Notes under the pieces: generated by a model
Seen by the model: the letters and a program-made list of their open reading frames with translations, nothing else
Database searches by the model: none
What the model was told of the DNA's origin: nothing
NCBI GenBank assembly: GCA_001783805.1
Contig: MFNS01000002.1
Location: forward strand, 1-53,788
Direction of reading: 5' to 3'
Source of the DNA: Candidatus Levybacteria bacterium RIFCSPHIGHO2_01_FULL_40_16
GTDB taxonomy: Bacteria; Patescibacteriota; Microgenomatia; Levybacterales; UBA12049
Length of the DNA stretch: 53,788 nt
Translations under genes and position numbers: made by a program
In this document: positions 1 through 53,788 of the stretch, piece by piece
How the letters are laid out: each line of letters opens with the position of its first letter
Position numbering within the stretch: the stretch's first letter is position 1

Positions 1-92
<92 letters not shown>

Positions 93-244
93 AATTGATA
101 CTGTCAAAATTGACGTTGACAAATATCAAACCCCGCCCAGGGCGGGGATTTCCTACCACTTCTTGATCGAGGAACAAAGTTCATAGGAACATGCTCCTTC
201 AAAATAGAAGAATCCTGATTCTGATTTGCTGCTATGACTTGATT

Positions 245-256
245 TGTTAAAGAGCA
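245..256 (-). promoter_or_regulatory. boxA rRNA antitermination site
   Basis: Minus strand TGCTCTTTAACA, identical to the E. coli rrn boxA consensus, in the 16S leader. Confidence 0.85.
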
Positions 257-367
257 AAAGATAATCCGCCTCGTCTTACCGTTCGCCTTTTTCGTACTAT
301 TCGTACACGGCTCACGGGGCGACGTTAGGCGGATGATGCGCTATTTTTATATTTTCAATTGTGCATC

Positions 368-389
368 AAAAAACCCACCAAAGGTGGGT
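368..389 (-). terminator. Terminator-like hairpin with U-tract inside the rRNA leader
   Basis: Minus strand ACCCACC-TTT-GGTGGGT followed by TTTTT. Confidence 0.45.
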
Positions 390-435
390 CGAGTTTCTCC
401 CAGACTTTGATAGAATCTTTTACATACCAACAATC

Positions 436-463
436 ATTATAGCTATTTTTAAACAATTGTCAA
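436..463 (-). promoter_or_regulatory. sigma70 promoter of the rRNA operon
   Basis: Minus strand TTGACA-16 bp-TATAAT; perfect hexamers with the 16-bp spacer typical of rrn P1. Confidence 0.85.
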
Positions 464-474
464 TGTGTATTTTC

Positions 475-873
475 CTAGTTGGCCTGAAAGAAAGTACCGG
501 GAATCTTTAATAGGTAATTAATGCCATTCATTAAAAAATTAGATATAGTTTCCAGAGGTGACTCGGTGTGTTCCGGAATTGGAATTGGCGTAGCTGCGAC
601 CTGAGCCGTAGAAGAAGACGGATTAATAAATTGTTCTTGAAATTCCCGCAGCTGCGCAATTGTCTCTAGTCTTTGCGATTCCGACTCTCCATAGGAATTA
701 AAGATTTGGTAATTGGCTACAATAAGAGGCGTTGCAATAACAATTAAAAAATAGCTGATAATAAATAATTTAGTAAATTTATCCAGGAACATGAATTCTT
801 CCCAAAGATACTTAAGCGGATTTTCTCTTTCTAATTCCGGCTGATTAGGATGAAAGGAAAGTATTTTGGCCAC
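475..873 (-). CDS. Hypothetical single-pass membrane protein
   Basis: 132-aa ORF with one hydrophobic helix (FTKLFIISYFLIVIATPLIV), co-oriented with neighbours. The start could be internal (MFLDK). Confidence 0.55.
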   Translation of the reverse strand: MAKILSFHPNQPELERENPLKYLWEEFMFLDKFTKLFIISYFLIVIATPLIVANYQIFNSYGESESQRLETIAQLREFQEQFINPSSSTAQVAATPIPIPEHTESPLETISNFLMNGINYLLKIPGTFFQAN

Positions 874-904
874 GCATTAATACTAAAGAAAAAGAAATTT
901 CATG

Positions 905-1444
905 TCAAGGGAAAGCCCTTTTCATTACTTCAAAAATTATAATTCCCAAACTTACCACAACATTTAAACTTTTATTTACTCCCCACATGGGGATTTCGAC
1001 GATTTGGTCGCACATCTGCAAAGCAGATTTCGAAACACCATTGGTCTCATGACCTACCACAAGAGCTATGGGAAAATCATAATTTACTTTGTCATAAGGG
1101 ATACTTCGTTTGTCTTGTTCAACGGCTATCACCTTCAGATTTGAGATTTGAGATTTGAGATTTGAGATTGCAGTTTTTGCGTCAGCAAAATACTGCCATT
1201 CTACCCACTCGGTTGTATTGATCGAGGCTTTTTTTATCCGCGTGTGCGGTGGTGTTTCCGTTTCTCCGCAAAGAATTACTTTTTCTGCGGCCACTGCATC
1301 GGCCAAACGGAAAATAGATCCGATATTGTAAGTATCCATTACATTATCCAAAATTATATAAATCGGATTTTTCTTAATCTTTTTTTTCTCTTCCTCTGAA
1401 GATTTCGTAGTTCTTAATTCCGCCGCTCCCAATTTAATCATCAT
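905..1444 (-). CDS. SpoU/TrmH-family (SPOUT) RNA methyltransferase
   Basis: Motifs ILDNVMDTYNIGSIFRLADA, LVVGHETNGVS and EIPMWGVNKSLNV. Confidence 0.92.
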   Translation of the reverse strand: MMIKLGAAELRTTKSSEEEKKKIKKNPIYIILDNVMDTYNIGSIFRLADAVAAEKVILCGETETPPHTRIKKASINTTEWVEWQYFADAKTAISNLKSQISNLKVIAVEQDKRSIPYDKVNYDFPIALVVGHETNGVSKSALQMCDQIVEIPMWGVNKSLNVVVSLGIIIFEVMKRAFP

Positions 1445-1483
1445 TATATTTTACTATTTAACAAGTACTTTTACAAAAGAGGA

Positions 1484-2176
1484 TTATTTTTGCTGTTTTT
1501 CGGGGTACAAAGGAGCAGCTATTTTATAAACTTCTTTATATAAATCCCGCGCCAATTGAGCTCCACCAAGAACGTATTCCCTACACAGGGGACCATAAAG
1601 ACCCGAATCTAAGTCCGCCTGCGTTTCTTCAGCTCCAAAATCCATAAGCAGAAATCCTGAAGGATCCTTAATTAAAATGTTAGAATAATTGCGAGCACGC
1701 GTTTTTGACCAGATGTAGGCGCCTGCTTTCTCGGAAAGTGCATAGTCAGAATTTTCCTGACTTGACAGAGATTGTAATCTGTTAGACTCACCAACTTCAG
1801 ACAATTCATTATCGCCCACCAAGATTATCGCTGTTGCACGTTCTATGCCTTCGAGGAAATCATATCTGAATCTAACTCCAGCCATATCCTTATCGTTGAG
1901 AGCTTCTTTTATCAAATCCATAAAATATCCGTTCATCTCTACATAAATAAATTTGCTGCAAAGCGCTGGCCGCGAAAAATTAATATTATGTTTTTCGATA
2001 GTTGATTTAAATTCAGACAATCGCTCTATAGCTTCATTAAATTCTTCAGGAGCAAAATGCATCTTTGGGATAATATTTTTTACAAAATAGGAGCGTTCTT
2101 CTGTCGAAGGTGGCCCTAGACTTATTCGAATTGCCTTTAAATCAGCTCTTTCTTTCTCCAGATTTCTTTCTACCAT
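1484..2176 (-). CDS. Hypothetical protein
   Basis: 230-aa ORF filling the gap between recognised genes; no motif recognised. Confidence 0.6.
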   Translation of the reverse strand: MVERNLEKERADLKAIRISLGPPSTEERSYFVKNIIPKMHFAPEEFNEAIERLSEFKSTIEKHNINFSRPALCSKFIYVEMNGYFMDLIKEALNDKDMAGVRFRYDFLEGIERATAIILVGDNELSEVGESNRLQSLSSQENSDYALSEKAGAYIWSKTRARNYSNILIKDPSGFLLMDFGAEETQADLDSGLYGPLCREYVLGGAQLARDLYKEVYKIAAPLYPEKQQK

Positions 2177-2275
2177 AAAGCGGCTACCATTTTAACATAA
2201 TGCTACCAAGCAATCAAACATTATAGGTTTGCGGAGAGAAAAATCTTCACGTCGCTGACACATTTCTTGTCTTAT

Positions 2276-3115
2276 TTATTTCTTGGTGGATTTGGCTGGG
2301 GTTGGAGTTGGCACCACTCTTTGCAGGCTAACTGAAGCTTTTTGGAATTCACCAACTACACTTTTTACATCAATTGCATGCTGTAGGGCTGTTTGTCTGG
2401 CCGGCTGATTTTTGACAGCTGCCTCACTTGCCAATCTTGTCAAAACTTCGATTGCCCGGTTAATTCCTTTCGCGGAATTTGTGGCATTATTTAGATTGTC
2501 CGAAATTTCCTGATTTAAATCATCTATTATCTCATTCATTAAGAGATCTTCCGGCAAATTTTCTTCAGCTTTAACCTTGGCAAGCTTAAGAGCTTCTTTT
2601 GCCGCGACAACTTGCGCTTTTATTTCCCCATTAGCCTCATTCTCCAAACCGGATAGAACTTTCTGTTTTTCTTTGATTGAGTCATTTATTTCTTTTGCCA
2701 GCAAACTTATACTGCGTCCGGTTAGCTTGGCATTAACTAAATCTTCCGAAGCTCCTTTAAGATTATCCGACACCCCTTGGAGCGCAGTTCTAATTCCGGG
2801 AACATTATTCTTGGCCAACATCAATTGTAATTCTGCCAATCTTTCTCCGGCAACGCCGTTATGTATTTTGGCTTTCTGCTCGGGAGTAAATGCCAGAAGT
2901 AAACGAAATCCTTGTTTTATCCTGTCCAGAAAAAATAAAGGACTATCCGGAAGAATAAGTCCCGGTCCGTCAGAGGTCGGAGGAATTGACAATGTTGCTG
3001 CGCTGGCTACTCCCAAAACATCCTCCTGATGATTTGCCGATACGGAATTTGAAGAAAGAACAACAACTGCAGATGTCAGACTAACACTCAGTAAAAAAAT
3101 GAGAAACTTCCTCAC
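2276..3115 (-). CDS. Exported helical protein, DUF5667-like
   Basis: Signal-like N-terminus from a GTG at 3115 (VRKFLIFLLSV) and motif GLILPDSPLFFLDRIKQ...AGERLAE. The ORF-track start at 3211 overlaps topA and is probably too long. Confidence 0.65.
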   Translation of the reverse strand: MRKFLIFLLSVSLTSAVVVLSSNSVSANHQEDVLGVASAATLSIPPTSDGPGLILPDSPLFFLDRIKQGFRLLLAFTPEQKAKIHNGVAGERLAELQLMLAKNNVPGIRTALQGVSDNLKGASEDLVNAKLTGRSISLLAKEINDSIKEKQKVLSGLENEANGEIKAQVVAAKEALKLAKVKAEENLPEDLLMNEIIDDLNQEISDNLNNATNSAKGINRAIEVLTRLASEAAVKNQPARQTALQHAIDVKSVVGEFQKASVSLQRVVPTPTPAKSTKK

Positions 3116-3182
3116 AATATTTATACTGATATCTTTTTGCACATTTGTCAATACCCTAATTATTACGAGCGTTGAAGAAAAC

Positions 3183-5234
3183 TCAGGATGACAACGGAGA
3201 TTTGCCGACATCTTCTAATTTCCAAGCCGCAAATGTGCAGGCGGGGTAATTGGAACAGCCATAGAACTTGCGGCCTTTTTTGGTTTTTTTTATCACAATT
3301 TCCCCACCGTCTTTCGGACATTTCAAGCCTGTTTGCTCAACATAAGCTTTGGTAAATTTGCAATCGGGAAATCTAGAACAAGCAAAGAATTTGCCAAATT
3401 TTCCCGTTCTGATTATTAAATTTCCTTCACTACATTTAGGACATTTTTCGCCCGTTTCCTCAACTGCAATTTTTACTCTTTCCGCTCCTTCGACTTCGGT
3501 TAATTTTTTCTCAAACGGCGTGTAGAAATTACGCAAAACAAGTTCCCATTTTTTTTCTCCGATAGCAATATTATCAAGTTCATCTTCCATTGATGCGGTA
3601 AACGGAATATCGTCAATATATGAAAAATTTGTAACCAGGAAATCGCTGACGGCAATTCCGATTGCGGTCGGAGAAAATTTACCTTCTTGCCGTTCAATAT
3701 AGTTGCGGGCTTCAATGGTAGAGATAATCGTTGCGTAAGTTGAAGGCCTGCCAATTCCCTTTTCCTCTAATGTCTTGATAATCGATGCGTCATTGTATCT
3801 GGGCGGGGGCAAAGTTTCATGTTCTTTTTCCAAAACGTCGACAAGATCAAGCTTTTCACCGTTATTAAATTTGGGTAATTTATTATCAGACATTCCCAGC
3901 GGATTTACTTTCAAAAACCCGTCAAAAACAAGCACTGATCCGTTAGCTTTTAATTTATAAGAGCCTGCATCCACAAAAACCGTGGTTGACTCGACTACCG
4001 CGTCCGACATCTGCGATGCAACTGCCCGTCTCCAAATCAATTCGTATAATTTCCACCCCTGACTCCCAACTAAATTTGAAATTTGAAATTTGAAATTTGA
4101 AATTTCGCCGAAGGCAGTTGGTCTGATTGCTTCATGTGCTTCTTGGGCTAATTTTTGTTTGGCAGAATAAATTCTCGGTTGTAATGGCACATATTTGTCT
4201 CCATATTCTTTTTTAACGAAATTGATAATTGCAAACATCGCCGCCTGACCTATCGTTACGGAATCTGTTCTGTGATAAGTAATGTATCCTTCCTCATATA
4301 ATTTTTGCGCCAAACTCATGGTTCTTTTTCCATTGATATATAATTTATGCGCCGCATCCTGCTGAAGAGTTGAGGTTGTATATGGCGCTTGCGGGCTTCT
4401 GGTAGTGGCTTTCTGCAAAATATCTGCCACTGTAAATGTTTTCGTTTTTAAATCACCAACAATTCCTAAAGCTTTTTCTCCGGAGCCAATTGAAGTTTTA
4501 GTAACCTTATACTGCCCATCATACAGATCAAAAGTCTTCGCCACCTCAATCTTTTGGCCATCAATTTCTACCAGCTCGAATAATGTTTCCTCAGGTTTTG
4601 AGTTTTGAGTTTTGAGTTTTGAGTTCACCAGCGCCGCAGCGATGGTGTAGTATTTTTCTTTTCCAAACTTCTCAATTTCCCTTTCTCTTTCTACTATCAA
4701 ACGCAGGGCGACTGATTGAACGCGCCCCGCAGACAATCCCCTACGGACTTTTTTCCACAAAAGTGGAGAAAGTTTATAACCAACCAGCCTGTCTAAAACC
4801 CGGCGCGCGGTCTGCGCGTCAACCAAATTTTTATCTATGGTTCTGGGATTTTTTAGCGCCTCTTCAATTGCTTCTTTCGTTATTTCATGAAATACTATCC
4901 TATTGAATTTTTCATTTTTAACTTTTAATTTTTCATTTGAGCGGAGCATATCGGAGATATGCGAGGCGATCGCTTCTCCCTCCCTATCTGGGTCAGTAGC
5001 CAGAATAATTTGATCCGCTTTTTTTGCTTCAGTCTTAAGTTCGGCAATAATTTCCTCTTTATCCGCGACCATCTCGTATAAAGGCTTGAAGTTGTGCTCG
5101 AAATCTATGCCGATTTTGCTTTTAGGCAAATCCATAACGTGCCCCATTGAGGCTTTAATAACATAATCGCTGCCCAAAAACTTTCCAATTGTCCTAGCCT
5201 TTGTAGGACTTTCTACGATAACCAAACTTTTCAT
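3183..5234 (-). CDS. topA: DNA topoisomerase I (type IA) with C-terminal C4 zinc ribbons
   Basis: LVIVESPTKA, ATDPDREGEAI, SAGRVQS, GYITYHRTDS, AHEAIRPT and C-terminal CPKC/CSRFPDC repeats. Confidence 0.98.
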   Translation of the reverse strand: MKSLVIVESPTKARTIGKFLGSDYVIKASMGHVMDLPKSKIGIDFEHNFKPLYEMVADKEEIIAELKTEAKKADQIILATDPDREGEAIASHISDMLRSNEKLKVKNEKFNRIVFHEITKEAIEEALKNPRTIDKNLVDAQTARRVLDRLVGYKLSPLLWKKVRRGLSAGRVQSVALRLIVEREREIEKFGKEKYYTIAAALVNSKLKTQNSKPEETLFELVEIDGQKIEVAKTFDLYDGQYKVTKTSIGSGEKALGIVGDLKTKTFTVADILQKATTRSPQAPYTTSTLQQDAAHKLYINGKRTMSLAQKLYEEGYITYHRTDSVTIGQAAMFAIINFVKKEYGDKYVPLQPRIYSAKQKLAQEAHEAIRPTAFGEISNFKFQISNLVGSQGWKLYELIWRRAVASQMSDAVVESTTVFVDAGSYKLKANGSVLVFDGFLKVNPLGMSDNKLPKFNNGEKLDLVDVLEKEHETLPPPRYNDASIIKTLEEKGIGRPSTYATIISTIEARNYIERQEGKFSPTAIGIAVSDFLVTNFSYIDDIPFTASMEDELDNIAIGEKKWELVLRNFYTPFEKKLTEVEGAERVKIAVEETGEKCPKCSEGNLIIRTGKFGKFFACSRFPDCKFTKAYVEQTGLKCPKDGGEIVIKKTKKGRKFYGCSNYPACTFAAWKLEDVGKSPLSS

Positions 5235-5386
5235 AACAATTTAACAATACAACAATTTAACAATTGTTCATTTATTGTGAAGAGATTATACACGACCTGT
5301 CAAGCCCCTAAAATAAAATTCCCATGATCTTGACATGTGCCGTTATTACGTATAATAATAAGTTATAACGTCAACAGAAAACATTT

Positions 5387-5548
5387 ATGGTTAGAAAATT
5401 AATTAGAATTGGAAATTCGGTGGGAGTAACTTTGGACAAGAAAATGCTGCGCTCTATTGGCTTGGACGGAATAAGTTGGATGTGGATTGAACCAGATAAG
5501 AAGAGAAAATCAATTATTATCCGCAAGCGCGACCAAAACGAATGGTAA
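5387..5548 (+). CDS. AbrB/MazE/SpoVT-type small DNA-binding protein (53 aa; absent from the ORF track)
   Basis: My translation is MVRKLIRIGNSVGVTLDKKMLRSIGLDGISWMWIEPDKKRKSIIIRKRDQNEW; IGNSVGVTL is the swapped-hairpin signature. Upstream are TTGACA (5330) and TATAAT (5351), and an inverted repeat CGTTAT/ATAACG (5341-5370). Confidence 0.75.
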   Translation: MVRKLIRIGNSVGVTLDKKMLRSIGLDGISWMWIEPDKKRKSIIIRKRDQNEW

Positions 5549-5602
5549 GGAATCTACCCCAATTCACTTTTTTCTGATATAATCCCCTTTAATATTTAAG
5601 AT

Positions 5603-6505
5603 ATGGGAATAATCGAAGTCGGAATCAGCCTTAAGTTTGCCCCAAAAACAAATCCTGAGCAAACCGTCGGACAAATAGTTGATTATTACAATCGGATGGA
5701 GCCTAGCTTCCTTAATGTTTGGCAAGGCGCCTGTCATTTCGGATATACGGAAAAAGGAGAACGTTTTGAATTAAAGTCTGCTTTAAAAACTATGGAAATG
5801 AGGCTTGGACAAGAGCTCAATTTACATCTAAATTCGACAGTTCTCGACGCCGGTTGTGGTTATGCACGAGTTGCCACAACTATGGCTCAGCAGTTTGGCC
5901 TTAATGTTTTAGCGTTAGATCTCATACAAAAACGTCTGGACGAAGCCAAGCGCTATGCCCGAGAACAAGGTGTTGAGGAAAAAGTCAGCTTAATTCGAGG
6001 CAATTACTGCAATATGAAAAAACAAATTGCTGATTTTTCTATTGATGGAGTCTATACTATGGAAACTTTAGTGCACGCCGACCCCCTTGAGACGGCATTA
6101 AGTGAGTTCCGGCGCGTGCTTAAACCCGGTGGGAAATTAGTTCTTTTCGAATATTCAGTACCCTCATACGAGAAATTGGACCCAATACGCCGGACAATAA
6201 CAGATGCTATGGTCCGAAAAACCGGCATGCCCAGTATTAAATTTTTTGCCCACGGCGCTTTCCCGAAAATCTTGGAAGCTGCTGGTTTTGAAAATATTGC
6301 AATGAAAGATATCAGTCATAACGTCTGGCCAACTTGGCGATGGGCTTTTTGGAGAAATCTTCGAGAGAACAACCTGATGCTTTTGCCAAAAATTCTTAGT
6401 GGAAAAATTATGAAAAATACCAACTTGATGGCCGCACTGATGATTTATCCATACCGACACCAACTTAAATACAATATCATTACCGCCACTAAACCCAAAG
6501 ACTAA
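5603..6505 (+). CDS. Class I SAM methyltransferase of the sterol/tocopherol C-methyltransferase-like group
   Basis: YY...W..xHFGY N-terminal motif, VLDAGCG, DGVYTMETLVH and RVLKPGGKLVLFEY. Confidence 0.85.
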   Translation: MGIIEVGISLKFAPKTNPEQTVGQIVDYYNRMEPSFLNVWQGACHFGYTEKGERFELKSALKTMEMRLGQELNLHLNSTVLDAGCGYARVATTMAQQFGLNVLALDLIQKRLDEAKRYAREQGVEEKVSLIRGNYCNMKKQIADFSIDGVYTMETLVHADPLETALSEFRRVLKPGGKLVLFEYSVPSYEKLDPIRRTITDAMVRKTGMPSIKFFAHGAFPKILEAAGFENIAMKDISHNVWPTWRWAFWRNLRENNLMLLPKILSGKIMKNTNLMAALMIYPYRHQLKYNIITATKPKD

Positions 6506-6610
6506 ATTTATAAAACTAAGAATTTTTTACTCATCCCTAATTCCCCAAGCGCAAACAAGATGATACAACGCGTGTCAAGAGGCGGATCGCATGATATCAA
6601 AATTCCGGGT

Positions 6611-6835
6611 TCATTTTCGGGATTCCAAAAGATGTTTAATCCCTTCTGAAAGTTTATCTAGTAGTCCATCTTGTTCTAAACCGTTTTCCGTTAGTTCGCC
6701 TGTTTGATTATGTACCTGAACATCTTGAGAATTATCGCACGATTCTATCTTTATAAAAGATGCAATTAAAGCACCTGTTAGAAAATATGGTATAATTTTG
6801 TTTCTGAAAAAATTTCCAACTTCTTTCCCATTCAT
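6611..6835 (-). CDS. Small hypothetical membrane protein
   Basis: 74 aa with a hydrophobic N-terminal segment; TATAAT lies 8 nt upstream of the ATG. Confidence 0.5.
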   Translation of the reverse strand: MNGKEVGNFFRNKIIPYFLTGALIASFIKIESCDNSQDVQVHNQTGELTENGLEQDGLLDKLSEGIKHLLESRK

Positions 6836-6905
6836 AAGATTAAATTATACAATACCTGTCAAGACTACTGGAACTATGAGCCTATTTGTTATATAATGCG
6901 ACCTT

Positions 6906-7724
6906 ATGAGCAAGGAAAGCTTAACGCCATACGAAGCACAAATAAAAAGAATTTCTTTTATAGAAAAAGCCATCGGAGAGGGAGGGCTTGAAAAAATCCC
7001 CATAAGCGAGAGGGATCAAAACCTTGCGCTCGTTTATAATCTAAACGAGGAGCTAACAGCAGAAAAGGTAGGGAAAATTTTCCTAAATTCCTTTAGCAGA
7101 CATTCATTCAGAGAACGCGTAAATCAAATAAATAAAAGGTTTTTAGCAACGATGTGGAATAAAGCTAGTATCCAATTGCAAACAGAGCACCCCCTATCCG
7201 AACTTTTTATGAAAAGACCATATGCGTTAAATCCAGTAAATGTGCGGATAAGGGAACTTATCTTAAAAGGAGCTAGTCCAAAGGACATTGAGAGGGCAGA
7301 GGGTAAAGCTGCATTGGCAAATGCGCGAAAGACTCTTGATAAACGCGGCATTGAAATACCCCTAATGCCATCCAGCTATACTGATTTTATGGCTAAAGCT
7401 GAAAAAGAAACCGATGACGCAAAGCTTCAGGAACTTCTTGAAGCAAATAATCTACCAGTTATTATTAAACTACAGACTAGAAAAAAAAGTAAGGAGGTTT
7501 TAATAAGTTTATCTAACGTTTTGCGTGAGGGAGAATTTCATTACCATCTTAAGTTAAGATTTTTCCTGGGAAAAATAAGAGCAGCCGGAATTCCGGGCAT
7601 ACCAGTAAATACTGCAACTGACAAATCTAAATATCCTCAAATATATTGGATTGTGTATCGTAAACATAAGCAAAGAATTATTAACACTCTGGAAAACGAT
7701 CCCGATCTCCAAAGATTCAGATAG
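6906..7724 (+). CDS. Hypothetical protein with an N-terminal sigma70 region-4-like HTH
   Basis: ISERDQNLALVY...LTAEKVGKIF...RERVNQI resembles the sigma region 4.2 pattern (LxxRE...TLEEVGxxF...RERVRQI). Confidence 0.55.
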   Translation: MSKESLTPYEAQIKRISFIEKAIGEGGLEKIPISERDQNLALVYNLNEELTAEKVGKIFLNSFSRHSFRERVNQINKRFLATMWNKASIQLQTEHPLSELFMKRPYALNPVNVRIRELILKGASPKDIERAEGKAALANARKTLDKRGIEIPLMPSSYTDFMAKAEKETDDAKLQELLEANNLPVIIKLQTRKKSKEVLISLSNVLREGEFHYHLKLRFFLGKIRAAGIPGIPVNTATDKSKYPQIYWIVYRKHKQRIINTLENDPDLQRFR

Positions 7725-8759
7725 CTAGATACCATACATTCCCCCATCAATACTCTTGACCATCCCTTTTATTTCCATGAGAGAAAGAAGGCTGCTAAGT
7801 TGGGAGGATTTATATTTAGTTTTTCTAATTATTTCATCAAAATGCAACGCCTCATTTTCCAAAAGCTTTAAGATTATTAACTCATCTTTGGTTGCATTCT
7901 GAACTTTTGAATTTTGCTTGCCCGCTAGAGCCTTAGCGAAGGCGGGAGTTTTGAGTTCCTTAAAAATATCTTCAGCCGATGTCACTAATTTCGCTCCTTT
8001 CGAAATTAATTTATATGGACCTTTAGACATACTTGAAGTAATCGGTCCGGGTACTGCAAAAACCTTTCGATCAAATCTCAGGGCAAACTTTGCGGTAATT
8101 AAGGATCCGCTGTCTTCTGCACCTTCTGTTACCAATACCGCCTGGGATAAGCCGGCGATAATCCGGTTGCGAGCAGGAAATGTCCATTGAGTTGGCTTCA
8201 TTCCCAAGGGAAATTCCGAAACAATACAATTCCCTTTTTCAAGGATACTATTATACAAATTGAAATTCTCCATTGGAGAACAACAATCGACTCCGCACCC
8301 CAGAACAGCGATCGTTTTCCCTCCATTTTCCAAAGCAGTCAGGTGCGAAATCGCGTCAACTCCAAGAGCCAGACCCGAAACAATCGTAAATCCGTTCAAA
8401 ACCAATTCCGTAGTCAAAAGTTTCGTAACTTCCCTGCCATATTGCGTAGTTTTCCTCGCGCCCACAACAGCGATTGTTTTTGCAAACCAGGTATCGTCTG
8501 GTACCTGGCCGCGGCCATACAGAACAAACGGCGGATTTTTTATTTCTTTTAAAATTTGCGGGTAATCTTCATCCAACAAGGTAACGAACCAAACATCTTT
8601 TTCCTTAAGCTGTTTTAAATATTCTTCAATTGAGAAGTCTGACTTCTTAGCCCCCCAAGCAGCTTTTGCGGTTCCAAATTCCTTCAAAATCTTCCTAAAT
8701 TTCGCCGGCCCTATTCCGGGCAGTGCAGAAAATCCCAACCAATAATCCCGCTCGCTCAT
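7725..8759 (-). CDS. dprA: DNA-processing protein DprA (Smf)
   Basis: IAVVGARK, IVSGLALGVDA, FPARNRIIAGLS, EGAEDSGSLITA and a C-terminal winged helix. Confidence 0.97.
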   Translation of the reverse strand: MSERDYWLGFSALPGIGPAKFRKILKEFGTAKAAWGAKKSDFSIEEYLKQLKEKDVWFVTLLDEDYPQILKEIKNPPFVLYGRGQVPDDTWFAKTIAVVGARKTTQYGREVTKLLTTELVLNGFTIVSGLALGVDAISHLTALENGGKTIAVLGCGVDCCSPMENFNLYNSILEKGNCIVSEFPLGMKPTQWTFPARNRIIAGLSQAVLVTEGAEDSGSLITAKFALRFDRKVFAVPGPITSSMSKGPYKLISKGAKLVTSAEDIFKELKTPAFAKALAGKQNSKVQNATKDELIILKLLENEALHFDEIIRKTKYKSSQLSSLLSLMEIKGMVKSIDGGMYGI

Positions 8760-8828
8760 AAATCTAGCTTATCACATTGATTAAGAGTTAATCTTGACTC
8801 ATAAAATCCATAATTATATAATTCCATA

Positions 8829-9035
8829 GTGTCTAGAGAAGCCGTCAGAAGAACAAAAGGATCAGATTTAAAAGTCAAAGAAAACGTTACCAAACCCAGA
8901 GCAAAAGTACAACTCATTGATAAATTATTAGGTGGCGCATTAGGTGGCGTAATATTTTTTTTGGAAACAAAACATAGGATAGATCAACGTTTACGGAAAA
9001 AATCAAAAAAACAGACCATAGATGAAAAAAAGTAA
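8829..9035 (+). CDS. Small hypothetical protein
   Basis: 68-aa ORF preceded by TTGACT-17 bp-TATAAT; contains a short hydrophobic GGALGGVIFF segment. Confidence 0.45.
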   Translation: MSREAVRRTKGSDLKVKENVTKPRAKVQLIDKLLGGALGGVIFFLETKHRIDQRLRKKSKKQTIDEKK

Positions 9036-9041
9036 CACAGC

Positions 9042-9059
9042 CTCGACCCCGGGGTCGAG
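9042..9059. repeat. Perfect 18-bp palindrome between convergent genes (REP-like or bidirectional terminator)
   Basis: CTCGACCCC-GGGGTCGAG. Confidence 0.7.
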
Positions 9060-9075
9060 CGTGCGAGGCATGACA

Positions 9076-10806
9076 TCAGCGGGAAAACCACTCTTCCAAG
9101 ATTTTTTTCGCGATGGGGGCGGCAACGTTGGAGCCCTCTCCTGAAGCCTCCGACAAAACTGTCACGATAATTTCCGGTTTTTCTGCCGGGGCAAAAAGCG
9201 TGATCCAAGCATGTGGTAAAGTTTCTTCCCCACCATGTTGTGCAGTTCCCGTCTTGCACGCAATTTTTATTTCTTCCTCATCTTTGAGATTTGATTTTTG
9301 ATTTTTGATTTTAAAATTAAACAGCGGCCAGGCAACTCCTCCCGCAGCACATGATTCAACCATCCCCTCCTTAATCAGGTCAGACGTCTCCCTGCTTAGA
9401 AATTTTTCATTTTTAACTTTTAATTTTTCATTTTTCAGAAGGTGGGGCTTATAAATAACCCCTTCATTGGCAATCGCTTGGGTCCAAACATTGATTTGCA
9501 AGGGAGTTGTCAGCAAAAAACCCTGCCCGATTCCATAATGATAGGTATCTCCCAAATACCAATTCTCCCCGATTGTGCTTTTCTTCCATTCTCTTGTCGG
9601 GACTAGACCCTCTTGCTCACCCAGAAGATCAATCCCTATTTTTTTTCCCAAACCGAACTTTTCTGCGAAGCCAGCAAGCTTGTCAACTCCGACTAATTCA
9701 GCCAATTTGTAGAAAAAAATGTCATTTGATCTTTGAATAGCTTTTACCACATTTACTTCTCCATCCGTCCTTCCGTATTGGGTAAAGTACCAGTTGGAAA
9801 AAGAAAAAGAACCAATTCTTAAAATTCCCGTATCTTCTATAGTAAAATTCCGATCGATAACTTTATTCTCCAATCCTGCCGCAGCGACAATCAGCTTGAA
9901 GGTTGATCCCGGAGGATATGTCCCTCCAATTGCGCGGTTCAAGAGGGGCTGACCTTCTGAATCCGATAAGATTTGTGACACGGATTTATAAGGCGTCGTC
10001 TCCCCCACGGAATATCCTTCACCCATAGTAAAAAGGTTGGGATCAAAAGGCGGACTGGACAGAAGGGCTAAAATTTCACCCTTGGGACTGGACACAATTA
10101 TGGCTCCTTTTTTGATATCTTTGGCCGCGTCAAACGCGGCTTTTTGCAGTACAATGTCCAAGGTAAGCGTAACATTCTGTCCGGGTACTGGATCTGTAAA
10201 GCCTAGTTTCCGGACAACTTTACCCAGACTATTTATTTCAACCAGTTCTCTTCCATTAATTCCGGCGAGTTTAGCTTCGTATTCTCTTTCAATTCCGATT
10301 TTCCCAATCAAATCTCCGCCCCCGTAGAGGGCAAAATCTTTATTTTTTAATTCTTCCGGAGAAATTTGTCCGATATAACCCAAAACATGGGAAAAAATGT
10401 CTTCATACGGATATTGCCTCAAGACGTCAATCTCCAAATTATTTTCTCCTTCGGATAAAAGTTTTAACGCTTCATTTTCATCTATAAGTTTTGTTTTACC
10501 GTTTAACGTCTGCCTAAATCCTGGAACATTAAAAACCAAGGGTACTCCTGTTCTATCAAAGATAATTCCGCGGGGAGCATGGATGGGAATAGTTCTTGTT
10601 CTATTGCTATCCGAAAGATTTCGAAAACTTTCTCCTTTAATAATTTGCAGAAAAAAAAGTCTTGCAACAATTAAGGTTACTGCTATTATCAAAATTACGG
10701 GCAAGATGTAGCTTCTCACGGAATAGTTTTTGTCAAAATTTCCGGGATGTTTTTGGCTTTTTTCAAGTCTTATATAGTCTCCGAATGCAGGCCCAATTTT
10801 AACCAT
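9076..10806 (-). CDS. mrdA: Penicillin-binding protein 2
   Basis: APRGIIFDR, PGSTFK (SxxK), SND (SxN) and KTGT; located in the mre cluster. Confidence 0.95.
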   Translation of the reverse strand: MVKIGPAFGDYIRLEKSQKHPGNFDKNYSVRSYILPVILIIAVTLIVARLFFLQIIKGESFRNLSDSNRTRTIPIHAPRGIIFDRTGVPLVFNVPGFRQTLNGKTKLIDENEALKLLSEGENNLEIDVLRQYPYEDIFSHVLGYIGQISPEELKNKDFALYGGGDLIGKIGIEREYEAKLAGINGRELVEINSLGKVVRKLGFTDPVPGQNVTLTLDIVLQKAAFDAAKDIKKGAIIVSSPKGEILALLSSPPFDPNLFTMGEGYSVGETTPYKSVSQILSDSEGQPLLNRAIGGTYPPGSTFKLIVAAAGLENKVIDRNFTIEDTGILRIGSFSFSNWYFTQYGRTDGEVNVVKAIQRSNDIFFYKLAELVGVDKLAGFAEKFGLGKKIGIDLLGEQEGLVPTREWKKSTIGENWYLGDTYHYGIGQGFLLTTPLQINVWTQAIANEGVIYKPHLLKNEKLKVKNEKFLSRETSDLIKEGMVESCAAGGVAWPLFNFKIKNQKSNLKDEEEIKIACKTGTAQHGGEETLPHAWITLFAPAEKPEIIVTVLSEASGEGSNVAAPIAKKILEEWFSR

Positions 10807-11180
10807 AATAACTTAAAAAATAAAACTCCGATAATCGCACTTATCAATGACTGAATTAGAACGTTATTGTACCCAAAAATCATAAGATAAATCAGACTTC
10901 CCAGGAAAGTTGAGATGAAGACAAAAGCTATGGTTTGAGTTTCGAATTTTCTTTCATAAAGCCGGATTAAAAACACGAAAATCGCCAATACTAAACTCGT
11001 ATATCCTAAAGGCCGAATCATGATTAAGTCCAGAAATAAACCTAATCCAAGGGCTAAAAAAAACACCCAAGATTTTTTAAATAAAACTGTCTGAATTGTC
11101 AATAATCCAATTACAAAAGGAATGGTGGTAATCCCGCTAATAATTAGCGTAATTAACGTTAATAATATAATAAAAATCAT
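10770..11180 (-). CDS. mreD: Rod-shape protein MreD-like membrane protein
   Basis: Highly hydrophobic, contains GLFLDL...PLG, and lies between mreC and mrdA. Confidence 0.75.
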   Translation of the reverse strand: MIFIILLTLITLIISGITTIPFVIGLLTIQTVLFKKSWVFFLALGLGLFLDLIMIRPLGYTSLVLAIFVFLIRLYERKFETQTIAFVFISTFLGSLIYLMIFGYNNVLIQSLISAIIGVLFFKLLWLKLGLHSETI

Positions 11181-11962
11181 TGTAGGTACACAAAAACCGC
11201 AGACAGATTCATAAAGTTAACAAAACTTTCGACTTTTGCTTTCTGAAAAAGATTACTTGGATTTTTTTCAACTGATGTAATTTTTCCGACTATTAAATCC
11301 GGCGGAATACCAACACCATTATTGTTAATGTCGCCCTTTGTTAAAACAAGTTCACCTATTTTTATGTTTTCCGAAAGAAGAATGTTGTTAATGGTCAAAG
11401 TATTTGCGCCCTTAACTATTCCTACGGCCCCATTCTCCGTCTTGGCTGTAAAAGAAGATGAAGGATTATTGATTAGGTTAATTTGAGCTAAATTTTCGGA
11501 AATTTGCGATATTACACCTACGAAATTTTCTTTGATTACTACTGCCATCCCCATTTTTAGATTATTCTTGAGACCTTTATTTATAATAAAACTGTTGGGA
11601 ACCGATATCCCGGGAATAAAAGATTGAGCACCGATTATATCTGCTTTCAAAAGCTGTGTGCTTCGGGGATAAACCGTTTGGAATTGATCGGATAATGCTG
11701 CATTTTCTTGCTTGAGTTTTTCAAAGTCCGCAACCCGGGACAAAAGTTTCAAATTTTCGTCTTCCAATCTTTTAATTCTTGCGCTTTCCGATACAAAAGG
11801 CAATTTTTGAAACAAGTTATAAGATAAACCTTGTATAGCAACTGTGGGTTTTTCCAAAAATGAAAGAAATTTAAGTTTACCCGAAAGGGAAAGAACTAAA
11901 ATTATAATGCTTAAAAACGCGACAGCAAAAAAAGCAGACAAAAAACCCTCTCTCCTTTTCAT
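11177..11962 (-). CDS. mreC: Rod-shape protein MreC
   Basis: TM helix, coiled coil (LEDENLKL...LKQENAAL), IINKG, GELVLTKG and GIPPDLIVGKI. Confidence 0.93.
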   Translation of the reverse strand: MKRREGFLSAFFAVAFLSIIILVLSLSGKLKFLSFLEKPTVAIQGLSYNLFQKLPFVSESARIKRLEDENLKLLSRVADFEKLKQENAALSDQFQTVYPRSTQLLKADIIGAQSFIPGISVPNSFIINKGLKNNLKMGMAVVIKENFVGVISQISENLAQINLINNPSSSFTAKTENGAVGIVKGANTLTINNILLSENIKIGELVLTKGDINNNGVGIPPDLIVGKITSVEKNPSNLFQKAKVESFVNFMNLSAVFVYLQ

Positions 11963-12003
11963 AAACCCATTCTAGTAGGTTTACCCTATCGTTACAAGAG
12001 GAA

Positions 12004-12025
12004 ATTATTTCAATCCCCCCACGAC
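12004..12025. repeat. Direct repeat copy 1 (displaced duplicate of the mreB 3' end)
   Basis: ATTATTTCAATCCCCCCACGAC, 21/22 identical to 13022-13043. Confidence 0.9.
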
Positions 12026-12048
12026 AGCACTGAATTGTATTTAGCCCT

Positions 12049-12999
12049 ATGGGACGATATAATAGCCAAATGATAGAGAGACAACTAACAGGCAAACAGA
12101 TATCAAGAAGGGAATTCTTAACATTCATGGGAAAAGCTCTTATGGTGTGGGTAGGAGGAGGCGTAGTTGGGTCAATTTCGGGCAAAATTTTTATTGAGCA
12201 GACAAACATTATGCTCCCCGACAGTCCTTCCGCAAGCAATCAATTAAAAGCAACAGCGCTGAATACGGAGCTCGAAGGCGAGCAAGCCTATTTCGTACCG
12301 GAGGGAAAATTTACAAAAGAATTATTCGATAAAGTCAGAAACAGTACTTATGCTATCGATACGCTAACCGATAGAGGCATCGGTTCGGGAACGGGCTGGT
12401 GCGCTCACAAAGAAGGAAACAATGTCTACATCGTAACGAATAAGCATGTCACTACCTTAGTCGATCAACCAGATGCAAAAATAATAGGTTTGAATATCTG
12501 GAGACCGAACATAGATCGGAAAAAAATTGCTCCTTTAAATGTTACAGTGGTCACGGCGGGGACAGATGATATTGCAATATTAAAATGCGAGCTAAGTCCG
12601 GAACAGGCGCAAGCAATAACTCCATTGGCTTTTCAAGACAATGCCGAAATTAAGAGCAACGAGAAAATTTTGATTGTAGGTTTTCCTGCCGAATTTAGAG
12701 ATATAACAACAGATGGCATAAATTTTCTGACCTTAGGAAATGTGGCAACGGTAGAATGGAATGCAGATAAACAAACTAGAATCTGGTACGCCCGCGGACT
12801 GTCAAATGACGGAAGTAGCGGATCGCCTGCGGTTATTCCCGACGAACAAGGCAATCCAAAGGTTGTGGGAATTCTTTTCGGCGGAGCAGACGTAATTGTC
12901 CGGGAAAATTGGAGAGAGAAAAGGAAACAGCCAATCATCGGAAGCATTACCTTGAGTATTAATCCTCTAATCGAATACGCAAGAAAAATACAGTTTTAA
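12049..12999 (+). CDS. Trypsin-like serine protease with an N-terminal RR motif/membrane anchor
   Basis: GSGTG, VTNKHV (His), DDIAIL (Asp) and GSSGSP (Ser); N-terminal SRREFL followed by a hydrophobic stretch. Confidence 0.88.
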   Translation: MGRYNSQMIERQLTGKQISRREFLTFMGKALMVWVGGGVVGSISGKIFIEQTNIMLPDSPSASNQLKATALNTELEGEQAYFVPEGKFTKELFDKVRNSTYAIDTLTDRGIGSGTGWCAHKEGNNVYIVTNKHVTTLVDQPDAKIIGLNIWRPNIDRKKIAPLNVTVVTAGTDDIAILKCELSPEQAQAITPLAFQDNAEIKSNEKILIVGFPAEFRDITTDGINFLTLGNVATVEWNADKQTRIWYARGLSNDGSSGSPAVIPDEQGNPKVVGILFGGADVIVRENWREKRKQPIIGSITLSINPLIEYARKIQF

Positions 13000-13021
13000 A
13001 TATTTTTTAAGCATATTCCCC

Positions 13022-13043
13022 ATTATTTCAATCCCCCAACGAC
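13022..13043. repeat. Direct repeat copy 2 (actual mreB 3' end, VVGGLK-stop)
   Basis: ATTATTTCAATCCCCCAACGAC. Confidence 0.9.
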
Positions 13044-14123
13044 TTTTACCCTTTGCAGGAGTGAATCGTTTTCCAGGACGCGCCCGGTTCCCCTGACAAC
13101 CGAGGTAAGGGGATCTTCGGAAAGAACAACCGGAATTTTAGTTCTCTCAACTATCAATTGATCAATCCCCGAAAGCATAGATCCTCCGCCGGTTAATAAA
13201 ATTCCATGGCTTAGAATATCATTGGTTAACTCGGGCGGAGCCTCCTGCAAAATATCCGAAATTCCCTCCATAATTTCAGCTAAAACCGGAGCCAAAGCTT
13301 CCCTGATCTCCACTTCTGTCAGGCGCAAGCTTTTCGGAAGTCCTGTTTCGATATCTCGTCCCCTGACGACTGCCATTTTCTCCTTTATTCCCTCATTTGA
13401 CTTTTCTCCTGAGCCTTCTGAACGGGCAACTTTTAACCTTGGTTGGAACGCGCTTCCTATTTTTATTTTTACATCTTCCGCAGTCTTCTCTCCCATTATC
13501 AAGCCGTGTCTCAGTCTGACATAATGAATAATCGCATTATCCATCTCCTGTCCAGCAACTTTTAAAGATTTACTTACCACAATGCCGCCCAAAGATATAA
13601 TTGCAATCTCCGTGGTTCCTCCGCCAATATCTACAACCATCATTCCGGTTGGAGCAAAAACCGAAACCTTTTCTCCGATTGCCGCGGCCATTGGTTCTTC
13701 GATCAAAAATGCTTCCCTGGCTCCCGCCGAAAGAGCTGCTTCCCAAACAGCACGGCGCTCAACTTCGGTAACAGAAGACGGAATACCGATGACAACTCTG
13801 GGGCGGGACCAGGCAACGGGAAGAACATTGCCAACTTCATGGACTACTTGAATATAGTAAGAGATCATTGCCAGGGTCGCATCAAAATCCGCAATCACCC
13901 CGCCCTTCAAAGGTGATACCGTGATAATTGACGGAGGAGTTTTTCCAACCATTCTTTTGGCCTCGGTCCCGATCGCAATGATTTTCTTGGTTTTTTTGTG
14001 CATTGCCACTACCGAAGGCTCTCTTATAACAATTCCCTTATCTTTTACCCAAATTAAAGTATTTGCAGTTCCGAGATCTATACCAATATCATGGGAAAAA
14101 TAAGAAAAAAATTTGCCAAACAT
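13023..14123 (-). CDS. mreB: Rod-shape determining actin homologue MreB
   Basis: DIGIDLGTANT, IEEPMAAAIG, VVDIGGGTTE and LLTGGGS. Confidence 0.98.
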   Translation of the reverse strand: MFGKFFSYFSHDIGIDLGTANTLIWVKDKGIVIREPSVVAMHKKTKKIIAIGTEAKRMVGKTPPSIITVSPLKGGVIADFDATLAMISYYIQVVHEVGNVLPVAWSRPRVVIGIPSSVTEVERRAVWEAALSAGAREAFLIEEPMAAAIGEKVSVFAPTGMMVVDIGGGTTEIAIISLGGIVVSKSLKVAGQEMDNAIIHYVRLRHGLIMGEKTAEDVKIKIGSAFQPRLKVARSEGSGEKSNEGIKEKMAVVRGRDIETGLPKSLRLTEVEIREALAPVLAEIMEGISDILQEAPPELTNDILSHGILLTGGGSMLSGIDQLIVERTKIPVVLSEDPLTSVVRGTGRVLENDSLLQRVKVVGGLK

Positions 14124-14131
14124 ATAGAGAA

Positions 14132-14240
14132 AATTTTCAATTTACAGTTTACAATTTTCAATAAATGATCCAATTATCAATGCTTGAAACATTGCGTGAT
14201 TGAAAATTTAATGAAAATTGCAAATTGGTAATTGCAAATT
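14132..14240. repeat. Intergenic palindromic element built from inverted heptamer arrays
   Basis: Left arm AATTTTC-AATTTAC-AGTTTAC-AATTTTC; right arm ...GAAAATTG-CAAATTG-GTAATTG-CAAATT. Related to 20042-20149. Confidence 0.75.
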
Positions 14241-14295
14241 GTTTTTATCATAGCATACTCTTGACAAGAAAATAAAATTATGTCACTCTAGATAC

Positions 14296-14790
14296 ATGAA
14301 TTTACCCGGAGAAGGAACAGCGGACAATGCCGATCTCACTCGTTCGGCTACAGGAATTTCGACACATGAACCAAGCACTGTAATTCCGGCTTCAGATAAA
14401 CAAAGGAAGGAATTTTTGTCGGGAGCAAACATTGGCTCAAAATCAATTAGCGAAATTTCCGCTAACCCCGCCCCCACAACTGAAGCTACAGGAATTGCAA
14501 GAGATATAACCGCAGAAACAGCAATAAAAGCTAATGCCGCCGCCAAAGCAGTGAAGCCGGTAGCAGAAACAGTGGTTCCAGCAATACAAACTGCAGACCC
14601 AGCAGCACCGGAAGCTGCTCAGGAACCAAAAACCAACGAACAACAGCTAGAGGAATTAAGACAAAAAATGAAACAGGCTGAAGAAGCAAGGGCTGCACAA
14701 AAACCACCGGTCATAACTCCGGACGAAGCTGTGGCCGGAATAAATCCCGATAGGTTAAAACTTGTTCAAGATCTCAAGAAATCTCAATAA
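14296..14790 (+). CDS. Hypothetical low-complexity Ala/Pro/Thr/Glu protein
   Basis: 164-aa ORF; TTGACA lies upstream near 14260. Confidence 0.55.
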   Translation: MNLPGEGTADNADLTRSATGISTHEPSTVIPASDKQRKEFLSGANIGSKSISEISANPAPTTEATGIARDITAETAIKANAAAKAVKPVAETVVPAIQTADPAAPEAAQEPKTNEQQLEELRQKMKQAEEARAAQKPPVITPDEAVAGINPDRLKLVQDLKKSQ

Positions 14791-14850
14791 GTCTCTTCTC
14801 GCAATTGCTTGTTCCAACCTAAATAATGTGTTAAGATTGGAAAATCTAGG

Positions 14851-17202
14851 ATGAAATTCCTCAATCTTTGCAACCGGATTATCGAATATTCTTTCTATAC
14901 CCTTTTTCTTCTGGTTCCGCTTGCTTTTACGAGTGCTACTTCCGAGCTTTTTGAGTTGAATAAAATGTGGCTTGTCTGGGGACTAACTATTATTATTGGC
15001 GCGTCTTGGTTTATAAAAATGATTCTTCAAAAACGAATTCTGCTTTGCAGAACACCCCTGGATATTCCAATCGGTCTCTTTCTCCTTTCTCAAATCATCT
15101 CCACTATTTTCTCTCTGGATCCGCATGTTTCTTTGTGGGGTTATTATTCCCGCTTTAACGGCGGATTACTGTCCATAATTTCCTACATTTTGCTGTACTA
15201 TGCATTTTTAAGTAATTTCGATTCTCAAAAATTATCCGCTGTAGTCCGTAGACTATTGACCATAAGCTTAATATCCGGCCTGATTGTGGCGTTGTGGGGA
15301 CTTCCCTCTCATTTCGGCTACGACCCGACTTGCTTACTTTTTCGGGGCCAATTTAATGTTGCTTGCTGGACAGATGCTTTTCAGCCAAAAATCAGAATTT
15401 TCTCAACACTGGGACAGCCTGATTGGCTCGCCGCCTACCTGGCCATTCTAATACCAATTTCTATAGCAATGGCATTAAATAATTTACGAGCTCAAAATAA
15501 TCCTGATAATAAGTATCATGTATCAGGTGTCATGTATTATGTATCTAATAAAAAAATACTACATACTACCTACTACATACTACTTACTGCATTATTCTAC
15601 GTTGATCTCCTTTTCACTCGTGCGCGCTCCGGATTTTTGGGAATTTGGCTTTCTCTTATTTTTTTCGCCGCTTTATATTATCGGATCAGCGGCAAACCAA
15701 AATTATCCATATCAGCCGAAAATCTAAAATCTCCTATTGCCATTTTGATTTTTGGACTATTAATTATTACCTTCATCATCGGCACGCCGATTAACCAATT
15801 GAATAAGTTCACGCTTGCAGGAATCGGGAGCATTTTTCAGAAACCCGTAACTACTGAAACACAGGAAGATAAAGCACCCATTCAACCATCTGATTCCGGA
15901 GGGACAGAATCGGGAGACATAAGACTTTTAGTTTGGGAAGGCGCGTTAAGCACTTGGAGAGCAAATTTCCTCTTTGGCACAGGAGTGGAAACGTTTGCTT
16001 TTGCTTATTACAGGTACAAGCCCGTTGGCCAAAACCTAACCTCCGAATGGAACTTCCTATACAACAAAGCCCACAATGAGTTCCTTAACTATCTTGCGAC
16101 CACCGGCATTTTTGGATTAGGAACTTACCTACTCATGATCAGCTCTTTTTTCTTTGTAGGCTTTAAGAAGCTCAAAGCGCAAATGTCAAAACTCAAAGAT
16201 GAAACTCAAAACGAAAAGCTTTCAGCTTTAAGCTGTAATTTTGAGCTTTGCATTTTGAGCTTTGCACTACTGGCAAGCTACGTCTCCATCTTGATTACCA
16301 ATTTCTTTGGATTTTCCGTTGTCATGACAAATGTATATTTATTTATGCTTCCCGCTTTTGTCTTTGTTTTAAGCAATACGATTAAGACAGAAAGATCCGC
16401 GCAATCCGCCAACTCATCCGCGAAAATCTACAATAACGAATCTAACAATATGTATCAATGGACCGGTATTTTCTTTATAATTCTTGCTTCATTATTCATG
16501 ATTCTAAACTTAGTCCGTTTCTGGCAGGCAGATATTGCCTATGCTTTGGGCTATAATCTAGACCAGGCCAAAGAATATCAACAAGCCTATCCAAATTTAC
16601 ACAAAGCAGTAGAACTTCGGGGAAATGAGCCTGTTTTTAAAGACGAGCTTGCCATAAATGATGCAATTATTGCCGCAGGATTGGTCTCTCAAAAGCCTAT
16701 TGATTCAACTACAAAAGAACAAGCGGTCAGCGTTGCTTCTTCTTTGGCTCAAGAAGCAATTAACACTAGCAATGAAGTCGTTTCTCAACACCCAAACAAT
16801 GTAGTCTTTTGGAAGACCAGGGTCAGGCTTTTTCTTACTCTTGCTCAAGTTGATTCCCGATATTTGCCGCGTACTCTGGATGCGGTTGAAAAAGCTTCTC
16901 TTCTTGCTCCTAACGATGCAATTATTTGGTATAATCTCGGTGTTTTATACGGACAGAATAATAATCTTGAGAAGGGAATTTCGGCTCTGGAAAAAACAAT
17001 TAAGCTCAAGCCCGATTACAGGGATGCGCGTTTTGGATTAGGCATTTTTTATCATACTGCTTCCCTGGATAAAGACAGAAAGGTAGTTGTGGATCAGACT
17101 CTAAATCAAAAAGCAATCGCCCAAATGCAATATATTTTGGATAATCTATCTCCGAAGGATGCAGATGCCCTAAAATCCATTGAGGATTGGGCCAAACTCT
17201 AA
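14851..17202 (+). CDS. O-antigen-ligase/O-oligosaccharyltransferase-like membrane protein with C-terminal TPR
   Basis: Multiple TM helices, STLGQPDWLA, FTRARSG, GTGVETF, KAHNEFLNYLATTGIFG and TPR-like WYNLGVLY...ARFGLG. Confidence 0.85.
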   Translation: MKFLNLCNRIIEYSFYTLFLLVPLAFTSATSELFELNKMWLVWGLTIIIGASWFIKMILQKRILLCRTPLDIPIGLFLLSQIISTIFSLDPHVSLWGYYSRFNGGLLSIISYILLYYAFLSNFDSQKLSAVVRRLLTISLISGLIVALWGLPSHFGYDPTCLLFRGQFNVACWTDAFQPKIRIFSTLGQPDWLAAYLAILIPISIAMALNNLRAQNNPDNKYHVSGVMYYVSNKKILHTTYYILLTALFYVDLLFTRARSGFLGIWLSLIFFAALYYRISGKPKLSISAENLKSPIAILIFGLLIITFIIGTPINQLNKFTLAGIGSIFQKPVTTETQEDKAPIQPSDSGGTESGDIRLLVWEGALSTWRANFLFGTGVETFAFAYYRYKPVGQNLTSEWNFLYNKAHNEFLNYLATTGIFGLGTYLLMISSFFFVGFKKLKAQMSKLKDETQNEKLSALSCNFELCILSFALLASYVSILITNFFGFSVVMTNVYLFMLPAFVFVLSNTIKTERSAQSANSSAKIYNNESNNMYQWTGIFFIILASLFMILNLVRFWQADIAYALGYNLDQAKEYQQAYPNLHKAVELRGNEPVFKDELAINDAIIAAGLVSQKPIDSTTKEQAVSVASSLAQEAINTSNEVVSQHPNNVVFWKTRVRLFLTLAQVDSRYLPRTLDAVEKASLLAPNDAIIWYNLGVLYGQNNNLEKGISALEKTIKLKPDYRDARFGLGIFYHTASLDKDRKVVVDQTLNQKAIAQMQYILDNLSPKDADALKSIEDWAKL

Positions 17203-17235
17203 TGTCAGCAGGCATAATTGTGGTATAATTGCAGC

Positions 17236-17796
17236 GTGTTTAAAATAGTCATTGCCCCAAATCCGGCTTTATCGAATATCGCAAAACCAGTATCCAAAGT
17301 AGACACTACTGTAATTGCGCTGATCGAAGAAATGAAGAAAACACTTGCCGCAACAACTGACCCTAAGGGGGTTGGATTGGCCGCGCCGCAGGTCGGTAAA
17401 TCCTTACGGATTTTCATCGCCAAACCTACAGATGAATCAAAGTTTTTGGTATTCATTAACCCTGAAATTATTGAAAAATCTGCAAAGGTTGATTATGTCA
17501 AGCGGCCTAAAAAATCAGGCAAAAAAGCTTCTAAAAAATTAGAGGGCTGCCTGTCTCTTCCAAACATCTGGGGATCTGTACTCCGCCCATCCTCTTTAAC
17601 TCTTGCTTATCTTGATGAACGGGGAAACAGTCACAAGCAAAAATTTTCTAACTTTTTAGCTACGATTATTCAACATGAAATCGACCATCTAGATGGAGTT
17701 CTTTTCCCGAAAAGAGTTTTGGAACAAAAAGGAACTCTTTATAAATCCTACAAAAACGAAAAAAACGAAGATGAGTTTGAGGAATTCGAAATTTAA
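17236..17796 (+). CDS. def: Peptide deformylase
   Basis: GVGLAAPQVG, EGCLS and QHEIDHLDG. A GTG start just after TGGTATAAT is chosen over the ORF-track start at 17218. Confidence 0.96.
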   Translation: MFKIVIAPNPALSNIAKPVSKVDTTVIALIEEMKKTLAATTDPKGVGLAAPQVGKSLRIFIAKPTDESKFLVFINPEIIEKSAKVDYVKRPKKSGKKASKKLEGCLSLPNIWGSVLRPSSLTLAYLDERGNSHKQKFSNFLATIIQHEIDHLDGVLFPKRVLEQKGTLYKSYKNEKNEDEFEEFEI

Positions 17797-18641
17797 TGAA
17801 AATTGTTTTCTTTGGCTCATCATCTTATGTCATTCCAATTCTTAGATTTTTAGTCAAAAACTTTGATTTAAAATTAGTCTTAACTACGGAAAAATCCGGA
17901 GGCGCGGTTCCGACCTTTTGCAAACAAAATAAGATTGAATTTTTATCCGTTCCCAATCTTTCCGACTCAAATCTTAAATCCTTAATCTTAAATCTTAAGT
18001 CTCCAATCGCCGTCTTGGCTGACTTTGGCTTAATAATTCCTCCTGAAATTCTTAATTTGTTTCCCAAAGGAATAATTAATCTCCATCCTTCGCTTTTGCC
18101 GAAATACCGGGGTCCGACTCCGGTTCAAAATGCGATTTTAAATGGAGATAAAATTACTGGTATCAGCATTATTAAACTTGATGAAGAAATAGATCATGGG
18201 CCAATCCTGGGACAAGAAAAAGAGCAGATTTTGGACACCGATACTGCCGAATCGTTATATAAAAGGCTGTTTGCAAAAGGAGCAAATTTATTACCCAAAA
18301 TATTGAATAAATACCTAGAAGAAAGCCTTAAGTTAATCGCCCAAAATCACGAAAACGCCACTTTTACCAAATCTTTGAAACGCGAAACCGGTTTTATCGA
18401 TACATCAAAAATTAAAGATCAAAAATCAAAAATTAAGTTAGAAAGGAAAATTCGCGCATACTTCCCCTGGCCAGGCGTCTGGACCCGCCTTCGCCTAGGC
18501 TATGGCGGGCAAGCAAAATTAAAAATTATTAAGTTTTTACCTTTTGGAAAACTTCAGGTTGAGGGGAAAAAACCGGTCAGTTACAAAGATTTTCTCAACG
18601 GCTACCCCGACGCTAAAAGCGTAATACTACCAATACTATAA
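17796..18641 (+). CDS. fmt: Methionyl-tRNA formyltransferase
   Basis: MKIVFFGS, INLHPSLLPKYRG, DHGPI and PWPG; directly follows def. Confidence 0.95.
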   Translation: MKIVFFGSSSYVIPILRFLVKNFDLKLVLTTEKSGGAVPTFCKQNKIEFLSVPNLSDSNLKSLILNLKSPIAVLADFGLIIPPEILNLFPKGIINLHPSLLPKYRGPTPVQNAILNGDKITGISIIKLDEEIDHGPILGQEKEQILDTDTAESLYKRLFAKGANLLPKILNKYLEESLKLIAQNHENATFTKSLKRETGFIDTSKIKDQKSKIKLERKIRAYFPWPGVWTRLRLGYGGQAKLKIIKFLPFGKLQVEGKKPVSYKDFLNGYPDAKSVILPIL

Positions 18642-18672
18642 ATAAACAAATAACCCAATAAGGAAAGTGGGA

Positions 18673-18900
18673 TTAGGCGGTGGCGGAAACCGGAGATGCT
18701 ACTTTGGGAGAAGCTTTTGGAGCCATTTCTTTCTTTAATTTCCTCAAGCATTTAACACAGAGTTTTACTCGCCTCAAAGTTCCATCAATCATTACGCGCG
18801 CGGGGTGAAGATTGGGTGCAAAAATCCGGTTGGTCCGATTTTTTGCATGGGACACGTTATGTCCATACATTACGCCTTTTCCGCAATTTGCACACTTCAT
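18673..18900 (-). CDS. rpmB: 50S ribosomal protein L28
   Basis: MKCANCGK...GHNVSHAKNRTNRIFAPNL...LCVKC. Confidence 0.93.
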   Translation of the reverse strand: MKCANCGKGVMYGHNVSHAKNRTNRIFAPNLHPARVMIDGTLRRVKLCVKCLRKLKKEMAPKASPKVASPVSATA

Positions 18901-18971
18901 TCCAGTACTCATAGACAAACTCTAATCCTGATAGTATACTAAAAACTGCAATCAAATACAATAATAAATCT

Positions 18972-19376
18972 GTGCTAGTTCAAAACTCAAATATCAAAAA
19001 TCAAAGCCAAAATAAAAGTCCAAAGCTGGAAGTAAAATATCGCGCGTTCTATCTATCCATAAACATTATTAAGTTTTTAGAAAAACTTTCGTATAAGGTT
19101 TCTCTTAAAATTATTAGCGATCAGTTAATCAGATGCATTACTTCCGTAGGCGCTAATATCGTCGAAGCAAAAGCATCTTCTTCTAAAAGAGAGTTTCTTA
19201 ATTACTTTCAAATATCTTTAAAAAGCGCTAATGAGGCTAAATATTGGCTGGCAATGCTAAGAGAGCTACTACCCGAAGAAGGAAAAAATATAAATGTTTT
19301 TATTCAAGAATTGGACGAAATATCTAGAATAATTGGAACAAGCGTTTTAACAATGAAAGGAAAAAGAAGTCTCTAG
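18972..19376 (+). CDS. Four-helix-bundle protein (23S rRNA IVS-protein/Avd-like family)
   Basis: DQLIRCITSVGANIVEA...SKREFLNYFQISLKSANEAKYWL. Confidence 0.9.
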   Translation: MLVQNSNIKNQSQNKSPKLEVKYRAFYLSINIIKFLEKLSYKVSLKIISDQLIRCITSVGANIVEAKASSSKREFLNYFQISLKSANEAKYWLAMLRELLPEEGKNINVFIQELDEISRIIGTSVLTMKGKRSL

Positions 19377-19432
19377 GTTTTTAACTTTGAAATAGTCTTT
19401 GATATTTGAACTTTGATCTTTGATCTAATATT

Positions 19433-20038
19433 ATGATTCTTTCCGCAATTATTACCCTAACCATTTTGCTTTTCTCCGCTATTCTCCACGAAATCGCCCA
19501 CGGTTATGTTGCGGAACGCCTTGGCGACCCGACAGCCCGCCTGATGGGGCGACTAACCCTGAACCCAAAAAATCACATCGATCCGATGATGAGTATTGCC
19601 TTACCTTTAATACTATTAATTACGGGATCTCCGATTATTATCGGTGCAGCTAAACCTGTTCCGGTTGATCCTTTTAATTTGCGCGACGGCAGAAAAGATA
19701 TGGCATTGGTTTCCCTCGCCGGACCTTTGACAAACGTCGCTTTGGCCATCGCTGCCAGCTTAATCTTAAAATTTATTCCATATTCCATTTTCTACGATTT
19801 ACTTGCGGCCATTACACATTTAAATCTCCTGCTGGCAATTTTCAACTTATTACCGATTCCCCCTTTGGACGGATCCAAAATCTTTGCCCTGCTTCTCCCG
19901 GAAAAACTGGCTAATGCATATCTGTCTTTGGGGTCAATTGGAATTTTTATTATCTTTTTCCTACTGATGATCTCCAGCACGCTGGGAAACCTGATCTTCA
20001 ATCTCCTCACTTTCTCGGAAAAACTCCTAGGATTGTAA
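19433..20038 (+). CDS. Site-2 protease (peptidase M50)
   Basis: HEIAH, GRLTLNP, AGPLTN and NLLPIPPLDG. Confidence 0.93.
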   Translation: MILSAIITLTILLFSAILHEIAHGYVAERLGDPTARLMGRLTLNPKNHIDPMMSIALPLILLITGSPIIIGAAKPVPVDPFNLRDGRKDMALVSLAGPLTNVALAIAASLILKFIPYSIFYDLLAAITHLNLLLAIFNLLPIPPLDGSKIFALLLPEKLANAYLSLGSIGIFIIFFLLMISSTLGNLIFNLLTFSEKLLGL

Positions 20039-20041
20039 AAT

Positions 20042-20149
20042 AATTTTCAATTTGAAATTTAAAATTTTAAATCAAATCTAAATGTTTTAATTTTAAAAAT
20101 TTAAAATATTGAAAATTCAATGAAAATTAAAAATTGAAAATTTAAAATT
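20042..20149. repeat. Intergenic palindromic heptamer element (second copy of the 14132 family)
   Basis: Shares AATTTTCAATTT (12/12) and ATTGAAAATTyAATGAAAATT (20/21) with 14132-14240. Confidence 0.75.
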
Positions 20150-20195
20150 ATATATCTATTGACTTCCCCCCCCAACTTTGTCATATTTAATTAAG

Positions 20196-21755
20196 ATGAA
20201 CTTTCTCAGAAAGTTTCGTGATTTTATTTTATCTCCTTCGCGCTCAAGAACAATGGGACTTCTGGCTGTGCTGGTGCTTGTCTCCGCAGTTTCCCTGACC
20301 GTAATTGTCGCCCAACAACAACAAACTCTCAAACAAAGGGCAGCCTCCGCTTGTTATGATGCCTCTGATTGTGAAACAGGTTATTTTTGTAACAACGGCA
20401 AATGCCAGCCCGTAACCGGAGACGCCTGCACCGCAAATGGAGGAAATTGTATTCCGATGGGGCCATGTGTTCCACCCTCTGTCCAAGATGCAAGTTACAG
20501 CTGCGGTAACAATCCGAACGGATCTGTTTGCTGTACAACCCCCTCTTTTAATTGCGTTGATAAAGATTGTTTTAGCAGTCAAACCTGCATCGGAAGTCTT
20601 TATGACGATTCAACATACTGTCTTAGTAAGGGAGTTGGCATAATCGGATCTTATTGCGGAAAACCCGACAAAACCCCAAACAATGAAGCTTGTGCTTCAG
20701 GATATTGCAATCCTACTACCCTACTTTGCTCCGCTGGCTGTACGGATACAGGAAGTACCTGCACTGATAGCATAGAAACATGGACGGACTTCTGTAATGG
20801 TAATACTGCTAATGATTATTTTTGCGGAAGTAATGGGCAATGTAATCAGAGAGCTTCGAATTGCCCTCCTCCGACAATCTGCATAGTAGATGCTGATGGT
20901 GCCGGTTGTGTTAACCCGGGTGCTCCGACGGCTCCACCCTCAGACTGTACGGAATCGGGAAATACTTGCACCGATAGCAGTGGGAGCTATACAGACAGCT
21001 GTGGCCCTACTGATGCTAACGGGACTGCTGCTCGTAATTATACTTGCGCTAATGGATATTGCAACCAATCCGCTTGGTATTGCCCCCCTCCAACAATCTG
21101 CATAGTAGATGCTGATGGCGCCGGTTGCGTTAGTCCAAATGCCCCAACCTCCACCCCAATTCCGGGAGCTCCCACCTTCACCCCCACTCCGACTCCAGTT
21201 GCAGGAGCTCCGACCTCAACTCCAACTCCTACCCCAACCCCAACCCCAATCAATTTTGTCACTCTGGTGTTGACTTTGAATGATCAGGATGTGGCATCAG
21301 CTTCGGGTGATATCTTTGCAGATCTTATTCTTTACAGTCTTAAGGACAATTCAAAAGTGCCCGGCGCGCCTGCAAAACAATTATTTACCAAGACTTTTAT
21401 TCCAGGAAAAAAATATTCGGCGAATATAACTCTTGCGAATTTACATCAGGACAAATATTTCTTGGTTGTACGGAAAAACAACATGATAGCAAAAGCTTTC
21501 TTCACTGTTTCAGCCCCGAATGAAACAATTCCCGTCCCCACGAAAACCCTTGTTTTCGGAGATATCAATAGCGATAACGATATAAATATTTCAGACTATT
21601 ATAATGATAATGCGTTTAGAGGCTGCTGGCGAAAATCAACTACTGCAGATCCTTCTTGTGCGTCATCGGATTTCGATAATAGCGGGACTGTTGAGCAGAT
21701 TGATTACAATACTTTTCTTCGAGGATTCTCAACTTGGAGTAAAGAAGGAAAATAA
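20196..21755 (+). CDS. Membrane-anchored Cys-rich surface protein with a PT linker and C-terminal dockerin-like domain
   Basis: TM helix followed by QQQQTLKQRAA, many Cys, two internal repeats, a (PT)n linker and GDINSDNDINISD...DFDNSGTVEQID Ca-binding loops. Confidence 0.75.
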   Translation: MNFLRKFRDFILSPSRSRTMGLLAVLVLVSAVSLTVIVAQQQQTLKQRAASACYDASDCETGYFCNNGKCQPVTGDACTANGGNCIPMGPCVPPSVQDASYSCGNNPNGSVCCTTPSFNCVDKDCFSSQTCIGSLYDDSTYCLSKGVGIIGSYCGKPDKTPNNEACASGYCNPTTLLCSAGCTDTGSTCTDSIETWTDFCNGNTANDYFCGSNGQCNQRASNCPPPTICIVDADGAGCVNPGAPTAPPSDCTESGNTCTDSSGSYTDSCGPTDANGTAARNYTCANGYCNQSAWYCPPPTICIVDADGAGCVSPNAPTSTPIPGAPTFTPTPTPVAGAPTSTPTPTPTPTPINFVTLVLTLNDQDVASASGDIFADLILYSLKDNSKVPGAPAKQLFTKTFIPGKKYSANITLANLHQDKYFLVVRKNNMIAKAFFTVSAPNETIPVPTKTLVFGDINSDNDINISDYYNDNAFRGCWRKSTTADPSCASSDFDNSGTVEQIDYNTFLRGFSTWSKEGK

Positions 21756-21769
21756 TGTATAATTAACCT

Positions 21770-22363
21770 ATGCCTAAGAGAACGCTTTTCCTAATATTTG
21801 CACTTTTCTTAATTACCTTTGCGCTTTTGCTGATAGCGCTTTATCAGCCACAAGCTCCCAAAACTACAACAACAATAGCTCCCAAAGAGCCTGTTGCTCA
21901 AACTGTCCTTTCCTTCGGAAATCTTTCTCTTGCAAGCCCCTCATCGGTTTTACGCCAGCCGGCGGATTTAAATTACTCTCTTCCAATAAGTATTTCAACC
22001 GGAAAAAATAAGGTAACTGCAGTACAGTTGGAATTACAATATGATCCACAGATTCTAACAAACGTAGCTGTTGTTCCCGGGCCTTTTTTCGCAAATCCGG
22101 AAGTGCTTTTAAACCAAATTGATACCAAAACCGGAAGAATATCTTATGCTTTTGGCGTCGGACTTACGGGTTCAGGGGTTGCCGGAAAAGGAACCGTGGC
22201 TAACCTTATTTTCACAGCAATAAAAACACCGAAGAAAACAGCAATCATCTTCCTGCCAAAAACCCTAGTCACAGCTGAAGGAGTAAGCGAATCTGTATTG
22301 AAACAAACTAATGTAGGCCAAATTATTATCGGAAATAACAATTCTACTTCCAGCGCACAATAA
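21770..22363 (+). CDS. Membrane-anchored cohesin-domain protein
   Basis: N-terminal TM helix; VTAVQLELQYDP...TGRISYA...GKGTVANLIF beta-sandwich pattern. Confidence 0.75.
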   Translation: MPKRTLFLIFALFLITFALLLIALYQPQAPKTTTTIAPKEPVAQTVLSFGNLSLASPSSVLRQPADLNYSLPISISTGKNKVTAVQLELQYDPQILTNVAVVPGPFFANPEVLLNQIDTKTGRISYAFGVGLTGSGVAGKGTVANLIFTAIKTPKKTAIIFLPKTLVTAEGVSESVLKQTNVGQIIIGNNNSTSSAQ

Positions 22364-22373
22364 AACCTTACCA

Positions 22374-22402
22374 TTGACATCTGCTTTTTTCTTTCCTATA
22401 CT
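22374..22402 (+). promoter_or_regulatory. sigma70 promoter P1
   Basis: TTGACA-17 bp-TATACT. Confidence 0.8.
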
Positions 22403-22408
22403 AAAACT

Positions 22409-22584
22409 GCTCTTTGGTATTAGAGGTTGATTTAGATTTTTCTCGACAATTTCAAATCTCTTGAGGTACCTCTCACCAGACTGGTGAGGGAGACAAAGGC
22501 TTTTTCCTTTGCACCGTGGTGCAAAAGATCGCCTTCCTGATTAAAACTTGGGAGAAATGATAATCATCTTCGGTACAAAAGAGC
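22409..22584 (+). ncRNA. Candidate structured non-coding RNA or leader
   Basis: Begins at the expected TSS of P1, its ends are complementary (10/11), it has several perfect internal hairpins, and there is no ORF in the track. Confidence 0.4.
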
Positions 22585-22665
22585 GGATTTATTCTTCAAA
22601 GAAGAATTCAATGCCTAACCGCATTAATTCTCTAATTTAAATAAAATTCTGCTTTGCAGAGCTCC

Positions 22666-22694
22666 TTGTCCTATTTCTCTTTGTTTGGTAAAAT
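22666..22694 (+). promoter_or_regulatory. sigma70 promoter P2 for the tRNA cluster
   Basis: TTGTCC-17 bp-TAAAAT with an extended -10 TG. Confidence 0.65.
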
Positions 22695-22711
22695 GTCTTA
22701 AGCTCTTTTTT

Positions 22712-22949
22712 GCCTCCCTAGCTCAATGGCAGAGCGTATGTTTTGTCCCAGTAAAATCTTGTCAATTCTGGTAAAATTGACTTAGATTTACGGGATCCCG
22801 TAAAATCGGCTTGCCGAGATGGCTCAGTGGTAGAGCAGCTGTTTTGTAAACAGCAGGTCCCGGGTTCGAATCCCGGTCTCGGCTCACAAGACAAGCTCGA
22901 TTTTTACTGGGATAAACATATGACAACAGTTCGATTCTGTTGGGAGGCT
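22712..22949 (+). tRNA. Split/interrupted tRNA-Thr(UGU): exons about 22712-22746 and 22914-22949 with a 167-nt insert
   Basis: Acceptor GCCTCCC/GGGAGGC, D stem GCTC/GAGC, anticodon stem TATGT/ACATA and T stem AACAG/CTGTT with loop TTCGATT. The joined anticodon loop is TT-TGT-AA. Confidence 0.7.
22813..22884 (+). tRNA. tRNA-Thr(UGU), intact, nested in the insert of the outer tRNA
   Basis: GCCGAGA/TCTCGGC, GCTC/GAGC, GCTGT-TTTGTAA-ACAGC and CCGGG-TTCGAAT-CCCGG. Confidence 0.96.
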
Positions 22950-22970
22950 CAGGCAATATAATCAAATCCT

Positions 22971-23054
22971 GCTGGGTTCGCATAGCGGCAATTGCATGTG
23001 GCTGTAGACCACACGGTCGCAAGGCCTACGGGGGTTCGAGTCCCTCACCCAGCA
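22971..23054 (+). tRNA. tRNA-Tyr(GUA)
   Basis: GCTGGGT/ACCCAGC, TGTGG-CTGTAGA-CCACA, a long variable arm and T loop TTCGAGT. Confidence 0.96.
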
Positions 23055-23177
23055 CCCAATTCATTTGCGCTTATCAACAAACTAAGATAACGCAAAATCG
23101 TTGGCTCTGGAGTTCCGATTTTGCGAAACCCTAGGGGGAAAATCGTTGGGAAAAAACCGTAGGTTTTGTTCCATTTG

Positions 23178-23249
23178 GCCGACATAGTTTAGTGGTAAAA
23201 CGACTCATTGGTAATGAGTTGAGTGTGGGTCCGATTCCCACTGTCGGCT
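23178..23249 (+). tRNA. tRNA-Thr(GGU)
   Basis: GCCGACA/TGTCGGC, ACTCA-TTGGTAA-TGAGT; T loop is TCCGATT (C55). Confidence 0.92.
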
Positions 23250-23305
23250 CACAACGACCCGCCGTCGCTAAAAGCTTTGGCGGGCGCAGGAAGGAGGAAA
23301 ATATT

Positions 23306-23482
23306 ATGGCGAGTAAAGGTGAACAACGGGTTAAAATCGCACTTATTTGCACTGTTTGTAAAAACAGAAATTATATCACAACCCGCAACAAAGTTAATAC
23401 GCCGGAGAAGGTGAAGTTGAAAAAATATTGCAAACATTGCAAAAAAGTCAACGAACACAAAGAAACGGAGAAAATGAAATAA
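23306..23482 (+). CDS. rpmG: 50S ribosomal protein L33 (zinc-binding type)
   Basis: [14 protein letters not shown]...[15 protein letters not shown]; SD AAGGAGG upstream of the ATG at 23306. Confidence 0.96.
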
Positions 23483-23508
23483 CTTTGATATAATTAAACT
23501 GTCTCATT

Positions 23509-23579
23509 AGGGCTATGGTGAAATGGTATCACGGCAGTCTCCAAAACTGCTTTTCCAGGTTCGAGTCCTGGTGGCCCTG
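23509..23579 (+). tRNA. tRNA-Trp(CCA)
   Basis: AGGGCTA/TGGCCCT, GCAGT-CTCCAAA-ACTGC and CCAGG-TTCGAGT-CCTGG. Confidence 0.95.
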
Positions 23580-24347
23580 CTAACCCAGAATGTCTTTGCC
23601 TTTTCCCCATCCCGGTATTGAATCGGACTCTAGCCAGCCTGCATACGACCTGGCATTTCTGAACTGATCTTTCCTAAATCTGCTTTGCGTTAAATTATTT
23701 TTATGCCGAATATCTACATTCGGAAATTCCGACCGGTAATCTTCACATCCCAAACCATCAATTCTCTCCGGCCGGTTATGTGTTCCCGGTTCAAATCCTA
23801 ATCTGTGAATACCTTCTTTTAAAGAAATTGTATTCCCGCTGGTTGCTTTAACATGGCCCGTATTGCCGGCCTCTTTTAATAACGCTTCTATTCTTTCTTT
23901 TCTTTTTCGAAAATGCGCCAGGGCAGTTTCCCGGTAGCAAGACATCCCACTTAAAGACCGGTGATCGTAATATAAGCAATGCCCATCTTTTGCCCTAAGC
24001 ATCCAGGAATTCGTGTTGTAATAATAAACATCCTTTTTGGTTGGCGTAAAGTTAAAGTGAGATGGATGATACAAAACATCGTGTTCGCAGAAAAAAACTA
24101 TATCCGCGGCACTTTCTTCCAATCCCTTAATTATCTGCTTGGTTACGGTCAGATAGCCTCTTTCTCCATCCACTATGTAATTTTTCCCGAAATCAATTGG
24201 TTTAAGCGAGACGGAAATGATGGGAATACCCAAGTCTTCAGCTTTTAAAAGCTGCTCCTGGCATTTCTTCATGATTTTTTCATCCAACCGGTTATCCGTG
24301 TAATAAATAATGCTCTTGGTGGGGATAAAAATTGCCAGATCAATCAT
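23580..24347 (-). CDS. Putative GT-A-fold glycosyltransferase
   Basis: YYTDN...FFCEHDVLYHPSHF; paralogous to 34607-35287 and to the C-terminal half of 36395-38068. Confidence 0.65.
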   Translation of the reverse strand: MIDLAIFIPTKSIIYYTDNRLDEKIMKKCQEQLLKAEDLGIPIISVSLKPIDFGKNYIVDGERGYLTVTKQIIKGLEESAADIVFFCEHDVLYHPSHFNFTPTKKDVYYYNTNSWMLRAKDGHCLYYDHRSLSGMSCYRETALAHFRKRKERIEALLKEAGNTGHVKATSGNTISLKEGIHRLGFEPGTHNRPERIDGLGCEDYRSEFPNVDIRHKNNLTQSRFRKDQFRNARSYAGWLESDSIPGWGKGKDILG

Positions 24348-25681
24348 TTTGTTCCTTTTGCGTAAAACCAGGTGGGGCCGGCATCTTTATTAAAGATAAA
24401 CAAAGGCCGGATTTTTTTCTTCTTCACCCATTCGCTAACCGCCTTTTTAACTCCGTTGGGCTGCCCGGACAATTCGTTATTATAATTATAGCCCGCTATA
24501 ATCCCGCCTTTGCGCACTTTTTTTGACCACTCCTTAATATTATCTCCTGTACTTTTATAGTCAGCCCCTGCGTCAATAAAAACAAAATCCAGTGAATTAT
24601 CGGCAAACTTTTTAGCTGCATTTGCCGATGTATCCCTGATAATTTTACAATTAAATGACTCAAGTCTCGCTTTGGCTCTATTATACAGGTCGTCGTTAGA
24701 TTCCCATGCATCAATTGCAAATAATTTTAGATTGGGATTCATAGCGCAGAGGAATTTAGCATACTTGCCTGCTCCAACCCCTATTTCAGCACCCAGATTA
24801 AACCCCAATTCCCTGAATAATACCGACAAGCTGCCCTCTCTGCTGCGATACAGCTTATGCCGCGACTGATTTTTCTTTAATTGATATTTATTTAAGATAT
24901 ACTTTGACGTCGTCATATTATCCACTACATTATATGCTTCCGACTTATGTTTTTCAAACCATTCATATCGGTTGCCCCTTGTTTTGTCGGGAAGCTGATG
25001 CTTCTTATTCTTCCACCGCATTATAGCAAAGGTAGTGGGGAGAGGAACGCCAATGAAATAACGTGAGAAATTTTTTGTATCTCTGTCTTCAAGATATTTT
25101 CTTCCGAAATAGCGATAATGCAACATTTTTACCCCTATCTCTTCTCCTTTTTTGAATGAAGTATTTCCTTGCAGTTCTGCAATACTATGGCAGCCATTTC
25201 TAAAACGTATATAAATTGCAGGATCAAATAAAACACACTGGGTTGCCCAATAATCAGGGAGTCCATTTTTTACTTCATCATAAATCTGCCCGGTGGTGGT
25301 TGGTAATGTTTCAGAAAACATTGTGAATCCCTGAGGTTGTATCAGCTGTGTCCCAAGTTTTTTCTCGCGTTTTAATACTTCCATTAAATTAGGGTGATAA
25401 AGAAACTCATCCGCGTCAACCAATACCACCCAATCAGCTTTACCGCGGCTAAGTTCCTCATACTTCGTCCACAATTTACTAATCCAATATCCCTCATTTA
25501 ATCCATGTTCTTTTAAATCAAAGATTGTAACTTTTGGATGCTGACTTAATATCTTTCTGCTATTATCCGGACTTTCATCGTAAAAAGCATATATGTTTTG
25601 GGCAAAACTTCCATAATGCTTCAGGAAATAAGGCAAAAGAAATTCCTCATTGTAAACCATGACATAAACATCAATTTTCAT
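24344..25681 (-). CDS. GT2-like glycosyltransferase fused to a class I methyltransferase domain
   Basis: N-terminal VMVYNEEFLL...VDADEFL; C-terminal AEIGVGAG...LDFVFID...KVRKGG. Confidence 0.82.
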   Translation of the reverse strand: MKIDVYVMVYNEEFLLPYFLKHYGSFAQNIYAFYDESPDNSRKILSQHPKVTIFDLKEHGLNEGYWISKLWTKYEELSRGKADWVVLVDADEFLYHPNLMEVLKREKKLGTQLIQPQGFTMFSETLPTTTGQIYDEVKNGLPDYWATQCVLFDPAIYIRFRNGCHSIAELQGNTSFKKGEEIGVKMLHYRYFGRKYLEDRDTKNFSRYFIGVPLPTTFAIMRWKNKKHQLPDKTRGNRYEWFEKHKSEAYNVVDNMTTSKYILNKYQLKKNQSRHKLYRSREGSLSVLFRELGFNLGAEIGVGAGKYAKFLCAMNPNLKLFAIDAWESNDDLYNRAKARLESFNCKIIRDTSANAAKKFADNSLDFVFIDAGADYKSTGDNIKEWSKKVRKGGIIAGYNYNNELSGQPNGVKKAVSEWVKKKKIRPLFIFNKDAGPTWFYAKGTK

Positions 25682-25682
25682 A

Positions 25683-26336
25683 TCAGGTTTTTACATAAAA
25701 CCAACTTCTGCAATTAACCTTAGTCAAGACAAATAAAGGGTTTATATTATTTGCTTTTACCCAGTCATTTACTGCCGCTTTAACATCATAGATTTCCTTG
25801 TAATAATCTTTTTTTCCATCGAAATTAGGGTCCATATAATCATGCCCGCCAATAATTCCACCCATCCTAACCTTTTTTGACCATTCTTTAATATCGTTAT
25901 AAACATTTTTGTAATCGTGAGCAGCATCGATGTAGACAAAATCCAGACTCTCATCGGCAAATCTTTTTACCGCATTCATTGACCAATCCCTAATAATTTG
26001 GCAGTTCAGGCCGGTAAGATTTCCTCTGGCTATTTCATATAATTTATCCATATCTTTTTGAGTTTTATCTTTAGTGCACCCTCCGAATAATTCCCAGGCA
26101 TCTACGGAGTATAGCTTGAAATTAGGACAGTAATGGCACAGGTGCCTTGAAAAATAGCCTGATGCTACGCCAATTTCAGCCCCGACTTTAAAATTTAAAT
26201 TATTTATTAACCTTGGAAAAGCACCTTCGCGGCTTCGCACAACTTCAATCGGAGACTTTGCAGCTTTATTCAGCACCGAATCGGTGCTGGATTTATCTAT
26301 TCTAAATCTTCCGTAAATATATTCTAATGTGTCCAT
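25683..26336 (-). CDS. Class I SAM methyltransferase (Methyltransf_24-like)
   Basis: GAEIGVASG, LDFVYIDAAHDY and GGIIGGHDY. Confidence 0.88.
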   Translation of the reverse strand: MDTLEYIYGRFRIDKSSTDSVLNKAAKSPIEVVRSREGAFPRLINNLNFKVGAEIGVASGYFSRHLCHYCPNFKLYSVDAWELFGGCTKDKTQKDMDKLYEIARGNLTGLNCQIIRDWSMNAVKRFADESLDFVYIDAAHDYKNVYNDIKEWSKKVRMGGIIGGHDYMDPNFDGKKDYYKEIYDVKAAVNDWVKANNINPLFVLTKVNCRSWFYVKT

Positions 26337-26340
26337 ATCA

Positions 26341-27489
26341 TCATTTTACATACATCCAGGTTGGACGAGAATCTTTATTAAGGATAAGCAAAGGCCGGAT
26401 TTTTTTCTTTTTTACCCATCCGTCAACCGCTCTTTTGACTTCATTGGGTTTTCCGGACAATTCGCTAGTATAATTATATCCGGCTACAATTCCGCCTTTG
26501 CGCACTTTTTTTGACCATTCCCAGATATTGTTTTTTATACTCTTATAGTCATTAATTTCATCCAGAAAAACAAAATCCAGTGAATTATCGGCAAACTTTT
26601 TAACCGTATTCATTGACGTATCTCTAATAATTTGACAGGTAAACGGCTCAAGCCTTATTTTGGCCTTGTTATATAGTCCATCGTTAGATTCCCATGTGTC
26701 AATGGCAAATAATTTAAGCTTGATACTAATAGAACAAAGGGTTTTAGAAAATCTGCCTGTTCCGACCCCAACTTGAGCACCCTGATTAAATTCCAATTCC
26801 TTAAACACCTTTAACAAACTGACCTCCCTACTGCGACATAGCTCATACCGAGATTTGCCTCTCTTTAATTTGAATCTGTTTTCAATATGCCTTAGAGTAT
26901 TCATCCTCACAGCCCTCTCTTCAATTCCGGCCTTTCTATTTTCATATCTTCTAATTGCATCCTCCACTGAAGAAGCTTGAATGACTTTTGGATTTTTATT
27001 CCAATGCCAGTTCAATTTTCTTTCTCTCCAATTGTCTCTATAGATATTTTTTAGATATTCTTCGTATTTATGAGGAACAGGAACTTTACGACCCTCAAAT
27101 TCAATATAGCTGTAGGGAAATATGATATCCTTATCAAGCACATAATAGCAGTCTCGCCAAATATTTAATACTACATATTTACCTCTCGTAATAATAAATA
27201 CAATATCCGTTCTATATGCGTCTCCATCCCTATAAAAACCTATGCTGCCAAATCCTGAAGCGGCCCGTTTATCAAAAAAATAGTATTTTAAAGGATTTTT
27301 TAAAATTTTTTCTCTATATTCAGCCTGGACAAACATATCTATCTCCGAATCATCATCAAAAGGTTTTCTCTGAAGAAGAAATGCCATCAGGGTACTTCCT
27401 CCCAAAAAATACGGAATTTTTAATTTATCCAATTGGTCCATTGACCCGAATATAAAGTTTTCCATTAAAGTTGCTTTTGCAGATGTCAT
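26341..27489 (-). CDS. LicD-like nucleotidyltransferase fused to a methyltransferase-like domain
   Basis: YFLGGSTL...DDDSEID, FEGRKVPVP...YL..IY; C-terminal GAQVGVGTG...LDFVFLD. Confidence 0.78.
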   Translation of the reverse strand: MTSAKATLMENFIFGSMDQLDKLKIPYFLGGSTLMAFLLQRKPFDDDSEIDMFVQAEYREKILKNPLKYYFFDKRAASGFGSIGFYRDGDAYRTDIVFIITRGKYVVLNIWRDCYYVLDKDIIFPYSYIEFEGRKVPVPHKYEEYLKNIYRDNWRERKLNWHWNKNPKVIQASSVEDAIRRYENRKAGIEERAVRMNTLRHIENRFKLKRGKSRYELCRSREVSLLKVFKELEFNQGAQVGVGTGRFSKTLCSISIKLKLFAIDTWESNDGLYNKAKIRLEPFTCQIIRDTSMNTVKKFADNSLDFVFLDEINDYKSIKNNIWEWSKKVRKGGIVAGYNYTSELSGKPNEVKRAVDGWVKKKKIRPLLILNKDSRPTWMYVK

Positions 27490-27621
27490 TATATCATGCG
27501 GAAACGCCGCTTAATGCGGTTAAAGCCTTTTTTGCAGATCCGGAATCATTTGTGTAAGCAGATATTAGTTATTGACTGAATAGGCTTATTTATCTATACT
27601 AATTGGACTTTTTGCTCAAAT

Positions 27622-28014
27622 ATGGCAATACACGTAACAAAAATCAAACCGGAATTTACTGATGAGAGAGGGTATATCTCAAGGATAGTTGATCAGGAGA
27701 AAATCAAAATCCGAAGCGTTCTTGAAATAACAGGCAGGCCCGGTTCCGTCCGAGGAAATCACTATCACAAAAAGGACATGCATTACGTCTATTGTCTGAA
27801 AGGAAAATTTAGATATTCCGAAAAGGATATTAAAGACCCTAAATCTAAAATTGAATCGGTAATACTGAAACCGGGAGACCTGGTTTTAACCAAGCCCATG
27901 AAAGCGCACTCAATGAAATTTATTGAGAATACAGTATTTTTAGCAATTACGACAGAAACGCGCAATCAAAAAGCGTATGAGAAAGACTTAGTTAGGGTGG
28001 TTATAACCAAATGA
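27622..28014 (+). CDS. Cupin-fold sugar isomerase/epimerase (FdtA/WxcM/RmlC-like)
   Basis: FTDERG, RGNHYH and AHSM. Confidence 0.78.
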   Translation: MAIHVTKIKPEFTDERGYISRIVDQEKIKIRSVLEITGRPGSVRGNHYHKKDMHYVYCLKGKFRYSEKDIKDPKSKIESVILKPGDLVLTKPMKAHSMKFIENTVFLAITTETRNQKAYEKDLVRVVITK

Positions 28015-29258
28015 AAAAATTATTTGCTTCAAAAGCTTCCTCATGTAGAATATGCAAGCGCAATACCCTAATTCCTGTAATCTCGCTGGGCTTATCTCCT
28101 CTTGCCAATTCATTTCTATCTAAAAATCAAATGCGAAAAAAAGAACTATTTTTTCCTCTCGAAACAGTATTTTGTCCAAAATGCTCATTGCTCCAACTTT
28201 CCCATGTAGTCAATCCTAATCTTCTTTTCAAACAATATCTATACGTCTCCTCTACTTCTCAAACATTTATAAAACATTTTCAAAAATTAGCCAAATCGGT
28301 TATCAAGCAGCTCAAATTGCAAAAAAATGACCTCATTGTTGACATAGGAAGTAATGACGGAATTCTTCTGAAACCTTTTAAGAAATTGGGCATGCGCACA
28401 TTAGGCGTTGATCCTGCGGAAAATGTTGCACCAATTGCCCGGGCAAACGGAATTGACACAATAATTGCATATTTTAATGATAAAATAGCAAAGAAAATAA
28501 TTAAAAAATACGGCAAGGCAAAGGTCATTTCCGGGACCAATGTATTCGCTCATATAAATGATTACGATGAATTAATTAATTCTGTAAAAATGTTATTAAA
28601 CCCAAAAGGAACATTTATAATTGAGGTTCCTTATCTTGTTGATTTTCTGAAAAAGAATTTGTTCGATACAATCTATCACGAACATCTTTCCTACCTCTCC
28701 GTAAGACCCCTAGCTACACTTTTCAAAAGATTTGATATGGAAATTGTCAGCGTGCAGCGTGTTCCCTCGCATGGCGGATCAATCAGGGTATTTATAAAAA
28801 ATGCTAGCTCCAACCCCCATATTAATCATTCTGTCAAAAATTTGCTTTTCTTGGAAAAGAAATTGCAGTTGGATAACATGAAAACCTATATAAAATTTGC
28901 AGCTAAAATACAAGCAAATAAAATTTTACTAATTGAGATGTTAAAAAAGCTAAAGAAGAAGCGAAAAACTATTATCGGTTTCGGAGCTCCGGCAAAGGGT
29001 AACACGTTACTGAATTTTTTCAGTATCGGCACTGATTATTTGGACTATATTATTGACGACAATCCTCTAAAGCAGGGCTTATTTACGCCCGGAACCCATA
29101 TCCCCGTTGTGTCCGTAAATAAATTAAGGGAGGCTGCTCCCGACTATATACTTATACTTGCCTGGAATTTTGCCGAATCAATTATGGATCGTTTTGAGGA
29201 TTTCCATAAAAAGGGCGGGAAATTTATTCTCCCTGTTCCTATACCGAAAATAGCATGA
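28011..29258 (+). CDS. NDP-hexose C-methyltransferase (zinc-binding, TylC3/NovU-like)
   Basis: CRIC...CPKC, DIGSNDG, IEVPY, IYHEHLSY, HGGSIR, GAPAKG and LAWNF. Confidence 0.92.
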   Translation: MKKLFASKASSCRICKRNTLIPVISLGLSPLANSFLSKNQMRKKELFFPLETVFCPKCSLLQLSHVVNPNLLFKQYLYVSSTSQTFIKHFQKLAKSVIKQLKLQKNDLIVDIGSNDGILLKPFKKLGMRTLGVDPAENVAPIARANGIDTIIAYFNDKIAKKIIKKYGKAKVISGTNVFAHINDYDELINSVKMLLNPKGTFIIEVPYLVDFLKKNLFDTIYHEHLSYLSVRPLATLFKRFDMEIVSVQRVPSHGGSIRVFIKNASSNPHINHSVKNLLFLEKKLQLDNMKTYIKFAAKIQANKILLIEMLKKLKKKRKTIIGFGAPAKGNTLLNFFSIGTDYLDYIIDDNPLKQGLFTPGTHIPVVSVNKLREAAPDYILILAWNFAESIMDRFEDFHKKGGKFILPVPIPKIA

Positions 29259-30325
29259 AAAATTTTTTTCAAGACAAAATAGTTGCAGAAGACATTTCCA
29301 ATATTTCCATTGCGCTTTTAAAAATCGCAAAAGCCCTCGAGGGAAAAACTATGTTGATAACCGGAGGGTCCGGATTCCTAGGAAGCTACATGGTTGGCAC
29401 GATCTTAAGCCTCAATAAAATCATTCTTAAGGAACCATGCAAAATAATTTCAGTTGACAATTATATTACCTCAAGCAAGAAGTCAAAGAAGAAAATTCCG
29501 TTCCTTACAAATATTGATCATGATATAAGTCGCCCTCTACACATTAAGGAGCCTGTTGATTATATTATTCATGCTGCAGGAATTGCGTCCCCTATTTATT
29601 ACAAACAGTATCCACTTGAAGCTATTGATGTTGCCGTCAATGGAACCAGAAATATCCTTGAACTCGCGCACAGAAGAGCACCCAAAAGCATCCTGTATTT
29701 TAGCTCCAGTGAAATTTATGGTGATCCTACGGCCGATCAAATACCAATAAAGGAAACATATCGGGGGAATGTCTCATCTATAGGCCCTCGCGCTTGTTAT
29801 GACGAGTCAAAGCGGCTTGGTGAGACGCTCTGTATGACATACTTTGATTTATATAAAATCCCTGTCAAAATAGTCAGGCCTTTCAATATTTACGGCCCGG
29901 GAATGAAAATGAATGACTACCGCATCATGCCTAATTTGATTTCCAAATACTTACAAAAGAAGAAGAACTTGCCAATTTTCGGAAAGGGTACGCAAACCAG
30001 AGCTTTCTGTTACATTTCGGACGCAATTGAGGGATTTTTTAGGGTACTTCTTTCCAAAAAACATGGTGAAATCTACAATGTCGGAAATGATGAAAGAGAA
30101 ATTACAATGCGGGATTTGGCGAAACTTATGAACAAATTGTTTGAAAATAAACTTAAAATAAAAAAGACAACTTATCCGAATGATTATCCAAAAGATGAGC
30201 CACGGCGACGATCGCCGGATATTACAAAAATTAAAAATAATCTTGGATATAGACCAAAAATTGCTCTGAAAAAAGGATTAATGCGCACAATTACTTGGTG
30301 CAAGGATAACTGGAGTGTCGTATGA
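29255..30325 (+). CDS. NAD-dependent epimerase/dehydratase, UDP-glucuronate-decarboxylase-like
   Basis: GGSGFLG, SSSEIYGDP, GPRACYDESKR and EPRRRSPDI. Confidence 0.88.
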   Translation: MKNFFQDKIVAEDISNISIALLKIAKALEGKTMLITGGSGFLGSYMVGTILSLNKIILKEPCKIISVDNYITSSKKSKKKIPFLTNIDHDISRPLHIKEPVDYIIHAAGIASPIYYKQYPLEAIDVAVNGTRNILELAHRRAPKSILYFSSSEIYGDPTADQIPIKETYRGNVSSIGPRACYDESKRLGETLCMTYFDLYKIPVKIVRPFNIYGPGMKMNDYRIMPNLISKYLQKKKNLPIFGKGTQTRAFCYISDAIEGFFRVLLSKKHGEIYNVGNDEREITMRDLAKLMNKLFENKLKIKKTTYPNDYPKDEPRRRSPDITKIKNNLGYRPKIALKKGLMRTITWCKDNWSVV

Positions 30326-31254
30326 AAAAGATTGGCTTATTAGCATACGGAGAAATGGGTTTTTCCGCGTTAGAATCATTAAGGTCGCTATTCAATGTTG
30401 TATGGGTTATTCTTTCTCCCGAACGTTCTAATGTAAAATTAATAAAATTTGCAAAAAAAAACAATATAAAGATCTTTTTCACGAATAACAATGATCGGAT
30501 ATATCGCATTGCTAAAAACACGAAGCCTGAAGCAATAGTTATCGCTTCTTATAATAAAATCTTGCCTGAAAAAATTCTTACACTTTGTAAGTGCATCAAC
30601 GTACATCATGGTGATCTCCCACGGTTCAGAGGCAGAGCAAACATTAATTGGGCAATTATTATGGATAAGAAAAAAATTGCGCTAACTATTCACGAAGCTG
30701 TATCAAATCTAGATGCGGGAAATATTTATAAAAAATATCAAATACCTATAACCAATATTGATAATGTGGAAACTGTATACGGAAAGGTAAATCTTCTACT
30801 AAAACTTGATTTAGCGCACATTGTAAATAAGGTAATCAAAGGATATAAAGGGAAAAAACAAATAGGCAACCCAACCTATTGCTGCACAAGACTGCCTGAG
30901 GACGGACTGATAGATTGGGCAAAATCAAGTAAAGATATCTATAATCTTATACGAGCGCTTACCAAACCTTATCCTGGAGCATTTACATTTTTTAAAGGAA
31001 AAAAGTTAATTATATACAATGCGGAAATTCCAAAACATCCAAAAATTTTTGAGGGAAGAATTCCCGGAAGGGTTATATCAATAATCCCTAACTACGGTGC
31101 CGAAGTTTTAACCGGTGGCTCTTCGATTATAATTAAGAATGGGCTGTATGAGGGGAAAGAAACCGTTTTATCTAACGTCATTACTTCGGTTAAAGAGACT
31201 CTTGGGATAAATTTTGCATCTATTTATGAACAGTTGAATAAATATCAAAAATGA
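30322..31254 (+). CDS. Sugar N-formyltransferase (ArnA-N/Fmt-like)
   Basis: NVHHGDLPRFRGRA, LDAG, PEDGLIDW and PYPGAFT. Confidence 0.85.
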   Translation: MKKIGLLAYGEMGFSALESLRSLFNVVWVILSPERSNVKLIKFAKKNNIKIFFTNNNDRIYRIAKNTKPEAIVIASYNKILPEKILTLCKCINVHHGDLPRFRGRANINWAIIMDKKKIALTIHEAVSNLDAGNIYKKYQIPITNIDNVETVYGKVNLLLKLDLAHIVNKVIKGYKGKKQIGNPTYCCTRLPEDGLIDWAKSSKDIYNLIRALTKPYPGAFTFFKGKKLIIYNAEIPKHPKIFEGRIPGRVISIIPNYGAEVLTGGSSIIIKNGLYEGKETVLSNVITSVKETLGINFASIYEQLNKYQK

Positions 31255-32372
31255 ATTATAGGATTAAATTAGTCGATCTAATTCGCCCTCATCGGAAGCT
31301 TAAAAAGAGATTTCTAGCTTCGATTGGAAAAATTATCAACGCTTCAGATTTTATTATGGGGGCGGAGGTGGAAAAATTTGAAAAATCTTTTGCCAAGTTT
31401 TGTGGTAAAAAATATGCAATAAGCCTTAACTCCGGAACAGACGCGTTAAGACTTGCGCTTCTTGCCTATAATATTGGGCCAGGCGACGAAGTGATTACGG
31501 CTCCGAACTCTTACTTCTCAACAGCGATGATAATTACCGAGTGCGGAGCAAAGCAAATTTTTGTCGATATTAATCCTGATACTTACACTATTGATACAGC
31601 AAAGATAAAAAGGGCAATTACAAGCAGGACGAAAGCTATAATACCTGTCCATATCTATGGCCAACCTGCAGACATGACTCCAATTCTTCAAATAGCTAAA
31701 AAGTATAATTTGAAAATCATAGAGGATGCATGTCAAGCACACGGAGCAATATATAAAGGAAAAGCTGTCCCATATGGGGAGACAGGCGCATTCAGCTTCT
31801 ATCCGGGAAAAAATCTTGGTTGTTTTGGAGACGGAGGGATTCTTGTCACGGACAATCCAACTGTCGCAAACAATGTCCTTCTTCTTAGAAATGACGGATC
31901 AAGCAAAAGATACATACATGAAAAATTGGGTATTAAAAGCCGGTTGGATACTATTCAGGCAGCTGTATTAAATATAAAATTACCTTATTTAAAACAAGGA
32001 AATAAAAAAAGACGCATCCATGCTATGGCATATACAAAATTACTGAAAGATATACCGGGAATCACCACTCCCAAAGAAGCAAATGACGTTATTCACGCGT
32101 ACCATCTCTATGTTATCGAGGCTGAAAAACGCAACGAGCTGCAATCTTATTTGAGCAAACACGGAATTGAAACAGGAATACATTATCCTATACCAATTCA
32201 CCTGCAGGAAGCTTACAAAAACGAGAAGTATAAGAGAGGCGACTTTCCTGTAGCTGAAGGGAAAGCGCGAAAAATACTCTCTTTACCTATGTTTCCTGAA
32301 CTTACAAAAAAAGAAATAAGATATGTTTGCGAAATGATATCTAATTTTATGCTTCAAAAGCGCAAAACTTAA
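31251..32372 (+). CDS. DegT/DnrJ/EryC1/StrS sugar aminotransferase
   Basis: NSGTDAL, IEDACQAHG, FSFYPGKNLG and SRLDTIQAA. Confidence 0.95.
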   Translation: MNYRIKLVDLIRPHRKLKKRFLASIGKIINASDFIMGAEVEKFEKSFAKFCGKKYAISLNSGTDALRLALLAYNIGPGDEVITAPNSYFSTAMIITECGAKQIFVDINPDTYTIDTAKIKRAITSRTKAIIPVHIYGQPADMTPILQIAKKYNLKIIEDACQAHGAIYKGKAVPYGETGAFSFYPGKNLGCFGDGGILVTDNPTVANNVLLLRNDGSSKRYIHEKLGIKSRLDTIQAAVLNIKLPYLKQGNKKRRIHAMAYTKLLKDIPGITTPKEANDVIHAYHLYVIEAEKRNELQSYLSKHGIETGIHYPIPIHLQEAYKNEKYKRGDFPVAEGKARKILSLPMFPELTKKEIRYVCEMISNFMLQKRKT

Positions 32373-32588
32373 ACAGTACTAAACTAATAAACATCTGCTA
32401 GAATGAGTACTTATGTCAAGACAAGGAAGGAAAAGAGCTCGCACATTTGAAGGTGTCAAGAAATTTTGGGAAAGAGAGGCGACAAGAATTATTCATCCTC
32501 TCACCGTCAGCCCAAAGGAACCGCAATTTCCCAACCATAAAGATGTTAAAAAAAATAGGATTATCCCTATTCTTATTGATATCTCCAT

Positions 32589-33203
32589 TTATTCTTTTAC
32601 GTATAGCCAGCTGGGCATTTCGGTATTTGCATTTTTATTCAAAATAAATAGATAGGGAATTTTGTTTTCCGCAACCCATTCGTTAACTGCCCGTTTGACG
32701 CCAAAAGGTATTCCGGCATGCTCATTGACATAATCGTGCCCTGATACAACTCCACCCTTTTTAACCTTCTTAGACCATTCCCTGATGTCCTCTTTCACAT
32801 ATCCGTAGCTGTGATTGGCATCTATGTAGATAAAATCCAGTGATTCATCCGCAAACCGCTTAACCGCTTTCATTGACCATTCATTAACTATCTGCACATT
32901 ATAAGGCGCCAGCAATTTCCTGGCGTACGCATAAATATCATCCATGACTTTCTGCTCAGTTTCTTCCGTATCAATATATCCGTCGTACACTTTCCAGACA
33001 TCAATTCCGTACAATTTAAGATTGGGAACTCTCTGGCACAAAATCTGAGCAAATCTACCCTTAGCTACACCGACTTCGGCTCCGAGCGTAAATCCCAAAT
33101 TTGCAAATATTCTGGGTAGGGTTATTCCTCTTGTGCCATCAATTTTGACCAATCCTTTTTCTTTTATCCTATATTTTCTTAAAATATGATCCAATGCGTT
33201 CAT
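32589..33203 (-). CDS. Class I SAM methyltransferase (Methyltransf_24-like)
   Basis: GAEVGVAKG, DFIYIDANHSY and GGVVSGHDY. Confidence 0.88.
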   Translation of the reverse strand: MNALDHILRKYRIKEKGLVKIDGTRGITLPRIFANLGFTLGAEVGVAKGRFAQILCQRVPNLKLYGIDVWKVYDGYIDTEETEQKVMDDIYAYARKLLAPYNVQIVNEWSMKAVKRFADESLDFIYIDANHSYGYVKEDIREWSKKVKKGGVVSGHDYVNEHAGIPFGVKRAVNEWVAENKIPYLFILNKNANTEMPSWLYVKE

Positions 33204-33811
33204 TCTTTTATAAAAAACCAGCTGGGATGGTGCTCCTTATTGAAAATAAAAAGATATTTTATTTCGTGTTTTTCTACCCATTCGTCAACAGCTTTGACAA
33301 CGCCATCATTTCCTGAATTAAAAACAAAATAATCATCTCCGGCAACAATTCCATCCTTTCTTACTTTTTTTGACCACTCGGCAATATCTTCTTTGACAAA
33401 CTCATAACCATGGTTAGCATCGATATAAACAAAATCCAATGAATCATCCTTAAATTTTTTCACAGCATCCATTGAATAATCTCTGATAATCTCGCAATTG
33501 AAAGGCGCAAGTCTGGTTTTAGCTTCTTCATAATATCTATTTTGTCGATTAGTAGATTTACCAAATTTACCATTACCGGGAAATTTATAAGGCGCCCAGG
33601 CATCAACAGCATAGAGTTTGAGATTTTGTACCTTACCGCATAATCGTTTTGAGAAATATCCCTTTTCTACCCCAATTTCAGCTCCAATCGTAAAATTCAA
33701 TGCCTGAAATAACTTTGGTAAGGATACCCATCGGCTGCGTCTAAGATATATTGGTGATTTTTCCGCACCTGTTAATTTATATCTTTTAAAAATGTGATCT
33801 AATGCACTCAT
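33200..33811 (-). CDS. Class I SAM methyltransferase (Methyltransf_24-like)
   Basis: GAEIGVEKG, DFVYIDANHGY and GIVAGDDY. Confidence 0.88.
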   Translation of the reverse strand: MSALDHIFKRYKLTGAEKSPIYLRRSRWVSLPKLFQALNFTIGAEIGVEKGYFSKRLCGKVQNLKLYAVDAWAPYKFPGNGKFGKSTNRQNRYYEEAKTRLAPFNCEIIRDYSMDAVKKFKDDSLDFVYIDANHGYEFVKEDIAEWSKKVRKDGIVAGDDYFVFNSGNDGVVKAVDEWVEKHEIKYLFIFNKEHHPSWFFIKE

Positions 33812-34614
33812 AATTGATTATACAACTTGGCAATTTTGCTGATGTGCCAGTCTTCCGCTTTAGCGGCAATTTTTTCTGAAAATTGATTGTAATAATCTGC
33901 ATTCTTAAACTTATTCACTTCGCTGATTAACTCATCTATTGTCTTAACCGGAACATAATAGTTTTCAAACTCCCGATAGCAATCCTCCCGATAGCCAACA
34001 GTCGGAATACCGAATGATGCGGCATTATATAATTTTAAAGGATTCTTTAGCCTCCAATTCAGCGTTCTCCAGGTAATTTGAATATCAATTTGTTTATATA
34101 AATTTACCACATCCATTCTGTTCTTAAATACGAAACCGGTAAATAAGTTCATTCCTATACTTTTCAATTTCTTTTCCATCTCGTCAAACGGATACATAAA
34201 TGAACTGGATAGCCCGATAATTCCGACTGTATTTATTTCTTTTCTCGTTCTTCTTGTCCTCTCAAAGTTACAATGCTGCTGCGGAATTAAAATAATCCTA
34301 TGACCGGGAAGTTTGTAAGTCAAATAATCGTATGCGCTCTTTGATACGGCAATAATTGGAAATTGAGGCCTTGTTTTTAACCAATTTACCAGTGTAAATC
34401 CATCAACTATATCTATATATGAGTTCTTAGCGAAATTTTCATTTCCGCTAGGCTTTACATATATGCAGATGTCATCCTCATATCCTTCGGCCGGGTTAAA
34501 TTTCGCTCCTAAATATTGAGCGATTTGTTCCGCTCTAATAGACGTTGATCCGTTATCAATTCTCTGCATGTTTCGTCTTATAGACAATGGTTTGCCGAAA
34601 AATGATTTATGCAT
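33808..34614 (-). CDS. Putative GT-B-like glycosyltransferase
   Basis: IDIQITW...KNPLKLYNAASFGIPTVG resembles a GT4/CgeB C-terminal motif. Confidence 0.55.
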   Translation of the reverse strand: MHKSFFGKPLSIRRNMQRIDNGSTSIRAEQIAQYLGAKFNPAEGYEDDICIYVKPSGNENFAKNSYIDIVDGFTLVNWLKTRPQFPIIAVSKSAYDYLTYKLPGHRIILIPQQHCNFERTRRTRKEINTVGIIGLSSSFMYPFDEMEKKLKSIGMNLFTGFVFKNRMDVVNLYKQIDIQITWRTLNWRLKNPLKLYNAASFGIPTVGYREDCYREFENYYVPVKTIDELISEVNKFKNADYYNQFSEKIAAKAEDWHISKIAKLYNQL

Positions 34615-35287
34615 ATCTGGGTTTTAATTTTTCTCTTGGTCTGGCTCTGCCCCAAAATTTTCTTTTTAATTCCCAGCAATCTCCCCAGCCTGCTAATTCC
34701 TGTCTGGAAACAACTTCATTTTCCTTGCTGTCCATTTTCCCGCCTAGTGTATGGAAGAAGTTAAAAGTAAGTATTGGAGTTTTGGAATACCAATATTCGG
34801 TTTTAGCGCCATCAAACCTTCCCGGCTCCTGAAAATATCTATTTACTCCCTTAATCTCCTTGGGAAATTCCTCAAATCTGGGAGTTAAGGTATCGATTAA
34901 ATATTGAGTTGCGACTATGCAAGCGCACATGCCTACCCAGCCCTTATTCCAATATTCCTGTTCTTCGGCATACCAAGTATTCTTGTTAAAGCTGAATACT
35001 TTATCTGTTGCTGGCCGATGATTGAGATGTTCTTTGGTATACAAAGTGTCATCTTCACAGAGAGCCACATATTTAGTTTTGACTGCTTTTGCACCAATAA
35101 GTATCTGTTTGTAGCAGTTGTAATAGGATTGACCTATCTCTCCTACGCAAATATTTCTCCCGAAGTCTAGCGGTTTTTGGGAAACGCTGACAATCGGATA
35201 ATCACCCAATGATTTCAAATGCTTCCGAACATTTTCTCCCAAATATTCTTCTATTTTAGAAGCTGTGTAATAAAGTAAGGTAATCAT
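34607..35287 (-). CDS. Putative GT-A-fold glycosyltransferase
   Basis: LLYYTA...VALCEDDTLY; paralogue of 23580-24347. Confidence 0.6.
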   Translation of the reverse strand: MITLLYYTASKIEEYLGENVRKHLKSLGDYPIVSVSQKPLDFGRNICVGEIGQSYYNCYKQILIGAKAVKTKYVALCEDDTLYTKEHLNHRPATDKVFSFNKNTWYAEEQEYWNKGWVGMCACIVATQYLIDTLTPRFEEFPKEIKGVNRYFQEPGRFDGAKTEYWYSKTPILTFNFFHTLGGKMDSKENEVVSRQELAGWGDCWELKRKFWGRARPREKLKPRYA

Positions 35288-36198
35288 TCTGCCGGATAGA
35301 TCCCCAATCCTAAGTTTTTAAGATATCTTTGCTCGTACTTCGGATCTTTCCAGTCTTCAGGCCAACCGGGAATAGGCCAGAACCTTTCAATCAGCCATTC
35401 CATTTTGTGAATTGCCTTGGGCCATCTGTCATGCATCCAGTAGTCGATATGGAAGATTCTCTGCCGTCTCATGGGCCACTTATTGATAAAGTATCCTCTT
35501 CCCCGTTTACCTTTATATAAATGCGCATACCAAGTCTTCTTATTTACCATGCACTTGCCTCCCGATAACCACGTTTTATTTGCCATTTCTTCACTTTCTA
35601 ATACGAACTCATCCCCGGTTGACGTATTGATATCAAAGCCTCCGATATTATTCATGTGTTTTCTGGTGGTCAGCCAGCATGATCCTTGAAATGCCATTTC
35701 ATCATCTATGAGTAGTTCTTTCCTATCTATGGCTCTTTGATGCCACTTGCCTCCGGTTTTAACCGAATGAAGTTCCTTTACGAACGGGAAGACGAAATAT
35801 TCGTAATCGACTATTGGCCGGTCTTTTTTAATTGACCAGGGATTGGTATCTGCATTTAGACTATATCTTCTGGGAACAACTACCCAATTCTCATTACAGT
35901 CGGCAGTTAATATTTTGTCAAACCCTTCACCGAACATACAATGCCCGTCAGTTTTCATAATAAACTCTCCTTTAGAAGCGGCAATAGCTTGATTCATAGC
36001 GCTTCTAAGTCCGGGCTTACCTACCTTCTGAATGACTCTTAAATTAGGACGCGGAGGAAGTTCCTGCCAATTTTCGTCACAAATTACTACGATTTCAAAA
36101 TCTCCTCTGGCCTTATTGTAAATGTCGTCCACGGTTTTTGCGAGGAACTCTTCATTGCGGGAAGGGATAATTATCGATAGCATATTTTTTGTTTGCAT
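35284..36198 (-). CDS. GT2-family glycosyltransferase
   Basis: LSIIIPSRNE, MKTDGHC and FQGSCW. Confidence 0.88.
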   Translation of the reverse strand: MQTKNMLSIIIPSRNEEFLAKTVDDIYNKARGDFEIVVICDENWQELPPRPNLRVIQKVGKPGLRSAMNQAIAASKGEFIMKTDGHCMFGEGFDKILTADCNENWVVVPRRYSLNADTNPWSIKKDRPIVDYEYFVFPFVKELHSVKTGGKWHQRAIDRKELLIDDEMAFQGSCWLTTRKHMNNIGGFDINTSTGDEFVLESEEMANKTWLSGGKCMVNKKTWYAHLYKGKRGRGYFINKWPMRRQRIFHIDYWMHDRWPKAIHKMEWLIERFWPIPGWPEDWKDPKYEQRYLKNLGLGIYPAE

Positions 36199-36314
36199 AA
36201 TTTTACATTATAACACATTAAATATGGAGCCCTAATTATAGATAAAAAACTTTTTGCGATTTCATCGCCCACTATAAAATTGTTATAGTAAGTGATAGTT
36301 GCATACCCTCTTCC

Positions 36315-36392
36315 AAGGAATCTCCTTTAAAGATGCTCTATCCGAAGCTGCTTGAAAGCTTATCTTTCAAGGTTTCTCCTTTAAGGATACTC
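36315..36392. repeat. REP-like doublet
   Basis: AAGGAATCTCCTTTAAAGATGCTC and AAGGTTTCTCCTTTAAGGATACTC flank a TTGAAAG/CTTTCAA hairpin. A third copy is at 42212-42235. Confidence 0.65.
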
Positions 36393-36394
36393 TT

Positions 36395-38068
36395 CTACAG
36401 CCCCTTGACCAACTCTTTTGTTTTTCCCCATCCGGGAATTTCAATGGCAGTCATAAAATTCTTGGCTGTCGCTTTATCTCTAAAATCATTAATGCCCCAT
36501 TTATTTTTAATTAAGTTTTCCTGATGCTCGATAACAACATTTGGGTACTGCGATTTCCAAGTTGAAATATAATTTGAATTTTCTCCACCCGGCTCAAGTT
36601 CGACAAGGCGTTCGCGGTAAAATTTCAGAAGGTGTTCGCGGTATGCACAGAGTCCTGATGTCAGATTTTCATCCCAGCGGACGGCAAGTCCGTCTGTTGT
36701 TCTTACCCTCCACCAGTTCTGATTGTAATAGAAAATGTCTTTTTTCATTGGTACAAAATCAAAATGAGAAGGATGATACAGAACATCGTGTTCACAGAAA
36801 TAAATTATATCTGCCTGACTAACCTCTAAAGCACCTACTATTTGCTTGAGTGTGGCAACATAACCTTTTTTTAGGTCTGGGAAGCGGACGTTTCTATCGC
36901 CAAAGGTCATTTGTTTGAAAGATGCGCTAAGTATTGAAATCTTCTTCTCCTTGCTTACCTTACTAAGTACACCTTGAACTCGATGGGCAATTTTTAATTT
37001 AAGCTGATTGTCAGTATAAAAAACAATCTCTTTGGTCGGCCAGTCTAAATAAATAAGACCTTTTGCCGGCAGTTCGCCTTCCGTAGGCTCAATTTCTGCT
37101 GGTTTTGCGCCTGATTGATCTTTGAACTTAAAAGTATTTGCTTTCAACTTAGCCAAGTCTTCTTCGCTCCAGCCTTTGACCGGCCAAAATTTTTCAACCA
37201 GCCAGGAAAGCGGATGGACTTGTTTGGGCCAGTTATTGTTAAAAAAAAGGGTTCGGGCATAATCCTTGGCTTTTTCCTGATCGCGGCCTGAAATGGGATA
37301 GGGAAAACTGAAATCTCCGCCCTGGGTCCGAAACATATGGGCATACCAGGTTTTTTTATTTACCATTACCCTACCCCCCGATAACCATGTTTTTACAGCT
37401 ACTTCAATTCCCTGTGATCCCCAGCTGCCGAATTTCTCATCGCAAACCCCAAGTTCCCAATACTTATCGCGGGTCAACATCCAGCACGACCCCTGAAGTG
37501 ACATTGTCTCCGTGATATCCCCCCCGTATCCGGGCCTTTTTGTATATTCATTAAAATACTGAAAATGAGGGACAGAATCAAAACAGTAGGAAACGCTATT
37601 GGGTCTTTCTTTGGCTTTCCAGAAAATATCTCTCACGGTTGGCTTGCCGCATTCACTACATGGCCCGCTGGGCCCCTGATACCTTCTGTGCCCGTCCGGG
37701 CAGAGCCAATCAAAAGCATGTAAATTTTTCATCAGAGGAACCATTGTCCAATCATCATGCATTTCCGCAATCATTTTTACATCAAATCCCTTATCAAAGG
37801 AGCAATGCGCATCACACTTCATCAAATATTTGCTCTTCGAAAGTCTGGCCGCGACATTCGTGGCGGCTCTTTGTCCGATAGATTTTGGCAAATTGACAAT
37901 CGTTACTCTTGAATCCTGAGGCAATTCCGGTACGGGAACCGTGTATCCGTCCAGAACTGCAATTACTTCGGTTTTACCTTCAATATTGGCCAGAATATTT
38001 TCAATGGTTTTACCTAAAAACATTTCGTTGCGACCGGGGATGAGTATACTCAAATCATAGGTAGTCAT
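36395..38068 (-). CDS. Two-domain glycosyltransferase (GT2 plus a second GT-A-like domain)
   Basis: LSILIPGRNE, MKCDAHC and LQGSCW; C-terminal FYTDN...FCEHDVLYHPSHF. Confidence 0.85.
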   Translation of the reverse strand: MTTYDLSILIPGRNEMFLGKTIENILANIEGKTEVIAVLDGYTVPVPELPQDSRVTIVNLPKSIGQRAATNVAARLSKSKYLMKCDAHCSFDKGFDVKMIAEMHDDWTMVPLMKNLHAFDWLCPDGHRRYQGPSGPCSECGKPTVRDIFWKAKERPNSVSYCFDSVPHFQYFNEYTKRPGYGGDITETMSLQGSCWMLTRDKYWELGVCDEKFGSWGSQGIEVAVKTWLSGGRVMVNKKTWYAHMFRTQGGDFSFPYPISGRDQEKAKDYARTLFFNNNWPKQVHPLSWLVEKFWPVKGWSEEDLAKLKANTFKFKDQSGAKPAEIEPTEGELPAKGLIYLDWPTKEIVFYTDNQLKLKIAHRVQGVLSKVSKEKKISILSASFKQMTFGDRNVRFPDLKKGYVATLKQIVGALEVSQADIIYFCEHDVLYHPSHFDFVPMKKDIFYYNQNWWRVRTTDGLAVRWDENLTSGLCAYREHLLKFYRERLVELEPGGENSNYISTWKSQYPNVVIEHQENLIKNKWGINDFRDKATAKNFMTAIEIPGWGKTKELVKGL

Positions 38069-38973
38069 AGCATGGTTCTTAATCCTTCCTCAAACTTAAC
38101 CCTTGGTTTCCAGCCCAAAAGCTTGCGGGCTTTAGCATTAGATGCCCAGGTAATTCCGGGCTCAATAACTGGAGGTCCATGAATCGGCTTTATTCTTTTC
38201 CCCAAAAGCCCATTAAGTATTTCAACTACCTTATTTACTGAAATTGTTTCTCCGCGACCGATATTAAAAACCTCTCCGCTGATTTTGGACTTTGCTCCCA
38301 AAAGCGTTGCATCTACGACATCTGTTATATAAGTAAAATCCCGGGAATGTTTGCCGTCACCGTTGATAGTCGGCTGTCTATTTTGAGACATAAGCTTGAT
38401 AAATTTGGGAAGAAGAAGAGCGTAAGGACTATTGGGATTCATCCTTGAACCGTAAACATTAAAATAACGGAGCGAAATTGTCGAAAGACCCCAAAGATCT
38501 GAAAACATTTTGCAATATTCCTCGCATTCAAGTTTCTGCAGTGAATAAGGCACTAAGGGATTAGGCCGCATATCCTCAAAAAAAGGCACCATGAGTGGGT
38601 TACCATAAATAGAAGAGCTGGAAGCAAAAACAAATCTTTTGACTTTATATTTTTTGGCCATCAAAAGCAGATTGAGCGTCCCGTCAACATTTACTTTATG
38701 CGTTTCCCACGGATCATCAAGTGATCTTTTAAGACGCGGCAATGCGGCAAGATGAAAGATGACATCCTGTCCTTTAACGAATTTGGAAACGTCATCCAAA
38801 ATCGAAGCTTTAATCTTAATTAGATTTTTGTGTTTCGGCAGATTTTCCCATTTCCCTTCGGATAGATCGTCAATAACAGTTACACGGCTCCCCTCTTTGA
38901 GAAGCCGTTCAACCAAGTGGGAACCAATAAATCCCGCACCACCGGTTACCAAACAATTTTTCAAGTTCTTCAT
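38065..38973 (-). CDS. NAD-dependent epimerase (UDP-hexose/HexNAc 4-epimerase-like)
   Basis: GGAGFIG, SSSSIYG, YSLQK, LRYFNVYG and RDFTY. Confidence 0.92.
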   Translation of the reverse strand: MKNLKNCLVTGGAGFIGSHLVERLLKEGSRVTVIDDLSEGKWENLPKHKNLIKIKASILDDVSKFVKGQDVIFHLAALPRLKRSLDDPWETHKVNVDGTLNLLLMAKKYKVKRFVFASSSSIYGNPLMVPFFEDMRPNPLVPYSLQKLECEEYCKMFSDLWGLSTISLRYFNVYGSRMNPNSPYALLLPKFIKLMSQNRQPTINGDGKHSRDFTYITDVVDATLLGAKSKISGEVFNIGRGETISVNKVVEILNGLLGKRIKPIHGPPVIEPGITWASNAKARKLLGWKPRVKFEEGLRTML

Positions 38974-39731
38974 TTTTGAGTTATCTCTATAAAATCATCC
39001 AGCTTTCTACTGAAGATCTCCCGCATTCCGTTATAGTGTTTTCTAAACTTTGTGTAGTTTAGCTTAACACCATCATCTTTGTAAAGAGATATCCCATTCA
39101 TTCCCGGTTCATAATCTTTCTTAAATCCTTCCATTGGAGAGATCATCACTACCCGGCAGCCGCATAAACGGGCAACTTCGCTTAACGCGGTTACAGGATC
39201 ATAGATGTAAAGCACCTGGCAGTCGTTCAGCATATCTGCCAACTCCTGCTGATCCTGCATTCTCGGAAGTTCAATTGCGTCGGATGGATGCTGATTGGTA
39301 TTCTTTCCTTTTCCTACGTAGTAAAATTTTTTGGTCCGCTTCCCCTTCCGGCTGCAAAATAAATGCATGTCAATAATCGGAAGAAAGAGGTAGTGGCTTT
39401 CCGGAAGATTTTTCAGGTAAAGTCTGGAAAAAGCAAATAGTTTATCCTTTGGATCAAATTTAGTCGGGCCGGGTTTGAAGCTTCGGGTGCCGGGAGTTCC
39501 CTTCCCCATCATTCCGGGCTTCTGTAGGATGTATCTGACCACAGTATTGGCTTCCATGGGATTTCCATGATAAATCTCCGGATAAATTGCCACAAAATCC
39601 GAATCGGGATACTTTGTGTTGACATTGACAATTTGGCCTTTAGCCAAAAGCCAGCCGTAAAGTCCCCACATGACCCGGATTCCGCCGGAGCTAATCTTAA
39701 AGTTGGGAGTAACAACGCTGTATGGCTTCAT
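38970..39731 (-). CDS. Hypothetical glycosyltransferase-like protein
   Basis: SGGIRVM, IYPEI...GNP...VVRYIL, YIYDP and EARLCGC-type motif. Start placed at the ATGA overlap. Confidence 0.5.
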   Translation of the reverse strand: MKPYSVVTPNFKISSGGIRVMWGLYGWLLAKGQIVNVNTKYPDSDFVAIYPEIYHGNPMEANTVVRYILQKPGMMGKGTPGTRSFKPGPTKFDPKDKLFAFSRLYLKNLPESHYLFLPIIDMHLFCSRKGKRTKKFYYVGKGKNTNQHPSDAIELPRMQDQQELADMLNDCQVLYIYDPVTALSEVARLCGCRVVMISPMEGFKKDYEPGMNGISLYKDDGVKLNYTKFRKHYNGMREIFSRKLDDFIEITQK

Positions 39732-40459
39732 CTGATTATGATGCTTTGCCCATAATTGCCGATTTGCTTTAGCCATTCTTTGACTTCGGGGGTAAAAGGC
39801 ATATTTTCAAAATCCAGTTTGGGATAGACTCCGCCTTTAGCATTGTGATAGGCCAGGACCTGTTCTCCCCGGCACATTAATTTGTCATTCTCAATATAAA
39901 ACTCCGATTCGCGGTTTAGCGATTTGCAGCCATAATAATCCTTTTCTCTATCCACGATCTTGAGTTTGAGCTGGGGCATGGCCTTATAGATTACTAAATT
40001 CAGGACGTCATTTTCCCGGCCCTTGTATTTCCTGGCATCCCTATTCATTTCCTGCCATTTGAGCCAAAATTCCTTCTTAGTTGAGGCAATCAGACCTCCC
40101 TGAATATACATTTCTGCGGTTATGTTTTCAACAGTAGAATTTTCATAATCATTATAGTTCCACGGACCGGCTACATCATAGTTAACGTTGTCAAAAATTT
40201 CCATCATTCTGCCCGTAACCACATGGTCAACGTCCATTTTTACAACCAAATCGTAATCCTCAAACAGAAGCTGGGCAAAATATGGGGTAGCATTATACCA
40301 GTTAATTCCTTTTTCCGGAAATAGCTTGTCAACTACGTTCTGTCTCATTACAACCAAATCGATGTCCGGATGGAATCTTTTGAAGCTGTTAATCATGATC
40401 GGAGTCCCAGCCAGAGAATAATGCTTGTCATCAACAGGAGCAAAACATACTTTCTTCAT
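39728..40459 (-). CDS. GT8-like glycosyltransferase
   Basis: VKMDVDH, QGGL, ENDVLN and AYHNAKG. Confidence 0.62.
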   Translation of the reverse strand: MKKVCFAPVDDKHYSLAGTPIMINSFKRFHPDIDLVVMRQNVVDKLFPEKGINWYNATPYFAQLLFEDYDLVVKMDVDHVVTGRMMEIFDNVNYDVAGPWNYNDYENSTVENITAEMYIQGGLIASTKKEFWLKWQEMNRDARKYKGRENDVLNLVIYKAMPQLKLKIVDREKDYYGCKSLNRESEFYIENDKLMCRGEQVLAYHNAKGGVYPKLDFENMPFTPEVKEWLKQIGNYGQSIIIR

Positions 40460-41064
40460 ATTTTTCTCGCCAGAAAATGATCTTTCATCGGCTCCGTGTA
40501 TCGATAGCCCATTTCTTCAACCACATCTTTAACTTCAATTCTTCTATCAGTTGCTTCAACCACCTTGTTTGTGTCGTGATGCAATTCCCCCAGTATCGTA
40601 TATACCCTATCTTTAGGAAAATTCGGGTCGCTTAAGATTTCTCTCTCCAGTCCTTCTACGTCTATTTTTAGGATATCCGCATATTGAATCCTGTTCATAT
40701 CCATAAAATTCCTTAGTGTCATGCTTTGCGTTTCAAATTCACCGTCTCTTCTTATTTGTGAGCTTCCGGCAGCCAGAACCGGATCCTTCCAATACCTTCT
40801 GGGCAACTCATTTCCGGTTATCGCAGTGCAGTAGGTTTTAATTCTAGCTATTTTATTTGTTGCAATTGTCCGATTCAAATTATCAATGATCTCGGGAACC
40901 ATATCGATTGCGTATATTTCTTTTGCCAAAGCGTATAACCAGAAGGAGAAAGTCCCGATATTGCACCCCACGTCAATTACTACCAAATCTTTGAATAAAA
41001 ATGAATATTCATTTCTATTTATTACTTCCCGAACAAATCTGTCGGAATCAGCTTCAATTACCAT
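40456..41064 (-). CDS. FkbM-family methyltransferase
   Basis: VIDVGCNIG and DILKIDVEG.E. Confidence 0.88.
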   Translation of the reverse strand: MVIEADSDRFVREVINRNEYSFLFKDLVVIDVGCNIGTFSFWLYALAKEIYAIDMVPEIIDNLNRTIATNKIARIKTYCTAITGNELPRRYWKDPVLAAGSSQIRRDGEFETQSMTLRNFMDMNRIQYADILKIDVEGLEREILSDPNFPKDRVYTILGELHHDTNKVVEATDRRIEVKDVVEEMGYRYTEPMKDHFLARKI

Positions 41065-41157
41065 ACGGAAAAAGTAAACTGCTTAGAAATTCCGGCACAA
41101 TTTTCATGACAGTAGTTTATAGTTTAATCTAATGAACGTCAAGAGGCATGATTAGAG

Positions 41158-41796
41158 CTAAAAGACATTGTTATAGTAGTCATATTTGAGATTTGTCCGG
41201 TTCATCCAGTTGCCGGGAAAGTTGATCTGCCCTTTTGTGTAACGGAAAGAACCCTTATTCGCGTCTTCTCTCATGATAAACCAGGCGCCTTGGTGATTGG
41301 TAAATCCATAAAAAGCGATGATGCTGTCGTCAATCTCGGTAATATTGTATCCGACCAATGGCTGATCTTGTTCAAGATTGCTACTATCGGTTGCGGCAGT
41401 TTCCATATTTCTTTCCGATGGTGCCGGAGAACTTTTGGGAAATAGGTTTTCGAATTTTTTATTAAAAATTGAGAAGAGGAAAACGGCAAGTCCTGCACCG
41501 CCAATCAGTTTAAGAAATGCCCGCCTGTCAATATCGGCAATGCCTAGATTTTCTCCTATTGCCGCCCCGATTCCTGCCACCGACTTCATCGAAGGATGGC
41601 TCGTGGCCACCGATTCCCTAGAATATGCCGCCCGAGTCCGGCGCGGAAAGACTTTAAAGAAGAAAAGAATAAGCAATGGATAAAGAAGAATTGCGACGGC
41701 CAGCTGGAGATAGGTTTTGGCAGTCACAAACGTTGCTCCCACCACCAGGCCGGCGACTATAAAGATAAAACCGGTTAGAACCTTGCCTTTATTCAT
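41158..41796 (-). CDS. Hypothetical membrane protein with an internal RR motif
   Basis: Two N-terminal TM helices, DRRAFLKLIGG plus a TM helix, and an aromatic-rich C-terminal domain. Confidence 0.7.
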   Translation of the reverse strand: MNKGKVLTGFIFIVAGLVVGATFVTAKTYLQLAVAILLYPLLILFFFKVFPRRTRAAYSRESVATSHPSMKSVAGIGAAIGENLGIADIDRRAFLKLIGGAGLAVFLFSIFNKKFENLFPKSSPAPSERNMETAATDSSNLEQDQPLVGYNITEIDDSIIAFYGFTNHQGAWFIMREDANKGSFRYTKGQINFPGNWMNRTNLKYDYYNNVF

Positions 41797-42880
41797 TTAT
41801 CTCCTCCCTAACCTCTACATATGTTGCCGATATAAAGCCTGACTCGGTAGCTAATTTGACCTCATACCACTTTGAATCAGCAGAAACAAATTCGAAAATG
41901 TCGCCATCTTTAGCCTGTCCGATTATTTCCGAATTGGTGGTCGATTTTTGGCGGATGTTCACACTTTCCGCCCCATCACTAACTTTAACCGTTACGATCA
42001 TTTTGGGTTTTACCTCTTCTGTTGTTGAAAGAACTGCGGGAGCAATAGAAGGATTGAAATCATTGGCTGTGGAAACCATAACGTTTCTTATTCCGAAGGT
42101 AAACAGCAACAAAAATACTACAATTGTCGCCAGAAGTTCAGGCATTCTTTGCAGGGGCTTCAGAGAGGATTGTGCAGCTGTTTCCGGAAGATGATTTTCA
42201 ACATTTCTTGCAGGATCTCTCCTTTCAAGATGCTCAATTTCACTCTCAAAAGTGATATCCTTAAGAAGTTCCTTTACCTTTTGGTCGGGTTCGTATTTTT
42301 CCACAAAATCTTTGTATCCGGCCGTCCCCTTGCCAAAAAAAGACAGAACAATTTTCGGCTTAACCCAGGAAGTTTCTCTTGCACCCAAATATTCGCTATA
42401 GGATGAATGGCCGCCGGCATAATGGAAAAAACGAGTCAGGTGCGGCAGACGGGGTCCGCTCTTGATCTGAACTGACTTATATGGGCCTTCGAATAGAGCT
42501 CCTGTGCGCTGGTATTTCTTATTAAAATACATTGAATATCTGGTACACAAAGATCTGATAAAGCTCTCCAACGAGCCTTTGGCCACCTGATGCAAGAGTA
42601 AATGGAAGTGGCCCGGCATTAACATGTACGCGATGAGCTCAACTTTGTTGAAATAATTCTTAGGCTGGTGAGGAGTGCCTCGGAAAACGCGACCATTCAC
42701 CGTAAAAGACTTTTTGATGCTTTCGGGATCCTGGGGAGGAGTCAAATAACCCTCTAGGAAGTCAAGGAAGACCGTGTAATCCGCTTCGTCGTTGAAAATG
42801 ACCCTGTTCTCTACCCCTTTGTTGTAAATGTGGGAATAAATTCCTTCTTTCCGTTCCCTAAAGAGATTTTTGGCAGGCAT
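41789..42880 (-). CDS. RAYT/IS200-like HUH transposase domain fused to a TM helix and an SH3-type domain; probably catalytically dead
   Basis: HIYNKG, AYMLMPGHFHLL, YFNKKYQRTGALF and SSY..Y; TM LLATIVVFLLLFTFGI; VNIRQKSTTNSEIIG...WYEV...GFIS. Confidence 0.8.
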   Translation of the reverse strand: MPAKNLFRERKEGIYSHIYNKGVENRVIFNDEADYTVFLDFLEGYLTPPQDPESIKKSFTVNGRVFRGTPHQPKNYFNKVELIAYMLMPGHFHLLLHQVAKGSLESFIRSLCTRYSMYFNKKYQRTGALFEGPYKSVQIKSGPRLPHLTRFFHYAGGHSSYSEYLGARETSWVKPKIVLSFFGKGTAGYKDFVEKYEPDQKVKELLKDITFESEIEHLERRDPARNVENHLPETAAQSSLKPLQRMPELLATIVVFLLLFTFGIRNVMVSTANDFNPSIAPAVLSTTEEVKPKMIVTVKVSDGAESVNIRQKSTTNSEIIGQAKDGDIFEFVSADSKWYEVKLATESGFISATYVEVREEINE

Positions 42881-43047
42881 AATATTACAATACCTTGTAA
42901 GAAGATACTTTGCAAGTACCAATTTGAAGCTAAATCTTCCCGAAGATTAAGAAGAAGATGAATCCTTATAAGTATTTTTTGATATCAACCGCCCCAATAG
43001 ACTGCTAAACGGAGCTGAAGAAAAAGAATGTGCTATAATGAGCCGGA

Positions 43048-44097
43048 ATGAACACAACCAATGTCAAAAAATACCGCCCTATCCCGCTCTTTTATCCGTT
43101 TGTCAGCGAAGGCATGCGGCGAGCGGCTTATGATGCCTTGAAGGATAAAATTATTACCCAGGGCCAAAAAGTAATTGAGCTTGAAAAGCGCTTAAATTCA
43201 GCTCTTGGTACAAAAAACCTTCTGACTGTAAATTCCGGCAGTTCGGCTCTGGAATTAGCTTATCATCTTTTGGACTTAAAGCCCGGCGACGAGGTAATCG
43301 CTCCGGTATTCACCTGCACTATCACCAATCTTCCTCTCTTAAGAAGAGGAGTCAAAATTGTCTTTGCCGATGTGAAGGATAATCTTCTACCGGATTGGAG
43401 CGATATCGAAAGTAAAATTACTAAAAAAACCAAAGCCATAGCCGATGCTCATCTGTTCGGACAGCTCAATGAAACAAGAAATTTAGGAATACCGGTGGTT
43501 GGCGACGCAGCTCAATATTTGGGCAAAACTTTTGGTGAAAGATTTACCGCCTATTCTTTCCAGGCAGTCAAAATTATGACCACGGTAGATGGCGGAGCTT
43601 TGGTTTGTGAACGAAAACAGGATTACCGGCGGGCAAAGCTGCTTCGCTGGTACGGAATTGACCGGGAAACGGGCAAAGAAAGCTACGACGTGGACATCAA
43701 AGAAGCCGGATACAAATACCACATGAACGATGTCACGGCTGCGATTGGCATTGCCGGTTTAAAAATATTGGATAAGCTGAAAAAAGAACGTGCTACGCTC
43801 CAAAACCACTACAAGGAATGTTTAAGAGATATTCCCGGCCTTCAAGTTATTGGCGGCTCTCCATTTCTTATTCATGTTTTCAATCGGAAAAAACTTATGC
43901 ATAAACTGGCCATGGCAGGAATTGAAACAGGCCTTGGACATCGCCGCAATGATATGTATACGGTCTTCGGGGGAAGAAGACAAAATCTACCCAATATGAA
44001 CCGCTTGGAAGAAACTTATCTCCTGCTCCCCTGCCATAACCACATGACGGCAAATGACGTAGACTATATCTGCGAATCAATTAGAAAAAATATATGA
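43048..44097 (+). CDS. DegT/DnrJ-family aminotransferase
   Basis: NSGSSAL, GDAAQ, SFQAVKIMTTVDGG and GYKYHM. Confidence 0.92.
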   Translation: MNTTNVKKYRPIPLFYPFVSEGMRRAAYDALKDKIITQGQKVIELEKRLNSALGTKNLLTVNSGSSALELAYHLLDLKPGDEVIAPVFTCTITNLPLLRRGVKIVFADVKDNLLPDWSDIESKITKKTKAIADAHLFGQLNETRNLGIPVVGDAAQYLGKTFGERFTAYSFQAVKIMTTVDGGALVCERKQDYRRAKLLRWYGIDRETGKESYDVDIKEAGYKYHMNDVTAAIGIAGLKILDKLKKERATLQNHYKECLRDIPGLQVIGGSPFLIHVFNRKKLMHKLAMAGIETGLGHRRNDMYTVFGGRRQNLPNMNRLEETYLLLPCHNHMTANDVDYICESIRKNI

Positions 44098-44175
44098 TCC
44101 CGTTAGAAGCAAATTGCAACATAAACATTTTAGAATTCAAAATATGAGAAAAGCGATCGCAGCTTCTAACAGGAT
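44097..44175. mobile_element. MITE-like element, CCCGTTAGA/TCTAACGGG family
   Basis: ATCCCGTTAGAAGC...GCTTCTAACAGGAT (13/14 inverted repeat), with ATGA at both ends. Confidence 0.65.
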
Positions 44176-44767
44176 GATTAATTTCTCCTACAGAAAAGAT
44201 TGGCTAAATCCCCCCTGGTATTCTTCGTATGAAAAAAATAACTACGGAGATTTTTTTTACGCTCTAATGCGCGTTTATCAACCCAAAAAAGTAGTTGAAC
44301 TGGGAACTAAAGCCGGATACAGTGCTTTTCACATGGCCAGAGGACTTACGGCCAACGGCAAAGGGAAGCTAGATTGCTATGATCTTTGGGAAAACTATAA
44401 ATTTAATTCTGTCCCCCGGTCTCTGGCTGAAAAGAACTTAAAAAAATACAAAAAAATTGTCAGCTTAAGCTTACGGAATGCAATCGGTGTCGATAAGAGA
44501 TACAAAGAGATAGACATTTTACACGTGGATTTGAGCAACGAGGGCGGAATCTTGGAGAAGATAATCCCCTATTGGATAGACAAAGTCCGTCAAGTGATTA
44601 TTCTTGAAGGCGGTTCAAAAGAACATGACAAACTTCCCTGGATTAAAAAGTTTAAAAAAATCCCGGTTGAGAAATGGCTGGCAGATTTTATCCGCAAACA
44701 CCCAAACATTGAACATGTTACGATTGAACCATTCCCGTCAGTAACTATTCTTAGAAAAAATGAATAA
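44174..44767 (+). CDS. Class I SAM methyltransferase
   Basis: VVELGTKAGYS and DILHVD. The start is placed at the ATG after the repeat element, not at 44114. Confidence 0.75.
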   Translation: MINFSYRKDWLNPPWYSSYEKNNYGDFFYALMRVYQPKKVVELGTKAGYSAFHMARGLTANGKGKLDCYDLWENYKFNSVPRSLAEKNLKKYKKIVSLSLRNAIGVDKRYKEIDILHVDLSNEGGILEKIIPYWIDKVRQVIILEGGSKEHDKLPWIKKFKKIPVEKWLADFIRKHPNIEHVTIEPFPSVTILRKNE

Positions 44768-45818
44768 TAACTACAATCTCCCTGAGGAGCTAGAAGCGAT
44801 GCTTCTTGATTTCTATATGATGCCCGCCAAAAAAAGATATGTATCCGATGATTGGGTTAATAAAATTAACAATGGACGTGTTGCTAAATTGGCAGCAACC
44901 GGATATGAAAATTTCGGGCATACCTTGGCCATCGATTACTGCGCTTGGCTTGAAGATCCATCTATGCCAGGGGTTTCAAAATTACTCCAATCAAAGATTG
45001 ATTATTTATGCCGTAATCTTGGCTCAGAAGAAATCGCAAAAGCTAAAAAAGTAGCAAAAAAAATCCCGCCATCGCCGTATGCGGCTAAAGACTGTAATTT
45101 TATTACCCTGCTTCTTTGGCAATATGTAAAAAATCAAGGATTACAAAAAGAATCAAAAATGCTCAGTGAATCAAGCGAGGGCGACCCGACCGCAATTAAT
45201 TTTGAAGGCAAGCTAATTTCGCAAGGTCTGGGATATTCACTTCTGGAATACGATACAATACGTAAAAATACCGACATTAACTCAATCAAGTCCATAATGT
45301 CAATCGGCCCCGGATATGGGAGAACAGCCTATGTCTTTCTGCGTTTACTTAAGGTACAAAAATACATACTGATTGACATACCGCCCGCACTTTACGTAGC
45401 TCAAAGATATCTGGAAAACTTACTCCCCGAAAAGAAAATATTCAAATATAGAAAGTTCACATCTTTTAGGGAAATCGAAGAAGAGTTTGAGAAGGCGGAA
45501 ATCGTATTTCTTATGCCCTGGCAAATTGAACTGTTGCCGGAAAAATGTATCGATTTAATTACTGCCATTCTCTCATTTGATGATATGGACATAAGAACAA
45601 TAAAAAGATATCTTAAGCATATTAACACTCTAGGTAAACGTTATTTCTATCTAAAAACCTGGAAGGAATGGACAAACGAAAATAAAATAATAAAATGGAA
45701 GGAAAGTTGTCCGATACCAAAGAGTTGGAAAACCCTGGTATATCGCAGTTGCAGGGCGCAAGCCGATTACTCTGAAAAATTGTACAAACTGCCGAGACAC
45801 AGTAAATTAGAGCATTAA
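44760..45818 (+). CDS. Putative sugar O-methyltransferase
   Basis: SIGPGYGRTA, YILIDIPPALYVAQRYL and YLKHI. Confidence 0.8.
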   Translation: MNNNYNLPEELEAMLLDFYMMPAKKRYVSDDWVNKINNGRVAKLAATGYENFGHTLAIDYCAWLEDPSMPGVSKLLQSKIDYLCRNLGSEEIAKAKKVAKKIPPSPYAAKDCNFITLLLWQYVKNQGLQKESKMLSESSEGDPTAINFEGKLISQGLGYSLLEYDTIRKNTDINSIKSIMSIGPGYGRTAYVFLRLLKVQKYILIDIPPALYVAQRYLENLLPEKKIFKYRKFTSFREIEEEFEKAEIVFLMPWQIELLPEKCIDLITAILSFDDMDIRTIKRYLKHINTLGKRYFYLKTWKEWTNENKIIKWKESCPIPKSWKTLVYRSCRAQADYSEKLYKLPRHSKLEH

Positions 45819-45836
45819 CATGGCTAAAGCAATAAA

Positions 45837-46538
45837 ATGATCACTGTACATACGGTAGCTTATAATGAAAGCTTACTTATCCAGTTCATGATCGATCATT
45901 ACCGTAAGAGATTTCCGGGCTGTCGGATTATCGTGTACGATAATATGAGCACTGATAATACCGTTAAAATCGCTCTGGCCAATAATTGCGACGTTATCCC
46001 CTTTGATACGAACAATGAATTTCAAGACCGCCGGCATATGGAAATCAAAAATAATTGCTGGAAAGATGCAAAAACCGATTGGGTTTTAATGTGCGATCTG
46101 GATGAGTTGCTGGATATAAATGAAGTTGAGTTAAAAACGGAAGAAGGTTTCGGAACGTCAATGATCAGATGCGAGTTTTACGACATGATTAATATGGAAG
46201 ATAATTTGGATATTGCCGGCATGAAGTATGGGGAAAAAAGCCCACTACCTGGTAAGTTTTTGCTTTTTAACAAAAAGTTAATCAACGAAATAAATTACAC
46301 GCCAGGCGCTCACGGATGTAATCCAATGGGCACTGTTATATACAGCAACAAAGTATACAAGGCATATCATTACAATGCCATAAATGAGAATGTAACAATT
46401 GAGAAATTTAAGGACTACAGTGCGAGATTAAGTCCGGACAATATCAAGCATGGTTGGAGCCTTTTTGTTTTGTCTACGCCCGAACAAATCCGTGAGGAAT
46501 ATGTTGCCGGACGAAGCAAAGCAATAAAAGTACGCTGA
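45837..46538 (+). CDS. GT2-like glycosyltransferase
   Basis: VAYNE, YDNMSTD and MCDLDE; related to the N-terminal domain of 24344-25681. Confidence 0.8.
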   Translation: MITVHTVAYNESLLIQFMIDHYRKRFPGCRIIVYDNMSTDNTVKIALANNCDVIPFDTNNEFQDRRHMEIKNNCWKDAKTDWVLMCDLDELLDINEVELKTEEGFGTSMIRCEFYDMINMEDNLDIAGMKYGEKSPLPGKFLLFNKKLINEINYTPGAHGCNPMGTVIYSNKVYKAYHYNAINENVTIEKFKDYSARLSPDNIKHGWSLFVLSTPEQIREEYVAGRSKAIKVR

Positions 46539-47122
46539 TGAAAATTTTAATCGGAACACCAATTCACCAAGTTAAGGATTATTCCATGGAAAGGTGGCTT
46601 AAAAATGTCGCCAGACTCCAGAAGAAAACTCCGGCTGATTTATTTTTAATTGATAACTCCTCCGGACTTGACTATGTAGAAACAGTTAAGGGTTATTGCC
46701 AGAAATACGGCGTCAAAAATTACAAAATAAAACATTTGAATCTCGATCAAAAATTAAGCTCCGGCAGACGGATAAATATAGCGCAGGAAGCATTAAGACG
46801 AATAGCTATCGGCAAAGATTATGACGCTTGGTTTTCTTGGGAATGCGATCAAATCATACCAACCAATGCCCTGGATAAACTTATCAAGATAATGAAGTTA
46901 GGAAATTTCATGATGGTTGTACATAATTCTTGGGACAGGAAAATTCCCGCTGTCTTTAATTTCGATATGGGCTGCACCTTAATCACAAAAAAGTGCTTAA
47001 AATTAAAAAGAATTACCGACCTCTGGACAGAGGACTGGTTGGAGACACAAACTTTACAAAATGGAGGCAGTTTTGCCAATGTTCATGGAGCAATATGTCC
47101 GATTTATCATTTAAGAAAATAG
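46538..47122 (+). CDS. GT-A-like glycosyltransferase, KILIGTP family, copy 1
   Basis: MKILIGTPIH..KDY, DNS, SWECD and PIYHL. Confidence 0.7.
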   Translation: MKILIGTPIHQVKDYSMERWLKNVARLQKKTPADLFLIDNSSGLDYVETVKGYCQKYGVKNYKIKHLNLDQKLSSGRRINIAQEALRRIAIGKDYDAWFSWECDQIIPTNALDKLIKIMKLGNFMMVVHNSWDRKIPAVFNFDMGCTLITKKCLKLKRITDLWTEDWLETQTLQNGGSFANVHGAICPIYHLRK

Positions 47123-47125
47123 CCT

Positions 47126-47926
47126 ATGCAAATTGGAATAACAACAATACAACGTGACCGGGCACCTTGGATTAAGGAATGGATTGTCTTTCATTATCTG
47201 GTCGGGTTTAGAAAATTTTATATTTATCTACATAAGTGTTCCGATGATACCGAAAAGATTTTGAACAAACTAAAGCAGAAACTTGACATTGAAATTATGA
47301 TTGTGAACCCAAAATTAAAAACACCGCAACTTAAGAGCTACGAAGATGCATATACCAAATTCGGAGATGAAGTTGACTGGATGGCCTTCATTGATGGAGA
47401 TGAATTCCTCTTCCCCACAAAGGATAAATCAATGGAAATTGCGCTCAAAAAGTACTCGGACAAAAAACTTTCCGCTTTGGGCGTTTATTGGTCGTGTTTT
47501 GGCTCTAGCGGACACATAAAAGAACCGAAGGGTTTAATTATTGAAAATTATAAATACCGGGCAGAAGATAATTATTCAAACAACCGCCATATCAAAAGCA
47601 TTGTCCGCGGCGGACTTAAAAAGTTTACCCAGCCACCTGACAATCCCCATCTTTTCCAAACTCCGCAAGGCACTTTTGATGAAAATTTGCGGCCAATTAC
47701 TCAAGGCTGGACGGATTATAAACCCACTTACGAAAACTTCCGGATTAATCATTACATCACCCAGAGCCGCTCATTTTTCTTGAATTTTAAATCTAAAGTC
47801 AATCCCCCGGACGGCGCCTCAATGCGGGATGAAGCCTTCTGGAAAGAACACGATATAAACGATGTCCTAGATAATTCAATGGATAAGTTTATTAAACCTC
47901 TGAAAAAAATCTTAAAATCACTATAA
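47126..47926 (+). CDS. GT92/DUF23-like glycosyltransferase
   Basis: WIKEWIVFH, AFIDGDEFL, KSIV and INHYITQS. Confidence 0.82.
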   Translation: MQIGITTIQRDRAPWIKEWIVFHYLVGFRKFYIYLHKCSDDTEKILNKLKQKLDIEIMIVNPKLKTPQLKSYEDAYTKFGDEVDWMAFIDGDEFLFPTKDKSMEIALKKYSDKKLSALGVYWSCFGSSGHIKEPKGLIIENYKYRAEDNYSNNRHIKSIVRGGLKKFTQPPDNPHLFQTPQGTFDENLRPITQGWTDYKPTYENFRINHYITQSRSFFLNFKSKVNPPDGASMRDEAFWKEHDINDVLDNSMDKFIKPLKKILKSL

Positions 47927-48064
47927 TCAATCTTTTGACTGTATATTTTTGATTGCTTGACTATCGCCAACTTTATGCTTAAAATTACTTACAAAATTAA
48001 TGTCGCTAATTTATCCAAAACATCATCATGTCCGCGGCGGACGTGAATTTGCTAATATAGAGAT

Positions 48065-48751
48065 ATGATTCAAGTTAAGAACCCGGAGCCAAAAGAAAAC
48101 CTAATCTTCACCGCAAAAAAAACTGCCCCCTCCGGCAGATTCAAGGTTTTAATCGGCACGCCGATTCATGAGGTTAAAGACTATTGCATGGAAAAATGGA
48201 TTGCGAATGTGGCCAAATTACAGAAGAAAACTCCTGCAGATTTATTACTGGTAGACAACTCCCCTGACCTTAGTTATATAGAAAAAGTCAAAGGTTATTG
48301 CAAAAAATATAAAATTAAAAATTACAAGATTAAACATTTGGAAATCAATCAAAACCAGCCTGTGCCTGAAAGAATCGGCCGTTCTAGGGAAATAGTCAGG
48401 CAGGAAATTTTGGCCAATGATTATGGCGCCTGGTTTAGCTGGGAATCCGATCAAATTATTCCACCCAATGCTTTGGAAAAGTTAACCAAAATTATGGAGG
48501 CGGGAAACTATATGATGATTCATCCCAACACCTGGTCCAGAGTCTTTACGGGAGAACCGAACGTGAATTTCGGCGTCTGCCTAATTAAAAGGTGGTGTCT
48601 GGAAAAGTACGGCTTCTTACTTGAATTACCCGATATGCCCGACTGCTACGCTATGGTAGAGGCCTGGTTCAAGAAGAAAGTTCTCGCAGGCGGAGGTAAT
48701 TACATTGAAGTTTACGGACTGATTAAACCTATTTATCATTTAAACGCATGA
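48065..48751 (+). CDS. KILIGTP-family glycosyltransferase, copy 2
   Basis: KVLIGTPIHEVKDY, SWESD and PIYHL. Confidence 0.7.
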   Translation: MIQVKNPEPKENLIFTAKKTAPSGRFKVLIGTPIHEVKDYCMEKWIANVAKLQKKTPADLLLVDNSPDLSYIEKVKGYCKKYKIKNYKIKHLEINQNQPVPERIGRSREIVRQEILANDYGAWFSWESDQIIPPNALEKLTKIMEAGNYMMIHPNTWSRVFTGEPNVNFGVCLIKRWCLEKYGFLLELPDMPDCYAMVEAWFKKKVLAGGGNYIEVYGLIKPIYHLNA

Positions 48752-48821
48752 ATCCCTTTAGAAATAAAAAATCAGAGATTTTTGCCGACACGCCAAAGGC
48801 GAGTCGGATTTCTAACGGGAT
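48752..48821. mobile_element. MITE-like element, CCCGTTAGA/TCTAACGGG family
   Basis: ATCCCTTTAGAAAT...ATTTCTAACGGGAT (13/14), ATGA at both ends, internal hairpins. Confidence 0.7.
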
Positions 48822-49434
48822 GAGGGTCCTAATTGGCACACCGATACATGTCAGTAAAGATTATTCCATGGAAAGATGGCTGAAAAATGTAGCGGCAATG
48901 GAATATCCGGCCGATTTGCTGTTGGTTGATAACTCCCCCGGACTTGATTACGTAGAAAAAGTTAAGGGTTATTGCAAGAAATATAAAATAATGAATTATA
49001 CGCTGAAACACCTAGAGCTTCCCTCGGAACAAAAAGGAGATGAAAGGATAGCCCGTTCGCGGGAAATAATCCGGAAAGAAATTCTTTCTCACGACTATGA
49101 TTGCTGGTTTGACTGGGAGTCCGATCAGATTATACCGGCGGATGCCCTAGATAAGCTAGTTAAAATCATGGAAGCGGGAAACTGCATGATGATTGTCCAC
49201 AATAATGGAATTAGACAAATCCCGGGCGCAACCGGCTTTGACCTCGGCATTGCTTTAGTTAAAAGGGAGTGTCTGAAAAAATACAGTTTCATTCTTGAAT
49301 TCGGGACCGATCCTGATATGCCCGATAATTGGGATGCCGGCGACCAGTGGTATAAAAAACGGTTGCTCCGGGACGGAGGCAGCTATATTGACGCAATCGG
49401 AGTATTTGGTTTTATGTTTCATCTGGACAAATAA
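48820..49434 (+). CDS. KILIGTP-family glycosyltransferase, copy 3
   Basis: MRVLIGTPIH and DWESD. The ORF-track N-terminal extension (from 48748) is repeat-derived. Confidence 0.7.
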   Translation: MRVLIGTPIHVSKDYSMERWLKNVAAMEYPADLLLVDNSPGLDYVEKVKGYCKKYKIMNYTLKHLELPSEQKGDERIARSREIIRKEILSHDYDCWFDWESDQIIPADALDKLVKIMEAGNCMMIVHNNGIRQIPGATGFDLGIALVKRECLKKYSFILEFGTDPDMPDNWDAGDQWYKKRLLRDGGSYIDAIGVFGFMFHLDK

Positions 49435-49638
49435 CCATAAAAATTAACATAATTCATGCGGGTGAATTTTGATTATGGTATAGTTTTATCTAACAGGATG
49501 TTTGGAGAAATACATCCGGCTGCCCCAATGTTGTTTTTAAGACAAACCGATATTAATAAAGTATTATTAGTTTAGACAATTAAAAGTAAAGGAGAAAATT
49601 AAAGGTCTTTGGATTGTGGCCTTTTTTGACGTGATAAA

Positions 49639-50928
49639 ATGAAAATATTAATTGCGACGCCTGTTCACAAAATAAAAGATTATTGCATGGAGCGGTGGCT
49701 CAAGAATGTAGCCGAATTGCAGCCTGCCTATTCCGCTGACCTTTTGCTGGTTGATAATTCGCTTAACCTTGACTTTATGGAGAAGGTTAAGGGCTATTGC
49801 GGGAAATACAAAATCAAAAACTACAAAATTAAACATCTTGATCTTCCCCCAAACATAGAAAGGTATGAAAGAATGGCCCGCTCCCGGGAAATAATTAGGA
49901 ATGAGTTTCTCTCCAAGAATTATGATGCTTGGTTTAGTTGGGAGTCCGACATAATAATACCGACTGACACGCTAGGCAAACTGGTTAAATTCATGAAGAC
50001 GGGAGATTTTATGGTTATTGATCACAATTGTTGGATGAGGGGTTTTCCCGGCGCGTACTGCACCGACTTCGGCATTGCTTTAGTTGCCAGAAATGCCTTG
50101 GAAAAATACAGCTTCATTCTAGAGTTCGGAACCGATCCTGAAATGCCTAAGACTTATGAACCCAGCGAAGCTTGGTTTAAAGCGCGGGTTTTAAGAGACG
50201 GAGGCAACTGCATTGAGGTTGATAATTTAGTTACTCCGATAGCTCATTTGAATCCGATTGTCACCCAAAAAATGAAAGTCTTGATTGCGGCGCCAATTCA
50301 TGAATCCAAAGATTATTCTATGGACAGATGGCTGGAAAATGTCTCCCGGCAGGAACACCCTGCCGATTTGTTAATGGTTGATAATTCCGTCGGCACAGAA
50401 TATATGAGAAAGGTAGATATGTATTGCGCCAAACATGGAATTAACCCCGTTAGAAATCTCGGACAGAGTCCTATTTCTAACGGGGTAACCAACTACAAAA
50501 TCATTCATTTGGAATTGCCAATAGAGCAAGGGAAACATGAAAGAGTCGCCCGTTCCAGAGAAATAATCAGGCAATATTTTCTGAAACACGATTATGATGC
50601 TTGGTTTGTCTGGGAATGCGACCAGATTATTCCGGTCAATACTTTGGATAACTTAATTAAAATCATGCAACAGGAAAATTACATGATGGTTAATCCCAAT
50701 AAATGGGCCCGGGAAGACCCAACTATCCCCAATACCGATTTTGGAGTCTCTCTAATCAAAAGAGAGGCCTTGGGAAAACATAATTTCATTCTTGAATTCA
50801 ACGATCCTGAAACACCTGACACTTGGGAAACAGGAGAGAGCTGGTTCAAATCACAGGTTCTTAAAAACGGAGGCAGTTACATTGACGTTTATGGAATTAT
50901 TGACCCAATCTATCACTTAAATCAATGA
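49639..50928 (+). CDS. Tandem two-domain KILIGTP-family glycosyltransferase (copies 4 and 5)
   Basis: MKILIATPVH...PIAHL, then MKVLIAAPIH...PIYHL. Confidence 0.75.
   Translation: MKILIATPVHKIKDYCMERWLKNVAELQPAYSADLLLVDNSLNLDFMEKVKGYCGKYKIKNYKIKHLDLPPNIERYERMARSREIIRNEFLSKNYDAWFSWESDIIIPTDTLGKLVKFMKTGDFMVIDHNCWMRGFPGAYCTDFGIALVARNALEKYSFILEFGTDPEMPKTYEPSEAWFKARVLRDGGNCIEVDNLVTPIAHLNPIVTQKMKVLIAAPIHESKDYSMDRWLENVSRQEHPADLLMVDNSVGTEYMRKVDMYCAKHGINPVRNLGQSPISNGVTNYKIIHLELPIEQGKHERVARSREIIRQYFLKHDYDAWFVWECDQIIPVNTLDNLIKIMQQENYMMVNPNKWAREDPTIPNTDFGVSLIKREALGKHNFILEFNDPETPDTWETGESWFKSQVLKNGGSYIDVYGIIDPIYHLNQ
50444..50486. mobile_element. In-frame MITE-like insertion, CCCGTTAGA family
   Basis: Perfect 14-bp inverted repeat ACCCCGTTAGAAAT/ATTTCTAACGGGGT; adds INPVRNLGQSPISNG, which is absent from the paralogous domains. 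Confidence 0.75.
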
Positions 50929-51293
50929 ATCACGTTAGAGATTCAAGCCTTATCCCGTTAGAAATTCGCGGGATAAAAGATACAAATATGATTAACAATG
51001 ACAACAACAAGAGAGGAGATTTCTAACGGGACTTATGAAATATGTTTATGTTATACAAAGTTTAAAAAGCAACTATTGGTATACTGGCTTAACTAATGAT
51101 TTGCGGAAACGTTTTAATCAACACAATGAAGGAAAATCAACTTGGACAAAACCACGAGGACCGTGGGAATTAATATATTATGAAGCTTGTCTTGATGGGG
51201 ATGATGCGAAAGCGAGAGAAAAATATTTAAAAAGTGGTATGGGCAAACGTTATCTGAAAAATAGATTAAAACGTTTTCTATCTCTAACGTGAT
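50929..51293. mobile_element. GIY-YIG-encoding element with 14-bp terminal inverted repeats
   Basis: ATCACGTTAGAGAT (50929-50942)/ATCTCTAACGTGAT (51280-51293); a second inner pair at 50952-50965/51019-51032. Confidence 0.7.
51035..51292 (+). CDS. Small GIY-YIG nuclease
   Basis: YVYVI...YTGLTNDL..R..QH...TK..PW.LIYYE...A..RE..LK. Confidence 0.93.
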   Translation: MKYVYVIQSLKSNYWYTGLTNDLRKRFNQHNEGKSTWTKPRGPWELIYYEACLDGDDAKAREKYLKSGMGKRYLKNRLKRFLSLT

Positions 51294-51906
51294 GAAAATT
51301 TTAATGGGAACACCCGTACACGAGTGCAAAGATTACGCCATGGAAAGATGGCTTGAATCGGTATCGAAATTGGATTATCCTTTTGACCTATTGCTAGTGG
51401 ACAATTCCGAAAACCCCGGATATGTTAAAAAATTGCATGCGTATTGTAAAAAATACGAGATAACCAATTATAAATTGCTGCATGTTGACGTTGACAAAGA
51501 TACGATACTCGATGAGAGATTGGCCAAATCAAGAGAATTGATAAGGAGAGAGGTTTTGGACAAAAATTATGGAGCTTGGTTCTCTCTTGAATGCGATGTT
51601 ATCGCCCCGCCGGATGCGCTTTCCAAGCTGGTTAATTTAATTGAGGATAATTGGATGGTTAGCCATGCTTATCCTACCAGAGAAATTCCCAACGAAACCC
51701 ATGCGCAGCTTGGCATTTCCTTAATTAACCGGAAAGCGCTGACAGCACTTGGATTCATCAATGGATACGGCTACGTCAATCCCCTTTCGCCCAAAAGTTG
51801 GTACGGCTCTGACGTTTGGTTCATCAGGCGGATAGACACGGGCAATGCAGGCATACACATTAATGTTGATGGAATTATCAAGCCAATTTACCACTTAAGT
51901 CAGTAA
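51292..51906 (+). CDS. KILIGTP-family glycosyltransferase, copy 6
   Basis: MKILMGTPVH, SLECD and PIYHL. Confidence 0.7.
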   Translation: MKILMGTPVHECKDYAMERWLESVSKLDYPFDLLLVDNSENPGYVKKLHAYCKKYEITNYKLLHVDVDKDTILDERLAKSRELIRREVLDKNYGAWFSLECDVIAPPDALSKLVNLIEDNWMVSHAYPTREIPNETHAQLGISLINRKALTALGFINGYGYVNPLSPKSWYGSDVWFIRRIDTGNAGIHINVDGIIKPIYHLSQ

Positions 51907-51917
51907 TTTAATAAGTT

Positions 51918-53788
51918 ATGCTTAAATTTTATTACAGTAATTCCACCAACACAGCCACCCCAGGAAGCTGGCATGGAACTTGGAACGACAATGCTTCGGC
52001 TGTCACCAAATTGCTCGATACTGCTGCCAGCGGTACGGGTCCAAATGAACTCCCAATTACTGAAAACCAAAATTCTGCGGATTACAACGTTGCCATGGGA
52101 AGGTGGATTTCCGAAGCGCTGCCTACGGGAACCGTCTTTACCGCAGGCTCAACCACTTGGCAGTCTGTTGTGGGTGTGGGGGAAGATAACGCTGCTGCTG
52201 ATGAATTTGATAGATTCTACATTTGGATTTGGACGGGAAATGGCACCGGCGATTCATCTGCAGCTAATCTCGTTGCCAACGCAAATAACGCTACCGAATG
52301 GACAACGATTGTAGCCGGAAGACAGATGCTTAATTCCACTACCAATGCCATAGCCGATTCATACACTACTATTGCAGGAGACAGGCTAGTCGTAGAATTT
52401 GGTTATCATTCCACAAGTCAAGATACCACTACTTATACAGGCACGATGTGGTACGGGGGTGTGGGTGGAGATTTGGGCGTAAACGGCAACGAAACTAGCC
52501 TATCGGCATGGATACAATTTGATGGTGTTCCATCAGCCAGCCCATCTATATCGCCTTCTGCCAGTGCATCTATATCGCCATCCGCCAGTGAGTCCATCAG
52601 CCCCAGCGCTTCTCTATCGGTTAGTCCGTCAATCTCCCCTTCCGCCAGCGAGTCTATTTCGCCATCCGCCAGCGAGTCGATTTCGCCATCCGCCAGTATT
52701 TCTGCCAGTCCATCAATCAGTCCTTCCGCAAGTGAGTCGATTTCGCCGTCGGCCAGCGAATCAATATCGCCTTCGGCCAGTGAGTCGATATCGCCATCCG
52801 CCAGTGCGTCTATTTCGCCGTCTGCCAGTGAATCGATTTCACCGTCCGCCAGCGAGTCCATTTCACCGTCTGCCAGTGAATCGATTTCACCGTCGGCTAG
52901 TGAGTCTATAAGTCCTTCAGCCAGTGAGTCAATTTCACCATCCGCCAGCGTGTCAATTTCGCCGTCTGCCAGCGAGTCAATTTCACCTTCGGCCAGCGAA
53001 TCAATTTCACCATCTGCCAGTCCGTCAGCAGGTTCAGAATCTCCATCTGCCAGTGAATCAATTTCGCCGTCAGCCAGTGAGTCTATTTCTCCTTCCGCCA
53101 GTATTTCTGCCAGTCCATCAATCAGCCCTTCCGCAAGTGAGTCGATTTCGCCTTCTGCCAGCGCTTCAATTTCACCATCCGCCAGTGAGTCGATATCGCC
53201 TTCGGCCAGCGCTTCAATTTCGCCGTCTGCCAGCGAATCGATTTCACCGTCCGCCAGTATTTCAGTTAGCCCATCGATCTCTCCGTCTGCCAGCGAATCG
53301 ATTAGTCCGTCTGCAAGTGCATCCATCTCTCCATCTGCTAGCGAGTCGATTAGTCCTTCTGCCAGTGAGTCAAGGTCACCTTCAATCAGTCCGTCAGCCA
53401 GTGAATCAATATCTCCATCCGCTAGTGCTTCCATCTCCCCTTCAGCCAGCGAGTCCATTTCACCGTCTGCCAGTGAGTCCATAAGTCCCAGCGCTTCTCT
53501 ATCAGTCAGTCCATCAATTTCGCCTTCTGCTAGCGCCTCCATCTCTCCATCTGCAAGTGAGTCGATATCTCCATCAGCAAGTGTGTCTATTTCTCCGTCT
53601 GCCAGCGCATCGATTTCGCCGTCAGCCAGTATTTCTGTCAGTCCGTCAATCAGTCCGTCGGCCAGCGCTTCAATTTCACCTTCAGCCAGCGAGTCGATCA
53701 GTCCTTCCGCCAGCGAATCAATTTCACCTTCCGCCAGCGAGTCAATCTCTCCATCCGCCAGCGCTTCAATTTCACCTTCTGCAAGCGA
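51918..53788 (+). CDS. Serine-rich repeat protein, partial (more than 620 aa, open at the window end; missed by the ORF track)
   Basis: My translation from ATG 51918 has no stop: about 204 aa of unique Trp/Thr/Gly-rich domain, then (SASESISP)n from about 52530. Confidence 0.9.

Follow-up and report, generated by a model that had tools for sequence, protein, structure and literature searches.

A tRNA-Thr(UGU) gene on a Levybacteria chromosome is split in its anticodon loop by a 167-nt insert that carries a second, complete tRNA-Thr(UGU) of different sequence. Comparison at the sequence level with other genomes shows that the insertion is derived: the outer gene is uninterrupted in nine Microgenomates genomes, and one of these copies is identical to the two halves joined. 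It also shows that the insert belongs to a family with precise ends, no target duplication, covarying helices and incongruence between element and host. We consider it likely that this family is a small, mobile, non-coding cassette of promoter plus tRNA, which disrupts a resident tRNA gene and replaces its function.

Anatomy of the nested locus

The window, by which we mean the whole 53,788-nt stretch that was analyzed, is ordinary chromosome, with genes for topoisomerase I, DprA, PBP2, MreBC, Def, Fmt and glycan modification. ARAGORN reports an intact inner tRNA-Thr(UGU) at 22813-22884/5, which scores 75.6 bits against the Rfam tRNA model. The outer gene was not reported by the ARAGORN intron mode (0-300 nt), and manual joining was needed. 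With 22712-22746 and 22914-22949 joined (junction ...GCGUAUGUUUUG|UAAACAUAUGAC...), the program calls a tRNA-Thr(tgt) of 71-72 nt whose stems are paired 7/7, 4/4, 5/5 (plus a G.U) and 5/5. Excision of 167 nt (22746-22912, TCCCAG...CTGGGA) unites the two outer halves. An earlier note on this DNA had described a perfect 71-nt cloverleaf after removal of 167 nt and a complete, different tRNA-Thr(UGU) inside the insert; both descriptions hold, the first by the ARAGORN call and by identity to the uninterrupted gene of locus L007, the second by ARAGORN and Rfam. The inner and outer tRNAs are 73% alike over the 5' half, and the cargo is not a copy of the outer gene. The features of the locus and its downstream neighbors are as follows.

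22666..22694, + strand: promoter-like site of the resident (outer) tRNA gene (TTGTCC, 17 nt, TG-TAAAAT; consensus scan), with 17 nt between its end and the outer tRNA start
22712..22745, + strand: outer tRNA-Thr(UGU), 5' part, positions 1-35 (ARAGORN on joined halves; identical to the L007 gene); acceptor 5' strand, D arm, anticodon-stem 5' strand, loop UUUUG
22746..22912, + strand: inserted cassette, 167 nt, TCCCAG...CTGGGA, without target-site duplication
22746..22795, + strand: unit A (alignment of 17 distinct units)
22746-22758, + strand: arm A-L, TCCCAGTAAAATC
22761-22781, + strand: hairpin 1, GTCAATT/AATTGAC, with TGGTAAAAT (22769-22777) in loop and 3' arm
22785-22795, + strand: arm A-R, GATTTACGGGA
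22796..22812, + strand: arm B-L, the inner tRNA leader, TCCCGTAAAATCGGCTT
22801-22806, + strand: second -10-like TAAAAT, in B-L, 18 nt after TTGACT (22777-22782)
22813..22884, + strand: inner (cargo) tRNA-Thr(UGU), intact (Rfam 75.6 bits, ARAGORN)
22885..22912, + strand: trailer and arm B-R, CACAAGACAAGCTCGATTTTTACTGGGA, pairing with B-L
22913..22949, + strand: outer tRNA-Thr(UGU), 3' part, U36 to discriminator (ARAGORN on joined halves; identical to the L007 gene); UAA, anticodon-stem 3' strand, 4-nt variable loop, T arm, acceptor 3' strand
22970-23058: tRNA-Tyr, downstream neighbor of the nested locus
23178-23250: tRNA-Thr(GGU), after tRNA-Tyr and before rpmG
23509-23580: tRNA-Trp, after rpmG

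The insert has no protein-coding capacity, and its non-tRNA part amounts to only ~95 nt. A second TGGTAAAAT lies within the insert at 22769-22777, and the TTGACT-18-TAAAAT site ends 6 nt upstream of the cargo, which is presumably a working gene. The TGrTAAAAT motif is also found upstream of resident tRNA genes in relatives. In the window, the distance from the end of the upstream TGGTAAAAT to the start of the outer tRNA is 17 nt, not the 11 nt that had been proposed. The insert ends form a terminal inverted repeat (TCCCAGTAAAA/TTTTACTGGGA), and a perfect palindrome (TTTACGGGA|TCCCGTAAA) is centered in the insert at 22787-22804; these two features and the internal TGGTAAAAT are all present as the note had listed them. 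All four arms of the window insert are variants of TCCC(A)GTAAAATC, so that A-L can also pair with B-R over 11 bp and the center becomes a perfect palindrome.

The 238-nt unit folds as nested cloverleaves, one within the anticodon arm of the other, at -97.4 kcal/mol (shuffle mean, -64.8; z = -7.0; 0/200 shuffles as good). Both the minimum free energy and the centroid folds of the window draw an otherwise continuous helix across the two junctions, with a one-base bulge (a single U). The leader/trailer duplex has an energy of -20.4 kcal/mol. The end helix of about 19 bp and the possible switch between folds that the earlier note described are peculiar to the window: only TCCCAG/CTGGGA is common to both insert ends in relatives, whose junction helix is UUUG+UCCCAG / CUGGGA+UAAA, without bulges.

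Could the locus be an assembly artefact joining two tRNA-Thr loci? The 73% identity of the two tRNAs over the 5' half would lend itself to such an error. However, look-ups of two flanking proteins located nine independent assemblies from different samples and assemblers (among them ENA MEGAHIT, three JGI metagenomes, and the NCBI MAGs GCA_001782525.1 and GCA_001782335.1) that are identical over the 400 nt around the tRNAs, and homologous nested loci occur in about 20 other genomes. We regard the chance of mis-assembly as negligible. The nine assemblies are at least 99.87% identical overall, and therefore prove reproducibility, not conservation. The insert is present in all nine, and no polymorphic empty site was found within one population.

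The empty site comes from relatives instead. A scan for the outer 5' half, with one genome per species, gave nine loci from Daviesbacteria, Curtissbacteria, Levybacteria and unlabeled CPR bins, and the tRNA is uninterrupted in 9/9. In one of these, L007 (Levybacteria contig CAIQLZ010000027), the uninterrupted tRNA-Thr(UGU) matches the joined outer sequence over all 71 nt, and the site is syntenic with the window: tRNA-Thr(UGU), then tRNA-Tyr, tRNA-Thr(GGU) and rpmG. Because this gene is identical, uninterrupted and syntenic, we take the outer halves to be the resident gene and the 167 nt to be a derived insertion.

A family of inserts with cognate cargo

The earlier note had proposed a search of related CPR genomes for the same arrangement. 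Pattern scans now give 23 homologous inserts in 22 CPR loci after duplicate removal, a census made by exact-pattern scans on unit A and biased towards close relatives. Other searches add to this picture. blastn of the whole unit against >150 Thr-UGU loci picked out two nested homologs, L110 and L032. The anticodon arm of the inner tRNA is a common bacterial Thr-UGU sequence, found at >150 loci, and the search for a donor was otherwise uninformative. Scans for the conserved insert hairpin gave six true matches in genomes, 15/15 in metagenomes and three further genomes. A covariance model, R1, built from 17 units, scores 75 bits in the window, where the unit is single copy, and found no new members over ~150 further tRNA-Thr loci. 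An R1 match of 22 bits at L052 was taken as chance, as it sits in apparently coding sequence. No scan returned a larger element with the same ends. The labeled hosts are Levybacteria, Microgenomates and "Patescibacteria group"; several bins labeled Gammaproteobacteria are syntenic with Levybacteria, and we therefore take those labels to be wrong.

Every insert lies in an anticodon loop, in the orientation of the interrupted tRNA. Sizes range from 160 to 188 nt, and the ends are TCCCAG...CTGGGA family-wide, with a few degenerate copies. The flanks restore an exact 7-nt anticodon loop in Thr, Cys and Trp contexts, with nothing duplicated or lost. Members in tRNA-Cys and tRNA-Trp fix the insertion point (UUG^CA.., AUC^CA..), since only one boundary restores their anticodons. 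By this comparison the window insert is 22746-22912, between G35 and U36; the note had left the choice open, and its other option, 22747-22913, falls away. When the Cys, Trp and Thr insertion points are compared, insertion is seen to occur 5' of YA(A/G)A and not at one fixed tRNA position.

The cargo has the same isoacceptor identity as the target in every insert, across five contexts.

Thr-UGU in Thr-UGU: most loci
Thr-GGU in Thr-GGU: L184
Thr-CGU in Thr-CGU: L185
Cys-GCA in Cys-GCA: L181, L186
Trp-CCA in Trp-CCA: L188 and copies

Of the two Cys types, the one that is outer gene in L181 is cargo in L186, and vice versa. Unit A is nearly identical in a Cys element (L186) and a Thr element (L182), and unit A therefore does not set the target.

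The internal architecture, unit A followed by unit B, is common to the other complete loci of the family. Unit A consists of arm A-L (TCCCAG), a hairpin with TGrTAAAAT in its loop and 3' arm, and arm A-R ending in CGGGA; unit B consists of arm B-L (TCCCG plus leader), the cargo tRNA, a trailer and B-R ending in CTGGGA. The helix A-L:A-R is 94.7% paired across 17 distinct units, and 5 of its 11 pairs have changed on both sides. Shuffles reached the observed values in 0/500 cases on four of five measures and 1/500 on the fifth, and slid controls are only 20-54% paired. In unit B, the trailer follows the cargo acceptor sequence (GTCGGCT, GGCGGCT, AAACGG, CCGGC, AGGC), and leader/trailer duplexes are more stable when matched than when mismatched within the family (mean, -22.5 versus -15.2 kcal/mol).

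At what level these helices matter is less obvious. In the unit A helices, G.U (7) and A.C (9) mismatches are balanced, and since G.U is not above A.C there is no signature of a plus-strand RNA. A-L and the 5' arm of hairpin 1 also lie upstream of the -10 of the cassette itself. Their conservation points to a role at the DNA level, or in an RNA made from the outer promoter.

A precise junction in an anticodon loop calls to mind integration, since tRNA genes, including those for tRNA-Thr, classically serve as att sites at their anticodon loops. The insert might then be the remnant of an integrase-mediated phage or island integration, mostly deleted since. In this form we find the idea highly improbable. 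A duplicated core and a partial 3' copy of the tRNA are both absent, no integrase is found nearby in the window, and a constant 160-188 nt with defined inverted ends recurs at 22 loci. Nor does unit A occur elsewhere as such an origin would suggest: its pattern had no match in viral contigs, and a blastn search of plasmid and phage collections with unit A plus the leader was equally negative. We also considered a site-specific recombination core and rejected it, with no bases shared between the junctions beyond one ambiguous T in the Thr cases. The earlier note's suggestion of an integration scar at the anticodon loop nevertheless comes closest of its options, in that this is a recurrent insertion family. 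It is not a scar of the classical kind: the inserted unit is compact, a promoter plus a tRNA, with neither a duplicated att core nor a partial tRNA copy.

Horizontal movement and the fate of interrupted genes

Seven Levybacteria-type loci are syntenic with the window, with genes at 65-76% DNA identity and spacers that cannot be aligned. Across these relatives the identity of the element departs from that of the host, for which we use the neighboring tRNA-Tyr.

Cargo, window versus L178: 100%; host tRNA-Tyr, 79%
Cargo, window versus L183: 82%; host tRNA-Tyr, 93%
Unit A, L178 versus L183: 100% (50/50); host tRNA-Tyr, 78%
Unit A, window versus L187: 80%; host tRNA-Tyr, 94%

L187, whose host is closer to that of the window than L178 is, has a different unit A and a different cargo. 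The incongruence of element with host, and of unit A with cargo, indicates transfer together with modular recombination. A free-standing tRNA gene in L113 is 93% identical to the window cargo and has its own TGGTAAAAT. We also asked whether the tRNA-Thr(GGU) of the window is a former cargo. This was not established: its type is that of the L184 cargo but also occurs in L178 and L176, and no relic flanks the window gene.

Other loci record insertion upon insertion. L196 is nested three deep, tRNA-Thr in tRNA-Thr in tRNA-Thr, followed by tRNA-Tyr. One tRNA type appears as cargo in L192, as interrupted outer gene in L199 and as a 3' relic in L191. In L190 and L191, the 5' and 3' halves belong to different tRNA types, and their acceptor strands cannot pair. 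Such nests, relics and chimeras are what repeated insertion into the current working copy, followed by deletion between repeated units, would leave.

The two kinds of tRNA gene fare very differently. Every cargo is intact (ARAGORN call, 60-77 Rfam bits), whereas the outer gene is called as the right tRNA after in-silico excision in only 6/22 cases: the window, L181, L187, L189, the middle gene of L196, and L198. The remaining 16/22 outer genes cannot form the right tRNA even so, with the following defects.

Anticodon stem scrambled: L178, L183, L194, L186
Second insertion in D arm: L110, L184, L185, L200, outermost gene of L196
T-loop insertion or lost 5' part: L176, L188
3' half truncated: L182
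Halves from different tRNAs: L190, L191
No 3' half within 700 nt: L032, L192

The outer gene of the window has no defect at all, so that nothing in its sequence marks it as dead; in the reading that we prefer it would be a relic, still pristine and probably non-functional. Many outer halves carry GC-rich hairpins in their D or T loops, which look like a second small insertion family.

These defects bear on several earlier claims. Intact pairing in both tRNAs had been offered as an argument against decay; it does not generalize, and the window outer simply equals its uninterrupted ortholog. The note had also named stem-breaking substitutions in the outer halves of relatives as evidence that would count against its reading. 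The relatives do show them, along with truncations, chimeras and secondary insertions, in 16/22 cases, with the inner gene always intact.

They also bear on the proposal of a new bacterial tRNA intron. Here the insert would be excised from the outer pre-tRNA, either by some novel endonuclease and ligase or through RNase III cleavage of the long helix, so that outer and inner tRNA both mature; it would move by reverse splicing into tRNA anticodon loops and then reverse transcription. Several observations suit this reading. The outer cloverleaf of the window is perfect and the insert ends extend its anticodon stem; six outer genes are intact, and L110 becomes so once its second insertion is also removed; helices A and B covary; and anticodon-loop targeting, fixed orientation and the lack of target duplication would fit a target at the RNA level. 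Broken outer genes could even be accommodated if splicing were dispensable, since the cargo duplicates the function. Yet 16/22 outer genes form no tRNA even after excision, with non-complementary acceptor strands in two, a 3' half missing or truncated in three and broken anticodon stems in four, and restoring the host tRNA would make a cargo of its own isoacceptor redundant. The long helix between the ends is a feature of the window alone, the cassette -10 comes downstream of helix A and the 5' arm of hairpin 1, and the numbers of G.U (7) and A.C (9) mismatches give no plus-strand RNA signature.

Nor does the insert show the hallmarks of known introns. A cmscan of 22650-22990 against Rfam, at the gathering threshold and at E <= 10, matched the inner tRNA only, with no match to a group I core (Intron_gpI), a known small ribozyme or tmRNA. 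The flank rule for group I introns (U, rarely C, before the 5' site, last base G) is not followed: the base before the insert is G in the Thr and Cys cases and C in the Trp cases, and the last base of the insert is A. Neither the window nor its relatives have junctions that can be drawn as a bulge-helix-bulge (3-nt bulge, 4-bp helix, 3-nt bulge), and the outer exons have not been kept functional in all carriers, as 16/22 fail. The Pfam scan took in 28/55 window ORFs, and no splicing endonuclease or RNA ligase was seen among them. The earlier note had already seen no group I hallmarks and no clear bulge-helix-bulge, and both the Rfam search at E <= 10 and the folds agree. Its options of an intron that releases a second tRNA and of a tmRNA-like mimic find no support, the former in view of the broken outer genes and of Rfam matching the inner tRNA only, the latter because neither ARAGORN nor Rfam reports a tmRNA. 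In all, we think an intron quite improbable.

The Levybacteria-type loci raise a different possibility. In these outer genes, positions 1-24 and 32-35 and the 3' half are unchanged, compensatory T-stem variants aside, and positions 25-31 have been replaced wholesale in L178, L183 and L194. Changes in the syntenic loci thus cluster in the anticodon stem, in a setting where the flanking intergenic DNA cannot be aligned, and L183, L194 and L176 have a new G-rich run complementary to the first bases of the element. This pattern is not neutral decay. It could reflect a residual role of the outer halves (processing scaffold, homology arms) or selection against the outer anticodon stem.

Taken further, there may have been one old insertion, inherited vertically in Levybacteria, with outer halves selected for a non-decoding role: their acceptor, T and D arms might form a tRNA-like scaffold that guides RNase P and processing at the 3' end and stabilizes the precursor, or the halves might be homology arms that spread the nested allele by recombination. 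The seven syntenic loci with the insert at the same site, the invariance of outer positions 1-24 and the 3' half beside unalignable neighboring DNA, and the concentration of changes in the anticodon stem are all in keeping with it. Against it, the modules of the element are incongruent with the host tRNAs and with one another, the locus persists where the outer gene is lost, truncated or chimeric (L032, L176, L182, L190, L191, L192), and four other tRNA species, as well as unrelated outer types, carry these ends and unit A, which requires repeated de novo insertion. We therefore hold a single, vertically inherited insertion to be unlikely.

A proposed mobile replacement cassette and its likeness to known elements

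In the explanation that we prefer, a mobile cassette would have entered the anticodon loop of the resident tRNA-Thr(UGU) gene between G35 and U36, and would have delivered a promoter-like hairpin (TGGTAAAAT), a pairing leader and trailer, and a complete tRNA-Thr(UGU) of foreign type. Transcription of the cargo would start at the cassette promoter, perhaps also at the outer one (22666-22694), and RNase P and 3' processing would then free the tRNA from the leader-trailer helix. The split resident gene would yield no decoding tRNA. This genome probably has one gene per isoacceptor; the cognate cargo would supply the lost function, so that the insertion is tolerated and the host survives. Non-cognate insertions into single-copy tRNA genes would be lethal and hence never seen, and selection alone could thereby produce the match between cargo and target.

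How the cassette moves can be sketched in the same conditional terms. An insertion activity acting in trans may recognize the ends and hairpins, and the presence of one set of ends in five tRNA species suggests that de novo insertion has happened repeatedly. The nested allele may also spread by homologous recombination through the conserved tRNA halves, which would fit the chimeric outer genes. Re-insertion into the current working copy would build nests, whose older layers would decay or be deleted. No circular junction and no mobilizing enzyme were found.

If this is true, a selfish element of CPR bacteria destroys an essential single-copy tRNA gene and becomes indispensable through the replacement that it carries. 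It would account for the horizontal turnover of tRNA genes in reduced genomes, for patchy phylogenies among the tRNAs of a single gene cluster, and for the nested and half genes that annotation pipelines overlook or miscall. tRNA gene finders report the inner gene only, and the relics can mislead tRNA censuses and predictions of att sites and islands. It also raises the question of which activity inserts a cassette with defined ends at anticodon loops, of genes or of tRNAs, without duplication.

The earlier note knew of no described example, and our keyword search, whose coverage of the literature is incomplete, likewise found no description of tRNA genes nested in bacterial tRNA genes; the related literature that it returned concerns only group I introns. 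We rate the cassette as a new kind of element, as it fails the defining tests of a group I intron, a bulge-helix-bulge intron, a MITE with target duplication and an att-site integration. It has likenesses to each of them.

Group I introns that interrupt the tRNA genes of bacteria are, like the cassette, selfish insertions in the anticodon loop that are precise, leave no target duplication and allow a viable host. However, they restore the host tRNA by self-splicing, whereas viability here would come from the replacement gene that the cassette carries, and they have a catalytic core of at least ~200 nt, a U(-1) and an omega-G, whereas the cassette has no core. The introns and split or permuted genes of archaeal tRNAs are also insertions in tRNA loops whose ends pair beside the anticodon stem. 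Archaeal introns have a bulge-helix-bulge, can occupy non-canonical positions, and have been proposed to transpose in Thermoproteales; several insertions per tRNA are found in archaea, to which the hairpins in the D and T loops of cassette outer halves may be compared. In contrast, the cassette has no bulge-helix-bulge and its hosts are bacterial, and the decay of its outer genes indicates that splicing is not maintained.

tRNA-integrating phages and islands share with the cassette a tRNA-gene target, often the anticodon loop, and an invader that preserves tRNA function. They are kilobases long, encode an integrase, duplicate an att core and restore the same gene as a chimera by means of a 3' part. 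The cassette, in contrast, is 160-190 nt long, adds an entire separate gene, promoter included, and leaves the two old halves on either side, with no att-core direct repeat of tRNA sequence at the junctions.

There is also a formal likeness to MITEs, IS200/IS605 and REP/RAYT elements and integron attC sites, which are short and non-coding, with inverted termini and conserved bulged hairpins, and which, like the cassette, must be mobilized in trans. The cassette has the terminal inverted repeats of a MITE (TCCCAG/CTGGGA across the family). However, MITEs duplicate their target and the cassette shows no target-site duplication in Thr, Cys or Trp contexts. In this it resembles IS200/IS605, which insert beside a short target without duplication, but unlike theirs its termini are true inverted repeats. 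It further differs from MITE-type elements in having no known parent element or transposase, and in combining a functional tRNA cargo and promoter with a cognate anticodon-loop target. The nested locus, whose natural outer halves would act as a scaffold only under a rival reading, also resembles an artificial tool, the engineered "tRNA scaffold," in which an RNA is expressed inside the anticodon arm of a tRNA; there, too, an RNA takes the place of the anticodon loop and the acceptor and T arms remain.

Replacements and hairpins in the outer tRNA halves

In some of the loci from other genomes and metagenomes compared with the window (L-numbers), four to six adjacent bases of the outer anticodon stem are swapped wholesale, with length unchanged and everything else in the outer halves invariant. 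The replaced strand is the 5' one in L178/L193, L183, L194, and L187, and the 3' one in L186 and in the outermost tRNA of the triply nested locus L196. The new G-rich run in L183, L194, and L176 is complementary to the first bases of the element (TCCC or CCCC).

In addition, many outer halves carry inserted GC-rich hairpins, either in the D arm (stem or loop) or in the T loop, namely, those of L110, L032, L176, L184, L185, L188, L196 (outermost tRNA), and L200. Three of these are on the minus strand:

L110, about 7935-7900, minus strand, GC-rich hairpin
L032, about 1915-1860, minus strand, GC-rich hairpin
L176, minus strand, GC-rich hairpin in an outer half

The hairpins read CCTGCC...GGCAGG/GGCGGG, or ...CCTGCTTGACAGG..., and the D stem of the L110 outer tRNA is still paired once its hairpin is removed. 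They appear to form a second small-insertion family with tRNA loops as its landing sites.

The tRNA-Thr(UGU) genes of L136 and L041 appear free, yet each has a tRNA-Thr 5' fragment upstream:

L136, upstream of 808-882, minus strand, fragment ending ...TCTGTTTTG, then 12 nt
L041, upstream of 4716-4788, plus strand, fragment ending in the D arm, then TCCCGCTCC...

These arrangements may be decayed or variant members of the cassette family that do not have unit A, the 5' part with hairpin 1.

A second promoter-like site and the neighbouring tRNA-Thr(GGU)

The cassette holds a second promoter-like site, which ends 6 nt upstream of the cargo (inner) tRNA:

22777-22806, TTGACT (in hairpin 1, 3' arm), 18-nt spacer, TAAAAT (in arm B-L, the cargo leader)

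A transcript from this putative promoter would have almost no leader. The corresponding -10 of class-2 relatives is too near the tRNA.

The neighbouring tRNA-Thr(GGU) of the window (23178-23250) is of the same type as the cargo of the L184 element, and, in a comparison with L184, L178, L176, L183, and the uninterrupted L007, its distribution in syntenic loci conflicts with that of tRNA-Tyr. It is 96% identical to its counterpart in L178 and 74% to that in L183. These findings hint at an earlier tRNA replacement at this gene, but it has no flanking relics.

Host labels and other genes in the window

Microgenomates-type tRNAs occur in several metagenome-assembled genomes (binchicken/TPA assemblies) labelled "uncultured Gammaproteobacteria" (L001, L008, L009, L032, L176, L183, and L201). 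Since some of these genomes (e.g., L176 and L183) are syntenic with Levybacteria, the labels look wrong.

Elsewhere, the window carries the following:

1-93, minus strand, 5' end of a 16S rRNA gene, running off the window start
7725-8759, minus strand, DprA (DNA-processing protein A) gene
18972-19376, plus strand, 23S rRNA-intervening-sequence protein gene (PF05635), with rpmB and an M50 peptidase gene as neighbours
24353-24812 and 26341-26800, minus strand, stretch shared by two methyltransferase/LicD-type genes of the glycan cluster

The PF05635 gene stands alone, outside any 23S gene. 16S genes also lie a few kilobases from both Cys-type elements, L181 and L186. The two glycan-cluster genes have a 460-nt stretch in common at 78% identity, which is an internal paralogous repeat. 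DprA is a recombination mediator of natural transformation, and its gene is relevant here only as a possible route for the uptake and recombination of nested alleles.

Follow-up and report, generated by a model that had tools for sequence, protein, structure and literature searches.

We analyzed a 53,788-nt stretch of DNA from Candidatus Levybacteria bacterium RIFCSPHIGHO2_01_FULL_40_16 (GCA_001783805.1 MFNS01000002.1:1-53788), referred to as the window, which contains five pairs of inverted arms within positions 44097–51293. The arms share the core sequences CCCGTTAGA and TCTAACGGG; the first occurs six times, compared with 0.30 occurrences expected by chance, and none of 100 shuffled sequences reached six. 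When the window is scanned for the 14-mer arm with up to two mismatches, all matches are confined to this interval. As single-stranded DNA, the elements bounded by these arms fold better than shuffled sequence (z from −2.2 to −9.0). All five copies are located within 7.2 kb of a glycosyltransferase cluster.

One arm pair encloses a small GIY-YIG nuclease gene (51035–51292, plus strand, 85 aa). This gene-bearing unit (50925–51295, plus strand) begins with an ATGA (50925–50928), ends with a second ATGA (51292–51295), and is organized as a left arm, a 9-nt spacer split by a nested element, the open reading frame and a right arm. Its outer arms, ATCACGTTAGAGAT (50929–50942) and ATCTCTAACGTGAT (51280–51293), match perfectly over 14 bp. 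Both contain a rare C-to-A / G-to-T change that keeps them complementary and moves the stop one codon earlier (85 versus 86 aa). The right-hand ATG (51292) is the start of the next glycosyltransferase (GT)-like gene. The nested gene-less element 4 (50952–51032, plus strand), with arms ATCCCGTTAGAAAT (50952–50965) and ATTTCTAACGGGAC (51019–51032), is inserted into the unit's 5′ spacer, between the outer left arm and the ATG, and is flanked by the repeat CCTT/ACTT. Deleting this element together with one repeat copy restores a 9-nt spacer, '..gcctt ATG', as found in the intact units of L012, L014, L019, L020 and L025. Element 4 is related to an element at positions 3586–3709 of L092, a locus from an orthologous Levybacteria gene cluster.

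Three more gene-less elements with the same ends lie on the plus strand of the window. Element 1 (44094–44177), a decayed copy from the 'GCGATCGC-stem' subfamily, consists of an ATGA (44094–44097), the arm TCCCGTTAGAAGC (44098–44110), a 51-nt interior, the arm GCTTCTAACAGGA (44162–44174) and a second ATGA (44174–44177). Its arms are complementary at 12 of 13 positions, its left junction is one base shorter than in the other copies, and its folding z-score is −2.2 on the plus strand and −3.4 on the minus strand. It sits between the stop codon of a DegT aminotransferase gene (44095–44097) and the ATG of a methyltransferase gene (44174). Element 2 (48748–48823), with arms ATCCCTTTAGAAAT (48752–48765) and ATTTCTAACGGGAT (48808–48821), has an ATGA on each side (48748–48751 and 48820–48823), the right one beginning with the last two bases of the right arm. 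Its 42-nt interior contains two internal hairpins, it folds with a free energy of −22.1 kcal/mol (z = −8.4), and a reading frame stays open throughout its length from the left ATG; the upstream gene stops at TGA 48749–48751 and the downstream gene starts at ATG 48820.

Element 3 (50444–50486) has perfect 14/14 arms, ACCCCGTTAGAAAT (50444–50457) and ATTTCTAACGGGGT (50473–50486), around a 15-nt loop (z = −6.0). It forms a 45-nt, 15-codon in-frame insert (NPVRNLGQSPISNGV) in the second half of a fused GT-like open reading frame (49639–50928), and five paralogues lack the insert and read K/G-I/V-K/T-N-Y at this site. A 41-nt element plus a 4-nt repeat accounts for the 45 nt, in agreement with the flank-repeat geometry of the family described below. 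A possible solo right arm, ATCCTGTTAGATAA (49486–49499, minus strand), is a weak match with three mismatches in the intergenic region upstream of the open reading frame at 49639; a search for its partner arm found none, and it could be what is left of an element. Ten of ten strain variants of the locus are identical at the elements, so nothing points to recent movement in this population. The enclosed gene, the nested pair and the three other gene-less elements, one of them the in-frame insert, had all been reported in a first-pass annotation, and each was recovered here.

The window's nuclease is a single-domain protein whose Pfam GIY-YIG match (PF01541, E = 2e-18) spans residues 1–69. In the alignment, it carries every residue that is invariant in the family, including Y5, Y16, R26, H30 and E50, and the catalytic residues are invariant throughout. 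An AlphaFold2 model predicts one compact domain (pLDDT = 90.6) with the GIY-YIG fold, and its structural matches are the UPF0213 protein BH0048, Slx1 and I-TevI. The best PDB match is 1zg2, both by sequence (E = 4e-7) and by Foldseek (E = 2e-4). Codon comparisons across the family (dN/dS = 0.12) indicate that the nuclease is under purifying selection, and together with the invariant catalytic residues and the confidently predicted fold they suggest that it is functional. Synonymous sites are saturated (dS of about 1.6), so the family is old, and despite this saturation the arms remain CCCGTTAGAG.

We then consider how these arms and genes are associated in other genomes. The gene had 84 homologues in 80 other species-representative genomes, and 78 of them (about 93%) are enclosed by the same 14-bp arms, in units of 276–287 bp. 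A typical unit has the left arm AYCCCGTTAGAGAY, a spacer of 3–12 nt and a single-domain GIY-YIG gene of 86 aa, whose last codons (L-S-L-T-G-stop) are the right arm. The arms are perfect (14/14) in 59 of the 78 units and occur in 29 variants. At arm positions that were not used to select the elements, 96–97% are paired, compared with 48–58% in shuffles, showing that the two arms change together; the inverted repeat stops abruptly after 14 bp. In 24 of 42 cases an open frame runs from the left ATG into the nuclease gene, and this ATG is often the nuclease's own start, giving 95-aa 'MNPVRD...' forms. Between arm pairs we found only GIY-YIG genes (261–300 bp) or short non-coding DNA; a search of this DNA for other cargo, or for a transposase of a known class, found neither. 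One host methyltransferase gene, in L092, is bracketed by a left and a right arm.

Gene-less hairpins of 43–125 bp with the same ends are common in other genomes (more than 160 copies). They nest in one another, build tandem arrays and occasionally sit in frame within genes. The annotation had viewed them as empty derivatives of the gene-bearing unit, and this part does not hold in its simple form. They share the arms with the gene-bearing units, and in two tandem cases also the 5′ spacer, but in their interiors they bear no relation to the GIY-YIG open reading frame, and most have TTAGAA arms where the gene-bearing units have TTAGAG; they are not simple deletion derivatives. A GIY-YIG gene is found beside gene-less copies in 6 of 120 loci, and this absence of local clustering is expected if the enzyme acts in trans.

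The flanks of the elements carry the marks of insertion. In an independent metagenome sample, a perfect 4-bp direct repeat flanks 74 of 126 independent gene-less copies, compared with 11.4 expected. The repeats are diverse (ATGA and GTAA 25 times each, then ATGG, GTCA, GTTG and others), and flank positions −6 to −3 covary with +1 to +4 (Z = 4.2–6.7). This is most simply read as the duplication of a 4-bp target, RTNN, with its first two bases finishing the right arm, although the repeat length is ambiguous, since lengths of 2, 3 or 4 bp all fit given the target preference for xT. About a third of the gene-bearing units (left flank TTYA, right flank TRA) have no direct repeat, and their inverted repeat instead reaches 3–5 nt further outward.

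The target is generally a short RTNN site, chiefly an ATGA at the start codon of a gene or an intergenic GTAA. The first-pass annotation had placed the copies at overlapping stop/start ATGA junctions. This is true of the three junction copies in the window but is not a general rule: elsewhere, the right-hand ATG starts an open reading frame of at least 60 codons in 48/60 and 23/25 cases, whereas the left TGA ends a long one in only 8/40 and 5/25. When a unit is inserted at an ATGA, the host gene starts again from the duplicated ATG, exactly where the nuclease gene ends in TGA. Orthologous sites are occupied in one genome and empty or differently occupied in another. L092 has an element at the start of a GT2 gene ('MITV...'), where the window has none; the methyltransferase orthologues of L098 and L099 contain an 84-nt in-frame insert with the repeat GTTG that is absent from the other orthologues read; and at the element 1 junction, the orthologous Levybacteria cluster (L092/L093) has the left arm only, fused in frame to the methyltransferase (MNPVRKNW...). 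The direct repeats, the occupied and empty orthologous sites and the nested and in-frame copies indicate, at the level of sequence comparison, that the elements are insertions.

These observations dispose of the reading in which the arms are chance inverted repeats or ordinary transcription terminators, to which we give almost no credence. The arms do form hairpins and some copies are intergenic, but the stems are not followed by a T-run, and copies occur at start codons and within open reading frames. We rejected it on the excess of core matches, the conservation of the 14-mer over 80 genomes despite saturated synonymous sites, and the frequency of perfect 4-bp repeats. The first-pass annotation had said beforehand that a lack of empty-site orthologues, or of repeat enrichment beside GIY-YIG genes, would count against it; both the empty sites and the enrichment were found. 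Overall, its observation is confirmed, and its link between repeat and nuclease and its empty sites are upheld, while the derivative origin and the stop/start rule need revision.

An enzyme other than the nuclease could move the palindromes, with the GIY-YIG gene only carried along or having entered the hairpin loop secondarily. As the annotation stated, no transposase lies within the element, and the candidate, a Y1/HUH transposase of the REP-associated type, is a 377-aa protein encoded outside the elements (41789–42922, minus strand), 1.2 kb upstream of element 1. It matches Pfam Y1_Tnp with 26.9 bits, above the curated cut-off of 23, and contains both an HUH motif (HFHLLL) and a tyrosine that could plausibly be catalytic. 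Action of Y1 enzymes on DNA hairpins is established for REP/RAYT (RAYT, REP-associated tyrosine transposase) and for IS200/IS605, and the unrelated gene-less interiors also speak for this explanation. However, the protein also has a membrane segment and an SH3 domain, and its gene has no flanking arms and is among the genes conserved in synteny in the L092 cluster. Of the loci centred on GIY-YIG genes, 2 of 80 contain a homologue of the Y1-like domain, compared with 0 of 120 loci around gene-less elements, and the arms regularly enclose GIY-YIG genes and never other genes. To our knowledge, IS200/IS605-type elements have neither terminal inverted repeats nor target duplications, and the present elements have both. 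We consider this explanation improbable.

The REP/RAYT and IS200/IS605 systems resemble the family in having a small nuclease gene between inverted copies of a palindromic repeat that also exists in many gene-less copies, in their presumed action on single-stranded DNA hairpins, and in possibly selecting the target through base pairing with the end of the element. They differ in that the flanked gene here encodes a hydrolytic GIY-YIG nuclease rather than a Y1/HUH transesterase, and the repeat is unrelated to GTAG/CGTC-tagged REPs.

In classical homing, the gene-less palindromes would be the targets, and the GIY-YIG enzyme would cut an empty palindrome so that repair from a gene-bearing copy places the gene in its loop. 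The exact position of the gene between the arms is consistent with this, as is the sharing of arms but not interiors, and GIY-YIG homing endonucleases are well established; I-TevI is among the structural matches, and it and the T4 Seg proteins have the catalytic domain and a selfish-gene lifestyle in common with the present family. Those enzymes have extra DNA-binding domains, recognize long targets and spread by recombinational repair. In contrast, the protein here is a bare 86-aa domain, with no DNA-binding domain for a long target, and its element has inverted-repeat ends and target duplications. Recombinational homing would need arms much longer than 14 bp, the arm types differ between gene-bearing and most gene-less copies, and the spread of palindromes with target duplications to hundreds of unrelated 4-bp sites would be left unexplained. 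Homing is therefore also an unlikely account.

Among described systems, Ssn/NTS comes closest (Chenal et al., Nat Commun 2025; PMC11893778). SsnA, a GIY-YIG protein of 94 aa, cuts single-stranded DNA site-specifically, and its own hairpin repeats lie on both sides of its gene; in Neisseria, SsnA with the NTS repeats modulates transformation, NTS clusters around surface genes, and an IS-like architecture was remarked on (PMC11893778). The present family likewise has a single-domain protein of about 90 aa, a gene flanked on both sides by a hairpin-forming repeat with many gene-less copies, an IS-like architecture and clustering around surface-related genes. We used family HMM scores as a proxy for membership of the SsnA/cd10448 clade, taking as the reference a bona fide gonococcal SsnA that has 16 NTS repeats around its gene. 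The family is nearer to B. subtilis YazA of UPF0213 (50.5 bits) than to SsnA (29.1 bits), and phmmer agrees (45.7 versus 19.1 bits). The window protein and SsnA are 33% identical over the catalytic core, and the C-terminal third is KSGMGKRYLKNRLKRFLSLTG here and KKWNRAWKLQLIEENN in SsnA. The published SRM pattern (HGTCWY..YYVSBRH..WNVSBRG..RNCYNB) has 0 matches in the 53.8-kb window, compared with 9 in the 5.3-kb gonococcal ssnA locus. Ssn genes have arrays of self-contained 28-nt hairpins on each side, whereas here a single 14-bp arm pair surrounds the gene and the right arm forms part of the coding sequence. Mobility is only hypothesized for Ssn, whereas the present family has target duplications, start-codon targeting and insertion polymorphism.

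This likeness leads to a further explanation, which we regard as possible though distinctly less probable than mobility: a domesticated Ssn-like system that is not currently mobile. The nuclease would be a host enzyme of single-strand DNA restriction or regulation, for example one limiting natural transformation, and the palindromes would be the sites it recognizes, retained near particular genes, in this case a surface-glycan cluster. The Neisseria precedent, the nearness of all window copies to the glycosyltransferase cluster, the strong purifying selection on the nuclease, the lack of polymorphism among strain variants and the bracketed methyltransferase gene in L092 are consistent with it. 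Against it, target duplications, nested, tandem and in-frame insertions and occupied or empty sites show DNA that has moved many times, and the family scores nearer to UPF0213 than to SsnA and has no Ssn repeat motif. The two accounts are compatible, as a mobile family could later have acquired a host function.

The UPF0213 proteins YazA and YhbQ (PDB 1zg2, 1ywl), with Slx1, are probably the nearest relatives, judging by sequence and structure matches, and share the GIY-YIG core and a similar size. The B. subtilis yazA gene is annotated between trmNF and rsmI, i.e. among housekeeping genes, and we know of no association of UPF0213 proteins with repeats and no established repeat-linked function. 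In architecture, the elements resemble bacterial MITEs and Rickettsia palindromic elements, which are short and hairpin-forming with terminal inverted repeats and target duplications; some Rickettsia elements are also translated in frame inside protein-coding genes, and the corresponding signature here is PVR...SNG(V/M). The present family has such terminal repeats on 78 gene-bearing and more than 160 gene-less copies, together with target-site duplications and insertion polymorphism between orthologous sites. The bacterial MITEs that we know of derive from IS elements encoding DDE transposases, whereas the only end-sharing partner here encodes a GIY-YIG nuclease, in a complete coding unit of only about 280 bp.

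We therefore favor, with a probability of about 0.6, the reading in which the window's elements belong to a large and old family of palindromic, transposon-like elements, and we infer that the nuclease itself moves them. Counted against this reading are the third of units without a direct repeat, the ambiguous repeat length, the unrelated gene-less interiors, the arm-type difference, the identical strain variants, the saturated synonymous sites and the rarity of gene-less copies near a GIY-YIG gene. In the proposed mechanism, the nuclease would recognize the arms when they are paired in single-stranded DNA, such as at replication forks or in incoming DNA, and would nick the base of the stem, by analogy to the related Ssn nucleases at their hairpin repeats; gene-less copies would be served in trans. 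GIY-YIG enzymes hydrolyze DNA and do not rejoin it, and we know of none that carries out strand transfer; because they only hydrolyze DNA, host ligase and polymerase would be needed to complete excision and insertion. The element's first two bases (AT or AC) match the first two bases of the target (AT or GT), which suggests that the target may be chosen partly through base pairing. The elements form a very large family of DNA parasites of ultra-small bacteria, in which a unit of about 280 bp consists of a small GIY-YIG gene with a 14-bp inverted arm at either end, and they may represent a new type of bacterial transposon of very small size.

The window is bacterial in origin; positions 1-93 are the 5′ end of a 16S rRNA gene, four further genes encode tRNAs, and its genes have their relatives in Patescibacteria (Microgenomates-type MAGs). 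The elements are located in a surface-glycan gene cluster that encodes a DegT aminotransferase, a methyltransferase, GT2/GT92 glycosyltransferases and six tandem paralogues. Every feature that the first-pass annotation had listed was found in place: an 85-aa GIY-YIG gene (51035-51292; PF01541, E = 2e-18), the perfect 14-bp inverted repeat around it (50929-42/51280-93), a nested palindrome in the interval between left arm and ATG (50952-51032), two intergenic gene-less palindromes (copy 1, 44097-44175; copy 2, 48752-48821) and a third, 45-nt palindrome that lies in frame (copy 3, 50444-50486). The 9-mer arm core occurs six times in the window, compared to 0.30 expected occurrences, a count reached in none of 100 shuffles, and all good matches to the 14-mer arm fall inside a 7.2-kb part of the window, which is 53.8 kb in all. 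The elements, taken as single-stranded DNA, fold more stably than shuffled controls do (z from -2.2 to -9.0). When the window was scanned with Rfam at gathering thresholds, the tRNAs and the 16S rRNA end were the only hits, and no known RNA family lies in the element region.

Other features of the window merit a record. The six paralogues, each about 200 aa (MKILIGTPIH...; 46538-51906, + strand), have no Pfam match except one weak, sub-threshold Glycos_transf_2 hit in the copy at 51292-51906, and two of them, having lost the stop codon between them, are merged into a 429-aa ORF (49639-50928). The region from 52433-53542 and beyond, also present in the strain variants L001-L008, is strongly repetitive and open on both strands; its minus-strand gene carries DGEIDSLA-type repeats and is 983, 989, 1003 or at least 1029 aa long among otherwise identical strain contigs, which suggests a length-variable repeat protein. 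Two long, A+T-rich intergenic near-palindromes, at 14124-14248 (62-nt arms) and 20040-20151 (55-nt arms), have arms that are 71-76% complementary and show no sequence relationship to the GIY-YIG-linked elements.

The window observation is one instance of a very large family. The exact GIY-YIG protein occurs at this locus only, though in many samples, while its family comprises more than 4,500 clusters at 90% identity (word-indexed search; the best 120 are 74-88% identical) and 987 clusters at 50% identity with E of 1e-10 or better (exhaustive search). We analyzed the arms in 80 loci from species-representative genomes, containing 84 homologue hits, and found the ORF bracketed by the same two arms in 78 of the 84, in agreement with the claimed tie between the repeat and small GIY-YIG genes. 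The left arm, AYCCCGTTAGAGAY, lies 3-12 nt 5′ of the nuclease ATG, the right arm is formed by the last codons of the gene itself (TCT CTA ACG GGA TGA, or S-L-T-G-stop), and the complete gene-bearing unit measures 276-287 bp. The 14-mer arms are perfectly complementary in 59 of the 78 units, across 29 sequence variants, and this complementarity ends abruptly after 14 bp; at variable arm positions not used in element finding, 96-97% are paired versus 48-58% in shuffles. The nuclease ORF is under purifying selection (median dN/dS 0.12) and its synonymous sites are saturated (dS about 1.6); consequently, conservation of the non-coding left arm indicates selection on the arm sequence. A search for other cargo between arm pairs found none, the contents being either the GIY-YIG gene (spacing 261-300 bp) or short non-coding DNA.

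The encoded nuclease appears functional. Its catalytic residues Y5, Y16, R26, H30 and E50 are invariant across 36 aligned homologues, and a confident AlphaFold2 model of the window protein (pLDDT 90.6) matches the structures of UPF0213 BH0048, Slx1 and the catalytic domain of I-TevI. The protein has no second domain.

Judged by their sequences, the elements are insertions, as indicated by flanking repeats, orthologous sites, a nested element and tandem arrays. Across 111 elements, the four bases at -6 to -3 of the CCCG core covary with those at +1 to +4 after the CGGG core (Z = 4.2, 5.6, 6.7 and 6.6), giving the flank layout [d1-4][xx CCCG...CGGG][d1-4]. In an independent set of metagenome copies, among the matches listed, 74 of 126 have a perfect 4/4 flanking repeat (11.4 expected), and the repeats are diverse: ATGA (25), GTAA (25), ATGG (4) and GTCA (3), followed by GTGA, GTTG, GTTT and others. 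The first two repeat bases (AT or GT) are complementary to the element's first two (AT or AC), and the right arm therefore appears to be 14 bp long. A plain 2-bp duplication outside full 14-bp arms suits many copies, but not all, and the 4-bp geometry fits better; a shorter duplication, of 2 or 3 bp, together with a preferred target may be an alternative to it. About one-third of gene-bearing units, with flanks TTYA...TRA, have no direct repeat.

The first-pass annotation had proposed a comparison of orthologous junctions for empty ATGA sites, and pairs of occupied and empty sites were found. A Levybacteria MAG locus (L092; JACVYF010000002.1) has the gene order of the window (SH3 protein, DegT, methyltransferase, GT2 and so on). 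Its GT2 gene (MITVY...) contains a 117-bp element exactly at its ATGA start, where the window orthologue (MITVH..., 45837) has a bare ATGA. Two methyltransferase orthologues carry an 84-nt in-frame insert (PVRSKTS...TSNGV) with GTTG on both flanks, and the insert is missing, leaving an uninterrupted ..IDILHVD.., in the fourteen other homologue proteins inspected and in the genomic copies of L092, two further fetched loci (L094 and L096) and the window. At the DegT/methyltransferase junction of L092, a left arm alone is fused in frame to the methyltransferase, which begins MNPVRKNW... instead of MINFSYRKDW.... Among the strain variants of the window locus (L001-L010, all at least 99.6% identical), a search for empty sites found no indel at any element, and hence no trace of recent activity within this population. 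If the window's nested element and one of its two CCTT/ACTT repeat copies are taken out, what is left is the 9-nt spacer, ..gcctt ATG, of intact units elsewhere. Tandem arrays occur at four loci (L012, L035, L054 and L058), where the new copy used the ATGA at the right end of the resident copy. Separately, at 3001-3709 of L092, the methyltransferase gene lies between the solo left arm and the next element's right arm, with ATGA on either side; this composite could mobilize a host gene, or may be the product of recombination between two elements.

Insertion sites across genomes have a downstream start codon in common. Of 60 gene-bearing units, 48 have an ORF of at least 60 codons (median 250) that starts at the ATG of the right-hand repeat; the same is true of 23 of the 25 gene-less copies of the ATGA class. 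The first-pass annotation had placed the elements at overlapping stop/start codons, and the window's three junction copies do occupy true ATGA overlaps; across genomes, however, the left-hand TGA closes a long ORF in only 8 of 40 gene-bearing units and 5 of 25 ATGA-class gene-less copies, and we rejected the overlap as a general target. Because the nuclease's TGA stop and the host gene's duplicated ATG overlap, a coupled ATGA junction is formed anew. On the other side, 24 of 42 units have a left ATG that leads in frame, with no stop between, into the nuclease ORF, and in several units it is the sole start codon; this arrangement accounts for the two homologue lengths in databases, 86 aa and 95 aa (MNPVRD...). 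A second class of copies, most of them intergenic, sits at GTAA.

Within the GIY-centred loci there are over 30 gene-less elements (43-123 bp) that end in the same arms, and when metagenome contigs were scanned with an exact pattern for the 93-123-bp class, at least 126 distinct copies on at least 120 stretches came to light. Many of these, among the matches listed, have additional internal stems. A recurrent subfamily contains a AGAAGCCGCGATCGC...GATCGCGATCTGCTTCT stem, and copy 1 of the window is a decayed member. The gene-less copies had been proposed to be derivatives of the nuclease element, an origin that did not hold up in general: their interiors have no similarity to the nuclease ORF, and internal deletion was rejected as a general rule. 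What they have in common with gene-bearing units is the arms, to which two tandem pairs add the 5′ spacer that precedes the ATG of the adjoining unit. Their arms are mostly of the TTAGAA type, compared to TTAGAG in 72 of 78 gene-bearing units.

Among the matches listed, a GIY-YIG homologue is present at only 6 of the 120 loci that were picked by a gene-less copy; if the enzyme acts on gene-less copies, it does so in trans. A rival candidate for moving the palindromes is the Y1/HUH-domain protein encoded 1.2 kb upstream in the window, but its gene does not accompany the elements elsewhere, appearing in 2 of 80 GIY-centred loci and, among the matches listed, in none of the 120 gene-less loci. 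The protein itself (377 aa; 41789-42922, - strand) has, at its N terminus, a Y1/HUH transposase-like domain (PF01797; 26.9 bits, cut-off 23) in which both an HFHLLL motif and a candidate catalytic Tyr are present. A hydrophobic segment comes next, and an SH3_3 domain is at the C terminus. The gene has a syntenic counterpart in a Levybacteria MAG. Anchoring in the membrane is unusual for an HUH protein.

The G+C content of host loci lies between 28% and 61%, and most elements are richer in A+T than their hosts. The MAGs that bear them are labelled with many phyla. Identical contigs carry different labels in L035/L036 (Woesearchaeota and Saccharibacteria) and L049/L050 (Planctomycetes and Syntrophales); the taxon labels are therefore partly unreliable, and breadth beyond Patescibacteria should be taken cautiously. 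In tblastn searches of plasmids and phages, the hits were all distant (35-45% identity) and either UPF0213-like or to phage GIY-YIG proteins, which, so far as these searches reach, places the family outside cultured plasmids and phages. IMG/VR viral contigs contain no close GIY-YIG homologue, and only three viral-labelled contigs (L220-L222) carry a gene-less element of the 93-123-bp class; viruses are thus no evident vector.

The closest described system is Ssn, in which a small GIY-YIG nuclease is already paired with hairpin repeats, and the Ssn paper alone was relevant to such palindromes in our search of open-access papers and bioRxiv preprints. The Neisseria protein SsnA (94 aa; cd10448) consists of a single GIY-YIG domain and cleaves only single-stranded DNA, beside a 28-nt hairpin repeat (NTS/SRM) that flanks ssnA and exists in hundreds of copies; its authors remarked on an IS-like layout and an analogy to REP/RAYT, and gave no evidence of mobility (PMC11893778). 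We retrieved the gonococcal ssnA from PLSDB with a probe of the common proteobacterial type, used for gene finding only, and validated its identity by the 16 NTS repeats that flank it on both sides at distances of up to 1 kb. Over 67 residues, the window protein and this SsnA share 33% identity, and the family HMM scores Bacillus subtilis YazA (UPF0213) at 50.5 bits versus 29.1 bits for SsnA. The published SRM pattern is absent from the window, and the window unit has a single pair of arms around its gene, whereas Ssn has self-contained hairpin arrays on either side. The system is similar in outline to Ssn/SRM and REP/RAYT, but a member of neither. It has the inverted ends, target duplication and insertion polymorphism of a TIR transposon with MITEs, but its enzyme is not a known transposase. 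In-frame copies resemble the Rickettsia palindromic elements.

The anatomy of the elements, the association of arms and gene, the target duplications, the use of start codons, the insertion polymorphism and the selection on ORF and arms are established. The first-pass interpretation was largely right in outline, apart from the target and the origin of the gene-less copies; the role that it gave the nuclease is inferred. By analogy to Ssn and to GIY-YIG chemistry, the nuclease would recognize the paired arms in single-stranded DNA and nick the stem base, and would work in trans on gene-less copies; host enzymes would rejoin the DNA, and pairing of the element's terminal dinucleotide with the target may aid site choice. 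The nuclease may also have been domesticated, for example to control single-stranded DNA on its entry, as in Neisseria, and this would fit a mobile origin too. To the full reading we assign a probability of roughly 0.4: a new class of prokaryotic DNA transposon whose sole protein is an 86-aa GIY-YIG nuclease and which, at about 280 bp, would be smaller than any other autonomous mobile element known in cells, inserting precisely at start codons, borrowing the host's translation start, returning translation through the ATGA overlap and mobilizing a large hairpin-MITE population, with host enzymes rejoining the DNA.

Element pieces are also translated within predicted proteins (for example, P0029, P0043 and the 95-aa homologues), as N-terminal MNPVRD extensions, a C-terminal ...SRLEV...TSNGT tail from a nested element, and PVR...SNG(V/M) inserts in unrelated enzymes. 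These peptides are a systematic annotation artefact or, possibly, exaptations. For many predicted Patescibacteria proteins, the elements create an annotation problem of false N-terminal extensions (MNPVR...) and in-frame inserts (PVR...SNG).

The pairing of a small GIY-YIG nuclease with hairpin repeats, described for Ssn in 2025, is here extended to a second protein family, together with the sequence evidence, lacking in the Ssn work, that such repeats are insertions. Should the enzymes prove sequence-specific for single-stranded DNA, the Ssn toolbox would gain new specificities. The known bacterial transposases are DDE and HUH enzymes and serine and tyrosine recombinases. There is a substantial chance that the elements form a new transposon class; if the nuclease moves them, a GIY-YIG-based mechanism would join these types, and the lower size limit of an autonomous element would be reset. 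Such an element would be a parasite that lives cost-free inside the operons of streamlined genomes, by duplicating the start codon and restoring translational coupling.

Follow-up and report, generated by a model that had tools for sequence, protein, structure and literature searches.

The 53,788-nt stretch of DNA analysed here (the window) ends inside an open reading frame whose translation passes from a non-repetitive segment into a long alternation of serine with other residues, and the locus raises the question of what this protein is and whether the glycosyltransferases encoded before it act on it. The initial annotation proposed a serine-rich repeat adhesin of the GspB, Fap1 and PsrP type, glycosylated by its neighbours, and named a phage-fibre-like origin as an alternative. 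The reading that we favour, with a probability of about 0.5, is that a CPR/Patescibacteria groundwater bacterium carries a chromosomal gene for a fibre made of a jelly-roll head, a Ser-X stalk and a tail with a phage motif, and that this fibre is O-glycosylated by the enzymes encoded upstream. The features on which this reading draws are collected in Table 1.

Table 1. Features of the window, with the evidence for each assignment.
Feature	Coordinates	Strand	Evidence or remark
tRNA-Thr/Tyr/Thr/Trp cluster and rpmG	22813..23580	+	upstream border of glycan island
Glycan island	23580..51906	.	28 kb; glycosyltransferases and sugar-modifying enzymes
Putative sugar O-methyltransferase (NanM type)	44760..45818	+	TIGR04371, E=6.9e-37
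GT2 (Glyco_tranf_2_4) glycosyltransferase	45837..46538	+	syntenic orthologue in relative L054, 68% identity
GT-A-like paralogue	46538..47122	+	BLASTP
GT92/GT2_4 glycosyltransferase	47126..47926	+	orthologue at same position in relative L054, 73% identity
Two GT-A-like paralogues	48065..49434 (48065-48751, 48748-49434)	+	BLASTP, alignment
Two fused GT-A-like copies	49639..50928	+	BLASTP against paralogues, both halves 40-59% identity; alignment
GT-A-like glycosyltransferase, directly upstream of fibre gene	51289..51906	+	weak Pfam GT2 match, E=0.0038, below threshold; AF2
Head domain (aa 1-204), predicted all-beta jelly roll, unnamed family	51918..52529	+	AF2, HMMER, BFVD
Ser-X repeat, SASESISP-type octapeptides, first 419 aa	52530..53788	+	cut by window end; full array 1,109 aa (L052, L058)
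Antisense ORF, DGEIDSLA-type repeats	52433..53542	-	strand annotated by public gene callers

The complete gene and its repeat

The fibre gene starts at an ATG at position 51918 of the plus strand and its frame is open through the window edge; an in-frame TAA at 51912-51914, two codons before the ATG, precludes any upstream extension. Within the window, which carries the 5' 45% of the gene, residues 1 to 204 form the head and residues 205 to 623 (52530-53786) belong to the repeat. The whole gene is present on the identical public contigs L052 and L058, where it encodes 1,391-1,393 aa: the head comes first, Ser-X alternation follows over 1,109 aa, and the last 80 aa form the tail. Three independent assemblies are concordant over up to 1,199 aa of the protein, and the final ~74 nt of the window, which disagree with three mutually concordant independent assemblies, look like an assembly-end artefact within the repeat. 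The gene is intact, coding on the sense strand, and chromosomal.

No obvious signal peptide had been seen at the N-terminus, and this held for the complete protein. The first residues ([20 protein letters not shown]) are hydrophilic, with a mean Kyte-Doolittle hydropathy of -1.05 over the first 25, and no signal peptide or membrane segment was found in the complete fibre, the best 19-residue Kyte-Doolittle window reaching at most 0.93. The complete protein (L058) has no LP.TG motif and no hydrophobic C-terminus, and it contains neither the RR.F twin-arginine pattern nor a hydrophobic region. A promoter and terminator scan around the gene returned background levels.

The repeat is as regular as had been described from the letters of the window, where 209 of its 419 residues are Ser. 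Splitting after every Pro gives 46 octapeptides and 10 tetrapeptides, including SASESISP (n = 27) and SASASISP (n = 10). Tandem Repeats Finder detected a period of 24 nt with super-periods of 48, 72, 84 and 156 nt, and a degenerate pattern for [10 protein letters not shown] had 25 matches against 0 expected from shuffles. Over the full array, Ser makes up 547 of 1,109 residues, the Ser-X alternation is 98.6%, and SS dipeptides do not occur. The reported scrambling of synonymous codons was confirmed in the complete gene: the 52 canonical SASESISP units, identical in protein, occur in 48 distinct DNA versions, in which codon positions 1 and 2 are invariant, except for the fourth Ser switching between TCN and AGY, and third positions are just 40% identical pairwise. 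The preference for AGY at Ser after Ala likewise stood, with 49 of 61 cases in the window and all 52 canonical units of the complete gene at unit position 3; 28 of the 29 Ser before Glu in the window also use AGY. Judged from these codons, purifying selection keeps the Ser-X stalk constant at the amino-acid level.

In relatives, the head is joined to other domains by the same Ser-X-Pro region, there ~35 to >160 aa long. Neither of two degenerate DNA patterns that describe the SASESISP unit had a match in IMG/VR, and a protein search with 126 aa of the repeat returned eight short unrelated SxSPS-linker proteins.

Modules at either end of the fibre

A folded head of about 200 aa had been suggested, and structure prediction of residues 1-204 agrees with it (AF2 pLDDT 90.2). 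The head has no Pfam, PHROG or NCBIfam match, and a PDB sequence profile search gave chance-level matches only. Exhaustive HMMER searching identified 570 clusters of homologues at E<=1e-3, with E values of 1e-53 to 1e-11 for the 150 representatives listed. The predicted fold matches proteins of uncultured Caudovirales in BFVD (TMq 0.75-0.77, E~1e-13), and many of the matching BFVD proteins also bear collagen repeats, S74 chaperone domains or pectin-lyase folds. Two homologues (P0019, P0166) sit 2-8 genes downstream of PhageMin_Tail tape-measure genes. The domain is present at 47 IMG/VR loci, within 10 aa of the ORF start in 34 of them, and the family typically starts at about residue 3 of phage tail proteins. 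On one 113-kb IMG/VR contig (L048), Ser repeats occupy ~900 aa behind the same head in an ORF at 5908-9390, and at a further locus (L001) a phage homologue is followed by a methyltransferase gene and an MptE/Maf-like gene. None of 50,697 annotated phage genomes was matched by the head in tblastn; its link to phages comes from BFVD and from phage contigs of metagenomes. A scan of genome contigs returned only a 1,090-bp Saccharibacteria MAG contig. By profile and predicted fold, the head is homologous to a domain found at the start of many tail and tail-fibre proteins of phages.

The 80-aa tail carries the neck motif RP..G.(G/R)(F/Y)N...E.W.G..W (phrog_1325, E=1.5e-8). The 261 phage records that tblastn matched with this motif are for the most part minor tail or tail fibre proteins of Streptomyces and Synechococcus phages and include Streptomyces phage Emaanora gp25, with E values for the phage motif down to 6e-7; a match to Pfam DUF7360 (E=0.04) was below threshold. 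These alignments make the tail homologous to phage minor-tail and tail-fibre proteins, so that the alternative of a phage-fibre-like origin is now backed by homology at head and tail. A 69-aa ORF downstream of the fibre gene is a paralogue of the C-terminal motif. No twin-arginine was found in this ORF on reading of its sequence, and an interpretation of the fibre and the 69-aa ORF as Tat substrates was rejected, neither having a twin-arginine.

The glycan island and a GT-A-like family

The fibre gene closes the 28-kb glycan island, at whose end it had been placed by the initial annotation. The island also encodes DegT aminotransferases, dehydratases/epimerases, an FdtA-like isomerase, a formyltransferase, and C- and O-methyltransferases, and it includes a LicD-like gene and, among its glycosyltransferases, a GIY-YIG gene. 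Six copies of a previously unnamed GT-A-like family of ~205 aa are encoded in the window. The AF2 model of this family has a pLDDT of 73.5, and its best 50 PDB matches, among them TarS, SpsA, K4CP and COLGALT1, are all GT-A, at TMq of only 0.41-0.59; a PDB sequence profile search with the family gave chance-level matches only. The aligned paralogues share a C-terminal His as well as the motifs DNS and E-x-D, which are invariant, and the predicted structure, a model of moderate quality, makes them candidate GT-A-fold glycosyltransferases.

The proposed linkage of the repeat protein to glycosyltransferases proved stronger than could be seen from the window. A GT-A-like gene lies directly upstream of the fibre gene in six of six loci with heads 46-100% identical to this one and in none of 50 phage-type loci, and at one of the loci (L004) its stop codon overlaps the ATG of the fibre gene. 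In all six CPR loci (this one and five relatives) the genes upstream of the fibre gene are glycosyltransferases and never tail genes; the adjacency of GT and fibre is conserved. The multi-spanning membrane proteins expected for export of lipid-linked polysaccharide are missing from the island: 30 of its 32 ORFs are free of membrane-like segments, and its genes were found to include neither a flippase, polymerase or ABC permease nor an initiating transferase. A Wzy_C/TPR membrane protein is encoded at 14851-17202.

Downstream of the fibre gene (L058) lie tatA, tatA, tatC, PAP2, NTP_transferase and nusG, with rplK and rplA also beyond. The initial annotation had advised reading this sequence for an anchor, accessory Sec or phage genes; none was found, and the frame ends unanchored. 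The sole export context downstream is tatA/tatC, and the fibre has no twin-arginine signal. These statements rest on a Pfam scan of essentially all window ORFs of at least 80 aa and on precomputed Pfam hits for the downstream 5 kb.

A glycosylated stalk and its alternatives

We propose that the nucleotide-sugar pathway of the island would feed the upstream transferases, with the fibre as acceptor and the six GT-A copies, the GT2 and GT92 enzymes and the sugar O-methyltransferase as the enzymes. Exposed serines would be O-glycosylated in the cytoplasm, as in serine-rich repeat proteins (SRRPs), staphylococcal Ser-Asp repeat proteins and flagellins, and what results would be a glycosylated fibre that is stiff, extended and negatively charged and ends on both sides in a folded module. 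Because the fibre always directly follows a sugar-adding enzyme family, it is probably sugar-coated, as synteny and analogy both suggest. The fibre would be exported and exposed on the surface, and it may take part in attachment; its lack of a signal peptide, membrane segment, LPXTG and twin-arginine motif weighs against surface display.

Several known systems resemble this arrangement in part. Like SRRPs (GspB, Fap1, PsrP, Srr1/2), the fibre joins a very long Ser-X repeat of ~50% Ser to a non-repeat folded domain, its gene shares an island with several glycosyltransferase genes, and its glycosylation would likely take place in the cytoplasm. The architecture of SRRPs, however, includes an extended N-terminal signal for accessory Sec export (PMC7661464), whereas the fibre has its head from residue 1 and just one repeat region, 1,109 aa long, in which every eighth position is Pro; its putative enzymes are GT2, GT92 and the new GT-A family, its host is a CPR bacterium, and its head and tail are phage-homologous. 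The fibre may therefore function in an SRRP-like manner, as a cytoplasmically O-glycosylated stalk, without being an SRRP. The staphylococcal Ser-Asp proteins (ClfA, SdrC-E) are glycosylated by SdgA and SdgB and have Sec signals and LPXTG anchors. They share with the fibre a stalk of strict Ser alternation and neighbouring dedicated glycosyltransferases, but their repeats are Ser-Asp and they lack phage-type modules.

With phage tail fibres the protein shares a homologous head (HMMER E down to 1e-53; TMq 0.77), the C-terminal motif and the plan of head, long repetitive shaft and distal module, the shaft in L048 being Ser-rich over ~900 aa. Unlike theirs, its gene lies outside a tail module, has no phage neighbours and encodes no receptor-binding or chaperone domain, and the neck motif, which precedes the shaft in Emaanora gp25, is at the C-terminal end. 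Flagellin and virion proteins are modified on Ser/Thr before export or assembly, at surface loops or C-terminal tails. Islands for their glycosylation, of the Maf type for flagellin, likewise cluster soluble sugar enzymes and transferases with a signal-less structural protein, but flagellar or virion assembly genes are absent here and the acceptor would be a 1,100-aa repeat.

Type IV pili apart, little is known, to our knowledge, of how the surface of ultrasmall CPR bacteria is built and how these cells attach to hosts, and literature searches for Saccharibacteria/CPR proteins of a serine-rich or tail-fibre-like kind turned up no relevant work. A giant fibre that is pieced together from modules of phage tail fibres and is probably glycosylated would be a concrete, testable candidate for CPR surface biology; if the proposal is true, serine-rich repeat glycoproteins would reach beyond Firmicutes and the accessory Sec paradigm, and a new small GT-A family would have expanded in tandem beside its likely substrate. 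A bolder version, which we regard as decidedly improbable in its full form, is that a CPR epibiont domesticated phage tail-fibre modules into a cell-encoded, densely O-glycosylated fibre of >1,000 residues that contacts or recognises a host bacterium, is decorated by the lineage-specific GT-A expansion and leaves the cell by a new, signal-less route of export, possibly coupled to tatA/tatC through the 69-aa paralogue.

The Ser-X-Pro region could instead be an unglycosylated flexible or extended linker, comparable to the Ser/Pro-rich linkers of modular extracellular enzymes, with the island making an unrelated cell-wall glycopolymer and the adjacency reflecting a shared envelope function. Soluble glycosyltransferases can also make lipid-carrier wall glycopolymers, with transporters encoded elsewhere. 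The short repeats of the relatives (35-100 aa) do sit between domains, small, unrelated proteins from metagenomes have similar SxSPS linkers, the GT-A model has the teichoic-acid glycosylators TarS, TarP and RmlT among its closest structural matches, and the LicD-like gene fits as well. We nevertheless consider this unlikely, given the GT-A gene directly upstream in all six loci with translational overlap in L004, the lack of flippase, ABC permease, polymerase and initiating transferase in the island, and an array of 1,109 aa, constant in protein with third positions randomised, that exceeds the needs of a spacer. Phage-fibre homology could alternatively place the protein in a virion-like particle, that is, as a structural part of a phage, satellite or tailocin-like particle whose other parts come from a helper or from genes elsewhere, the island glycosylating the fibre. 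Some actinobacteriophages have been reported to glycosylate their virions. Glycosyltransferase-encoding mycobacteriophages are mentioned in PMC11256854. The homology of both fibre ends to phage tail proteins, the same architecture on the L048 contig, the lack of a signal peptide (normal in virion proteins), the methyltransferase and MptE/Maf-like genes after the phage homologue in L001 and the GIY-YIG gene would all suit a particle. It is a quite unlikely origin all the same: the 52 kb upstream and 5 kb downstream yielded no gene for capsid, portal, terminase, tape measure, integrase or lysis, the gene is flanked by housekeeping genes (tRNAs and rpmG on the upstream side; tatA, tatC, nusG and rplKA on the downstream side), it follows glycosyltransferases in all six CPR loci and tail genes in none, and at the C-terminus, where a receptor-binding or chaperone domain is usual, the protein has none.

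The assignment to the GspB/Fap1/PsrP type, as an adhesin exported by accessory Sec and anchored by sortase, had in its favour a Ser-X dipeptide composition very close to that of SRRP repeats and the position of the gene within a glycosylation island, but it is contradicted by the complete gene, which has no extended signal, no SRR1-BR-SRR2 layout and no LPXTG. As secA2, secY2, asp1-3 and gtfA/gtfB are also absent from window ORFs of at least 80 aa (Pfam) and from the 5 kb downstream, and as the head is homologous to phage proteins and not to SRRP binding regions, we hold a canonical SRRP to be very improbable. Scarcely credible is the idea that the minus-strand ORF is the true gene, or that the array is non-coding, even though public gene calls on L058-L060 have a 989-aa minus-strand gene in place of the fibre gene and this frame remains open over 369 aa in the window and 979-989 aa over the full array. 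The sense frame runs from a head whose fold is predicted with high confidence to a conserved motif at the C-terminus, a single frame in relatives takes in the head, the Ser linker and a further domain, and antisense peptides vary where sense units are identical, the 52 identical sense units corresponding to 11 different antisense peptides; on this comparison the antisense ORF is a by-product of the codon structure of the repeat. Since gene callers pick the antisense ORF, the Ser-X fibre class is systematically absent from protein databases.

A serine-rich gene and its coding strand

The fibre gene opens at a plus-strand ATG (51918) with an in-frame TAA two codons upstream, and its frame is open as far as the window end. 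Residues 1 to 204 (the head) contain no repeats; residues 205 to 623 form a 419-aa array with 209 Ser, which cutting at Pro divides into 46 octapeptides and 10 tetrapeptides (SASESISP 27 times, SASASISP 10 times). Tandem Repeats Finder gave a period of 24 nt, and a degenerate pattern for a 10-residue repeat stretch matched 25 times, against 0 in shuffles. A metagenome scan using the head and three relatives as queries identified a 5,667-bp contig, L052, with a 100% identical head and a complete ORF of 1,391 aa, while look-up of a neighboring window protein led to further window-identical contigs, including the 73-kb L058, where the ORF has 1,393 aa. The independent assemblies L058, L059 and L060 match one another over up to 1,199 aa. 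The window agrees with them for 1,797 of 1,871 nt, and its deviant last ∼74 nt look like an assembly-end artefact when the sequences are compared. L052 differs from the L058-type versions by in-frame unit indels within the array (118 gap columns; first 461 aa identical), reflecting either repeat-number polymorphism between populations or strains or an assembly difference. The full repeat region spans 1,109 aa (547 Ser, 61 acidic and 10 basic residues), with strict Ser-X alternation over 98.6% of its length and no SS dipeptide. Neither LP.TG nor RR.F motifs occur in the complete protein, no 19-residue window exceeds a hydropathy of 0.93, and there is no Tat signal, although tat genes lie downstream.

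Public gene callers place a 989-aa minus-strand ORF of DGEIDSLA repeats over the array and leave the sense gene uncalled, which is why the gene is unannotated and the exact protein was not found in the protein collection; Ser-rich proteins of this kind are likely under-represented in protein databases. Against the antisense ORF as the true gene stands the codon pattern: 48 distinct DNA versions encode the 52 canonical SASESISP units, with codon positions 1 and 2 invariant save for a TCN/AGY switch at the fourth Ser, third positions at 40% pairwise identity, and 11 different peptides read from the antisense frame. The sense frame also links a confidently folded domain to a conserved C-terminal motif, and in relatives the head, Ser linker and further domain all share one frame. 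Together these features show that the plus strand codes, with the amino acid repeat under strong purifying selection. Within the window array, AGY encodes 28/29 Ser before Glu and 49/61 Ser after Ala. The initial annotation had described an unterminated octapeptide frame with scrambled synonymous codons, AGY after Ala and no obvious signal peptide, all of which hold.

Head and tail modules

The head has no match in curated libraries (Pfam, PHROG, NCBIfam), and exhaustive HMMER searches found 570 homologous clusters (E ≤ 1e-3), of which 160 reach E ≤ 1e-10. A Candidatus Saccharibacteria MAG is the source of the closest named relative, P0002 (70% identity). Homologues mostly start the domain near residue 3 (MATRLYL.N..APYTPAT.RGAWD), and some carry two to four tandem copies; in 34 of 47 IMG/VR loci retrieved with a single head peptide pattern, no more than 10 residues separate its start from that of the ORF. 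Two homologues were placed in genomic context, P0019 eight genes 3′ of a 2,018-aa PhageMin_Tail tape-measure gene (61-kb contig) and P0166 three genes 3′ of a 1,964-aa tape-measure gene (73-kb contig). A head of roughly 200 aa, as proposed earlier, is borne out by the AlphaFold2 model of residues 1 to 204, which is all-β (pLDDT 90.2, 34-sequence alignment). In BFVD it is closest to proteins of uncultured Caudovirales (TMq 0.75-0.77, E ∼1e-13), and many further matches fall at the N-terminus of proteins whose annotation includes collagen triple-helix repeats, S74 intramolecular-chaperone domains or pectin-lyase folds, a layout that is tail fibre or spike architecture. Among PDB structures, a TMq of 0.5 was reached by cocaine esterase alone, through its C-terminal jelly roll. 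A minority of family members have N-terminal signal or membrane segments; secreted cellular versions therefore exist too.

Besides phrog_1325 (E = 1.5e-8), ten PHROGs match the C-terminal ∼55 residues (…SWNTAGRPERVKVGTIGFNFRTNNLECWNGTAWLTL…). By tblastn this tail motif was found in 261 phage genomes, among them 172 Streptomyces and 71 Synechococcus phages (best E 6e-7), in genes named minor tail protein, tail protein or tail fiber, with several only "hypothetical". In Streptomyces phage Emaanora the gene is gp25, the penultimate tail gene before endolysin, and the motif differs in position, lying at ∼aa 150-190, after an N-terminal domain and before a repetitive shaft rich in His. A stand-alone paralogue of the motif (49% identity) follows the fibre gene as a 69-aa ORF; behind it, on the same strand, lie two tatA genes and tatC.

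Homologues on other contigs join the head to ∼100 aa of SVSPS-type linker and a non-repeat domain matching phrog_18503 (E = 1.4e-9; L054), to ∼35 aa of linker and another domain (L055), or to a SASVSP repeat tract that is still open at the contig end after >160 aa (L053). An ORF on the 113-kb IMG/VR contig L048 carries ∼900 aa of SASESASAS-type repeats after the same head; its neighbours have little PHROG signal, the contig's viral nature coming from the IMG/VR classification alone. The relatives thus show the repeat, at the level of sequence, as an apparently variable stalk.

Chromosomal setting and the adjacent glycosyltransferases

Features in the window and on related contigs
Feature	Position (strand)	Content
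Ordinary chromosome	1-22 kb	topA, dprA, PBP2, mreC, mreB, def, fmt
783-aa protein	14851-17202 (+)	∼10 membrane-like segments, Wzy_C (O-antigen ligase/PglL-type) domain, C-terminal TPRs
23S rRNA intervening-sequence protein gene	18972-19376 (+)	PF05635, E = 6.4e-19; amid housekeeping genes
525-aa and 197-aa proteins	20178-22363 (+)	no family match, one N-terminal hydrophobic segment; then cohesin domain, E = 1e-12
tRNA-Thr/Tyr/Thr/Trp, rpmG	22813-23580	directly 5′ of island
28-kb island	23580-51906	GT2s, two DegT aminotransferases, dehydratases/epimerases, FdtA-like isomerase, formyltransferase, C-methyltransferase, many SAM methyltransferases, LicD-like gene, NanM-type sugar O-methyltransferase
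Island ORF	41158-41796 (−)	three membrane-like segments, the island's only ORF with several; beside 377-aa ORF
377-aa ORF	41789-42922 (−)	IS200-like Y1 transposase fragment, C-terminal SH3_3 domain
∼205-aa family, 5′ of fibre gene	46538-47122; 48065-48751; 48748-49434; 49639-50928; 51289-51906	49639-50928 is two fused copies
85-aa protein	51035-51292 (+)	GIY-YIG nuclease domain, E = 2.1e-18; between family paralogues
Antisense ORF	52433-53542 (−); L058 12795-15764 (−)	DGEIDSLA repeats
69-aa ORF	L052 4395-4604 (+)	∼70 nt past fibre stop, outside window
Genes 3′ of fibre gene, in order	nusG-rplKA side: L058 20014-21290	69-aa ORF, two tatA, tatC, PAP2 phosphatase, NTP-transferase, nusG, rplK, rplA
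L001 (61-kb phage-like contig)	13085-14505	SAM methyltransferase, MptE/Maf-like (PF01973) gene; directly 3′ of 1,003-aa head homologue

The rpmG-secE-nusG-rplKA cluster is widely conserved, and therefore the island and fibre gene look like an insertion beside tRNA genes into a normally contiguous cluster. No membrane-like segment was found in 30/32 island ORFs, and the island showed no flippase, polymerase, ABC permease or initiating transferase; such a soluble set would fit cytoplasmic protein glycosylation better than lipid-linked polysaccharide assembly. Outside it, the 783-aa Wzy_C protein could be a putative oligosaccharyltransferase or ligase of an extracytoplasmic glycosylation route, and the 525-aa and cohesin-domain pair may be surface-associated.

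Five ORFs upstream of the fibre gene comprise six copies of one ∼205-aa family (38-59% identity) with invariant DNS and E-x-D motifs and a C-terminal His. The family matches Pfam GT2 only below threshold and has no match in NCBIfam or among PDB sequences; for its AF2 model (pLDDT 73.5), 50/50 best PDB matches are GT-A glycosyltransferases (TMq 0.41-0.59), including TarS, SpsA, K4CP, COLGALT1, WrtF, TarP and RmlT. The GIY-YIG protein among the paralogues is possibly a homing-endonuclease remnant. A family member lies directly 5′ of the fibre homologue in 6/6 CPR (Patescibacteria) loci having upstream sequence (window/L058, L004, L053, L054, L055 and L056; heads 46-100% identical) and in 0/50 phage-type loci. 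The L004 copy has a stop codon that overlaps the fibre ATG, and L054 keeps GT2 and GT92 orthologues in the same order.

Probable origin and predicted modification of the fibre protein

The best-supported reading of these sequences is that the gene encodes a chromosomal, selectively maintained fibre-like protein derived from phage tail-fibre modules. A phage-fibre-like origin, earlier offered as the alternative, gains from the homology of both head and tail to phage tail proteins. The same homology would suit a fibre of some phage-like particle with its genes elsewhere; the window and the 5-kb downstream flank showed no gene for capsid, portal, terminase, tape measure, integrase or lysis. The initial annotation had likened the protein to the serine-rich repeat adhesins (SRRPs) GspB, Fap1 and PsrP. 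The protein shares its logic with these adhesins and with Ser-Asp repeat proteins, yet a canonical SRRP is contradicted by every structural and locus criterion listed for that family (PMC7661464). Downstream of the fibre gene, where the initial annotation would look for an anchor, accessory Sec or phage genes, lie tat genes, nusG and rplKA, with no secA2, secY2, asp or gtfA/B seen in the window or the 5-kb downstream flank.

The proposal that the protein is the substrate of the island survives in part, with the SRRP type set aside: given the GT-A-like gene 5′ of the fibre gene in all six CPR loci, the adjacent glycosyltransferases probably have the Ser-X stalk as their acceptor. A rival is an unmodified linker beside a wall-glycan island unrelated to the protein. 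We found no description of such serine-rich repeat (glyco)proteins or tail-fibre-like proteins in CPR bacteria.

The methyltransferase and MptE/Maf-like neighbours of the L001 homologue hint that phage members of the head family are possibly modified too.
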